Shown here piece by piece: positions 1-64,000 of a stretch of 64,000 nucleotides of DNA. Each line of letters starts with the position of its first letter. Within the stretch, counting starts at the first letter, position 1. Source of the stretch: Mobula hypostoma (Eukaryota). The DNA is taken from positions 34,846,001 to 34,910,000 of the forward strand of contig NC_086108.1 in the NCBI RefSeq assembly GCF_963921235.1, in the 5' to 3' direction. The notes beneath the pieces were generated by a model. The model was given only the letters and a program-made list of their open reading frames with translations, ran no database searches and was not told where the DNA came from. Position numbers and translations under genes: made by a program.

Positions 1-372
1 GTAGCCACAAGGGCCATATCTAACTTCCTTTTAAACATAGCTAATGAACTGGCCTCAACAGTTTGCTGTGGCAGAGAATTCCACAGATTCACCACTCTCT
101 GTGTGAAGAAGTTTTTCCTAACCTCGGTCCTAAAAGGCTTCCCCTCTATCCTCAAACTGTGACCCCTCGTTCTAGACCTCCCCAACATCGGGAACAATCT
201 TCCTGCATCTAGCCTGTCCAATCCCTTTAGGATCTTATACGTTTCAATCAGATCCCCCCTCAATCTTCTAAATTCCAACGAGTACAAGCCCAGTTCATCC
301 AGTCTTTCTTCATATGAAAGACCTGCCATCCCAGGAATCAATCTAGTGAACCTTCTTTGTACTCCCTCTATG
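1..372 (-). mobile_element. CR1 LINE fragment (3' end of ORF2), cut by the window edge
   Basis: Closely similar to 3030-3330 of the CR1 below (gcagagaattccacagattcaccactctctgtgtgaagaagttttt...ccaggaatcaatctagtgaacc). Confidence 0.85.
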
Positions 373-2499
373 ATACAGTATTCCTCCGGTGTGATATCAC
401 AGAAACACAGGACAGACCAAGACTGAAAAACTGACAAAAACCACATATTCATAACATATAGTTACATCAGTGCAAGCAGTACCATAACTTGATGAAGAAC
501 AGGCCATGGGCACGGTAAAAAAGTTCAAAGTCTCTCAAAAATATTGACTCAAGGGGCAGGTTCGAAGAGCCAGATGGCCTTTTCCTGGTCCCGTCATCTT
601 GTGGGTTCTTAAGCTGTGCTCGCTATGTGTTAAAAGTGGAAATGCCATAGCGTCCAGTCTTTTGATGTCAATCTTGACCCCAATTTAAGCATCTGTCTAC
701 AATTCTGCTGAAAGGTGACCATTTGCTCTTGCATAACATCTTCTCTCTCTCTCCATCTGTTTTGAAACAGCCAGCAACAGTGAGAAACTACAGCATTCAG
801 ACCAGAGCGAAAATTGGCTCAGGATGAGTATTTACTTGTACATACTGTGCAGGTTCATTATCCCATCAGTCTATTGTAGCCGTTTGAAAAGGTTTCATAA
901 ATCACTGTCATTCTGTAGCAGCCCAGAGTGGTTTGCAGGAGCACTGAAGAATGACTGGAATGTGCACTAACTAATGCCTGGGGAGTTGTGCAGGACAAGG
1001 GTTCAGAGAGAAATGACAGCTTCTCGTTAAACCGATGTTTTTTTTTAAGAGTTTGGTTTAAAAGGGAGTCACTTTGACAAGACTTCTTTTGAAAAGGAGA
1101 ATTGTTACAAAGAATTTTGTGTTGTCTCTTTTTGTCTTGCTTACTGTTTCATTTGGTAGATGATGAGATATGATAGGCACTTTCATCCGACTGAATTTAT
1201 GACTACTCTAGTGCGACTCCATTACAATGAAATCAGAATGTGCCTATGGTAATGTGACTGGGATTGAGGGTGCTAGTCATTTCCTAGTTATAAAAGCAGA
1301 AATTGCTATAGGTCAGCAAGGTTACATGCTGGGCACAACATTGTGGGCCAAAGGGCCTGTAATGTGCTGTAGATTTCTATGCTGTATGTTCTATGATGGA
1401 AGAGTCGTCTACCTGAAAGGTTAACTGTTTCTTTTTCCACAGAGGCTGCCTAACCTGTTGAGTGTTTACAGCATTTTCTGTTTTATTTCTGATTTCCAGC
1501 ATTTGCAGTGTTTTTGATTAGCTTAGTTCTCGCCACACCTTTGCATCTATTAATTCAGCCTATGATAGCAAAGCTGTCTGCATATTTAATTGCTAGAGTT
1601 TATTAATAGATGGTGCTTTTCTAATACCTAAGTACACTTAGCTTCAGTTGTGTTCCTCCTTCAAGAGGAAGTGTCCAAAACTCTGTTTGTTATTGTGCTG
1701 AAAATATTGTTGTCTTATACTTTTAGCTAAAACAAAAATCTTATCCTCTACATCTGTGTTTGAAATGGTTTCCAATCTTCAATTTATAATTTGGAAAGGG
1801 AATTTCAGCACAGCACTTGGATTTAATCAAAGCTATCATTACTCTCTAATTAGTTGTAGGTTACAATAGTCCAAAGCTAAATAACATGTTGACAAGGGGT
1901 ACGGTTTAATTTAAATTCTCTCCTGATCCCCACATCCATTGATTCACATTGTGTCCAAAATATGTATTCAGCATATTCAACAACATGCCACCAGATTCAG
2001 GAACAGTTATTACCCAAAACCATCGGGTTTCTCAACAACCACAGATAACTTCAGTCACCTCTATGAACTGATTTTACGACCTGCAGACTCAAGTTCAAGG
2101 ACTCTTTACAACTCACATTCTCAACATTATTCTTCTATTTGCGCGGTTTGTCTTCCTTCACATATTGGTTGTTTGCCAGCCTTTGCTTATGTATAGTTTG
2201 TAAAATTCTATTAGGTTTATAGTTTCTTGTAAACGCTTGCAAGAAAATTACTCTCAATGTTTTATATTCTTGGAGCGTTCTTTTGTCTTCATGGTGTAGT
2301 TTTTGCCAGGATACTGACTCACCAACGGTTGGGCTTTCCAGATACAAGTGTATTTTTACTACAATCAATTGAAACACTTGACTGCACACAAGTCTCCAAA
2401 AACAGATCTCCATTTAACTAATTATGTGACTTTTAAAACCAACTGGCTACACCAGTGATGATTTGGTGTGCTGTATTAAAGGGAGGTGGTTACTTATGC

Positions 2500-2733
2500 C
2501 AGGGGGTCCCCAACATTTTTTGCACCGCGGACTGGTTTAATATTGACAATATTCTTACTGACCGGCGGGGGCGGGGGGGGGTTCAAGTTCAACAGTGGGC
2601 GTGACAGGGAATGAGGAAAGATTCAGCTGACTCATATCGTTTCATATCGCCAAAGCATATCGTTTCTGCGCGGCCCAATAGCACATGCTCAGGGCCCGGT
2701 ACTGGTCCATGGCCTGGTGATTGGGGACCACTG
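2500..2733. mobile_element. Non-autonomous hAT (Charlie-like) MITE, 234 bp
   Basis: Termini CAGGGGGTCCCCAA ... TTGGGGACCACTG; perfect 8-bp TSD ACTTATGC at 2492-2499 and 2734-2741. Confidence 0.9.
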
Positions 2734-2880
2734 ACTTATGCAATCAATTGTTTTGTGTTTTATATTTGTAATTTATTTAGATGACTTTGATCTGTTTTCA
2801 CTTTGACATGAAAGAGCCTTTTTCTGTTGATCAGTGTCAATAAAGCCAAATTAAATCCACTGTAATTCAATGTTGTAAAA

Positions 2881-5750
2881 CAATAGACAATAGGTGCAGG
2901 TGTAGGCCATTCAGCCCTTCGAGCCAGCACCGCCATTCACCGTGATCATGGCTGATCATTCACAATCAGTACCTGTTCCTGCCTTTTCCCCATGTCCCTT
3001 CACTCCACTATCTTTAAGAGCTCTAACGCTTTCTTGAAAGAATCCAGAGAATTGGCCTCCATTGCCTTCTGAGGCAGAGCATTCCACAGAACCACAACCC
3101 TCTGTGTGAAAAAGTTTTTCCTCAGCTCCGTTCTAAACTGTGGCCTTTGGTTCTGGACTCCCCCAACATCGGAAACATGTTTCCTGCCTCTATATGTTTC
3201 AATCAGATCCCCTCTCATCCTTCTAAATTTCAGTGTATGCAAGCCCAGTCGCTCCAATCTTTCAACATATGACATTCCCACCATCCCTGGAATTAACCCA
3301 GTGAACCTCCGCTGCACTCCCTCAATAGCAAGAATGTCCTTCCTCAAATTTGGAGACCAAAACTGCACACAATACTCCTTGTGGGGTCTCACCAGGGCCT
3401 TGTACAACTGCAGAAGGACCTCTTTGCTCCTATATTCAACTCCCCTTATTATGAAGGCCAACATGCCATTAGCGTTCTTCATGGCCTGCTGTACCTATAT
3501 GCTTACTTTCAGTGACTGATGAACAAGGACACCCAGATCTCGTTGTACTTCCCCTTTTCCTAACTTGACACCATTCAGATAGTAATCTGCCTTCCTGTTC
3601 TTGCCACCAAAGTGGATAACCTCATATTTATCCACATTAAACTGCATCTGCCATGCATCTGCCCACTCACCCAACCTGTCCGAGTCACCCTGTATTCTCA
3701 TAACATCCTCCTCACATTTCACACTGTCACCCAGCTTTGTGTCATCTGCAAATTTGCTAATGTTACTTTTAATTCCTTCATCTAAATCATTAATGTATAT
3801 TGTAAATAGCTGCGGTCCCAGCACCGAGCCTTGCGGTACCCCACTAGTCACTGCCTGCCATTCTGAAAAGGACCCATTAATCCCTACTCTTTGTTTCCTG
3901 TCTGCCATCCAATTTTCTATCCATGTCAGTACCCTACCCCCAACATCATGTGCTCTAGTTTGGCCTACTAACCTCCTATGTGGGACCTTATCAAAGGCTT
4001 TCTGAAAGTCCAGGTACACTACATCCTCTGGCTTTCCCATGTCCATTTTCATAGTTACATCCTCAAAAAATTCCAGAAGATTAGTCAAGCATGATTTCCC
4101 CTTCGTAAATCCATGCTGACTCGGACCTATCCTGCCACTGCTATCCAAATATGCCGCTATTTCATCTTTTATAATTGACTCCAGCATCTTCCCCAGATGT
4201 CAGACTAACTGGTCTATAATTGCCTGTTTTCTCTCTCCCTCCTTTCTTAAAAAGTGGGATAACATTAGCTACCCTCCAATCCGCAGGAACTGATCCTGAA
4301 TCTATAGAACATTGGAAAATGATTACCAATGCGTCCATGATTTCTAGAGCCACCTCCTTAAGTACCCTGGGATGCAGACCATCAGGCCCTGGAGATTTAT
4401 CAACCTTCAGTCCCTTCAGTTTACCCAACACCATTTTCTGCCTAATGCGAATATCCTTCAGTTCCTCCGTTACCCTAGGACTTTTGGCCACTATTACATC
4501 TGGGAGATTGTTTGCGTCTTCCCTAGTGAAGACAGATCCAAAGTACCCGTTCAGCTCGTCTGCCATTTCCTTGTTCCCCATAATAATTTCACCCGTTTCT
4601 GTCTTCAAGGGCCCAACTTTAGTATTAACTAATTTTTTCCTCTTCACAAACCTAAAGAAGCTTTTACTATCCTCCTTTATATTCTTGGCTAGCTTACCTT
4701 CGCACCTCATCTTTTCCCCCCGTATTGCCTTTTTAGTTATCTGATGTTGCTCCTTATAAGTCTCCCAATCCTCTGATTTCCCACTCATCCTTGCTATGTT
4801 ATACCTCCTCTCTTTTATTTTTATACTATCCTTAACTTCCCTTGTCAGCCACGGTCACCCCTTACTCTCCTTAGAATCTTTCTTCCTCTTTGGAATGAAC
4901 TGATCCTGCACCTTCTGTATTATTCCCAGAAATACCTGCCATTGTTGTTCCACTGTCATCCCTGCTAGGGTCTCTTTCCAGTCAACTATTGCCAGCTCCT
5001 CCCTCATGTGTCCATAGTCCCCTTTGTTCAACTGTAATACTGACACTTCCGATTTTCCCTTCTCCCTCTCAAATTGTAGATTAAAACTTATCATATTATG
5101 GTCACTACCTCCTAATGGCTCCTTTACCTCGAGTTCCCTGATCAAATCTGGCTCATTACACAACACTAAATCCAGAATTGCCTTCTCCCTGGTAGGTTCT
5201 AATACAAGCTTCTCTAAGAATCCATCTCTGAGGTTCTCCACAAACTCCCTTTCTTGGGGTCCAGTACCACCTTGATTTTCCAGTCTACCCACATGTTGAA
5301 ATCCCCCATAACAACCGTAGTATTACCTTTGTGACATGCCAAATTTAACTCTTGATTTAACTTGCACCCTATATCCAGGTTTCTGTTTGGGGGCCTGTAG
5401 ATAACTCCCATTAGGGTCTTTTTGCCCTTACAGTTTCTCAGTTCTATCCATACTGACTCTACATCTCCTGATTCTATGTCCCCCTCGCAAGTGACTGAAT
5501 TTCATTCCTCACTAACAGAGCCACCCACCCCCTCTGCCAAACTGACTATCCTTTTGATAGGATGTATATCCTGAATATACATTTCACAGCCCTGTCCTCT
5601 TGCAGCCATGTCTCTGTTATTCCCACAACGTCATACTTGCCAATTTCCAGTTGAGCCTCAAGCTCATCCACTTTATTTCTTATACTCCGTGCATTCATAT
5701 ATAATACTTTTAATTCATTTAAAGTAATACTTCTACTCCCCTCACCTTTC
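2881..5750 (-). mobile_element. CR1 LINE, 5'-truncated near the start of ORF2, with a frameshifted EN-RT pseudo-ORF
   Basis: Successive minus-strand ORFs: APE endonuclease (LKVLYMNARSIRNK...GITETWL; VMGDFN; GSDHN), RT (KSPGPDG; QHGFTKGKSCLTNL; YLDFQKAFDKV; GVPQGSVLGP; KFADD) and the CR1 C-terminus (EYCVQFWSP). CAATAGACAATAG tail at 2881. Confidence 0.95.
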
Positions 5751-5979
5751 AAAATAAAACATGTAAAATACTTTTTATAGGCACTGAATGGATTATTTTA
5801 GGAAACAAATGTCACTGACGTATGGACCTTTAGCAACAGAACCCCTAGGAAACCAGGGCCAAAGCTGTCTGCTGCAGTTCCAAGTGAAAGTCAATAATAA
5901 CTCTTACTTTCATTTGGAGAACACCTTTACAATCTCAGAGCATCCAACATGCATTACATGCATCCTACCATACATGTAT

Positions 5980-6290
5980 CATTTGAAGTATGGGCATGGT
6001 CATAAAATAAGAAGTCCTTTCGGGCACCAGTGTGGTCATGATCAGATTTCCTTGGGAGATTTGGTGGGACATCCAAAATATTTCCTCCGTTTTGATAACA
6101 AGTTGTGGCCAAGAATCATTGGGGCCCACCTGAGAATTTGGAAAGAGTCTTGTTTTTTTTAAACTCATCAAAGCAAAGTGCAGCACTCTGTCCATGTTGC
6201 AGTGGAGTGTCAGATTCTGTTTAGCTCTCAAGAGTTTCAAGTGGGATTTGAACTCAGTAACCTTCTGCCTCAGGGCAAGATTAGAGAGGA
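5980..6290 (-). mobile_element. Degenerate DeuSINE (SacSINE1-like) copy
   Basis: gtgcagcactc...gcagtggagtgtcaga...gtgggatttgaactcagtaaccttctgcctcag resembles the reverse complement of a tRNA-derived DeuSINE head (recognised from memory). Confidence 0.5.
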
Positions 6291-6497
6291 GCTTTCCTGA
6301 AGCCTGGAGGGAGGATGGGATAACATTTTCTGAAGGATCAGATTATACTGTAATTTCTCATTGAAAGTCATGCTTTTTCCATCCAGTGCAGACAATAGTA
6401 CTTGGTTCCAAATATCAATTCTGGGTTTAATGGGAGTGGTGTGGCTGGAGCAAAGTACCCAGTCCAGATGAAGGGTCTTGACCCGAAAGATCAATTG

Positions 6498-7930
6498 AAT
6501 CAGAATCAAGTTTATCTTCACTGATGTATGTCCTGAAGTTTGTTGTTTTGCAATATCAGTACTGTGCAATACATAAAAAAATGTGAAAATACATAAAACA
6601 TTGAAAAGAAATATAAAAATACTTTATAAAATAGTGTGAAAAGAGACCAAGATGCGTGGTTGGGTTCGTGGTCTGTTCTGAAACCTGATGGCAGTGTGCA
6701 ACTTCAGGCTGCTATACTTCCTCCCTGATGGTAGCAATGTGAGGAGGGTGTGTCCTGCGTAGTGAGGGTACATAATGATGGATGCCGCCTAGCTGAGACA
6801 TCACCTGTTAAAGATGTTCTCGATGGTAGGGAGGCTAGTGCCTGTGATGGAGCTGGCTGAATTTACAAACCCTTTGCAGCTTTTGCCAATCCTGCATGTT
6901 GGAGCCTCCATGCCAGGCAATTGGTGAAATAACAAATCTCCTCAAACTCCTAATGAAATATAGCTACTGGCATGCCTTCTTTGTAATTGCACAATATGTC
7001 GGGTTCAGGATAGAACTTCAAAGATGTTGACACCCGGGAACTTGAAGCTGCTCATCATTTACCCTGCTGTCTCCTCAATGAGGTTTGGTGTGTGTTCCTC
7101 GACTTCCCTTTCCTGAAGTCCACAATCAAGTCTTTGTCCTTACTGACATTGACTGCAAGGATGCTGTTGTGACACCACTCAACCAGCTGATCTAACTCAT
7201 CCTGTACACGTCCTCCCCACCATCTGACATTCAGCCGTGGTACCATTGGTGAATTTGTGCATACCGTTTGAGCTATGCACATCCACACAGTTGTGGGGGT
7301 AAAGAGGGTAGAGCAGTGGGTTAAGCACGCATTCTTGAGCTACGCCTGTGTTAATTGTCAGAGAGGGAGAGATATTATTTCAGATGTGGACTGACTCTCA
7401 CCTCCCAACGAGGAAGTCAAGGATCCAGCTGCAGAGGGAGGTACAGAGGCCCAGGTTTTGAGGTTTGTTGATTAATTCTGAGGGAAAGTTCATGTTGACT
7501 GCTGAATTGTAATTAATGAACAGTTGTCTGAGGTAGATATTGCTGTTGTTCAGGTGGTCCAAGGCCAAACGGAGCACCAGATAGATTGCATTTGCTGTAG
7601 ACTTATTGTAGTGCAAGGCAAATTGCAACACGTCCAGGTCTTTGCTTAGCAAGGAGCTAATTCTAGCCATGACCAACATCTCAAAGCACTACATCAAAGT
7701 AAATGTGAGGCAGTTCAGCCCACCCTTCTTGGCCACTGGTATGATTGATGCCCTTTTGAAGCAGGTGGGAACTCTGACTGCACCAGTGAGAGATTGAAGA
7801 TGTCCTTGAATACTCAGCCATCTGGTTGGCACAAGTTTTCAATACACTACCAGGTACATCATCAGGCCCAACACCTTACAAGGGTTTCACCCTTAGGAAA
7901 GATGTTCTAACATCAGCCTCTCAGACAGAT
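6498..7930 (-). mobile_element. Rex1/Babar-clade LINE relic
   Basis: ORF 7398-7679 (LDVLQFALHYNKSTANAI...LRQLFINYNSA...LCSWILDFL) and ORF 7055-7288 (LVEWCHNSILAVNVSKDKDLIVDFRK) are degenerate Rex1 RT motifs; aatcagaatcaagtttat 3' tail. Confidence 0.8.
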
Positions 7931-8954
7931 ATGCAGAGCTGTGCAAAATTATAGTTTCATTCTGCCTTTTGAAGTATGCATAAAAGGTGGTCAGCTGCAT
8001 GGGGAATAAAGCATCACAGCCATTTATGATGTTAGGTTTCAAATGGCAGAGCAGACTCGATGGGCCAAATGGCCTAATTCTGCTCCTATGTCTTATGGTC
8101 TTAAGTCAGGCCACAAACAGTCACTTATTCTGGTGGCTAACTGGCGTAATTCTGCTCCGATGTTTTATGGTCTTATGGTCTTAGCAGCATCTATTGAGGG
8201 GAATAAACAGTCAATGCTTTGGGCTGAAATCCTTCATCCATGCACTTTTGAATGTGGGAGAAGCCCGAGCTTCAGTCTACGTGAGGCAGTAAAGGCCCTG
8301 GTGCTGCTTCCTACTGATTCTTAACTTTGAGGAACTGTTTGGATTCAAGTCTCGTTTACAAGCTTAACCTGTCTGTTATTATTGATAGTCACCATGTGCC
8401 TGCCTTCTCAGCATACTCTTTGTTCAGTGTAAATGTGTTTTGCATCCTTAAATATACCTAATTAACATCGGTAACTGTCATTAAAACACTCATTCCTTAT
8501 TCAAACTCATCCAAAATGCTTTACCATCAGGACAGAATCGGCGATTTAGCTGGGCTGTTCACATATTTGTGGATTCATAGAACACGTGGAACAAATTGCC
8601 AACATTTTTCTTTCTAAATAATGATCAGAAAATTCCTAAGGGAATTTTCTTGGAAATTAAGCTCAGCTAATGCAAATTATCCAAAGATTACCTCAGGGTA
8701 TTTTGATTTGGCTCAGTTATAGTGTAATTTTTTTTAAATAGATACAAGTCCCAGAATACTAACTCAGTGCAATTTTGGTTATATATTTCATTATAAAGTG
8801 GAGTGACAAATCTAACATTAGACTGGTGATATCTTCTTGACACTTCAGTCCAGCATCTCAGTATTTCAGTTTAATAGTAACAAGAGCCACAAGAGCCGAG
8901 GCTAAATAGCGGAAATGGCTCAGTTTATAAGAGGGCAGTAGCAGTTGAATCATC

Positions 8955-9345
8955 GCTGGTAGAGCCACAGCCTCACAGTCCAGAGACCCTGATTCAGCCC
9001 TGACCATCAGTACAGTCTGCAAATCTTCTACAAAATCCTTCCCTTTCACTTGGAATTGCATTATCATAGCAGTTAGCAAAATGCTATTGCAACTCAGAGC
9101 GTACATTCACCCTGTGACCATGTGAGTTCTGTCTCAGTGCTCTGGTTTTTCCCCACATCCTAAGATTGTATGGATTGGTAGAGTGATTGGGCTACTTTAA
9201 ATTGATCCTGGTGTGTTTTTTACTTTTGGGGAAAGATTTGATGGGAATGTAGGAAGCATTCATAAGTTGGGTTAATGTTGCATTAGCATAAAGGTGGAAT
9301 GGCCGAGGGCTGGAACCGGCTTGCTGGGCCGAAGGGGCTCTTTCC
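8955..9345 (+). mobile_element. V-SINE (HE1-like), degenerate, with an internal insertion
   Basis: tRNA-like head (ggtagagccacagcctcacag...ccctgattc), V-domain-like ccctgtgaccatgtgagtt...ggtttttccccacatcctaaga, CR1-type tail ctgggccgaaggg. Confidence 0.55.
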
Positions 9346-9989
9346 AAAAAATAGAGTTTTTTCACAAAACGAAGAAATGCAGTGGGAGAAGAGCTCGGAT
9401 GCATTCATGGGCCGCAATATTTGAGTGGACAAATTGATTTGCATTGTAGATAGTCGAGACAGGAGCCATCCACAGCCAACCTAACTTGCAGATTCCAAAA
9501 ATCACGGTAAGTTAGATTGTGCCAGCTTGTCAGCAGGTTGTACCCATGTTTGGCCGACGCCATGTACCCATGTCCCCTAGGCCTGAGTCGACGTAGTAGT
9601 GCACCCATGTTGAGTGGGGGCTTCCTCCTCTGGCTCACTCTGAAATGACCTTGACACAGACTCCAGCCTGATTAGCTCTGCTTGGTGAGCTTAAAAGAAT
9701 AAGCATACTGTGGCGTGAAATTAAAAAAAGCCACTTGATTGGTGGCGGCAGAAATCGTTCTGAGTGAGGCAGTCTGGCTAGGCATGGTTCCCTTGTGTAA
9801 GTCGGTACCTTTAGTGACCATAGGTTCAGCAGCTAATGCGCAGAAGAGTAGACTCTTCTACAACAGAAGTAAAATGTATGATGGCAAACTCAATGGAGAG
9901 ATACTTCAATCTGCTATACTGGATGATGGGAAATTATCATGTGGTAATTAATGTGAAAGGCTTGTGGATGAGATTTCACCAATATTTGC

Positions 9990-10255
9990 ATTTAGAGATA
10001 CAGCACAGAGTAGGCCCTACTGGCCCTTCAAGCAGCACCACCTTACAACTCCGATTTACCTCCGACCTAATCACGGGACAATTTGCGATGACCAGTCACC
10101 TGCCTGATACATCTTTGAACTGTGGGAGGAAACCAGAGCACGCGGGGGAAAGCCACGCATTCCACAAGGAGGACAGACAGACTCCTTACAAAGGAGGCTG
10201 GGATTGAGCTCCAAACTCCAACACCCCAAGTTGTAATAGCATCGTGCTAACTGCC
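9990..10255 (-). mobile_element. SINE with V-domain-like core
   Basis: tgtgggaggaaaccagagcacgcgggggaaagccacgca is the reverse complement of the V-SINE central domain. Confidence 0.55.
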
Positions 10256-13200
10256 TCAGTAGTACAGGTCCAGGTGAAAGGGTTGTGGGATGAATGGTTT
10301 TATACAAGATGGCTGGTGGTGTGCTGTGTGGCCAGACTCCGCCAATATAAACGCTTGCTCTTTTTAGATACAGTGTCATACTGCACAGAAACAGGCCCTT
10401 CTGCCCAGCGTATTCATACTGATATTTAAAAAATTAGTAAGGCAAAAACAGAAAATGCTAGAAATCTAAAGTTTAAAAAAAACAGAAAAACAATGTAAAG
10501 GCTCAGTGGATCAGGCAAGCTGTGCAGAGGGAAACAGCATCAACATATCACATTCAGTAATTCTCACCACAGATGCTGCCTGACCTACTGAGTATCTCCA
10601 GTATTTTTTAATTGCGTCACTCTCTTGTTAGACACCCAATAAATCAATGTTTTCTCAGGCCGGATTGAAATGTTCAGAGTGTTGGGGCCTGAGGTGAGGT
10701 ACAGGCCGGTTCGGATTGCTGCTCCAAGACATTTACTCATCTCTGCGCTGAACTATGGAACTCTCTTTATGGGCTTCAGTTCAGAAACACTATTTGCTTG
10801 TGGTCACTGTTTGCACGATGTTTTCTTTTCATTGCACATTGGGTGTTCGATGGTCTTTTTTATATGTTATTTTATTTTATTTTTTATGGGCTTAAAGTGT
10901 TTTTTATTCTCTGCACACTGAGTATTGGACAGTTTTTTTTATATACATAGATGGGGTTTGTTTTGGGGTTTCTTTGCTTCGTGGCTGTCTGTTCGGAAAC
11001 AAATCTCAAGGTTGTACAATATACTTTGATAATAAATGTACTTTGAACTTGCTCTTAAGAGAGCTTGTTATTTTTTTTAACCTCTGGCTTGATCCCTAGA
11101 TCCCAGTAGCTAAATGGATTTCAATTGATGTGAACTCACTCCATTGGAGGAAAAGTAGGGTCAGTTTAGGGATTGTTATGGAATCAGATGATCAAGTGTT
11201 TCTCAGCTCTGGCCTGTTGGAAGAAGTGACTCTGTCATTCCACTTCACAAGGAAAAATACTATTTTCTCTCTTTTCAGTTGCTTTGAACTTTGAAGTTTC
11301 AAGCACTCGTGTCCCAATTTGTTACAAAGATGTCGGGGAAGTCCTTTGCAGTCACTATGGCAGTACAGTAATTCATGGCCATTTCTTTTCTTCTGCTCAC
11401 ATTCTAAAAGATACTAAGCCAATCCTTCATACATCTGACTTTCAGTTGCTTTGTTAGCACTCAACTACAGAGAGCTCGATGCCATAAATCAAGTGAATGG
11501 ATCTGATAAGTTTTATTTGATCTGTAAGTCAGAGGGAGGGGAAAGAAGATTTGCCTGAAATGCCCAAGGAAAATTGAACAGCTACTGAAACCCCAGTTAC
11601 CAGGTTTTTTTTATCACACAGCCTCACCAATAGAGTCAACTTTCAAAGTTGGCTATTTAATGTGTGGCTCCCATCCAAGCCTCCTCTTCCCTGCAATAAT
11701 GTTTTAGATGCTTGAACACACATCTGGGTAGCTCTGAGCTAATTAAAAGTGTGAATAGCAGTACTTGGGCATTCCAAGTGATTTTCACTTCGCAATGAAT
11801 AAATTCAGATGGACACTGGATAGGAAAGAACAATAAGAGAAACAAAAACCAGCACATAAAAAATAGTCTCTTTCTGGCTGGGTTCAAAGAACAAAACATC
11901 AATTTTAAACAGCACGGAACTGATTTATTAATATGCAATTATTTTACACAGGCCAGCTTTGGCAGGAACTATTTCCCACTGTTAGTTCTGTTAAGGGAAA
12001 AGCCCTGTAAGAACTCATTTAAAACCATCAGATTGTTCAGCCTGTACCCCAGCTTGTTACCTCAAGGAGGGAGCAGAGTTATATAGAGACATTTTGGATA
12101 AACTACTTTATTGCTGCAGTGACTGCAAAGGATTTTCCTGCACCTTCACTATAAATACTTACACAAGTAGACTTTGTGGAAAGAAGCTAGTTGGTTCCTG
12201 TGGCAGAAGAATGGTTTCAGTATTTTCTACGGTGGTGTAGAATGAGCAGGAATAGACAATGGAGGATAAACTCCAGCTTCATTCTCCCAACTTAAGTTAT
12301 ACTTCCCAGGTACAACTACACAGCTCAAACTCTGCCAGCTGAGAACATCTGAGAGATCTTACAGTATTGGATCAAACAAATTGTGCCAATACTGTACAAT
12401 TTGTACAATCATTTATACTAGGAAAAATTCTGGGCATGAACCCTAACCAAGGTGATGGGAGCTTCAACTGAGAAGCTCTCAATTAAATCCTGAAGCCAAA
12501 ATTATCGTGTTAATGATCAGCATATCTGATGTCTTGAAATGTAATCAACAGCTGAAGGGTTTGGAAAGCTAGTTTTAACCAGTCACAAGCTGTAGTGGTT
12601 GGTCATGTTGACATGAATGGATTCATCACAAGGGCAGGCTAGTTTGGAGTATGGTGCCCAATGCTTGGCGCAGTGAGGTCCAAACTGAAATACCCACTGA
12701 AGTCATGGAGTGGAGCTAAACAACCTTGATGTAGTTGTTCCTCTGATTCTGGCTTGGAAAAAAAAACAATTTTCAGTTGCATAGTACAGAAAAAACATGC
12801 TGTTTTATTCAATTGAATTTCTAGACTGTAGATAGAGTTCATAGATGTGAACTTGAAAATGATCTCCACCTGAATCAGCACAGCATAATAGCAGGAGCCT
12901 TATCTCACATTGTTAGTTTGAGCTGCTAGAAAAGATATAAGATGGCAGTCCAAACAGAAGGTGGAAGGCATAATCTACTGTGCTGTGGATGTCTCAATTA
13001 TTCAATAAAGTGAGATGCCTTTTAGTTAGCAGGGTTACCCGTGGTTCTGTGATCAGTGTCCCAGCTTCAGTACTGTTGGGGTAAATCCTCTCGCCCTTGG
13101 CCCTGCTGAGTTTTTGTAATGACAATGTGATGGCAGCATTACGTTGAAAGAGCTGAGGCTGATGCAGTGTTCCACCCTGCTGACTCTGACTGAGCACAAA

Positions 13201-13955
13201 GATTCGAAGGTTCATTTATTATCAAAGTATACAATACTGAAATTCTTCTCCTCCAGATTGCTATAACACCAAGAAAGAAAAGAATTGCAGCATGATTATC
13301 AACTCCCAAATCTCCCCTGCCTGCGCACAAAAAGAAATGAGAAAGTTTGGGCAAAAAACACAGAATATAAAAAGCTATAAGACCAAAAAGAGTCCATAAT
13401 CCTAGTCCATATCCAAAGCACAGAAAACCTGGGTAACAGTCTCTTTGCTACAGTGGCAGAATCTCCCCTCTCCATAGCAGAGCGATGCCACCAGTGATCA
13501 AAAGGCAGTCTCCCCTCCCCATAGCAGAGTAATCCCACCAGTGATCAAAAGGTAATCTCCTCTCTCCAATAGCAGAGCAATCCCACCAGCGATCAAAAGG
13601 CAGGCAGCTGGCGCTCACATCCCGCTTTTGCCTCAATGTTTCAATCTTCCTCGTCCCTTAATCGTTGAACAATGGGTGCTTTAATTGGCAAAATTGACAT
13701 GTCCCATCCCGCAGTCTTTTTGTAATGAGGTTTGCATACACTGCCCCTGTCTCTCGGAATCCTCTCAATTACTGCAGAATTGCTGAAGCACCCAAATGAT
13801 CTCCAAACTGCAAATCAAAGGCTCCAATGGTTCCAGAATCACATTCAAGATGAACACAAACATAAAGGACATGAAAGTGAAATATATGACTTATGGTCTA
13901 TCCAGAAAATATCGACTGCGGGAGCATTGTACGTAGAAGTCATTTTGACCGGACG
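13201..13955 (-). mobile_element. Non-autonomous retroelement containing an internal 47-bp tandem repeat
   Basis: Minus-strand start TCCGGTCAAAATGAC; 3' end ...ctttgataataaatgaaccttcgaatc, a tail type also seen near 11030 and 22630. Confidence 0.5.
13460..13601. repeat. Minisatellite, 3 copies of about 47 bp
   Basis: Unit aatctcccctctccatagcagagcgatgccaccagtgatcaaaaggc, repeated three times with few substitutions. Confidence 0.9.
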
Positions 13956-14914
13956 CTTTACTGTCCTTGGCTTGACTGAATAAACACCCTGCTCGTGCCC
14001 TCACTCTGCCGACTACCCCATCTTCGGCTTGTACTCAACCCACTCATGGGTTATAAAGAGAGGGCTTTGCTTTAAGAAGGCTGCTGTGGTTTTAGTGACT
14101 GGAGATTGTCCTGTAATATAACACCTATCAGTTAATTAAGCTGCAGCTGGGAATGATATTTATAGAGTCTCAATTCACTGGCCACTGTGCTCAGCTGTGG
14201 AGTTTAATCAGAACAATATGGCTGTGTGATTTATACCTCAGTGGATGGCCCCTGTCATGCTTGTTGTTTCTCACTACTTCTGCTGTGTGTGCACTCTCCT
14301 GTAAATTCTCTCATTTTGCACAGGAACTTCTGCCCAGCAAGAACAATGAATCTAGTTTATTCTCTCACTCATGGCTTTTGCAACTGGATAGATTTGCTGC
14401 CTGTTTCTGTGTTTTCCCACATTCTTCCTCCTCTTCAGGTCTTGCCATTGCAACAGTGTCCACGTTCTTGAAATCTCCCTCTGATTTTGTTTGTTTCTCT
14501 TTCCTTTTTGTAAATTTGTGCTTGATGGTGGTCAGGGACTTAGCCGCATCTCTCACTCTCTAACATTTTCACTCACACTCACATTTGACCAGCTGTAAGA
14601 AATATCTCTGTGCTTAGAGACCAGGAATCATGGGTAAAAGGAGCAGAGGTGGCCATTCAACCTTTCCAAGCCTGCTCTGCCATTTAACAGCCCATGCTCA
14701 AGGCTGATCCTGTGCTTCAAAGCCCGCTTCTTTACTCTCTACAATTTCCTTGATCCTTTTAACATTAGGATATCTTATGTCTTATCTTGTGTCATCTCTG
14801 TCAAAATGGCCAACTCCATACATTGCACAAGTAAACAAGTAACGTGCAAGAGCCACAACAACATCAAGAGATTATTCTTAGAATATAAGAGGTCCGTTCA
14901 AGAATAATCCTCCA

Positions 14915-15300
14915 AGAGGACCACAACTTTGTGGTTCAGAGGCTTGTCTGCCTCAGTGACCCAGAGAGCTATCTAGGCTGGAGTCAGAGCTTTAAGGTTT
15001 GGCTCTTGGTAGGGTCATGTCAAACAGGTCAAAAGGTAGCGGCCAGACCAAGAGTGGTCCATTGGTGCTCCAGGTTCAAGGGTTCAGCTCAGGGCTAACA
15101 ACCCTGATTGATAACACAAGATTGTATGGAAACAGCAATGAAGAATCCTTCTACACCTGAGTGCAATGGTATTCCTTAGTCTCCATCCAGAACTTGCATG
15201 ATTGACAGTAGTGAAAACTGAGCTACTGACATGATGGAAGAAGCCCTGAACACCAACAGGGATGGAGGGCCTTTATTTACTGCTGCCTCAAATAGCAGGC
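14915..15300 (+). mobile_element. RTE-clade 5' UTR-like non-autonomous element
   Basis: gtggttcagaggcttgtctgcctcagtgacccagagagcta...ggtagggtc...aaacaggtc...ggccagac...gggctaacaaccc resembles RTE/BovB-type 5' leaders (recognised from memory, not aligned). Confidence 0.4.
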
Positions 15301-17146
15301 AGCAGAACGGGCAGTAGAAAAGAGAGAGTTCAAGAGTGATAACAGTGAGGAAGCTATAACAGGTACAGGTAGAAACTACCTTTCAGTCTGATGGGAGATA
15401 CTTCCAAGCTTTTTTTTATCTGCTGTCTGACAGGAGATGGGAGAAGAGATAATGACCGTGGGAGTAGAAGTCTTAATTATGTTAACTGCTTTTCCAAGGC
15501 AGCAGGAAAGTGTAGATGGAGTTGATGAAGGGGAGACAGCTTTATGTGATGAACTGGACAGTGTCCATCACCATCTGCGATTGCTTGTGGTCATGGGCAG
15601 AGCATTCACATCCAGGTAGGATATTTTCTGTGGTCCATTTGTAAAAATTGGTTAGAGTTATCAGGCATCTGCCCGGTTTTCTTACCTTCTGAGGAAATCA
15701 AGAAGTGGTGTTGGTGCTTTCTTGGCCGAAGTATCATTCTTCCTTAAGTATGGAAATCAGACCTATATACAATACTTCAGGTGAAGTCTCGCTGGGGCTT
15801 TTTATAATTTCAGTAGGATATCACTAATCTTGTACTCAAATCCTCTGACAGCATAGTTTAACACACTATTGGCTGCTCTAATTATTTACTGAACCCCACA
15901 TGTTAGATTTCAGTGATTTTTGCATAAGGACAACCAGGTCCCTTTGAACATCTTTCAAACTCTCACTATTAAAAGAAAAGTCTTGTTTTCCCTTCAAAGT
16001 GATAACTATACATTTTGCCACATTCTATTCCACCTGTCAAGTCCATGTTCATTCACTTATGCTGTTCATATCCCCTTGAAGCCTCTTCTGTGTATTTGCC
16101 TCACAACTCACACTCCTACCTCGCACTGGATTATCAGCAAACTTCAGTATGTTACGATTGTTCCTCTGGTCCCAAGCAGTGCAGTAGTATGGTTTGAATT
16201 TTGATCCTGCTTTGTGGACATTGGAGGAAGGGAAATGTAAAAGAAGGGCTTCCTGTTCATTATTTGGATGGCTGTTTGGCAGGTTATATTGCTGCAATAC
16301 TTCCATTATATTCATGCATCGGGCAGTGAATCATTCATTATGTGTTTAATCACCTGTTCGTGATGACAAACTCACACTGAATATGACTTTCAGCTCACCT
16401 TATACATCAAACTTCACTTCCTTTTTTATAAATCTATTACACGTTTTGCCGAGACAATATAGAGATGCCAATGACCTACATGGAAGATCAAAGCCAGGAA
16501 ACTTCTGTGACTTTTTGTTCACTGGGTACCTGTTTGTGATATCTTACTAGTTTCACTGGATTTGGAATTGTCTTGCAGGAGATTTAGATAATCTGATTCA
16601 GGAAGTTTTGTATAATTTCAAGAGATGGTAAAGTTTTGTAGAAAGAGGGTGATGTTTAATCATTATTGCAGTGGATCCCAGCACAGACAGCCAATGTGCT
16701 GGAATCTACTTGATGGTCCCAGAGATGCTCCACATTACAGTGCTCAGTTTGATAAGAGGTCTTATCTTATTCCTAGGTCTTCTTCCTAGCCAAATCACTT
16801 GGTTCTTTGCAATATGAGTTTGCAGGTTCTGAGGTGGCTGCCAAAACCAGTATTGGAAGTATAGATGCTTCCACAGATGGTGGTTATTGGGGAGGGTGGA
16901 TGAGTAGTTTGTGGGTGGTACACATTTCTGCTGCTTATGGATGCTCACAATGAATGGACTTGATACCTAAATGCTCCTTCTCCCACTTTGAAGTTGGCTT
17001 GGGCCAGAAAGAATCCTAAAAGTCAGGGAAATGTTGCAAATCTTCAAGGGGACATTGAGCAGATCCTAAAATCTTTTCCTCTATGTGCCTGATAATCTGT
17101 TTCTGTGATTTAGTTTATTCAAGGTGCTCAGTCACTAAGTTTATAA

Positions 17147-17838
17147 CAGACATCCCACCCTGCAAAAACTCATTTCAGGGAGGTAGCGCCATCAATTTGC
17201 GGGAGACTCCCGGAACTTCTGGGAGAGGTGGGATGTCTGCAATAGAGTAGCTCCTGAGCAGCTAGCCAACTAGTTTAAATAACGTTAGCTATGCTAATGA
17301 ACGAATGACACCTGGTAAACTCACCTCAACATGTCTTTTACGGTCTTAACCCACCATGGGCAATAGAAAAGTCACTGTTGCAAACAGTGCAGCGAGCAAC
17401 ACTGTCATTATTTTTGACCCCTATTAGGCTGGGGTACACTTCAGTGTAGTCTGGGGTGACATACGTTTTAAATTTTCTTTTTTTTTGGAACACTCTGCCA
17501 TGGCGCTCTGGTGGTCTCTCTCTCTCTCTCTCGCTCTCGTGGTCTCTCTCACGCTCTCTCTCTCTCGCTGTCGTCTCTCTCGCACTCGCTGTCTCTCTCG
17601 CACTCGCTCTCTCTCTCGCTCTCGTCTCTCTCGCGCGCTCTCTCTCGCTCTCGCGGTCTCTCTCATGCTCGTTCTCTCTCTCGTGCTCACTCTCTCTCTC
17701 GTGGTCGCTCTCTCTATCTCTCTCTTCTCTCTCTCTCATGGTCTCTCTCGCTCTCATGGTCTCGCTCGCTCTCTCTCGCTCTTTCGCTCTCGTGGTCTCA
17801 TGCTCACTCTCTCTCTCTCGTGGTCTCTCTCGCGCTCA

Positions 17839-17872
<34 letters not shown>

Positions 17873-17983
17873 CTTCTGCTCTCCCTCTCATTTCCGGGAT
17901 ATTGTATATAATTTGCGGGCATCAGGGAACCACTATTAATATGCGGGAGACTCCCGACACTTCCGGGAGAGGTGGGATGTCTG
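17147..17983 (-). mobile_element. Non-autonomous hAT-superfamily element with a transposase N-terminal zinc-finger remnant
   Basis: TIR CAGACATCCCACC ... GGTGGGATGTCTG; flanking TTATAA at 17141-17146 and 17984-17989; minus-strand peptide KKKRKFKTYVTPDYTEVYPSL...ARCTVCNSDFSIAHGG (BED-like finger). Confidence 0.8.
17515..17872. repeat. Compound (CT)n/(CTCG) microsatellite inside the hAT element
   Basis: About 360 bp of ctctctcg/ctcgtggtctctc units; it explains the spurious RE-rich and SL-rich ORFs. Confidence 0.95.
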
Positions 17984-19979
17984 TTATAAGGGCCTTTGTT
18001 GACGCCTTTGCTCTGATGCAGAGAGCCCCCAGCTTGTGTTTGCCAACTTCTAAATCAGGAGGTTGGTATACATTACAGGTCCAATAGAACTGGACGAGTG
18101 GCCCATAAAATCAGGATCAAATCAGCACTGCTGCTGAGCAGATTAATTTAATTCAGCAAATTTGGAGTAAAGGTGGTCTGCATATTGCAATAATAGTTGA
18201 CCTTTTGTGCTTTTTTTTAAGATATTCTGAACATGATTTTTTTTAGACTTTGCATACTATGGTCAATTTTCTGCTGCAGAATCAGCGAATTGAATCTGTG
18301 GTTAATACCCTACCATCATGGGGCTGTGTTTATCCGGCTTTCATATTCAGAAGTCATTTTGCTCGTTGCTAATTGTGTCTGGGGGTTTATCCCATATTGT
18401 GTTGTACTTTCACACATTCTGAGTACTTAACCGGGCAGTGAATCAGAATGGCTTGCTCAGAATTAATAAGAGAATCTTAGGTTGTGGAATTAGGTACACA
18501 CTGTACCACAGAGATTTTATTTCTTCACCCCGTTTGTTTGAATGTACAAAGCAATCACTGACTTCTTCTTTGATATGAATAATAGAACAATTCCATTAAA
18601 AGGCTGTGTATTTGACAGAGAAGCACATGATGTCATTATGTAAAATTAAGCCTTGAAATGATGGTATTTATCTAATGTAGTAATTTTTATTTTATGCAAT
18701 GCTGTGTCCTTGTTGGTGGAGCATTGTTTATTAAGCTAAGCACAATCCTGTACTTCGGCAAGTTTTTAATCTAATGCTTTCTAATTGGGTGATATGAACT
18801 CACAAAGATGACATTGATGTTTCTGGAAAGGATTATAGATTGATGGAAAGTTAATTCCTGCAGCAAAATAATTAGTTGAAATCATGGGAAGTGTAAATGG
18901 AACATCTGTAGAGCTGAAAAGGGAGATTGCAGTTACTACATAAAATGTGCAGTTTGTTCTAAAGAATGGAAAGCAGGAATTTAAACCTGGGAAACTGAAA
19001 ACGCATATCCAGACTAGTAAAGGACAAAAATGAAACCTAGTTAGTTCTGGTCTTGGGCTAAACTAATGTTCTTTTCCTTGGATAAAATTATTTCTATCAG
19101 ACTTCGAGAAGACCTCTTATTAGTCATTCCAAAATTTAATATTTGATATTCTGTCTGAGTTTACAAGCAGGACAAAATGTAAAAGCAATGTAGGAAAACA
19201 ATATGTTGAAGTCTGCAAATTACATTTTGCAGTATAATAGAGATTAAGTACTTGATACGTTTGGAATAATATTCCTTGGCTGCATTCTGAACTTAAATGG
19301 GAAAACAGCAGACTGAGGCATGTAGTGTAAGCTCATTAAATAATCACCCATTAGAATTGTCATTAGCTGTTCCTAGACATAAATCAGAAGCAGAAAGTCA
19401 ATTCATCCAAGTAATACGTGTTTTGCCTGATTTTGTTGGAGATAAAGCCCCTTCGACTCTTCAGGTTAACAGTGAAATTAGGCCTCTTTAGACTTAAATT
19501 GACAGTTGATGTTCAGTGAATCAAATATTAGAAATGGAATCTCATTGAAAACTGGACTAGTTTCGTGTAATATTTGCTCAGCTGATAGCACATTTGGATG
19601 CAAAGCTATCTGCTCTTTTATAATTATGCCAATGGAAGAATGAATTCAGATTTTCCAATATCTGTGGAGGAAACAATACTCATTGTTTATTACTGATCAT
19701 AAAATGACACTAAATGTGTTTTTCATTATAGTGAGCAACTTGCATCTTTAGAGTAGCTCTGTGTTCTGATTTTACAATGAATCCCAGCTGTCCAACAGAC
19801 TGGATGGCAAACGTATGAATAGGAAATGTAAAAGACATTGGTAGAGAAATTCATTTGCTTGCCTTTTTTATTTCAGTTTTCTGCTCTCATTCCTGGAGTG
19901 GATTATAATAGATCCCATTTCAAATTTTACCCAGGTAGTCCTTTTCGTGCCTCACATTTTGCTAAGGGCAACGTTTCTG

Positions 19980-20530
19980 GGTCAGAATCAGAATAAGGTT
20001 TATGTCATGTAATTTGTTATTTTGTGGCTGCAGTACAGTGGAAGACATAAGATATTACTATAGGTTACAATAAATAAATTGCACGAAAGAGAAAGAGCGA
20101 GGTGTTCATGGGTTTGTTGACCATTCAGAAATTTAATTTTGGAAGGGAAGAAGCTGTTCCTAGAACATTACATGTGGGTCTTCAGGCTCCCTGGTGGTAG
20201 TAATGAAAAGAGCGCATGTCCTGGATGGTGAGGGTCTTTAGTGATGGATGTTGCCTTCTTGAAGATGTCCTCACTGGTAGGGAGGATTGTGTCCATGCTA
20301 AAGGCTGAGTCTATAAATCTGTGAAACCTCTCAGCCCTATGCACTGGAACCGCCATACCAGATAGTGATGCAACTAGTCAGAATGCTCTCCACCATGCAT
20401 CTGTAGAGATCTGATAGAGTTTTACCAAATCTCTCGAAATCCTGATGAAGTATAGCTACTGGTGTGCCTCGTCATGATTGTATCAGTGCATTGGGCCCCG
20501 GATAGATCCTCTGAGATGTTGACGGCCAGG
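19980..20530 (-). mobile_element. Rex1/Babar 3' fragment
   Basis: ORF 20168-20356 KKATSITKDPHHPGHALFSLLP; tcagaatcagaat tail. Confidence 0.75.
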
Positions 20531-21490
20531 ATCAGACAAATCTACCAACAACGCTCCCCCTGCAGTACTCCTTCAAGAAAAGGCCGTGGAAATGAGCTCA
20601 TATTACTCCCGAGGTTGACTGTCATGTGGGTGAACACCTGGGTTTTCGAGGCCCTACAGACTTCAGAATTAATGCAGGGGCTCAGTGACTAGGTCTGAGC
20701 TCTTTAGTAAACTCTCCCACCTTCTTCAATAACCCACAAAGGCTGCCAACTCATGATTCTGTTTGTCCTGATTCTCAAAGCTTCATAGAAACCACTCAGT
20801 AAGTCCTCCCCGCCAGCCCCTACCCTCTAACCTTAAGCCAAAGTCCTTTGGAACAACACCCATGGGTCCTGAGCCTGTGGACCTAACTCAATGAGTAGAT
20901 CACTGGTCCTTACTGCACTGTGACATGCACACTGCCCACTCTTCCCAACATATCTGCAACTATACAGCAGGCAAAGGAACGTGTGTAAATCCCACACCAT
21001 AGGGTGCAGTACTTGGGGCCTCAGACACAACTGGATTCGTAACTTGTCACGATGTGCGCTGGCAATGTTGGAAACCACGTGCAGAGGAAAGACAGGCTCC
21101 AATATAGAGACAGCGACCAGACTTTATTCATAAGAATTCCAACAGAAGAAAGGTGGCTCGGCCAAGCAACACTGCAAGACATAACATTCTCAAAACTAGG
21201 ACCCCACAATCAGGCACCAACTTAAATAATCCAAGTAACATGGAATCCCCAAGCATTCAAAATAAACATAACAAGTTTTGACAGAAAGCACCAGGAGGCC
21301 GCTTTACAAAGAGCAAGTCACTCAAGAAAAACACAAGGAACTCTAAATGATAAACGGTTCTCATTAAACAACAATTAGTTAATTCAGGTGCTGAAAAAAC
21401 CTTGGAGCCCAATGCTGTCTGGCTCCCCGCATAGGCCGGAAGAACTCAATACAGTAACCAGCAACCAGGGTAGATTAACCTGTTACTGTA
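20530..21490 (-). mobile_element. Possible Gypsy-type LTR plus adjacent internal fragment
   Basis: Minus strand has AATAAA followed by ...cacatcgTGACA (LTR-like end near 21045) and a cacctgaattaactaatt motif; no recognisable protein. Confidence 0.3.
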
Positions 21491-22059
21491 GGTGCAGAGG
21501 AGAACCAGTGCTGATCTCTATATTGTGATGCCACTTAGAGGTTTTCCCCAACTTTATTGCTTTGGAAGCAAGACAGACAGGAAAAGGAGCATGTTCATAG
21601 AGTTGTAGCACCAGATCCATATCCACCTGTAGGAATCCCATATGTCAGGGCTGCATTCTTCAGTGCCTTGACTACTTCAAAGTTGGTAAATGACTTTGAA
21701 ATGCAGTAGTGCAGTGGAGACACAGGAGACTGAAGGTGCTGAAATCTGGAAGAGCTCAGTGGGTCAAGCGGCATCTGTGAGTGGAAAGGAATTGTCGATG
21801 TTTTTTGGGTTGAATCCCTGCGCCAGTCCCAAGTTTTACTGTCAGGTTGTTTGTAGCTCACGTGTATTAATTGTGTCTGACTCCACCAGATCCTCTGGCA
21901 GCCCATTCCAGATATCAGCAATTCTCAGCGTAAGCAAACCTATCCTTCAGATCTCCTTTATATCTCCTGCACCATACCTTAAAACTGTGTCCTCATGTTT
22001 GTGATACCTTGGAAGAGCACTATATATAGAGTGGAATGTAAAGAAACCTTTTGTAATAA

Positions 22060-22655
22060 CACTTAAAACGGCACTTTAACCAGTGGTGCATGGGTCCTAG
22101 AGCAAGGCACAATGCATTGTTTGTACAATTTAAACGCCATCCCAGATCGGAGGCGAGAGCCGATTTCACTCACTCTGCACGATCTTCATTCCTCAGTCCA
22201 GGGTGTGGAGCATCTTATTGTTCCGTTATTGGGTCAATTTAAATGCTGGCCCAAATAGACTGAAAAGACGGAGCTGATTTTGCTCGCTGTCTGTGATAGT
22301 GATCTCCATGGCGCTGAGGCTGTGAAGACTGGCCCGGCTACTGTGCTCCATGCCCGCTAATATGATAAACTGATTAGAGAGGCTTTGGGCCTACTCTGGG
22401 CTGCTCCAGGGTTCAGATCTGAGGATTCATTTTTAGTCGAGAATGCTGTTGTTCACTTAAATTGCTTGCATGACTTGTATTTTTTTTTTGTTTTCTTTCT
22501 CTTGCCCATCGAGTGTTGGTCTTTTATTTTTACTGTATTTTTTTTCTTTAAATTGGATTATTTCAGATTTCTTGCTTTGTGGCTACCTGTGAGCAAGCAA
22601 ATCTCAAGGTTGTATAATTTCTACATTCTTTGATAATAACCGTACTTGCAATTGA
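22060..22655 (+). mobile_element. Non-autonomous retroelement with a 3' tail shared with 10650-11050
   Basis: Common tail aaatctcaaggttgta(t/c)aat...ctttgataataa...gtactt after a T-rich tract. Confidence 0.5.
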
Positions 22656-22681
22656 AATTAAAGTGTGGAAGACTATGGGCT

Positions 22682-23524
22682 TGTCACGTGACCGGCAACA
22701 ATGAATATATCAATTGAGTCTGGTTTTATAAAGACAAACAAACACTTATTAAACTCTGATGAACAATGGCGAAAAATATTCAAACGACTAATTTAACTGG
22801 AAGTTAACTGCTATACGGCAAACTCTGGATCAGTTCTTAAAAGAGTAAATGCGAAAACAGTTCTTAAAGCGGTAAATTCGAACACAGTTCTTAGAATGGT
22901 AAATTCGAAAGTCCAAGAGATTTATACAGACAATTAGGAGAGTCTTTCCTGAAGTAAAGAATTCCTCGAAGACGTGACATTACAGCTGATCCCAGCCGGA
23001 ACCTGCCTTGTCTGCAGGATTCACAACGACGGAAATAAAACGGTTTAAAGGAACTGACCTTTTCCTCTGGAGAATAGACACTGCACTATCCTTCCTACTT
23101 TAGCAGGGGATACCTCAGTTGCAAGTCACTTTTTCTTGAACCAAGATTCAATATAGGTCGATCCTCTCCAAAACCGCCAAACGATATCAAAATTACTCAA
23201 CTTGGTGAATTCCTGTACTTTGGTAAGTTCTTCACTCTACAATACTATTTACAATAGAAAGTAAAACTCCACTTTAAAACAAAACTGCGTCATAAGCGGA
23301 ACACGCAGCAAAACGGAGTATCTAATACAAAACTAAACTGAAAATTTACTGTGTCACCAGGGGTCTCCCTTTTATATACCAGTTGAGAACATGTCATCAT
23401 GTGACCTCACTGGCAGGAAAATTATATCATGTGACCTCCACAAGACCTTTACATCATGCTCATAAGACACTCAATTACATCATGGTCATAAGACAGTCAC
23501 AAGACATCCATGAGGTATGTAACA
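22682..23524 (-). mobile_element. Solo LTR (Gypsy-like), 843 bp
   Basis: TGT...ACA termini (tgtcacg... / ...tatgtaaca); 4-bp TSD GGCT/GGCC (one mismatch); minus-strand TATA box ggtatataaaaggg near 23375; internal short tandem repeats. Confidence 0.75.
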
Positions 23525-24711
23525 GGCCAAATTCAGGGAAACGAGAATAATGTAGATAGGTATTAGATGGCCAGCATGAACATGGTGGGCCGAGAGAGGC
23601 CAGTTTCCATGCTGGGTAATCCTGTGATCCAAGGACAAGATTTCAAGGGACACAACTGAGAGCATTGGAAGCCCTCAGCAGTTAAGGAAGCATCTATTTA
23701 AAGAGAGATAATGAAGGCCTTTCATTAGAATTGAGAAATGAGTCAGTCTGAAGTTGAAGTGAAGGTGGGAAAGAGATGGGTGACAAGTAAGGGCAGGATT
23801 GAGATGGGAATAAGTTTAAAAGGTCCTGTAGTCAATGGGTTAATGAGGGCATTTAGGGAGATACAGTGTGTGTGAGAGAGAGAGAGGGAGAGAGGAAGAG
23901 AAATAAAAACTACAGATGAGGGATATTTAGGGAGAAATACACATTCCTTAGTTTTGATGAAGGGTGTTCAACTTAAAAACATAAGCTCTAGTTGCTTCTT
24001 TCTCCATAGATGCTACCCAACCTACTGAGTGTTTTGTTCGATTTTGGATTACAAACATCTGTGGTGATTGTACGTGGGGTGCACAGGACAATTAAGCCTT
24101 TGGCTTGCGTATCTTTGTTGCGTTTTCACCTGGACTTGTGGTGTACCGTTGGACAGTGTGCAGTGTGAGTGATTATCCTGGGCATTCTTTGTGATTGCAA
24201 GGCCCTATTGGACATTGGTCACGTGGAATTCTGCAAGTCTGGTTCACTGTTTCATTGGCGATACCCACAGCGGGGGAGCTGCCTTACCTTACAGTTTTGG
24301 GGAAGACTAGGCCGAGGCCGCAGAGTCGCCGGTTGCAGCTGACGAGGAGAGGAGATGCCAAAGTGGTGTGGAGAACCGCTGTAGAACACGCTGGAATCCG
24401 TATTTGAGTTGGGGGCTAGCCTGTCCCATTGGTGCTGCCCTCTAGTGTTCACTCAGGGGAAAAACAAGCTGGACCAGGACAACTTCCCATCAATTCCACA
24501 ATCATGCCACTCAGGGACTTGGACTAAAATGTTTTCTTTGTGACAATATGTTTTCCTGAAAGCATAACCATATATGCAGTGTGCTATGTGCTGTTGGTAA
24601 TGTGTTTTGCATCTTGGCCCCGGAACAACGCTGTTTTGATTGACTATATTTATGTATTGTAGAATGAGAATAAAACTTGATCTTGAATTCTTCCCCTTTC
24701 CCTCAACACTT

Positions 24712-25925
24712 CAAAGTAACTTTAATTATCAGAATACATATATGTCACCACATACAACCCTGAGATTCTGTGGGCATACTCAGCAAATCTATAGAATAGT
24801 AACTGTAACAGGAGAAATAAAAGATCAACCAGAAGACAACAAACTGCAAATGTAAATATAAATAAATAGCAATAAATAACAAGAACATGAAATAAGATAA
24901 GAGATCCTTAAAGTGGAATCATTGGTTGTGGGAGTATCTCAGTGAATGGGCAACTGAGTGTAGTTATTTCCTTTGGTTGAAGATCCTGATGGTTGAGGGG
25001 TAGTTACTGTTCCTGAACCTGGTGGTGCAAGGCTCTTGTACCTTCTACCTGATGGAAGCAGTGAGAAGAGAGCATGGCCTGGGTGATGGGGATCTCTGAT
25101 GATAGGTGCTGGTTTCCTATGACAGTATTTCATGTAGATGTGCTCAATAGTTGGGAGGCCTTTTTACCTGTGAACAGGACAGAATCCACTACCTTTTGTA
25201 GAATTTTCCGTTCAAAGGCATTGGTGTTTCCATACCAGGCCATGATGCAGCCAGTCAATACACTCTCTAGTGCACATCTATAGAAGTTTGTTAAAGTTTT
25301 TGATGTTGTGTCTGCAGACTCCTAAGGAAGTAAAGGCACTGACATGCTTTCTTTCCAATTATATTTACATGCAGGGTCCAGGACAGGCCCTCTGAAGTAG
25401 TAACACTCAGCAATTCAATGTTGCTAACCCTCTCTACCTCTGGTCCTCTAATGAGGACTGGCTCATGGACCTCTGGTTTCCCTCTCCTGAAGTCTACAGT
25501 CAGTTCCTTGGTTTTGCTGACATTGAGTGAGAGGCTGTATGCTGATTTGACACCACCCTTGATATGGTCCACAACAGTGCTGTTATCAGCAAATTTGAAT
25601 ATGATGTTGGAGCTGTGCTTAGCCGCACAGTCATAGGTGGGAGCTAAGCACGCATCCCTGTGGTGCACCTGCACTGATGGAGATTATGGAGGAGGTGTTT
25701 TTGCCAATCCAAACTGACTGAGGTCTACTAAAGAGGAAATTGAGGATGCAATTGCACAAGGAGGTATTGAGGCCCAGGTCTTGGAGCTTATTGATTAGTT
25801 TTGAGGGGAAAATGGTATTAAATGCTCAACTGTAATCAATAAAGAACCTCGTGATGTATGCACCTTTGCTGTTCAGATATTCCAGGGTTGAATGAAGATC
25901 CAGTGAGATGGCATCTGCTGCTAGA
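24712..25925 (-). mobile_element. Rex1/Babar LINE relic (RT and C-terminus)
   Basis: ORF 25291-25674 ([23 protein letters not shown]...LSLNVSKTKELTVDFRR) and ORF 24939-25133 (IIRDPHHPGHALFSLLPSGRRYKS). Confidence 0.85.
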
Positions 25926-26064
25926 CCCTTTGAGTTCCTCCATCAGATGGTTTGTTGCTCAACTATGTTAAGGTTCACTAATTTTGGGAAATGTATGAGG
26001 AAAAGGAACAGATCCTTCTCCCTGCTTTAGTAATGATCTTCACCCATCTCCCCCTCTCTTGCAG

Positions 26065-26229
26065 CTCCGAGATGACAGCCCAAGCATCCTGACCGCCTCC
26101 CCAAAGATGCTGCTGCCTTCAGCTGGCCAGCTGCCCTCAGGTGCCCCGCTCTCGGTTCACCACCAGATCCAACTTCTCCAGCAACAGTTACAACAGCAGC
26201 AGCAGCAGAGCCAGGTCGCCATAGCCCAG
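26065..26229 (+). CDS. NOS1AP: NOS1AP/CAPON internal coding exon (equivalent to human exon 8), 165 nt, phase 0-0
   Basis: Pyrimidine tract and ttgcAG acceptor (26063-64), CAG|GTAAGC donor at 26230. Translates LRDDSPSILTASPKMLLPSAGQLPSGAPLSVHHQIQLLQQQLQQQQQQSQVAIAQ, matching the NOS1AP motif LTASPxMLLPS...PLSxHHQxQLLQQ...QVAxAQ. Confidence 0.95.
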
Positions 26230-26362
26230 GTAAGCAGGAGAGTCAGAGAGTTATGTGGCCCAGGTAAGCAGGAGAGTCGGAGAGCTATGTAGCTCAGGTA
26301 AGCAGGACAGCAGGAGAGTTATGTGGTCCAGGTAAACAGGAGAGCCGGAAAGCTACGTAGCT
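26227..26362 (+). repeat. Tandem repeat, 4 copies of 34 bp, each carrying a CAG|GTAA splice donor
   Basis: Unit caggtaagcaggagagtcagagagttatgtggcc starts at 26227, 26261, 26295 and 26329. Confidence 0.95.
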
Positions 26363-27337
26363 ATGCACAAGGAGCTGCCAGATCCACCTCTCTGCTGCAG
26401 TAACTTAATGGTCATTTGAAGGGGAGGGAATATGCAAGTACTAGACGACACTGAGGCTTACTTGCTCAGAGAGGGGAAATCGTGGCATTGGTTTGAAGGG
26501 CGTAAAGGCCCCTTTCTGTGCTATGATCTGAGTGCTTTGATTAGAAAGGGGCTAGATATCACAGACTGAATTTCCAGCGTTGCTTAGAAATACTGCATGG
26601 CTTGATAGCACCTCAGATCAGACAACTGCAGTTCTGTATGCTAGGACTGCAAATGTAAAGGTTCTGCTGAGAGAAATACGGAGGCCAAACAACAGTAAGC
26701 CGCAAATTCTCACAATGCTTCCTTCTTACATTATGTAATATGAAAGATGTGGATGTAAGCCAGCCTTGAGAATGCTGTTAATTAATTATCTTACTTTTGT
26801 TTCACTTATGCACGCATCCTTCAGCCAAGATGTTTAATCCCCTACTGTTCAAAAATAATGTGCTCTGGGATAGATTTTATATGAAAAGCATAGTGGAGCC
26901 AGCATGCCAGACATAAATCCCATCCTTGGACAAGCATGGTGATGGCAGTTGGTGGGCCACATTCACTTGGACACTATTTACATACAATTTCTTTTCGGAT
27001 GTGACAATTGAACCTTCCAAGCAGTGAAACCTGGATGGTGCCTGTGCACGTGGTGAGAGAGGCTTTCCTTGTGTCACGCCTGGTTTCTTAACCAATCATT
27101 TTAAATCTGCAGGTCTTGAACCTCCCCTAATAGAAGCAGTTTCTCTTTATTCGTTGTCTCTCAGCACTTGTTGGTTTAAAACCTTCTCAGCTTTAAGAGC
27201 AATTTCAGCTCCTGCTGCCAATCCACGCAATTAAAGTCTCATTACCAGATCTGTTCTATTAAACTCTTCCTCTGCCCTGTCTTCGTCTTCACATTCTTCC
27301 TGTGGCGATGTGACAAAATTAAGTGTCAAATAGTCAG

Positions 27338-27665
27338 GCGGCAGACTGGCACAGTTGGTAGAGCTGCTTCCTCCCAGTTTCAGCAAGCCAGGTTCAACTG
27401 TGACCTCTGGTGCTGGCTGCGTGGAGTTTGCACCTTCTCCCTGGGACCGTGTTTCCTTCAAGTGTTCCTGTTTTCCCAGCCACATGTGGTTTGCTAGGTC
27501 AATAAGCCACTGTAATTGTGTGTGTGTGTGTAGTCGTGGAATCCCACGGGAGTTGTTGAGAAGATAGAGAGAATAATGGGAAATTAATGCGGGATAAATG
27601 TGTGCTTAATGTTGGTATGGACTTCGTAAGTAAGGGACCTGTTTCTGTGATGTATGACCCTATGA
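27338..27665 (+). mobile_element. V-SINE (HE1-like)
   Basis: Box A-like tggcacagttggt, box B-like ggttcaactgtgacc, V-domain gtggagtttgcaccttctccc, CR1-type tail gggacctgtttctgtgatgtatgaccctatga. Confidence 0.65.
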
Positions 27666-28059
27666 TTTCCCCACTTCTGGGAATCCATTTTAAAGGCCAG
27701 GAAGCATTTTTTAATAACTTTTTTGGCCTATCTTGCCATCTTCAAAGGTTAATATATGTATAACCCAATTCTCTCTGTTCCTGCACCCATTTGTATGATA
27801 CTGCCTTTCATAATATACTGTTTTCCCAGTCTTCCTCCTGAAATACTTCACTTTGCACCTGCAGTAAACTTCACCCATTCCACCAATCTGTCATTAAACA
27901 CCAAAGCCCTGGAAGTGACCCTTGGGAAACAATCATTAAATGGTTACTCCAGACTCATAAATTATTCCTAACTTCCTTTTGTATATTGTGGCTCAGAATA
28001 GTTAATTTTGCACAGTGCCAGTAGATCATGTTTGAGCACAGTATACCCTTATTTCTACT

Positions 28060-30935
28060 TGAAACTGTGTTCTATGACGGAAACGTGGCTCCAGGATACC
28101 AACCCTGATGCGGCCATTCAGCTAGAGCTGGGGTTCCAACCCGGGGTCCGTGGACTCCTTGCTTCATGGTATTGGTCCATGGCATAAAAAAGGTCGGGAA
28201 CCCCTGTTCTCGACCCTGCAACCTCTGGCAAGATACACGGAGGAAGTTTGTGCATCTATGTTAATAAGAACTGGTGTGTGAACGCTTCAGTCGTGATGAC
28301 CTACTGTTGGCCTCTGGGTGAGTTTTTAACAGTGAAGTATAGGCCTTTCTATTTACCGAGAGGGTTCACGGTCATTGTGATTGTTGCTGTATACATTCCC
28401 CGCAACCACGCCCCCCCCCCCACCCCCGTGCTAATGCTGCGGAAACAATGCTCGAGCTCTACAGTGCCTCCAGTGACCTCCGAACCACACACCACGACAG
28501 GCTCTTTATTGCTGCTGACAAATTCAACCGTGCTAACTTCAAAACAGTCCTGCCTAAATTCTACCAGCATGTTGACCTTGGTACCAGAGGTGAGAAGACA
28601 TTAGACCTGGTTTATACCAATATCCATGGTGGATACAAAGCTGCTCCTTCGTCCACCTTGGATATTCTGACCATTTATCTGTTCTGCTAATTCCAGCATA
28701 CTGACTACCGATTAAATGAGTCAAATCAGTTCAAAGGGAGATAAAGACTTGGCCAGGTAGATCAACCTCACCAATGCGGTACTGTTTAGAAGTGGAATGT
28801 GTTCAGGGAGGTGGCTACCTATAACTATCACTTTTAATATCAATGAATATGTGGGATCTGTGACTGGCCACATAGAGAATTGCACTGAGGACAAATCAGA
28901 AGCTATGGCTGACAGCAGAGGTTGGGACACGGCTCAGAGGCTGGGAAGCTGCCATCAGGAAGGCAAAACAAAATTATTCATATAGAATATACTTATACTT
29001 TATTGTCGCCAAACAATTGGTACTAGAACATACAATCATCGCAGCGATATTTGATTCTGTGCTTCCCACTCCCTGGATTACAAATATTAAATATTAAAAA
29101 TAGTTAAAATTAGTAAATATTAAAAATTTAAATTAAACATCATAAATAGAAAATAGAAAAATGGGAAGTAAGGTTTCTGTGGCACTGCAAACACACAGCA
29201 CATTTGGCAGGGCCTTCAGACTGTAACAGACTACAAGTCCACCCTGCGTGTCAATGACAGTGATGCCTCCTTCCTGATGGGCCAAATGTCTTTCATGCAT
29301 GATTTGATACACGGAATGATATACCTGCGGGAAGGGTCACCCCCCACCCCAACAAGGAGCCCGCACTCTGTCTGGCCACAGCAGATCTATAGAAGACCCT
29401 AGCCAGAGTCAAGCACGTCAGGCTGCAGCGCCTGAGAGATTGTGCAGCCCAGTTAACTGAGGTTTTAACAGACATCTTCACCATCTCTCTGGAACAGTCC
29501 ACTGTCCCCAAGACAGCCACCATCATCCAGGTGCCTAAGAGGGTGGCAGTATCCTGCCTCAACTACTGTCCAGTGGCACTGAGGTCAACAATAATGAAGT
29601 GCTTTGAGAAACTGGTTATGGATTGCATTAAACGCCATTTTCCTGCTACATTGGATCTGTTGGAGTTCACTTATCACTCAAAACGGTCCACTGATAATGC
29701 CACAGCATCTGCACTCCACTGCATCATGTCCCACCTGTAAAATGGTGCCTCACACGGCAGGGTGCCCTTTATTGACTTCAGCTCAGCGTTTAATACAATC
29801 ATCCCTTAGAAGTTGGTGGGTAAACTGCCCTCACTGGATCTCAATGCTTCTCTGCAGCAGGCTCTTGGACGTCTTGACAGAAAGACCACAAACGGTCAAT
29901 GTTGGTAGCAACATCTCCAGCTCCATTACGCCAAGCACCAGCACTTCCCAGGGCTCCGTGCTCAGCCCACAGCTGTTCACACTGCTGATTCGTGACTGCA
30001 CTACTAGAGCCAGTTCAAACCGAATCGTCAGGTTTGCTGATGTCACAACAGTGGCTGGCCTCATCAACAATGATGTCGAGACGGTGGATAGAGAGGAGAT
30101 GAAGCAGCTGGTAGAATGCTGCCAGCACAACAACTTGAGTCTCAACATGGACAAGACCAAGGAGATGTTTCTGGACTTTAGGAACATGCAGGCTGACGAT
30201 TCCTCGCTGCACAAAAACGGCTTCTCCATGGAGAGAGTTAAGAGCATCAGATTCCTTGGGGGAGGGTACGATCTACCTGGTCCCTCAACACCACCTCTTT
30301 GGCTCAGAAAGCAAAGCAGTGTTTCCACTTCCTGAGGTAACTGAGCCACAAATTCCCACAATTTTAACCAATTTTTACAGCAGCATTATTGAGAGGGTCC
30401 TGACCAGCTGCATCACCATCTTGTATGGGAATTATAAGGCAGCTGACCGCAAGTCCTTACAAGGGATTGTGATTTAGGCTAGGATTAAACGGGGGGATTG
30501 CTGGGCAGCACAGCTGAAGGGCTGGAAGGGTAAATTCCGTGCTGTATCTCAAAAATTAAATATTTATCAGGAACACTGCGTATGCAGGGCCTTTAGCATT
30601 GTCAACGATCCCTCACATCCATCCGATAATCTCTGTGACCCCCTACCATCAGGCAGGAGGTATTGTAGCATTAGAACAGAAACTGTTAGGATGGGAAACA
30701 GCTTCTTCCCCAGGCTGTAAGACTACTCAACTCCCTGCCACCACCCAGGTCTCATCACATATGAAGTGCCAGCACTGTTCACTGTTCATTGTTTAACTTG
30801 TGTCATAGATGCTCCTTATTATTTGTTAAGTTAGTTGTGGTAGTATAACCTTACCTGTTGTGTGTGAGTTACTTGTACTGTGTTGTACACGCTGGCCTGA
30901 AGGAACATATATATGGTTGACTGATATTAAATTTA
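28060..30935 (+). mobile_element. Rex1/Babar LINE spanning most of the EN-RT ORF, degenerate, with small nested insertions
   Basis: EN (MTETWL; LCIYVNKNWC; RPFYLPRGFT; AVYIP), RT (LNYCPVALRSTIMKCFEKLV; QGSVLSPQLFTL; RFADVTTV; LSLNMDKTKEM). Insertions at about 28128-28205 (hAT-like MITE), 28981-29173 and 30470-30560. Confidence 0.85.
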
Positions 30936-31449
30936 TTTCATTGTAAACGAGACAGAAATGCTAATTTAACCCCGATCTGGAACTGTGCAACAGAAGTGGA
31001 GTTTCTCGTTTGGTTGGAAAAATGTCACCCCTGTGTCCCTTTAGTCCTCCTAGATCTGAAGCACATCTCCTCCTAGATGTGCTTCAGATATTAATGTCCA
31101 TAGTACTGGATTGAGCCAGGCTTTTGGAGATACCTGAATTTACCCTTCCAGTTCTTTGAGCTGACTCTCTCACTAATCATTACATCTCTACTGTCTTTGA
31201 CATTTCCTTCTTTTGCCTCAATATTTTTATCATCCACCAGATGTCCCACTATAAAAACCTGGAAAACACTCTGAATATTCATTAATTTATATCATTTAAT
31301 ACATTTTGACACAATGATTTTTCCTTACATCATTTATAATACCATTTAATGTGATATCTGCATGTCTACAATAGCATGACTGGAATTGGATGTAAGTTGT
31401 CAGATTTATTTTTTTCCATTCCAATGGATGGCATTTAGATCCAGTGCCG

Positions 31450-32700
31450 TGGGAATGCAGCACTGTCAGAGATGTTGTCTTTCAGGTTACGTCCACACTA
31501 GACCAGATAAGTCCGTAACTGAAGCTTCATCTCTTCGTTTTGACCCTCTGTCCACACTGAAATGGCGTTTTCCTCCCCTGAAAACGAAGCTTTTCTAAAA
31601 CAGCCTCCAGAGTGTTTAAATCTGAAAACGCCGGTTGGCCGTTGCAGTGTGTACGAGGTAACCGGCTAATTTAAAACCGCTGTCATGACGTGCCGGAACA
31701 AATGGTGGCTGTGCGGCATTTCATTGTTTTCCTGAACACAACCTCCAACACCACAACAATATCTGACAATAGATGTGTAACAGCCTAATGTAACATTGTA
31801 TGGAAATACAAGATAACACTGATGCAGACATGTTTTATACATTTAACAATGTGCTTTATTAATGTATTGCTTGTGCAAACATTCAATAGATGCAATTGCC
31901 ACTTTTGCCCAGTAATTTGTTTTATTGCACATGTTAAATACAGCAAAGTAATGCACAAAGACATGGCAAAAGTAAAGGCAAACAAATGAGGTAACAGCAA
32001 ATTTCACTTCTGCCCAGTAACAAGCCTTATTACATTTAGTTGTAGCTGTCGTCCCTTTCATCGGTGAAGAGACTATGGCTGTAGGAAATGTTTCTGGACA
32101 AACGCACACCAAGACTTTCATTTGGCAATTTCCTTTTAAGTTTTTCTAGTCTGTAACTGGACAAATATGCACTGAGTATACCGTTTCCTCATGACTTGTT
32201 TTCTGTGTGACCTGCGCGTGCCCAGTAGGAGGAGATTCACCCAAATATCCGTTTTAATGTGGACGGAGGAGTTTTCAAAAACGCCTGGTGTGGACACCTA
32301 TCGTTTTTACACTAAACCGGCGTTTTCAAAATTATCCGGTCTAGTGTGGACGTAGCCTCAGATTAGCTGTTAACCCTGTCTCCCATCCCAGGTACTTATA
32401 AAGCACCCGTGGCACAGTTTTCAAGGAGAACAGTTGAATTCTATCCCATGACCTTGCCACAACATACTTATCCCTAACTAACACCATTAAAAGCAGAATT
32501 TTGGGCTCTTTTATATGTGCAAATGGCCCAATAAAAACAGATTGTCAAAACTAACTCAGTGCATGTTTGGGATCTCTCTGTGTGCAAATGCTAGCTGTGT
32601 TTGTGATAACGTGGCGGTCATTATATATCAACGCTTCACTGAGGAACACTCTGGGGAATTCCTGGGGCGATAAAATATTTTAATGTATACTCTGCTTTTG
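31450..32700 (+). mobile_element. DeuSINE (SacSINE1-like), split by a Harbinger MITE
   Basis: gcagcactgtcagagatgttgtctttca | gattagctgttaacc...cccgtggcacagttttcaaggagaacag...tatccctaactaacacc...tgtttgggatctctctgtgtgcaaatgctagctg matches the Deu-domain pattern once the insert is removed. Confidence 0.65.
31485..32357. mobile_element. Non-autonomous PIF/Harbinger DNA transposon, 873 bp
   Basis: TIRs GGTTACGTCCACACTAGACC(A)GATAA / TTATCCGGTCTAGTGTGGACGTAGCC; 3-bp TSD TCA at 31482-84 and 32358-60; subterminal gtccacac/gtgtggac repeats. Confidence 0.88.
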
Positions 32701-33669
32701 TTGAAACCTGCAGATTGGATTGCTTTTAAAATGTATTGCCAATCTTCCACTATTTATTCCATGAAGTATATGCTTGTGTGGCACAGGAGTTGTAAATACT
32801 GACATTGTATCTGTTTTTTGAAGCACAATTCAGCTTTTGGGCATCCTTTATGTTCAGCTTGCTGCTGTAGTACTTCTAGAACTTTAGGCCAGCTCAGTTT
32901 ATATCCACCAGTAAAACTGGTCTTTTTACCTTGAGGTCTGAGCGTTGTCTCATTGGGCGGCTGGTGTGAGTCCAGACCACACTGTTACCCTGACGTCTGC
33001 CAGTCAACAGCTGGAAGCACTCCAACCAGTGATGGTGTCTGTTGTGACATGAATAAAGTCACCAGAGAGACACTGAAGCAAGTGAATATAGAAGTGCTTT
33101 ATTCAACAAGATCTAGTATCAGGCATTATCTTGAGACTCTCTTGGAGAAAGGTCTTCTAACTCAATATTACATGACATTTTAACAGCAGGACAATTCTAT
33201 AGTTACAATGTATTTTCAACACTTCCTTTGAATTACATAGAGTTTTCATACACCTCCTTCTTCACACCCACACACCAGACACCCAAAATGAGTGTTAATC
33301 GGCATTGTCTGGTTTGAAATCAACTCCAGGAAAACCATTGTTCAGGGCTGCATTTTAAAATCAATCTACAATCCACATTCATGTCTGAAGATTGGTTGCT
33401 GCTGAAATTAAAATGTGCTGTATCCAGAATATGCCCCACTAGTATCGCCAAGGGCATCAATCACACTTTGGAGCTCTGTACCCTTCTTCTTAGGCAGTCG
33501 TTTGGTTCAGAGTAGTGGGTGTTACTTGGGTATGATTTCTTTTAATGTAGGGTGGCTATTGCAAACCAGCATGCTTGACATATTGAGGACTCAGTCCAAC
33601 GTCCCAAGATGAGTGAAAACTAGGCTCTGCACAAACTTATATGACTTGTGTTTAGTCTGTCTTAGAGAC

Positions 33670-33812
33670 AACACATCTGTGCACATGTACTGTCACACAT
33701 ATGACACACATACATATAAATATATATGCACCATTGTGCATTTTTGAGTACACACATATATTTACACATGTATACACATCCATATATGTATACATACACA
33801 TATATTTACACC
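33670..33812. repeat. Low-complexity (TA/CA)-rich simple repeat
   Basis: Reiterated acacatatatttacaca/tatacatac units. Confidence 0.7.
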
Positions 33813-34129
33813 ACCTTCTTCATTGTCTTATCACTCTTTTAAATCTGTTTCATTTAGAGGAAATGTAGAAGGAATTTTCTTTTTTGTTATATAATTTTTA
33901 TTGAATTTTCAAAAAGAATACATGAAAAAAAAGAATCTACCCTCCCCCCTCCCCTTAACCCTCCCCCCCCCATATATAGTCCTACCTAAAAAAGAAGAAA
34001 AAGAAAAACAGAAAGAAAAAAAAAAACGCCTGGTTTTTGGAAGGTTTCCACATGCTCCATCGGATTCAAAATAAATTTGGTATAATTATTCGTTACTTTC
34101 CCCAAGTGACCAAAGTCTTTATCGGAGCC

Positions 34130-37100
34130 CTATCCTATCTTTTGTAAATAAGGGCACCAAATATTCAAAAATGTTACATATTTATCTCTTAAATTATAAG
34201 TAATTTTTTCAAGTGGAATAGAACTAGCCATTTCATTATTCCAACGATCCATACTTAAATATGAATCAGATTTCCAAGTAACTGCTATAGTCTTCTTAGC
34301 TACTGCCAATGCAATTTTTATAAATTCTTTCTGATATTTATTCAATTTAAGTTTCGGTTTTATCCCTTCAATATCACCTAATAAAAATAATACAGGGTTA
34401 TGTGGAAGTTGAGTTGCAGTAATTTGTTCCAATAAGATTCTTAAATTTATCCAAAAAGGTTGAATTTTAAAACAAGACCAAGTAGAATGTAAAAAAGTAC
34501 CAATTTCTTGATTACACCGAAAACATTTATCAGAAAAATTTGTATTTAATCTATTTATTTTTTGCGGTGTAATATATAATTGATGTAAAAAATTATATTG
34601 TACTAATCTAAGTCAAACATTTATTGTATTTGTCATACTGTCAAGACAGAATCTTGACCAATTTGTTTCATCAATATTAATATTCAAATCTGTTTCCCAT
34701 TTTTGCTTTGACTTATGGGTTCCTTGTTTAATTGTCTGTTCTTGAATCAAATTATACATACAAGAAATAAATTTTTTAATTTTCCCTTTTTGAATTAAAA
34801 TTTCAATGTCATTAGGTTTTGGCAAAAACATTGTTTGACCCAGCTTACCTTTTAAGTAAGCCCTTAATTGAAAGTAACAGAAGAAAGTATTATTAGATAT
34901 TTTATATTTATCCTTTAATTGTTCAAATGACATCAATATACCTCGTTCAAAACAGTCTCCTATAAATTTAATCCCTTTTTGGTACCAATTATATAAAAGT
35001 TGATTGTCCATTGTAAAAGGAATAAGTCTGTTTTGGAACAAAGGTCTCTTTGCTAATAGAGATTTCTGTGTTTCATTATCAACATTTATCTTATTCCATA
35101 GATCAATCAAATGTGTTAATATAGGAGATTCTTTCTTTTCCCGTATCAATTTAGATTCCCATTTATATATAAACTCTTCAGGTCTATTTTCTCCTATCTT
35201 GTCTAGTTCTATTTGAATCCATGCTGGTTTTCGGTCATCGAAGAAAGATGCAATAAATCTACGTTGATTTGCTTTATAATAGTTTTTAAAGTTTGGAAGT
35301 TGTAACCCTCCTAACCCAAATTTACATGTCAATTTTTCCAGTGATATTCTTGACATTTTACCTTTCCAAAGAAATTTTCTCACACATTTATTTAACTCTT
35401 GAAAAAATTTCTGTGGCAATTGTATTGGTAATGTTTGAAACAGATACTGTAATCTAGGAAATATATTCATTTTTACAACATTGACTCTACCTACTAATGT
35501 TATTGGTAATATCATCCATTTGTCAAGATCTTCTTGAATTTTTTTCAATAGTGGTAAATAATTAAATTTATATAAATTCTTTAGATCATTATCAAGTCTT
35601 ATACCTAAATATTTTATACCATTCACCAGCCATCTAAATTGGGTTACTAATCGACATTGACTATAGTCTCCTTTAGTAAGAGGTAAAATTTCACTTTTAT
35701 CCCAATTTATTTTGTAACCTGATACCTTCCCATATTCATCCAATCTAGAAGATAATTTATGTAACGAACATTGTGGATTTGTTAAATAGATCAAAACATA
35801 ATCGGCAAAAAGATTAATTTTATATTCCTCCTGATTAACTCTAAAACCCATAATATCTGGATCAATTCTAATTAGTTCTGCTAATGGCTCTATCGCCAAT
35901 ACAAATAAAGCAGGTGATAGTGGACAACCTTGTCTCGTTGACCTTTTTAACTGGAATGGTGTTGAAATTTGAGAGTTTGTCACCACTTTAGCTTTAGGGT
36001 TAGAATTTAAAGTTTTAATCCAATTTATAAAAGATGTTCCTAACCCATATTTTTCTAGTACTTCAAATAAAAAATCCCATTCTAATCTATCAAATGCTTT
36101 TTCTGCATCCAAAGCTACTACTATACTCTTCTCATCCCTTTTTTGTGCCAAATGAATTATACTGAGTAGCCGAGTTACATTATCTGCCAATTGTCTATTT
36201 TTAATAAATCCTGTTTGATCCATATGTATTAATTTTGGTAAATATTTAGATAATCTATTCGATAAAATTTTTGCTATTATTTTATAATCCGTATTCAATA
36301 AAGAAATAGGCCTGTATGATGCTGGTTTCATAGGATCTCTGTCTTTTTTTGGCAGTACTATTACAATCGCTGTTGAAAAAGATTCTGGAAGTTTATGTAT
36401 TTTTTCTGCTTGACGTATTAGTTCCATAAAAAGAGGAAATAATAAATCTTTAAATTTTTTATAAAATTCAGGTGGAAAACCATCTTCTCCTGGAGATTTA
36501 TTACTTTGGAGTGATCCTAAAGCTTCTTCAACTTCTTTTAATGTAAAAGGCATATCTAAACCCTTCTGTTCTTCCAAATTCAATTTTGGAAGAGAAACTT
36601 GTGATAAAAACCTTTCTATCTCATTAACATCATTTTGGGATTCTGATTGATATAATTCAGAATAGAAATTTTTAAAAGTTTCATTTATTTCAAGAGGTTT
36701 ATAAGATATTTTATTTGCCCTTGTTCTAATTGCATTTATTGTTTTGGAAGCTTGTTCTGTTTTCAACTGCCAGGCAAGAATTTTATGTGCTCTCTCACCT
36801 AACTCATAATACCTTTGTTTAGTTCTTATAATTGCTTTTTCCGTTCTATATGTCTGAAGCGTATTGTATTGTAACTTCTTATTGACAAGCTGTTTTCGTT
36901 TTTCTTCTGACATATATCTTTGAGATTCTTTTTCTATTTTTGTAATCTCTTTTTCCAATTGATCTAGTTCTGCCATATATTCTTTCTTAATTTTAGACGT
37001 ATAACTTATTATCTGGCCCCTAAGATATGCTTTCATCGCATCCCATAATATAAATTTATCATCCACTGAATGAAAATTTGTATCCAAAAAAAATTGAATC

Positions 37101-37897
37101 TGCTTTTTCATAAAATCACAAAAATCTTGACGTTTTAATAATATTGAATTAAATCTCCATCTATAAGCCACTTCTTCCTTATCAGCCATTATTATTGTCA
37201 TTAATAAAGGGGAATGATCTGATAATATTCTTGCTTTATATTCCATATTTTTCACTCTGTGTTGAATATGCATTGATAATAGAAACAAATCTATCCTTGA
37301 GAAAGTGTTATGTCTACGGGAGTAAAACGAATAGTCTCTTTCTTTAGGATTGATTCTTCTCCATATATCAATCAGATTTAAATCCTTCATCAATGATAAA
37401 GTTAAATTTACTACCTTCGATTTTATAACAGCCTTGGTTGATCTATCTAAGACTGGGTCTAAGCAAAAATTAAAGTCTCCTCCAATTAATATTTTTTCAT
37501 GCGCATCCGCCAAATTCAGAAAAGCTTCTTGTATGAATTTTGCATCATTTTCATTTGGTGCATAAATGTTCATAAAAGTCCATAATTCAGAGAAAAGTTG
37601 ACAATGTATAATCACATATCTCCCCGCAGAATCAATTATTACATTTTGTATTCTAATTGGTAACGTTTTATTGATCAAAATTGCTACTCCCCTCGCTTTT
37701 GAATTAAATGAAGCCGCAACAACACTACCCACCCAATCTCTCTTTAGTTTCTGATGTTCTGTTTCCGTTAGGTGCGTTTCCTGTAAAAAAGCTAAATCTA
37801 TCTTCATTTTTTTAATATGTGTGAAGATTCTTTTTCTTTTCACTGGTCCATTAAGCCCATTAACATTAAAACTCAAAAAATTCAATAAATTAGTCAT
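34130..37897 (-). pseudogene. L1 ORF2 (EN-RT-CCHC) with a single in-frame TGA at 34613-34615 and FADD changed to FADY
   Basis: SFNVNGL, LQETHL, IGGDFN, SRIDL, SDHSP; LDAEKAFD, TRQGCPLSP, LFADYV. Manual translation past the stop stays open (LRLVQYNFLHQLY...CFRCNQEIGTFLHSTWSC...) into ORF 34130-34432. Confidence 0.92.
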
Positions 37898-38329
37898 TAT
37901 TCTTCACAAAGTTACTCCAATCTAAAACATTATTTATCTTCTCAACTTTCATAGTTCCTTGGGGAATCTCTTTAAACTTCACCATGTTGCTATGTGTCTC
38001 CCTCCCAACCTTCCAGGCAGAAAGAAAAAAGAAGAAAGAAAAAGAACAAAAAAAGAAAAAACAAAATACCCCCCCACTAATGTTGTGAACGAAAGGATAT
38101 ACAACACTACCCCCCTCCATTTTGCGGGTCATGGCAAAAGCCACGCTTGCACACATGACTAGCGTAGCAATCGATCAGTGCTTCTTCCAGCTCCCCCGCA
38201 ACAAAAAAAACATTATATATATATAGACAAAATTAGTATTACTATTCCCAACTAATATTCCTCCAGTTTTAACCTTTCTTACCCCCCCTCGTATAATTAA
38301 TAATATATTTATACATTCATCCAGCTTCA

Positions 38330-39493
38330 AAAATCTATCAAGTCCATTCTCTAACCCAATCCTCATCTTCAATCTATCTCGCTCTCCTGGGTTTGTTCTT
38401 GTGTCTGGTGAGTTTTCAGAGAATCTCACACAAACTGCTCTGCTTTCTGATAATCATCAAAAAATCTTTTTTCTCCACCAGACAAAAAAATCTTCAAAGT
38501 TGCAGGATAATGCAGTGTAAATTGATAACCATGCTCTCATAGGGTATTTTTCACTGGATTAAATTTCTTCCTTCTCTTCAAAAGTTCGTAACTTATATCA
38601 GGATAGAAAAAAACTTTGTTCTCTCCAATTATCAATGGCCCTTTTCTATCTTTGGCAGCTCGAGTAGCTGCCTGTAGAATCCTTTCCTTGTCTTGAAATC
38701 TTAAGAATTTTATTAAAATTGATCGTGGATATTGGTCATCGTTTGGTTTTGGTCTTAAAGCTCTATGTGCCCGCTCAATTTCAATTGATCGAACCCCTCT
38801 TCCATTTGCAAAACATCCAGGATCCATCTTTGAAAAAATTCTATTGGTTTATCTCCCTCCATACCTTCTTTAAGACCAACAATTTTAATATTATTACGTC
38901 TACTAAAATTTTCCAACATGTCCACTTTCTCCAAGAGTCGGTTTCTTTCCGAATTCCAGACAAGCAAATCATTTTCTGTTTTTTCCACTCTGTCATTCAT
39001 ATGCCCCATTGCTCTTTCCATCTTCTTATCCATTTTGTCCTGTCTTGCCATAACTTTATCATAGCACATCTTCGTATCTCTAAGTTCTTCTCTTACTTTT
39101 CTTAATTCAGCCGTTAATTGCAATATAGCTTCTGGAAGTAAAGGAGATGATATCACTATCATCTCTTTTACTTCCAATCGCTTCCAGTTCTTCCTCCTCT
39201 TCTTCATCTATGTTCTCTGCGGAATCCGATTCTGACTCTGAGTCATTTTCAATTGCAGTGGTTGTCGGTTCTTGTAGTTTGTGTTGTGTCGGTTTGCGCA
39301 TGCGCTCTTCTTTGCGCTTGCGCATTACCGGCGTCTTCTTCGAAGAAACCGTTGCCACCGCCGTTGCTCCCTGTTCTACCGAAGGAGATCCAACCTGAGT
39401 CCAAGGCTCCATCGTTGCAGTAGGCCCTTTTTTCTTCCCATCTCGCGACTGCTTCGCAACAGCAGACTTCTTTTGTTGCGGTTTAGGAGGCAT
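38330..39493 (-). pseudogene. L1 ORF1, broken by frameshifts and a stop
   Basis: Pieces MPPKPQQKK..., LENFSRRNNIKIVGLKEG (coiled-coil/RRM junction), IERAHRAL...PRSILIKFLRFQDKE...FFYPDIS. The 3' boundary is approximate. Confidence 0.85.
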
Positions 39494-39652
39494 ATCGTAA
39501 AGTAGTCTTACAAAGTTTATAAATAGTTTTCAGAAAATATTTACTAACTTTGTTTTGTTTAAACGGTACTTTACGGACTTGTTGCGGGACAGCTGGATTT
39601 ACACGTCTCAATCCCATGTCATCACGTGACATCCCCCTAGAAGGGATTTTCT

Positions 39653-42600
39653 AAAATGGTTCTGGGGATGGGGAAGTTCATATACGATAGGCTGGAGAAG
39701 CTCATGTTGCTGTCTATGAAGCAGAGAAGGATGCAAGAAGATCTGGTAGACCGATTTAAGATCATGAAAGGTGTAGACTGAGGGAAATGGAGGGCAGGGA
39801 GCTGAGAGGAGCAGGTGACCAAGGAGAGGGTTAGAGAAACTGACTGAACAGGAGGCCGTGAGTGAGGAGAGAGTTCACATAGTGGTAAATGAAGGGGGGA
39901 ACTGAGAGAGAGAGGATGATAGGCAGCTGGGTGTGAGTTGCTGAAGGCCCTAGATATTTCCATGGACAGGAGTCTTATAGTTTCCTGATCACATAGTATC
40001 CATCACAACCTGAGGAACAAAAGTGTAGATTTTTCCTTTTTCCATGCAGTAATGAACTGAATACTTATAAACGTTGCCAATTTCCAATTGAACTATTATA
40101 GCTTCTCAATGCAATGCAAAATACACAGTGGCTAATCCCCCAGGGTGCTAGCCGGCACCTTACAAACCCATGACTTCTATCATCAAAATGAACAAATGGG
40201 ATACCACCACCTGCAGATTCCCTTCCAAGATTTACACCAACTCAACTTAAACACATATGTTCCAGTCCTGCAATGTCATTGAATCTAAATCCGTAAACTA
40301 TAAATCTAACAGTTCTGTAGGAGTTATTTTACCAGAAGGACTGCTACATTTCAAGATCAAGGCTCACCAACCCCTTCTCAAGAGCAGTAATAGATGCTGG
40401 CCTTATGGACAATCCAAAGTGAATTAAAAAACACTCAGCTTAGCAGTCTTCAGCATACTGATGAGACAACATAAATCATGCGGTTCATATTGATGAGATT
40501 TCTAATTTCTAGAGGGATATAGCCCTGCAATACTGCTGACTTTACCTTTGCTATGATTCAAGTAGATAGATTCTTACTTTGTAGTGATCCATGGCACGGC
40601 ATTGCAAATAGTCCCAATGGACCAAGGTTAATTTTGATTTATTTCACTTCTGCTCCTTTGTCTTCACAGCCAATCAACTTTATTAATTATGTGCAAAGGA
40701 CCTCTTGCACACTTCCAATATCTGTATACCTGAGAGGGTAGCACCCCACTGCAACATCGCATGCATTCCAAGATAAACGGAGAAACGTTGGGAAGACATT
40801 CAGAATCAGGTTTAATATCACTGACTTGCTGCACATTGTGAAATTTGTTGTTTTGTGGCAGCGGTGCGTTGTAATAGTGACATTGTATCGGAGTTTGCTG
40901 CCGATACCTACACAGATTGCAATAAGTTGTAATCTAGACATAAAAAGTATGCAAAGGGAATTAAACAAGTTAAGAGAGTGGGCAAAATTATGGTAGATAG
41001 AGGTTAAGTGTGAGGCTGTCTACTTTGGCAAGAAGAGTGGGTGTAAAAGGCTGTTGGTGAAGTAAAGTGAGACTGATTATGGCTGGAGGGCTGAAAGATC
41101 AGAGTGCCCTTGTTTAACACAGGTATTTCACATGTAGGTACAGTAAAGGGGAAAAACTTCAAAGGGCGAGAAGTACAAAAGTTGGAGAATACTTTGCTGG
41201 GACCACAGCTGGAGTATCACATGTGGTTTTAGTCTCTTTATTGTAGGAAGGGAATTCTTGCCGTGGATGCCATGCAGTGAAGGTATATTCCATTGGTGGA
41301 GGGGGGTACATTATGAACAAATGTTAAGCAGATCAGGCCCATAAGATCTGGAGTTCCAAACAGGACAAAGAGATCTGATTGAGATGTTTAAGGATTTGAG
41401 CAGTTTCACAAGGTAGATGATAGAAGGGTGTTGGATTAAACAATGGACCATGGTCCAGGATCAGGGATCAATCACTTAAGATGACAAAAACATTATTTCA
41501 GAGTGTCATGTACCATTGGAAGTCTGTACTCCTGAGTTGAGGAGACAAAGTCACAGAACTTATTAATGCCTGAGATGGACAGAGTTTTGGACTACAGGGA
41601 AATCAATTACGGTGTCAATGGTAGGAAAGTGGGAGGCCAGGTGTCAAATCAGCTCTAAATTACTGGAAGTCAAAGCAGATTCAGGGAACTATGGCCTATT
41701 CCTACTTATGTTTAGTTCATTTTTTCTATCACTGAGTCTCTCCAGAACTGTTGGTAGTTTTCATAAGAAAAATGAGAAAATGCGATATAAACCGGGGGTA
41801 TAATTCAAAAATGATACAAGAAAAATCTGGGGGTCAATGTGCATAGAATATGTAAAGCAGCAGGACAAGTTGAGAAACAAATTTTTTAGAGTATATAGAG
41901 TTCTGAGCTTGTGAAAAACTGTTTAAAATCATGGTGGTGGATAAAGTGAAGCTATTCCCATTATAGAAGTTAGGAGTTCATAGTGTGGTTAACAGGACGC
42001 TGGTGAAGGTGCACTTGAAGTATTGTCTTCAGCTTTAGTTGCTCTACTATAGGAAAGGTGTTATTAAACTGGAAAAGGTGCAGAAGAGATTTAGAAGGAT
42101 GCTGCCAGGACTTGAGGGACTGAGTTATAGAGAGAGCTTGGACAGGCAAGAACACTGTTCCTTGGACTTTGGGACTCTGAGAGGTGATCCTGTAGAGGTT
42201 TATAAAATCATGTGGGACTTAGCCAGCATGAGTGCACTTAGACCTTTTCCTGTGGTTAGAGAGTCAGAACAAGAGGGTATAGGTTTAAAGTGAGGTTTTA
42301 AATAACAATTTCTAGTACACAGTTGACAGGTACATGGAATGGAAAAGTTTTGAAAGTTTTGGGTCATGCCAAATGCTACCAAATGGGACTAGCCTAGATG
42401 GGCATCTTTGTCAGCACGGACCAGTTGGGCCGAATGGCCTGTTTTCCTGTTTTATGGTTCTATTGAAAAGACTGAGATTGAGGGGATTTAGAATGAAGGT
42501 GATTAGCAAAAGGTTAAAAAAAATGATGTGACAAAATATTTTCACTCAGTGGGGTGGAGAGTTTAGGGCTGGAATACACTGACATAGGCAGTGTCAGAGG

Positions 42601-43265
42601 CAGAAATTAACAAGGAATACCAATAAATATCTGAAAGGGAAGAAATTGCAGAGCAAGGAAGAGAGAGTGAATGAGTGGAAGTGGCTGCATTGCCCATACA
42701 GAGAAATATGCAGGTGGAATAGCCTCCTCTGTGGAACCAAGAGAAGGTCAGAGGCTGAAATTTCCTACAGAAAGGGCGACATCCCACGGCATTTCCACCA
42801 TCCACAGGGCACTAGTCAAAAGCAATGCTGTCCACATCTGCAGGTGAGCACAGCTCCAACATCCATGAACCATCAAGTACAAATGCTCCTGCATGTTGCA
42901 CCATCCTACGCAGGCACTCCCCCACCCACAGCACACAGTGGCTGCAAGTTGTACTGTCCACAAAACCCAGCACAGTTTCTCCATTAAACTTTCCAAGCAC
43001 GCGACATCTACCTTCAAGAAATACATGGGCAGCAGGTGAAGGGACTCCACAACCTGCACGTCGCCGTCTGATCCTGACCTGGAAGAGGATCAGCTTTTCC
43101 TTCATCCTCAGTGAGTCCAAATCCTGGAATGCTTTACCCAACAGGACCGATGGAGTGCCTTCACCAGAGGTACAGCAGTGGTTCAAAAGTGTCTCACCAC
43201 CAATTTCTAGGGTCATTAACGAAGGGCAATAAATACTACCCTTGCCTGTGATGGCCATATTCCAG
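39653..43265 (+). mobile_element. Cluster of old CR1-type fragments (about 39653-39965, 40880-41710, 41830-42700) and another LINE 3' end (about 42780-43265)
   Basis: For example ORF 42039-42293 YRKGVIKLEKVQKRFRRMLPGLEGLSYRESLDR; tails such as gggccgaatggcctgttttcctg. Unique sequence is interspersed. Confidence 0.7.
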
Positions 43266-45327
43266 AAACATTCTAAATGAAGACAAAGGTTGTGGACTGT
43301 GGGTGCATTGTTGGAATTTTACCCCAGAATCTGTTGTGACCTTCTCAATAAATGGTCGTAAATTTAAGGGCACTGTGTGAGGGAGTTTCCTTATCCATGC
43401 AAGACTCAGACCCAGGTATTCATCAGGAGACTCTTTATTTATGTGACATGGGGAGTTGTCCCTCCAGAGAGCAATGTCTCTGCTTAAGATCAGTACACAC
43501 GCTCCCTTTATGGGTAATTCTAACAGGAATGGTTTGTTCAACATTTCCATATTTGGTATTGATCTGAGCAAGCTAGAAGGTAAAACACTTAAATCACATC
43601 GCCTCGTGGTGTACAACTGTAGGCTAGAGGGCAACACCATTTAATCTTATGTCTACACGTGGATTTTCTGTTGATCCAGGCATTAAACAATACAGACACA
43701 AAGTCTAGTCTCAGAAAGGTATTTATCCAACCTGGCTAGCCAAAATCCTCCACAGTCTGAGAAGTGAGCATCCAGAGGTTAATGAAATGGCAGTCAGCAT
43801 TGGTAAATTAACGAAGTATTTTTTGCAGATCAAGTAGCGACTTTATTGTTTTTTGGCATTAACGTTAATCTGCCACTGGTGAGTGGATCAATATTTCAAT
43901 GCACTGTACCTTTTGAGAGGTCTAATTGTACTGAAGCCAGGATTATAGAATACACAGCAGTAGCCATAAGTAACATCAGCTTTCATTTACATTGAGACTT
44001 TAATTTTATAACACATCTCTCAGAGGTTTTAACAAATTTTTAAAAAGCATGCTTTCTGTCTTAGTTATATGTTCATTATTGGAAAACTGCGCTTTACTTT
44101 TAATCCTCTAAATGAAGTATTCTGTTTTCTGATCTTTCAGTTTCTATCTGAAAATACTTCTATTCTTCAGGGATACAAAACATAATATCACTGACGACTT
44201 CTCAATCATTATTAGTGCACTCTAAGAAGGATTGACGTGTTCATACCACAAACTATGTTACTGATAGAGGCACCAAGAAAGCTCTGATCAGTCTTTACAG
44301 TACTAGAAATTGAAGTGAGAAAATCTGAATGGTTTTAGAAATAATCTGACTGAATTATTTAAAGCTTTGAAAGAGCTCAGTAATATAATCCCTTTCTGGT
44401 GAATGGGCACAGAACAACATTGTGAAGCAGTTTTTAATCATGCTTTGGTTCTTGATACATTGCTTTAACCAGATTCCACAGTCTAGCAATGATACTGCCT
44501 TCAATAAAGGATGTTTTGCTGATAGTCCCACTCTCTGATTACCAATGCTGGCAAGGGCACAACAGTATCCCACAGACATTCAAATAGGATTGACACAGAG
44601 AGGCTATTTCCATGAGGAGCAGCATCTTAGGATTAGAGCTAGGCTGATTAGAAAAGAAGTAGAGATGTCACTCAAGCCGTAATAGACTTCCCCAGCAAAA
44701 GCTGAATGGTGGCTATGTTCAAGCTTTCAAGGTGGTCATTCGTAGCCTTTGACTGGGTAAGTGAGCTACAGACTAACCAAGACTGATACTTTGGTAGGGT
44801 CGTATAAGGACTGGTGAACTTCAGTTCCTGAGGAAGAATAGGGTGAAGTCTGAACTGAGTGTACGAGGGAAACTCACGCTGGATCACAGTTATTGGGCAC
44901 AATTATGAGAAGTAAGTATGTAAAATTCAAAATTCAGGGTTAGTTAATATCTGCAAACCTTGTAATCCCCGCATCTGTGATTGGACTCAGTCAGGGTGGC
45001 TCCTGTATAACTGTATTGGAGTTGGTTCCTGGTATGATGATCACTGGTGATGTTACATACCTTCTCACCACCATCATTTGCACACTGGGTGTATTTGTTG
45101 AACGACAATGAAGTGTGCAGGAAAACCGATCCTACTTAATCATCTTAAAATTCTGGATTGAGACCTCTGCTGGGGGACTTCCGGTAGCGCTCATGGAGTG
45201 AAGTCGCGTTCTTGACTCGCTCCATTACCTCTGAGTTTTTTTTCTTCTGATCAGCTATATTTTAAGTAACCATTAAGGCATCAACTTTTACAATACTTTG
45301 AATTAAGTTGGGCTCTTCGATAACTGG

Positions 45328-46115
45328 ATGCGTTTAAGATCTGCTATGTCTAAGAATGGGAAAAACGGGAAGGATGGCAAACCTCCGGTTAAACCGAAAG
45401 GTACCGATTTCCCTCCGACTGAACCACCAGTGACTTTGAAAGCTATATCGGAGCTAATTCGGGAGGAAATTTCAACTAGTTTCCAGAAAATTGCCGATTC
45501 AATTGAGAAGATACAAATATCTATTACGGAACATCGGTCGGCTATATCTGATCTTCAAAAATCCACGCAACAAAGTGAGCTCAAGATGGAGAAAATTGAA
45601 GAAACAATTAATGTAATGAAGAAGAAACTCGACTTTCTGACCTTTAAAAACTCTGACTTAGAATCTAGAATGCGACGGCAGAATCTTCGAATGATTGGGG
45701 TGCGTGAAGCTGTTGAATCCGATAACCCTATGAAGTATTTTTCTCAACTTTTAAAAGATGCATTTCCTACTGTATTTCCTGACCAACCACCATTATTGGA
45801 TCGTGTTCACAGAGTTCCATCATACTCGCCTAGGTCAGATAAACCTCGACATGTCATTTTACGTTTTCATTACTTTCAAGACAAGGAGAAACTGTTTCGA
45901 TTCGTTCGATCTAAGGGTTTCATTGATTTTCTGGATCTTAAATTCCGATTCGTGGAAGATTTCAGTAAACCAATCCGGGATCAACAGATTTAAGACCAGC
46001 GCTTCTTTACCCTGCACGTCTAAGGATTCGTACGCCGGATGGAGCCCTCCGTTTTTTTGACTCTCCATCGGATGCCCAGAGTTATTTGGATCAATTTTCA
46101 CCATCGACATTTTAA
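45328..46115 (+). pseudogene. L1 ORF1 with a frameshift (probable short deletion) near the C-terminus
   Basis: 221-aa ORF (DLESRMRRQNLRMIGVRE; LDRVHRV; PRHVILRFHYFQDKE; FVEDFS) stops at 45993, while the expected C-terminal domain FRPALLYPARLRIRTPDG... continues in another frame. Confidence 0.85.
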
Positions 46116-46824
46116 TTGTAATTTTTTAACTATTTCCGCTGATCGGAGGCTGTGTATTTGTTGGTCTTAATTTTTTTTTGCCTTATATGGGCAGAAAAGT
46201 TTATTTTTGATTACTTAATGTGGTTGCTAAACTTTCTTTTTAACTGCGTCATTTCTTTCTTTTTCCCAGGGGATTCTGGGTGGTTACTTCCTTATTGTCA
46301 TCTTACGTATTTCCTTTGTGGCCTTAAATTTTGTAGTTTTTTTAAAATCTATTTTGTTTTGTAGGTTTTTATAACTAGGTTAATAATCTTATTTCTTTTT
46401 TGTTGTTCTGTTTATTCATGGGTCTGATGTTTATTGCGTTTTTTTTTCATATATTTTCTGGCTTTTATTTTGGTATGTGTTTATTTTAATTGAGTTATCT
46501 TTTTTTATTCTTTTACTGTTTTATAATCAGCTGATCTTTTTTATATTTACACTTTTTTAGGGAGCGTATACCGGAAGTCATTGGGGTAGTTTTAGTGCTT
46601 GCTTCTTTCGGGCTGGTCTGCGTTAGACTTAGCTTTCGGGACATGGGGTGGGGGGTGGTGGGAGGGGCTTCACTTTTTAGTTTCTTTCTTCTTGGGCTAT
46701 ATACATTATTGAAGTATGGGTTGCGTTCTTCTTCCCGGTATCTCTTGTATGTTCTGTTCCCTTTCCGGGTTCGTGGGTCGAGCCTATCGTCAATCCTCCT
46801 TGTTGTGGGTTGACCTTAGGGTTT

Positions 46825-49800
46825 ATGGAGTCTATTATTAATTTTGTCTCCTGGAATACTAATGGTCTTAATCATCCTATTAAAAGGAAAAAAGTTTTTA
46901 AAGTGTTCCGGAGACTTAAAGCACAAATTTTATTTTTACAAGAGACCCATGTGCGGAGGGGGGACAGACTACGTTTTTTTAAATTCTGGAAGGGCCAACA
47001 GTTTCATTCGAACTCCAATGCTAAGATTCGAGGCGTCTCTATTTTTATAGACTCCTCGGTTACTTTTATACAACATGATATTATTTCTGATCCGAATGGT
47101 AGATTTCTATTGGTTAGTGGTTTACTATTTAATAAAAAAGTAGTTTTGGTTAAAGTTTATGCTCCTAATATGGATTGTCCGGAATTTTATAAATCATTAT
47201 TTAATCAGTTTCCGAATTTGAATGAGTTTTCATTGATCTGGGGCGGAGATCTTAATACCTGTTTGTCTCCAGCTTTGGACCGTTCGGCTCCTTTACGGAC
47301 CTTACCTAATAAATCTGCAACTTTGATTAACTCATTTCTTTCTGATTCTGGGTCGACGGACATTTGGTGCTTTTTGCATCCTCAGGAAAAAGATTTTTCT
47401 TTTTTTTCACATGTTCATCATTCCTATTCAAGAATTGATTATTCCTTTATTGATTCTCGTCTTATTCCCTTAGTGATTAAATGTGATTATGGTTCTATAA
47501 CCATTTCGGATCATGCTCCACTTAAGCTTTCTATTAAAATTCTGGCCAATATACAAAATAATAGACAATGGCGTTTTAATTCGCTGTTGCTTCAGGACTC
47601 GGACTTTGTTAACTTTATGAATGAACAGATTGATCTTTTTTTTACAATTAACTATACAGAGGATATTTCTGTTAACATTCTTTGGGATACTTTTAAAGCT
47701 TATATTCGTGGTCAGATTATCTCGTATTCTGCTGCTTTAAGGAAGAAGCAGAAGCAGCAGGAGTTGGTAATTGTGGACAAGATTAAGGAAATTGATAAGA
47801 AATATGTTATAGCTCCTTCTGAGGAGTTATATAAACAAAGAACTGAACTTCAAATGGAATACAGTTTATTACTCTCGTCCTCGATTGTAAACCAATTAAA
47901 GAAAACAAGAAGTGAATTTTATGTACACAGTGACAAAATTGGTAAACTGTTGGCTAATCAATTGAAGTCTAATTATGCTAAATCTCAAATTAATCAGATT
48001 TATAACCAAAATGATCGACTAATATTTGATCATGTGGGGATTAATCAAACCTTCTGTGATTTTTACTCTTCCTTATATCAATCAGAGTCTCCTCGAGATT
48101 CTAAATATATGAATGATTTTTTAGATAATTTAGATTTCCCTGAGATTTCACAGGATATGGCTTCTATGTTAGATACTCCTATTACCATGGATGAGATTAA
48201 GAATGTTATTTTCTCTATGAATTTAGGGAAAGCTCCTGGCCCTGATGGGTTTACTGTAGAATTTTATAAATGTTTTGCTCCTTCATTAATCCCTTGGCTT
48301 TGTAGGGTTTTTGAGGCTTCATCGAAACTTGGTAAACTTCCTGAATCTTTTAATAGAGCGTCAATTTCTTTAATATTAAAGAAGGATAAAGATCCTGCTC
48401 AATGTACATCTTATAGACCAATATCTTTATTAAATGTTGATTCTAAAGTTTTTTCTAAGTTATTAGCAAATAGATTAGAAAAAGTACTTCCCTCTATTAT
48501 TTCGGAAGACCAAATGGGTTTTATTAAAGGTCGTTACTCTTTTTATAATATTCGTACACTGTTAAATATCGTTTATACTCCCTCACAAAATGTTCCTGAG
48601 TGTGTTATCTCTTTAGATGCCGAGAAAGCTTTTGATAGAGTAGAATGGCCTTATTTATTTAAGGTGCTTGAAAGGTTTAATTTCAGTTTGAAATTTATAT
48701 CCTGGATTAAACTCTTATATTATTCTCCTGTGGCCTCGGTCCGTACTAACTCTTTAAGTTCACCTTTTTTCTCTCTTTTTCGAGGTACTCGACAAGGCTG
48801 TCCTCTTAGTCCCTTATTATTTGATATTGCATTAGAACCTCTTGCAATTGCCATTCGGGAATCTCCAAATATTACTGGGATAACTCGGGGCTTAAAGTCC
48901 CATAAATTATCACTCTATGCTGATGATTTACTTTTATATATTTCTAATCCTCAAAAATCCATCCCGGCTGTTTTAGAGTTATTAGCACAATTTGGTCTTT
49001 TTTCAGGTTATAAATTAAATCTTAGTAAGAGTGAACTCTTTCCGATTAATAAACAACTTCCCTTATATTATAAATTTCCATTTAAATTGATTAATAATTA
49101 TTTTTCATATCTTGGGATTAAAATTACTTGTAAATACAAAGATTTATTTAAGACTAACTTTTTACCATTAATAGACCATATTACTCAACTTTCATCTAAA
49201 TGGCTTCCTTTATATTTAACTTTGATTGGTCGTATTAATGCAGTTAAGATGTTTTTTTTGCCAAAATTTTTATATATATTTCAGGCGTTACCAATCTTTG
49301 TTCCAAAATCTTTTTTTGACAAAGTTGACTCTAAAATTTCTTCATTTATTTGGCAGAATAAAAAACCGAGACTGGGTAAAATACATTTACAGAAAGCTAA
49401 GAGAGGTGGAGGCTTAGCATTACCTAACTTTAGATTTTATTATTGGGCAATTAATATTCGACATATGAAATTCTGGTTACTGGACCAGGATATACTATCC
49501 ATTCCTAAATGGGTAGCATTGGAATTACAATCTGTTCAGGGTTTTACACTTGGCTCTATTTTAGGTTCCTCTCTTCCTTTTGATTGGAAACGCCTTAAAC
49601 AGGTGTCTAACCCGATAGTTAAATATACCTTGCGTATTTGGTTTCAATTCAGAAAATTTTTTGATCTTAATCAATTTGGGTTAGCGATTCCTATTTTAGG
49701 TAACATATTTTTTCCTCCCTCTTTTACGGATCGTGCTTTTCAAATTTGGAAGACTAAGGATATTTCACGGTTTTTGGATTTGTTTTTAGATGGTTCCCTT

Positions 49801-50601
49801 ATGTCTTTTGAACAATTATCTAATGAATATAATTTATCAAGAATACATTTTTTTAGATATTTACAAGTTAGAAATTTCCTAAGTACTATACTTTCTTCCT
49901 TTCCAATGCTCCCTCCTACATACATTTTAGATACTATAATCAACCTTAATCCATGTCAGAAAGGTGCATCGGCTATGATTTATAATATTATTATGAAACT
50001 TAGGAAAGCTCCATTTGATAAGATTAGGGTAGATTGGGAACAGGAATTGGGGTTTACCATTTCTGTGGATGACTGGGGGCAGATTTTACAATTAGTCAAT
50101 ACTTCCTCTATTTGTGCTAAACATTCCCTAATTCAATTTAAAGTTGTTCATAGAGCACATATGTCCAAAGATAAGTTAGCGCGCTTTTATTCTCATATTA
50201 ATCCTTTTTGTGATAGATGTCCGGGGCAGATAGCCTCTTTAACTCATATGTTTTGGTCTTGCCCTACTTTGGAAACTTTTTGGAGAGACATTTTTAATAT
50301 TATCTCCAAGGTATTGAATATAGATATCTCTCCTCACCCTAGTACTGCTATCTTTGGACTACCTAAAATTTCCAGTAATCTCTCCCCTTCAGCCCGTAGA
50401 ATGATTGCATTTCTTACTTTAATGGTGAAAAGATGTATCTTACAACATTGGAAAGAGCTTAATGCTCCAACCACCTTTTTTTGGTTTTCTCAGACGATGT
50501 TATGCTTGAACTTGGAGAAAATTAGAAGCAATCTTTATGACTCCTCATTTAAATTTGAACAGACTTGGAGATCTTTTATTCAATATTTTCATTTAATGTA
50601 A
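46825..50601 (+). CDS. L1 ORF2p (APE endonuclease, reverse transcriptase, CCHC knuckle), uninterrupted, 1258 aa from the ATG
   Basis: FVSWNTNGLN, LQETH, GGDLN, SRIDY, SDHAP; KAPGPDG, YRPISLLN, LDAEKAFD, RGTRQGCPLSP, LYADD, YLGI; CDRC...HMFWSC. No stop codons. Confidence 0.93.
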   Translation: MESIINFVSWNTNGLNHPIKRKKVFKVFRRLKAQILFLQETHVRRGDRLRFFKFWKGQQFHSNSNAKIRGVSIFIDSSVTFIQHDIISDPNGRFLLVSGLLFNKKVVLVKVYAPNMDCPEFYKSLFNQFPNLNEFSLIWGGDLNTCLSPALDRSAPLRTLPNKSATLINSFLSDSGSTDIWCFLHPQEKDFSFFSHVHHSYSRIDYSFIDSRLIPLVIKCDYGSITISDHAPLKLSIKILANIQNNRQWRFNSLLLQDSDFVNFMNEQIDLFFTINYTEDISVNILWDTFKAYIRGQIISYSAALRKKQKQQELVIVDKIKEIDKKYVIAPSEELYKQRTELQMEYSLLLSSSIVNQLKKTRSEFYVHSDKIGKLLANQLKSNYAKSQINQIYNQNDRLIFDHVGINQTFCDFYSSLYQSESPRDSKYMNDFLDNLDFPEISQDMASMLDTPITMDEIKNVIFSMNLGKAPGPDGFTVEFYKCFAPSLIPWLCRVFEASSKLGKLPESFNRASISLILKKDKDPAQCTSYRPISLLNVDSKVFSKLLANRLEKVLPSIISEDQMGFIKGRYSFYNIRTLLNIVYTPSQNVPECVISLDAEKAFDRVEWPYLFKVLERFNFSLKFISWIKLLYYSPVASVRTNSLSSPFFSLFRGTRQGCPLSPLLFDIALEPLAIAIRESPNITGITRGLKSHKLSLYADDLLLYISNPQKSIPAVLELLAQFGLFSGYKLNLSKSELFPINKQLPLYYKFPFKLINNYFSYLGIKITCKYKDLFKTNFLPLIDHITQLSSKWLPLYLTLIGRINAVKMFFLPKFLYIFQALPIFVPKSFFDKVDSKISSFIWQNKKPRLGKIHLQKAKRGGGLALPNFRFYYWAINIRHMKFWLLDQDILSIPKWVALELQSVQGFTLGSILGSSLPFDWKRLKQVSNPIVKYTLRIWFQFRKFFDLNQFGLAIPILGNIFFPPSFTDRAFQIWKTKDISRFLDLFLDGSLMSFEQLSNEYNLSRIHFFRYLQVRNFLSTILSSFPMLPPTYILDTIINLNPCQKGASAMIYNIIMKLRKAPFDKIRVDWEQELGFTISVDDWGQILQLVNTSSICAKHSLIQFKVVHRAHMSKDKLARFYSHINPFCDRCPGQIASLTHMFWSCPTLETFWRDIFNIISKVLNIDISPHPSTAIFGLPKISSNLSPSARRMIAFLTLMVKRCILQHWKELNAPTTFFWFSQTMLCLNLEKIRSNLYDSSFKFEQTWRSFIQYFHLM

Positions 50602-51903
50602 TATATACCCTTCTTGTTTTTTTCACTGTTTTTAATGGAGGTCGGGATTGAGGACGTGATTTTAAGTTTAACTCTGTTTGGTTTCAAGTTAGCCCATTGC
50701 TTTGCTTTGCTTTTAGTTAGTTGCACGGTGGGTTTTTTTGGGTTTTTTTTTTCTTTTTCTCCATTGATATATATATAAAATGAGTATACTATTATGTTAC
50801 CTTGGTATGTTATGTTTAAATTACATTGTTTGTAGTATTTTTTTTGTATTAATATCTTCTGTAATTTTATTATATTCTAACAATGTATTAGTGTCTATAT
50901 GGCTTACTTTTTTGTATACTTATTTAATAAAAAGATTTAAAAAGAAAGAAAGAAACCTCTGCTGTAGAATTAAATGTGAATTAGGTTGCAGCTACAACAT
51001 GAAGGCTTGGCTCTGCAGCTGCATCTGACTCAGGCAAGCTTCATCTGACTTCTGGGACACACTCAATTTGGAACAAAGTAATAAGCAAAGAATTAGCTCA
51101 AATTTCTAATTGGATTAACTGTGTTCAATTCTGAAGGATTAATGATTTTTTTTATTTGTTTAAAGATTGACTTGGCTCACCACAGTGTTAGGAGTCCTGC
51201 CAAAATAGCTACAGTGCGGCAAAAATATCTGCAATAACTCCCTGCTGCTATTTATCCAAATAGTCCAGCAATGATCTATTCTGTCTATGGTATTATTGCA
51301 TGCAGTTGGGTCTTGGGGTTTTGATCTAATTGATGCTTAAATTTAAAGTGAAGGAAATAAGTGACAGTTACCATGGAAAAGCACATCAAACATTGCATTT
51401 GCATTTGAATATTTTGTGTGGCTGACCTTTTATTCATGGCTGCTTTCATTTTCTCACTGCTACTTAGAGCATTTCTTCTTCCATGCCGTTGCTGATCCCA
51501 AGGACACTTTGATCACTTGGACGCTGGTGCTCTCCGGTGCATTCGCAGCACTCCAGTCTATCACCTCAGTAAACCCAAGTGGAGCACGCCAGCCCACATG
51601 GGGGGAAATATTGTTACTCATTCCCTTTCTCACTTCGTCCCGTGAGTTAGAGCTCTGTAGAACTCTGCTTCAAGCTCACTTGGAGTATTGTGTTTATTTC
51701 TAGTTGCCTCGCTGTGGGAAGGATAGGACGATAAGACATAGGAGCAGAATTAGGCCATTCAGCCCATCAAGTCTGCTCCGCCATTTCATCATGGCTGATC
51801 CCGGATCCCATTCGACCCCATACACCTGTCCTTTCACCATATCCCATGATGCTCCGACCAATCAACTTTGAATAAACCCATGGACTTGAGTGAAGAAGCT
51901 TTA

Positions 51904-52604
51904 GAGTCGACTGGGGTGATATACTGCGTCCGGTGCTCCCGATGTGGCCTTTTATATATTGGCGAGACCCGACGCAGACTGGGAGACCGCTTTGCTGAAC
52001 ACCTACGCTCTGTCTGCCAGAGAAAGCAGGATCTCCCAGTGGCCACACATTTTAATTCCACATCCCATTCCCATTCTGACATGTCTATCCACGGCCTCCT
52101 CTACTGTAAAGATGAAGCCACACTCAGGTTGGAGGAATGACACCTTATATTCCATCTGGGTAGCCTCCAACCTGATGGCATGAACATCGACTTCTCTAAC
52201 TTCCACTGATGCCCCACCTCCCCTTCGTACCCCATCTGTTACTTATTTTTATACACACATTGTTTCTCTCACTCTCCTTTTTCTCCCTCTGTCCCTCTGA
52301 ATATACCTCTTGCCCATCCTCTGGGTTCCCCCCGCCCCTCCTTGTCTTTCTTCCCGGACCTCCTGTCCCATGATCCTCTCGTATCCCCTTCTGCCTATCA
52401 CCTGTCCAGCTCTCGGCTCTATCCCTCCTCCTCCTGTCTTCTCCTATCATTTTGCATCTCCCCCTCCCCCTCCAACTTTCAAATCCCTTACTCACTCTTC
52501 CTTCAGTTAGTCCTGACGAAGGGTCTCGGCCTGAAACGTTGACTGCACCTCTTCCTAGAGATGCTGCTTGGCCTGCTGCGTTCACCAGCAACTTTGATGT
52601 GTGC
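51904..52604 (+). mobile_element. Penelope-like element 3' portion (GIY-YIG endonuclease and pseudo-LTR)
   Basis: GVIYCVRCSRCGLLYIGETRRRLGDRFAEHLRS...PVATHFN...LEE*HLIFHLGSLQPDGMN, followed by a pyrimidine-rich UTR and a hammerhead motif. Confidence 0.92.
52509..52544 (+). ncRNA. Minimal type-I hammerhead ribozyme motif (Penelope-associated)
   Basis: AGTC-CTGACGA-a-GGGT(CTCG)GCCT-GAAA-CG-TT-GACT: stem I AGTC/GACT, intact CUGANGA and GAAA core, palindromic ACGT in place of stem III. Confidence 0.75.
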
Positions 52605-53689
52605 TGCTGGATTAGAGAACATGTTTTATGAGGAAAGGTTGAGCAGACTAAGGCTCTTTGGAGCAAAGGAGGATGAAAAGCAACTTCATAGAGCTGCAAA
52701 CGATTATCAGAGGGATTTGTAGAGCGGGCAGCCAGCACTTTTATTTCCCAGTACAGCAATTGCTAATACCAGAGGATATCTTTCTTAGGTGAGTGGAAGA
52801 AAGTTTAGGGGTGATTTCAGAGGTAGGGTTTTTATACAGAAAGTGCTAATGCCTGGAGTAAACTGTCAGGGGTGGTGGTAGAGTCTGATCCATCTGGGAC
52901 ATTTAGGATTCTCTTAGATAGGCACATGGATGAAAGAAAAAGGGAAAGCTGTGGGCTATGTGGGAGGATAGGGTTAGGTTGATGATATAGTAGGTTAAAA
53001 AGACAGCACAACTTCGTGGTCCAAACGCGCTTCTGCTGTGCCTGTGTTCTGTATTCACACTCCGCATGTCTGCAATGCTCCTGACATTGATATTTTAATC
53101 CAATCGCCAAGACACTTTTATGTCGTGTATGAAATTCTGATTGTATGTTAGGTAGCTCTTGAACTGCTGTTATAACTTATCTTCTATGTCAGGGATAAGC
53201 TTTTTCCCATTTCAGCTCTGTGGGTCTGAGATGACTGATAGAACACGATGCCAGAGGAGCTGGTGCAATCAGATACAATTGCCATGTTTCAGCGACACTT
53301 AACTGGGCACTGAGTTGGCTTGTTTACTCTATTGTCATATACGCCAGGGGGCAATGACATTTGTTGATCACTTGTAACTCACGGAGTACAGAACATATAT
53401 GATAGTACAAATACAACAATAAGTACAGCGATAAGCGCAAAAGAGAACGCAGAGTGCAAAGTAGAGAAGTGCAAAAAGAAATGCAGAAGTGACAGAATGG
53501 AAGAAGCTGAATGAAAAGTTTGAGACTGTGCACCATCACTGAGCAGAGAATTTGATACAAGAAGCTGCAGGTGTGAAAATCCGAACCAACCTGCAAAGGT
53601 GCTGGAGGAACTCAGTGGGTCAGACCACACCTATGGGGGAAAATCGATGGTCACCATTTCTGTTGCAGACCCTTCATTCAGGGGTGCTT

Positions 53690-54668
53690 GGTTCAGAAGT
53701 CAGATAGCAGTGGGGAATGAGCTCTTCTGAAGTCTGTTCATCCAGGCTCTCAATCTCCTGTAAACAGTCTAACACTACCGGCACGTCATACCAGGTGGGA
53801 ACTGGGAGGTGGCAGGGAGCTCAGCGGTCTCACAGCCTGGGGGAAGAAGCAGCTTCCCATCCTTACAGTCCTTGAGCAATGCCACAGTACCTCCTGCCTG
53901 ATGGTAGGGGCCGGATCGGAGAGATCATTGACAATACTAAGGACCCTGCCTACGCAGCGCTCCTGATAAATTATTCCGATGGGTGAAAGAGAGATTCCAA
54001 TGGTGCTGTCAGCAGTCCATGCAATCCTTTTAGGGACTTGCAGTCAGATGCCTTGCGATTCCCATACCAAACGGAGATGTGGCTGATCAGGACACTCTCT
54101 ACAGTGCTCCTGTAAAACTTGGTTAGCGTGGTGGAGGGGGGTGGGCGGAGTCTCTCTCATCTCAATCTCCTCAGGAAGTGGAAACGCTGCTTTCTTGACT
54201 AAAGTGGTGGCGATGAGGGATCAGCTGAGATCATCCATTATGTGCATTCCAGAAACTTGGTGCTCCTAACTCTCTCCATGAAGGAGCCATTTTTTGTGCA
54301 TTGAGGATTGGTCAGCTGAACCTTTCTAAAGTCCACAATCATCTCTTTAGTCTTGTCTACGTTAAGTCACAAGTTGTTGTGCTCATACTACTCTACGAAG
54401 AGTTCTACCTCCTCTGTGCTCCGTCTCACCGTTGTTGTTGATGAGGCCAGCCACTGTTGTGACATTAGCGAACTAGATGATTTGGTTTGAACCAGCTCTA
54501 GTAGTGCAGTCATGCATCATCCGTGTGAATGGCTGCGGGTTCAGCACATAGTCCTGGTGCTCAGTGTGATGAGCTAGAGATGTTGCTGCCAGCACGGACT
54601 GATGTGGCCTTTCTGTCACAGAGTCCGAGATCCTGTTGCAGAGAGAGGTGTTGAGACCCAACGCCTGA
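53690..54668 (-). mobile_element. Rex1/Babar LINE relic
   Basis: Minus-strand [19 protein letters not shown]...MMHDCTTRAGSNQII, similar to the 28060-30935 element. Confidence 0.75.
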
Positions 54669-54689
54669 TATAGACATAGACATGATATG

Positions 54690-55322
54690 GACATATCAGA
54701 ATGGGAATGGGATGTGGAATTAAAATGTGTGGCTCCACATCCCATTCCCATTCTGATATGTCTATCCACGGCTTCCTCTACTGTAAAGATGAAGCCACAC
54801 TCAGGTTGGAGGAACAACACCTTATATTCCGTCTGGGTAGCCTCCAACCTGATGGCATGAACATTGACTTCTCTAACTTCCACTAATGCCCCAAGTCTCC
54901 CTCGTACCCCATCCGTTATTTATTTATATACACACATTCTTTCTCTCTCTCTCCTTTTTCTCCCTCTGTCCCTCTCACTATACCCCTTGCCCATCCTCTG
55001 GGTTTTTTTTCTCCCCCTCCCCCCTTTCCTTCTCCCTGGTCCTTCTGTCCCATGATCCTCTCATATCCCTTTTGCCAATCACCTGTCCAGCTCTTGGCTA
55101 CATCCCTCCCCCTCCTGTCTTCTCCTATCATTTTGGATCTCCCCCTCCCCCTCCCACTTTCAAATCTCTTACTACTCTTCCTTCAGTTAGTCCGGACGAA
55201 GGGTCTCGGCCCAAAACGTCGACTGTACCTCTTCCTAGAGATGCTGCCAGGCCTGCTGCATTCACCAGCAACATTGATGTGTGTTGCTTGAATTTCCAGC
55301 ATCTGCAGAATTCCTCGTGTTT
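54690..55322 (+). mobile_element. Penelope-like element 3' portion with a fold-back 5' junction and a mutated hammerhead (55189-55224)
   Basis: Near-identical to 52060-52600 (STSHSHSDMSIHG.LYCKDEATLRLEEQHLIFRLGSLQPDGMNIDFSNF); 29-bp inverted duplication at its 5' end. Confidence 0.92.
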
Positions 55323-55344
55323 ACGTAGAAACAAGGAGTGCTGT

Positions 55345-55560
55345 TAGACTGAAGCCAATGGGTGTCATGGGAAAAATACTCCGATGATTGGAGTTGTACT
55401 ATGAAGGATGATGGTTATGGTTGTTGGAGGTCAATCATCCCAGCACCAAGATATCACTGCAGAAGTTCCTTGGGATAGTGTTCTGGCCTCAACCATCTTC
55501 AGTTATCTCATCAATGACCTTCCTTCTACCAGAAGGCCAAAATTGTGCAGTCACTGCATA
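55345..55560 (+). mobile_element. Old LINE RT fragment
   Basis: VVGGQSSQHQDITAEVPWDSVLASTIFSYLINDLPS is a degenerate GVPQGSVLGP...INDLP motif. Confidence 0.6.
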
Positions 55561-55809
55561 TTTATTTCCACTGACAGTCCCTTGCTAAATGAAGTATGAC
55601 TCATTAAGCAGCAAAGTTTGTAGCATTAGTTCAATGATGCATTGATGTATTAACTATTTAGTTATAATTGACTGAGCAAGCAATTAGTAGGTTAATCTAG
55701 TATATTTGATCAGTTTTCTGTCCAGCAGCAAAAAAAACTTTTTGAAGTAATATTGACAGATTAAGTTTGTGACCTATGATAAATTATCAAAGTAATTTAA
55801 TCACATTTT

Positions 55810-56320
55810 ACTCAGATGCCTATGAAGGTTCTCAGTCATCCCAGTCATTGTATATCAAGCAAATAGTAAATCAAGGCAACTGGACTTACCGTGTTGTCTA
55901 CAAGACATTTCACTGCACATCCAAGAGGCTTCTTCTGTTCTAAACCATGGTGCGTAGTCTTCCGGCTTATAAACTCTGTGAGTTGTTTTAAGGTACAGCA
56001 ATCACATGAGGGTTGTCAAGAGTTGTAGAGGTAACGAGTCATTAGTCTTCTGTTTGCACGAATGAAGGTGTGAACTGTTGTGGAGATGCCAGGTAAAGAT
56101 GTTAGGACTATATTGCAAGTAGCTGACAGGTGGTGTCATACCCCACCCCCTCTGATCAGGAATGGGTTCTTCAGTTTGACAGAGATGGCTTCTTTACCCT
56201 TCTTTCAAATACAAAGATGTCTTCTACAGGCAGGAACATGGTTGCACCGTGGGCTTACCAGTGTCTCCCACTGTAGCCAACTTATACATGGAAGAAATAA
56301 AAAGAACAGCCTTGAACACC
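55810..56320. mobile_element. Second Penelope family: inverted GIY-YIG end/pLTR (minus, 55810-56200) fused to an RT fragment (plus, 56200-56320)
   Basis: Minus: KEAISVKLKNPFLIRGGG.*HHLSAT and degenerate hammerhead gaacagaagaagcctcttggatgtgcagtgaaatgtc. Plus: FFQ(fs)YKDVFYRQEHGCTVGLPVSPTVANLYMEE (Penelope RT motif GxAMGSPVSPxxANLYME). Confidence 0.75.
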
Positions 56321-56328
56321 TTATATGG

Positions 56329-59066
56329 TGTTATTGTTAGATTAAGCATTCTTTGTTGTTTCAGTAATTCATTATGGTTATCTGTATGAAATATGTGAAT
56401 TGCATGCATCATGATGCTACCACGTGATATGTGTGGGCCTTACTTAAAGTAAAAAACGGTGCATGACTTATCTCCCCACTCTCTTGTTTTGCTTTCCATT
56501 AGATTTAATGTTTTGAAGTTACATTGCTAATGAGTTATTTTTAAAATGAACCCGAGACAACTACCTACCCATTGAAGCACAATGAGACATTTGAGTTTTA
56601 AGAAAAGCAGCATAGCATATGTTCTTCAGAAGGGAAGACACGATTGAGTTAAATATAAAACAGATTTCACTGGTTCATAAACAGTGAGTATCGGGCGGCA
56701 ATAATCCTTTTAGAAGAAGAGCAGAACTAGCTGGCTACATCGAGAAGAATGATGTATTCAATTGCTCAACAGCTAACTGAATTGTGTGATTGAACAGTAT
56801 TTTGAAGCAAGTAAAATAGACAAAGAGAAATTAGTACAGACTTTGCTGAGTGTATTGTGTTTAAAGGCATACAGTTTGCTTCAAATTTGACTGCTCCAAC
56901 CAAACCAGTGGAAGTGAGCTTTGCTGATATCATAAAAGTAATGCAGGAACATTTAGACCAAAACCACTTTTGCTTGCAGAATACTCTAGATTTAATAAGT
57001 GGAATCAAGAGAAAGTGGAGTCCATTTCTGCACACGTGGCTGAACTGAAGAGATTGTCTGAGCATTGTCAGTTCAGTAATGGACTTCATGATACACTAAG
57101 AAGTATATTTAATGTGTGGAATCTTAACAGAATCCATTCAAAAATGGCTCCTAACTGAGCACAACTTACATTTAAAAGAGCAGTTGAAATAGCTGTATCA
57201 ATGGAAACAGTAGACTGAAATGCAATTGCATTGCAGTCAGGAATGAAAGAGAATGTGAATAAAATTGTAATATCTAAACAGACACTGGCCTGGCCTAACA
57301 AATTGTGTTACTGTGGTGGTGACGCCTCACATACACCAGATCAATGCAGATTTAAAGCTGAAAATTACAGAAAATACAACAAAGTAAGACAGATCCAAAG
57401 CACATGTCTGACAGACAAAAACAAATGGACTGCACAGGGAAGGGAAAAAAAATAAAAAGTCAAGTTGCAGTTTCAAAAAGAGCATTATTCTGCATGCTGT
57501 TGATGAAAACTCTGATAATGATGAGAGTGACACAGGACTGCGTAGCCTTGTGATTTACATTGTGAAAAATAACAATAGACAAACAACACAGCTTATACCA
57601 GAAGTGAATGGCAAATTAAATAAATAGATTTGGACACTGGCTAAGCTGTTTCAGTCATTCTACTAGATGAGTTTCAACGGCTTTTCAAAGGTCTGCAGAT
57701 ACCCAGCTTAGAATTTATGCCAGAAAAACGGTAACTCCTGTGGGAATGACATTTGTAACAGTGAAATACAACAACTAACATGGCACATTGGGCTTGCATG
57801 TGGTAAAAACAGGGGGGCTAGTATTATAGGGGTGTGATTGGCTGAGACGACTACAATTTGAGTGGAGATCCATCCTCCATTTTCATGCCACATCCTCTGC
57901 AACAGAGTCAACTACTAGTGAATTAAGAGAAGTACTGGATGATGCCACAACTGTTGTACACCTTGAACCATTGCCCAACAGGACAAACAAGTGTTGGTGC
58001 CAACATGTGTGCCTCTATTTGGAAGGTATATTGGCCAAGGAAGGACCATGCTGCTCAGAGAAGCATGAAACTGACGAAAGCATTGGTCTAACTACAACAG
58101 ATTTTGTAGGCAACATATCTGAAAAACTTCTGATATGTTAATTAGGCAATTACTTGCAAAATGTGACTTGGTTTTAAGCTGGAAGAGATTTGAAGAGCTT
58201 CAGGAAAGTTGCAAGCATTTGGCTTTTGTGAATATAAAGAACGAGAATCTGCTTTGCATACGTTAAGGTCATTGCATGAACTTCAAAGGGAGACACAAAA
58301 CTGCTTATAAAAGTAGATACAAAGACCAAAGCCAGCTGGGTAAACTGAAGGTCAAAAAGAAAGAAGTCATTGGAGATATGAAAACATCAGATGATGTTGT
58401 AGATGAGGAAACAAAAAAGGAGAACTCAGATTGTAAAGGGAGCAATAGAAGGATTAATAAGAGAACATTCCAGTAAACTAAATGGACTTTCCCAAATTCA
58501 AGAAGCAGAAGCTAGAAGAAGACAAAGTAAGGGGAAGGAAGATGTCCAGAGCTGTCAGAACTGCTTCCTGCAGTCTCAGAGTCAGCTCACGCATGGAGGA
58601 AGCCCCAGAACCTGAGATTGTTTTCACAGCCACAAGTCTCACCTGCCAAGCAGAACAGCTTCCCTTGTCAGGAAAGGCATATCCCACAAGAGCAACAAGT
58701 CCTCCACAGTGATTAATTCTTTATGCCTGAATGGCTCAATTTAAAATTGACTATGCTGTGGATGTCTGTATAGTAGTCGTATCATATAGTATATTGTGTA
58801 TGTAGTTGAGATGCATTCTATGAGTTGGATTTATAGCTAAGCAGGGAGGAGTATTGTATATTTAATATTTCAGTAATATTTGAGTAATATTGTAAATAAA
58901 TTGTTTAAGCATTTTGTTATTTAAATCATGATGGTTATTTGCACAAAATATGTAAATTGTGTGCATCATGATGCTACCACGTGATATGTGTGCGCCTCAC
59001 TTAAAGTAAAAAGATGCATCTCTCGACTCCAATTAGTTTAATATTTTGAAGTTGCCAAACACAACA
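56329..59066 (+). mobile_element. Gypsy LTR retrotransposon, internally deleted (gag and protease relics; RT/RNase H/IN not recognisable)
   Basis: Related LTRs at about 56329-56523 and 58852-59066 share tgcatcatgatgctaccacgtgatatgtgtg...cttaaagtaaaaa; PPT aagcagggaggag at 58839-58851; gag NLTAPTKP...ESISAHVAELKRLSEHCQF, zinc-knuckle relic HTPDQCRFK, protease LDTG. Confidence 0.85.
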
Positions 59067-59345
59067 GGGTGCTGCTGCGCAACAACTCCAGGGACCCAGT
59101 TCTGTCCCGACCCACTGCTGTCTGTGCTGTGTTTGCACATTCACTTTGTCACATTATGGGTTTCTTCCCACATTCCAAGCACTTGCTGATCGGTTAATTG
59201 GCTGCTGCAAATGACTGGTACAGGTAAATGGTGCAAAGGATCGGAAGAATGTGGATGGGAGTGAAGTTGGATTTATTGTTGTTGTTCCCCAGATGCCAAC
59301 ATGAAATCAATGGTCTGTGCCCTTCTGTTTTACTGTAAGTGTGTA
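59067..59345 (+). mobile_element. Degenerate V-SINE (a second, minus-strand copy lies at about 59905-60205)
   Basis: ctccagggacccag...tgctgtctgtgctgtgtttgcacatt...ttcccacattccaa...ggttaattggctgctgcaaat. Confidence 0.5.
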
Positions 59346-60654
59346 AGGTTTGGTCTCATATGGATATGATTGCAGTGGAGAGAGTATTGTGAAATTCACC
59401 AAATTGATTACTGTGATGTATAACCCCATCACCCCCTCCTGTCAAAAAGCCTAAGAGGGTTCCCATGGTGAGTCTCAGCTCACAAGATGCCCATGGAATC
59501 CAGAATTACAAATTAATCCATCACAATCCAACAGGTAAATGTATCTGCAGGGGCATTTGTGGGCTGAGGGCTAGGTTTTATGTGATCTATTAACTCACTG
59601 AACACGATAGATGTCTGAGTGATTGCTTGGTTAAAAAGATCCCATAGGGAAGGGGCACATTCCAATTGTGACTACCAAAGTTAATGTGGATCATCAAAAT
59701 TAATGTGAAATGAGATTTACAGATAATATATGGAATATTAGACTGTCACAGCAATAGAGCTGTCAATGCCAAGTAAAAAGCAACTCCTCCTAAATACCAC
59801 ATCATTCCACAGTTTTAAAATTTCCAGAATTAGTTAGTTTAGCATAAGTGAAAAGAAAGAAAATTCCAGGTTACAACGGAAGTCATCATTTGGTGTTGAA
59901 TATGCATGCAGCAAGGAAACCCACTATTGAGTCCATGCTGGAAAATCAACCACCTAATTATACTAATTCTACATTAATCTATTTAGTTAAATTTCTCCCA
60001 CAGCCACACCTCCCTGACTTGATTCTACTACTACCCACCTGAATGCCAGGGGCAATTTACAGAGGCCAGTCAACCTAATAACCTGCATATGCTTGGAATA
60101 TGGGTGGAAACAGAGCACGTGGGGGAGGCACATGCAGTCACAGTGAGAACGTTCAGCACTAGCACAGAGAGCTGTGGGGGTCTGGTCTGAACACAGGTCA
60201 CTGATTGTGAAACAATCGTTGATCACTTTTATTTCAGCTTTCCTGCACCCAATATGTAACACGTCTTTTGATTATTTTTCCTTTCTCCAGCTGCCTTCAT
60301 TCAACTCTTAACAGCTATGAAAGCAATGTGTCATCTGGACAGTTGTGACCCAACATTGGGCATTCCTTCTGTTCTCTCCTCCCATCACCACTCAAGTTTA
60401 AAACACACGAGTTTTCTCACCTTTCCTATTCTGGTTAAGGGTCATTAATTAGATATGTTAATACAGTTTCTGTCTTTGTAGACGGATTGACACATTCCCA
60501 AACAGAGTTGTATGACTTGCTGTGTCCTTCCCGGGTTCTCGGCATTTATTTCAGATCTCCACCATCGTGGATGCAAGCTTCACGGCAGTTGTGACAATGA
60601 GCGATGTGACAGATGTACCTGTCGTCTAATTCTCCCCTTTCTTCGTTGGTCCAG

Positions 60655-60820
60655 GTCCACTTGCTGAAGGACCAGTTGGCAGCTGAAGCAGCGGCTCGAA
60701 TCGAGGCCCAGGCTCGGGTGCATCAGCTGCTGCTGCAGAACAAGGATCTGCTCAAACACATCTCGCTGCTCGTGAAGCAAGTGCAGGAACTGGAGTTCAA
60801 ACTTTCTGGCCACGGTTCAA
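60655..60820 (+). CDS. NOS1AP: NOS1AP coding exon (equivalent to human exon 9), 166 nt, phase 0-1, coiled-coil region
   Basis: Acceptor ...ttcgttggtccAG (60653-54), donor CAA|GTAAGC at 60821. Translates [55 protein letters not shown]. Phase is compatible with both neighbouring exons. Confidence 0.97.
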
Positions 60821-61624
60821 GTAAGCAATGACCGGTCACTATTTACCTGCTCTTTAACAAACTGGCAGCTGCTAGGGAGTTGTGAACAGCCAGTGGAACA
60901 CCCCCGTTTATTTTTCAAAATGCCCCTGGTAAAGATTTTTAATCTGTGAATATAAATGAAAGGTTTAATGTTTGGGAAATCTTAGGAAATTTGTAATGCA
61001 TTGAGTACACTGATTCTTATACTCGTACATTGTCAGGGCTGAGTCCTTTCATCATTCAAATATAGATAAGCGTCATAATCATGATGATGAAGCCTTGTGG
61101 TGCATTTCTTAACTTATTATGAATTTTAGCAGATCTTACAGTGCTGGTTGTGCTTGTAATTTTTATATGCTTGCTTATTTAGTGGAGGATGAGCTTATAA
61201 TTAGTCCTTTGAGTAACTGAGGTCCTCTGCAGATGTCTAATATCTCCAGCCATGTACATCCAATGTTTTATATATTGATAATACAGTGAAAATCTGTGGG
61301 GACATGAACATTTTGGAACTTGGAAAATGTTTACTTTTTAACTAAGGCTGTGACTGTTGAGATTTATTATTCATCTGCACTGGGACATTTTTTTTTGTTT
61401 TGCAGAGGAATACTATTATTACGATAGAAATGCCTGAAGTTTTCAATTACCAAGTGTCTCAGTTATCACATAGGCACTTTACATTGTACAAAATGTCATC
61501 CTGTTCCCCTGTAGAGTTAGTGTTTCCCTTGGGTTGGGGTGTTTAGAGTCCATTCTCACTGCCTCAAAATAAGTGCTTGGGCATTAAGGACAGAGATAAA
61601 AAGAAATTTCTTCATCCAGACAAC

Positions 61625-61875
61625 AAAGTCAAAGTCAAAGTTATTTCATTGTCATCTATTATCAAAGTATGTAAATGTCACTATATACTACCTCAAGATT
61701 CACCTACTTGCAGGCATTTGTAGGACATAAAGTTAAAAAATAGAATTTATGAAAAATGCCACATAAATAAAGATTGACAAATTACCAATGTGCAGAAGAA
61801 GACAACTTGCACAAGTGAAAAAAATCAATAACATTGAGAACATGAGTTGTGGAGTCCTTGCAAGAGAGTCTGTGA
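61625..61875 (-). mobile_element. LINE 3' tail fragment in the last intron
   Basis: aaagtcaaagtcaaagttatttcattgtc... tail similar to 24712-24930. Confidence 0.5.
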
Positions 61876-62598
61876 ATCACTGAAATTCTCTGCAGTGGCA
61901 GCTCAGACATTGAATATTTGTAAGATGTAGATCAATAGATTTTTTTTGTTAGATGTTTAAGGAATCAGAAGATGAGAGACTGGTGTAGGAAAGTTGCACT
62001 GAGGTAATTTCACTAAATGAAGGAGTACATAGATGGGCCAAATCGCCTCATCTGATTGTAGTTCTTTAGTGCTCCACTGTGTACCAGTGCCTCAACACAA
62101 CCACTTCTCACTAAGTTATCAGCACAGTTGTTTAAATGAATCTATAATTCTGTGCAACGACAGCAAAATGTATTAGAATACCTTAACAAGTTGGGCAAAT
62201 ATAAGAAGACAAGTGGAGTTACCTTTCGGGTTCAAGGCCTCCCATTGCAATCACTAGGTATAACTGATTTAGTGATGCACTGATAGTGAGACGCTTCTTT
62301 CAGACACTTACTTAAATATTGCTTCACATTTGTGTATTTTCAATGTGTTTTTTGTCTCAAGCTCATTATTAGAGGTAAAACATTCCACCCAATTTTTAAA
62401 ATACCTTGGCCGTGAAGAAAAGGAGCTTTCTAGTTCCAACTCAAAGCTCTCATTTTCTGTAGTTTCTTGAATTGTTCTCTTATCCATTGTCTCTCACACT
62501 TTCTCCAAGCCAGTGTCAAAGAGCCAGGGCAGGGAATGGTCAAGAAGAACCCTGTTATCTAGCCACAGTGACAAGGTCTGTTCTCCTCTTTCTTCCAG

Positions 62599-62999
62599 TG
62601 GGTTCACAAGACAGCTTGTTGGAGATCACTTATCGATCAACGGTGCCTCCAGTGCTCTGTGACCCAACCACTCCCAAGCCAGAAGACGTCTGTGTGCCCC
62701 AGTTGTGCGATGGATCGGATCTCCCCCTGCCTCTGGGAAGCCCATTAGGTATGGACGACTGCCTGGTAAAACTGGAGTGCTTCCACTTTCTGCGCAATGA
62801 AAAGAGTTCCCATGATGAATTCATGGGAAGCCTGGAGCTGATCAAATTCCGAGAGTCAGGGATAGTGTCTGAGTATGAGTCTAACACAGATGAGAGCGAG
62901 GAGAGGGACTGCTGGGTAAATGAAGAGTCAGTTCGGATAATGAATGTGATGAAAAGGCAGGATTTGGGAGATTGTCTTGATGATGAAATTGCAGTGTGA
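62599..62999 (+). CDS. NOS1AP: NOS1AP terminal coding exon (equivalent to human exon 10) with C-terminal PDZ-binding motif
   Basis: Acceptor ttctcctctttcttccAG (62597-98). Split codon A|TG gives MGSQDSLLEITYRS...GSPLG...CLVKLECFHF...LELIKFRESGIVSEYESNTDESEERD...LDDEIAV, then TGA at 62997-62999. Confidence 0.97.
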
Positions 63000-64000
63000 A
63001 AGTTTGTGAATACTTAGGAAAGAATTTTCAATGTGACAGACCGACCCATCCTTATGGTCAGTCAGCTGGGCTGTCTCGTGTAAATAATGGCTAGAAATGT
63101 TCATTCCTGACATTATCCTGTTGATTAAGTGACAGTAATCATTTGACATGACTCACTGTGCAATCTGTTTAAAATCAATGTGTACTTTGCTTCTTTAAAT
63201 ATCAAGTTTCCCAAGTTTAAAAAAATATAAGTGAGGCTTCAGCACATGCTTTAAACTTTGAGAAATGGTAGAAGCTTAGAAATACATGAGGCAGGATACT
63301 TCAGGGATATGATTATAAGGTCTCTTCACACTGAAGTCTTTGAATGGGTACTAAAGAGGTTAGTTGTGCATTGAAGCCACAATCACTGAAAGACCTGAAT
63401 GAAAGTCATTCCATACATCTGCTCCCACACCATTGCTTCTTGATGTTATACCTTACTAGTTAGCGACAGACAGAGATAGAGAGTCTGTAAGAGTATTCAG
63501 TTGTTGTCGTCACCTTCAGAGTAATCTCAGGAGTTGTTGGTTCAGCAAAAGCAGACATTTGAAAAAAAGCTTTAGTCCCAGATTGTAGATGTCTGTGAGA
63601 GCAAATTACCACAAAGCTTGTGCCCATAATAATGCAAGAAGCAATTTACAATTCACAGAGAGATTATATCCATAAAATACTTGCAAGAAATAAAAGAAAA
63701 GATTTCAAAGCATTGTGCAACACAGAAAGGTCTTGCATACTCCAAAATCTCAGACAGAATCCTTTCTAGATCATTGCAGATTAATTATTACGTTAGGGCT
63801 ATGCCTTTGGGGGCAGGGATGTGTAACAAATTGATTTTGCTATGACCATCACTTAAACCCTTGTCATTTGCCCTATTGATGGTCAGAGCTATCTAGAGAG
63901 CACTGCTCTTTGTCTATTGGTTAGGATTTACAGCTTTTTGAGACCCAGAGGAACAGAATACCCTTTCTGTTGTGCTGACATCACACGTACTGCAATGAAT
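63000..64000 (+). other. NOS1AP: Probable NOS1AP 3' UTR, with candidate poly(A) signal AATAAA at 63689-63694
   Basis: AT-rich sequence with no obvious repeats following the stop codon; the real transcript end cannot be determined from sequence alone. Confidence 0.55.

Follow-up and report, generated by a model that had tools for sequence, protein, structure and literature searches.

A 34-bp minisatellite reiterates the exon 8 splice donor of NOS1AP in Mobula hypostoma

In human F7, a VNTR in intron 7 repeats a 37-bp unit, which includes four exonic bases, 5–9 times. Only the first donor is used, and this is unchanged with 1–12 units; the pseudo-donors are active only once upstream donors have been destroyed, and perfect-consensus downstream sites took 70–90% of splicing from the first site, which is weak (CV 74) (Borensztajn et al. 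2006, PMC1557585). The same report describes use of the first donor only at the LMNB2 (100 bp) and PDGF (81 bp) minisatellites and, for CBS intron 13 (15–20 units) and IFI6/6-16 intron 2 (25 pseudo-sites), the use of two pseudo-donors besides the first (PMC1557585); pseudo-donor use in IFI6 is also described in PMC4526556. The 'mirages' of the amphioxus Adh3 and globin genes are unstable in length and leave splicing undisturbed (Ebner et al. 2010, PMC3087553). Spacing affects donor choice in a globin system: the downstream site gains once the two lie more than about 30 nt apart and accounts for about 100% of use from 45 nt upward (Hodson et al. 2012, PMC3413131).

We analysed a 64,000-nucleotide stretch of M. 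hypostoma DNA (the window), in which a 34-bp minisatellite at 26224-26365 begins 6 nt inside exon 8 of NOS1AP (Table 1). The comparisons that follow are with the known systems as the cited sections of the reports describe them. As in F7, unit 1 is formed by the last exonic bases and the donor, pseudo-donors follow at similar spacing, and copy number varies (PMC1557585). The ray array differs from F7 in its unit and number (34 bp and four units, against 37 bp and 5–9 units), in its donors, which are near consensus by sequence whereas the F7 site is weak, in its very long flanking introns (>26 kb and 34 kb), and in the variation observed, which is between species, not within one. In CBS, IFI6, LMNB2 and PDGF, too, a minisatellite beginning where the exon ends reiterates the donor, although their arrays are much longer. 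The pseudo-donors of IFI6 give rise to protein isoforms, whereas every extra ray donor leads to a premature stop; CBS and IFI6 are nevertheless precedents for the use of nearby pseudo-donors. The amphioxus 'mirages' are likewise minisatellite-like, length-unstable tandem copies of an exon–intron boundary; many units keep their splice signals intact, and the cited sections report no splicing effect. The present case, in contrast, is one short donor-side array in a vertebrate gene. In the models of Hodson et al. (PMC3413131), as here, identical strong tandem donors compete for one acceptor, but those models are artificial, with short introns and two sites of which the downstream one is favoured, whereas the ray exon is natural and internal, and its full-length product depends on the upstream site. 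The array is a new locus within an already known and usually harmless kind of repeat. No paper on NOS1AP in Mobula was found in the literature searched, and the locus seems undescribed there.

Table 1. Coordinates of NOS1AP features and of the repeat array in the window
Feature	Position	Strand	Remarks
NOS1AP exon 8 (human numbering)	26065..26229	+	165 nt, phase 0; tblastn; acceptor 85% pyrimidines
Left microhomology TAGC	26222..26225	+	second copy at the array's right end, 26358-26361
Unit 1, authentic donor (GT 26230)	26224..26257	+	starts with the last 6 nt of exon 8
Unit 2, pseudo-donor 2 (GT 26264)	26258..26291	+	31/34 identical to unit 1
Unit 3, pseudo-donor 3 (GT 26298)	26292..26325	+	68 nt added on use, in-frame TAG among them
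Unit 4 and array end, weaker pseudo-donor 4 (GT 26332)	26326..26365	+	U1 duplex -8.3
In-frame TAG	26290..26292	+	met on reading past donors 1 and 2
Intron 8	26230..60654	+	34,425 nt
NOS1AP exon 9	60655..60820	+	166 nt, penultimate; followed by GT at 60821
Exon 10 (canonical last exon), coding part to stop	62599..62999	+	tblastn 132/133 to NOS1AP protein P0003

A sequence-only reading of the window had taken the exon/intron junction itself as the repeat unit, in four copies. The sequence and TRF agree: TRF reported 26224-26344 with a period of 34, 3.6 copies, 84% matches and a score of 177, and alternatively a period of 68 with 2.1 copies across 26222-26362. The extent first given, 26227..26362, located the repeat correctly but fell short of its actual span, 26224 to about 26365. 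Donors 1–3 each read CAG/GTAAGCAGGA and are identical from -3 to +10, beyond the -3..+6 first noted; the fourth, CAG/GTAAAC as that reading had it, has lost the G at +5. Each unit is mostly intronic (6 exonic and 28 intronic nt), and any two units match at 25–31 of 34 positions, that is, they differ at 3–9. All three plus-strand matches to CAGGTAAG in the 64-kb window fall inside the array and the best unit-like match elsewhere in the window, on either strand, is 20/34, so that the array is not a product of chance. The locus thus consists of head-to-tail units of a size fitting a minisatellite. Unit 1 crosses the authentic boundary, starting 6 nt 5′ of the gene-model donor, and that donor is reiterated in two identical copies and one weakened copy.

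Donors 1–3 are near consensus and predicted to be strong, with a predicted U1 duplex of -11.0 kcal/mol compared with -8.3 for donor 4. The predicted accessibilities of donors 1–4 (0.45, 0.36, 0.32 and 0.65) are too close to account for a choice among them. The RNA fold of the array region was no better than that of shuffled sequences (z=-0.23), and an Rfam search of the window gave no match. Among the columns of the unit, 1 of 9 donor columns is variable against 10 of 25 others, a difference that is not significant (p=0.21).

The gene was identified by its exons. The 55 residues encoded by exon 8 are all identical to those of four M. hypostoma RefSeq isoforms, and exon 10 departs from P0003 only at the codon interrupted by the intron. 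For exon 9, identity to NOS1AP (CAPON) of two Mobula species is 100%, which indicates that the full-length protein is under constraint. The assignment to NOS1AP and the acceptor at 60655 proposed from sequence therefore stand. Human NOS1AP exon 9 is 166 bp and penultimate (PMC12660744, in the section cited); the exon at 60655 has the same length and position, so the exon-8 label is right as well. No upstream exon was found by tblastn in the first 26 kb of the window, and exon 8 is thus flanked by two very long introns (>26 kb and 34 kb). Residues 32-168 of P0003 form the PTB domain; their coding sequence lies upstream of the window. Exon 9 is present both in the canonical form and in a long form fused to a C1orf226-like part (PF15429), so both forms require donor 1.

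Several other features of the region were recorded. The codon directly before unit 1 (26221-26223) is ATA, Ile, in place of the Val found in nearly all vertebrate NOS1AP proteins seen; Ile is common only to the M. hypostoma isoforms, and batoid proteins of other species that contain the exon have Val. Together with the exon 8 match, this places the window in M. hypostoma or a very close relative. Intron 8 holds an L1-like LINE at 45307-50598 (+), sense to the gene, that contains an ORF1-like frame (PF02994). Its other frame is uninterrupted over 1306 codons and gave matches to endonuclease, reverse transcriptase and zf-RVT; the copy is possibly young. A second LINE, at about 34133-39207 (-), has a 1096-codon endonuclease/reverse transcriptase frame with its stop near 34615 and more open frames on both sides, and GC is low (0.29) over 34-38 kb. 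Broken open frames at 3-461 and 3003-5322 (-) resemble pieces of LINE reverse transcriptase, presumably of the CR1 type. At 25916-25962, about 100 nt 5′ of the exon 8 acceptor, lie 45 nt of an interspersed repeat of very high copy number (depth 350-1050 in three relatives' runs), probably a SINE or LINE tail fragment. Other intronic tandem repeats, of 47 bp (three copies, 13460-13602) and 27 bp (three copies, 22831-22910), and a degenerate TC run of 375 nt at 17515-17889 touch no exon found.

Splicing from donor 1 to the acceptor at 60655 keeps the reading frame open, and a comparison of the frames of all four donors upheld the proposal that only donor 1 allows full-length NOS1AP. Use of donor 2 adds 34 nt and shifts the frame, as had been predicted, so that translation stops at 60684-60686. 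Use of donors 3 and 4 adds 68 and 102 nt respectively, in both cases taking in the TAG at 26290-26292, which translation confirmed to be in frame. The premature stops from donors 2–4 lie 134, 171 and 205 nt 5′ of the exon 9/10 junction. A stop more than 50–55 nt before the last junction marks a transcript for NMD; transcripts from donors 2–4 are therefore predicted NMD substrates, and their stops are placed as in an AS-NMD (poison) element.

The in-frame TAG, 20 codons into the array, had also suggested a PTB-containing protein lacking the nNOS-binding C-terminus. The stop positions count against that proposal, since the spliced forms have a junction 171-205 nt 3′ of the TAG and NMD is predicted; judged by these frames, a stable PTB-only protein from donors 2–4 is unlikely. 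A wider version, in which such a protein would arise either through donors 3 and 4 or through read-through into the intron with early polyadenylation, could draw on A(A/T)TAAA hexamers from 27230 onward and on a 159-nt intronic piece in run X9 (RNA guessed, same species label), where a contig of depth 2.6 is identical to 26527-26685. Such hexamers are common in AT-rich introns, the piece may be DNA or pre-mRNA, and the protein was absent from all of the candidate sets described below; we regard this reading as highly unlikely.

The CAG directly before each GT, together with the length of the intron, raises another alternative, in which the AG/GT junctions would be recursive splice sites, or U1 landing pads against early polyadenylation, aiding removal of the 34-kb intron. 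A recursive splice site has a polypyrimidine tract and an AG directly before the donor. The 20 nt upstream of the internal AGs (26263, 26297 and 26331) are 35-40% pyrimidine, compared with 85% at the three true acceptors, and recursive splicing at these AGs was rejected for want of pyrimidine tracts. The AGs also lie just 34-102 nt into the intron, and the relative in run X16 has no array. We give this alternative, including the landing-pad version, very little credence.

Donor 1 yields the full-length mRNA in the gene models. It makes the exon 8–exon 9 junction in each of the four M. hypostoma RefSeq isoforms seen and in 23 of 26 batoid proteins checked, a set in which one cluster is represented by 15 of its 20 members; the remaining three proteins are without exon 9. 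Gene models are partly homology-guided, and protein sets cannot reveal NMD isoforms. An array-derived extension was found in none of 242 proteins compared and in none of 1144 longer candidate proteins. Thirty-three candidates of near length gave five matches, all of them read-through frames of other species and none with the array-derived extension, and none of 101 representative hits aligned beyond residue 66 of the query. These searches are weak evidence, because NMD isoforms leave no protein. In run X9 neither exon 8 nor the array is covered by a record, some records having been filtered, and the run is neutral either way. Its word share of 0.29 was considered as a sign of extension into the array, and this was rejected because the intronic piece accounts for the share; the piece itself could stem from pre-mRNA, from carried-over DNA or from an extended exon. 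Runs X11-X13 have a word share of 0.16, where 0.18 is expected for the exon alone and at least 0.22 with an extension, and they were not counted as evidence.

The window was compared with 4 of 23 listed sequencing runs (X5, X9, X10 and X16), and all three DNA runs from relatives differ from it at the array. X5 shows 17 differences in 767 nt (about 2% divergence); a single 2266-nt contig bridges the array and has exactly 34 nt fewer, giving three donors, with units 2–4 colinear. In X16, about 6% diverged and with the Thr codon of Hemitrygon and other non-mobulid proteins, a single 650-nt contig bridges the array with 122 nt replaced by 12, leaving a single donor and 26 nt to the end of the block. 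X10, about 5-6% diverged, has a Ser codon as in Mobula, and its contigs break within the array. At least two back-joints were found in this run, each of 52 nt, that is, two 26-nt units; one contains a dead donor (GT to AT) and the other a GTGAGC donor. Summed depth in X10 is 93 in the array against 8-12 in the flanks, and as depth is no copy number this array is called only 'longer'. The array is therefore unstable in length between the lineages, with one donor in X16, three in X5, four in the window and a longer, broken array in X10, and the comparison of copy number across relatives that the sequence-only reading proposed does reveal variation. The M. hypostoma DNA runs holding the stretch represent one sample, so the variation shown is that between species, and the single-donor ancestral state is that of one outgroup run (X16).

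These data also bear on whether the extra units are an assembly artefact with no counterpart in the animal, a possibility raised at the outset. Runs X1-X3, which hold all sampled words, may be the source of the window and are hence not independent. X5, however, is an independent relative with units 2–4 in one bridging contig, and the units differ from one another as described above; the probability of an artefact is negligible. The array is real, lineage-restricted, and turning over in copy number and unit length.

The array has also been proposed as a copy-number-variable splicing rheostat, in which regulated use of donors 2–4 would tie the level of NOS1AP to NMD with copy number as the dial. 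In its favour, the premature stops of all three extra donors are so placed that NMD is expected, three related lineages have retained the array, and purine-rich GGAGA words, which we take to resemble SR-protein sites, lie between the donors. Poison elements are conserved across species beyond the flanking intron. X16 lacks this array; in X10 its unit is 26 nt instead of 34 nt and one donor is dead. Conservation of the donor columns does not significantly exceed that of the others (p=0.21). Moreover, premature stops are met in most random exon extensions and can be expected here without selection, and no special fold was found. With the array not conserved and its donor columns no better kept than the rest, a leak would not equal regulation, and we consider a selected rheostat very improbable. 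If a large, regulated NMD leak were nevertheless real, a fast-mutating repeat would be tied to the dose of an nNOS adaptor.

The array was probably seeded by a microhomology of 4–5 nt. The word TAGC occurs at the end of exon 8 and again, offset by 136 nt, at the array's right end; if the ancestral codon at 26221 was the Val codon GTA, as Val in other batoids against ATA here suggests, the shared word would have been 5 nt. Shared words of 4–5 nt are what slippage duplications usually leave behind. A short segment comprising the final 6 nt of exon 8 and adjoining intron sequence would have been duplicated head-to-tail by slippage or unequal exchange, with the microhomology providing the joining points, and turnover would have followed. 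Three unit columns alternate between units 1 and 3 and units 2 and 4, and TRF also finds the period of 68; this fits a history in which one unit gave a dimer and the dimer was then doubled, which we infer for the four units. X5 would have shed one unit through the 21 nt common to units 1 and 2. The 34-nt unit appears to consist of a 26-nt ancestral stretch and an 8-nt internal block. Two histories fit the single outgroup: homogenisation, in Mobula, of one old array to a new unit, or two separate amplifications, of the 26-nt and of the 34-nt array, starting from one microhomology.

Taken together, the locus is probably a near-neutral, donor-spanning minisatellite of the 'mirage' kind with donor 1 dominant. 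Of the two alternatives in the sequence-only reading, rheostat and neutral slippage with the extra donors mostly ignored, the latter is the better supported. Donors 2–4 would be competent yet mostly silent pseudo-donors, the first donor downstream of a well-defined exon winning as in human F7, and a small leak would carry a premature stop and be removed by NMD. Such a leak would have little effect on the protein, and copy number would therefore drift. Two points count against a low leak: donors 1–3 are equal in predicted U1 pairing and near consensus, unlike the weak F7 site, and their spacings of 34, 68 and 102 nt exceed the threshold of about 30 nt in the globin system (PMC3413131, as given in the section cited). 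The splicing data used in these comparisons come from mammalian cells and not from sharks or rays.

The same two points favour a passive leak, in which donors 2 and 3 of an unselected repeat would take 10–50% of splicing; the transcripts would go to NMD and NOS1AP output would fall proportionally as copies are added, a tolerated cost and not a control device. Donors 1–3 are equally strong by prediction over their shared -3 to +10 sequence, duplicated strong donors favour the downstream site beyond about 30-45 nt (PMC3413131), and two extra donors are used in CBS and IFI6 (PMC1557585; for IFI6 also PMC4526556). The weakened donor 4 and the GT to AT change in X10 could reflect selection against leak. 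On the other hand, F7, with a spacing of 37 nt, shows no leak at 1–12 units in the sections cited (PMC1557585), and intact donors 2 and 3 have been kept across the roughly 2% divergence from X5, a point against a large cost. The searches above gave no protein with the extension, a weak point where NMD targets are concerned. A leak on this scale seems to us unlikely, though still to be reckoned with.

A stronger form, in which a large, tissue-dependent share of NOS1AP transcripts in these rays would be diverted to NMD and would set a species-specific dosage, is suggested by identical, strong donors 1–3 lying 34-68 nt apart, the range in which model substrates switch downstream. We think it improbable. 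If it were true, copy number and unit length would set the species-specific dosage of NOS1AP, and so nNOS signalling. For the near-neutral minisatellite that we favour, the value of the locus lies in a natural series at one donor, with one, three, four or more copies and 26- or 34-nt units in closely related rays. This series could test the F7 outcome, in which the first donor wins, against the globin outcome, in which the downstream donor wins, outside mammals and between very long introns.
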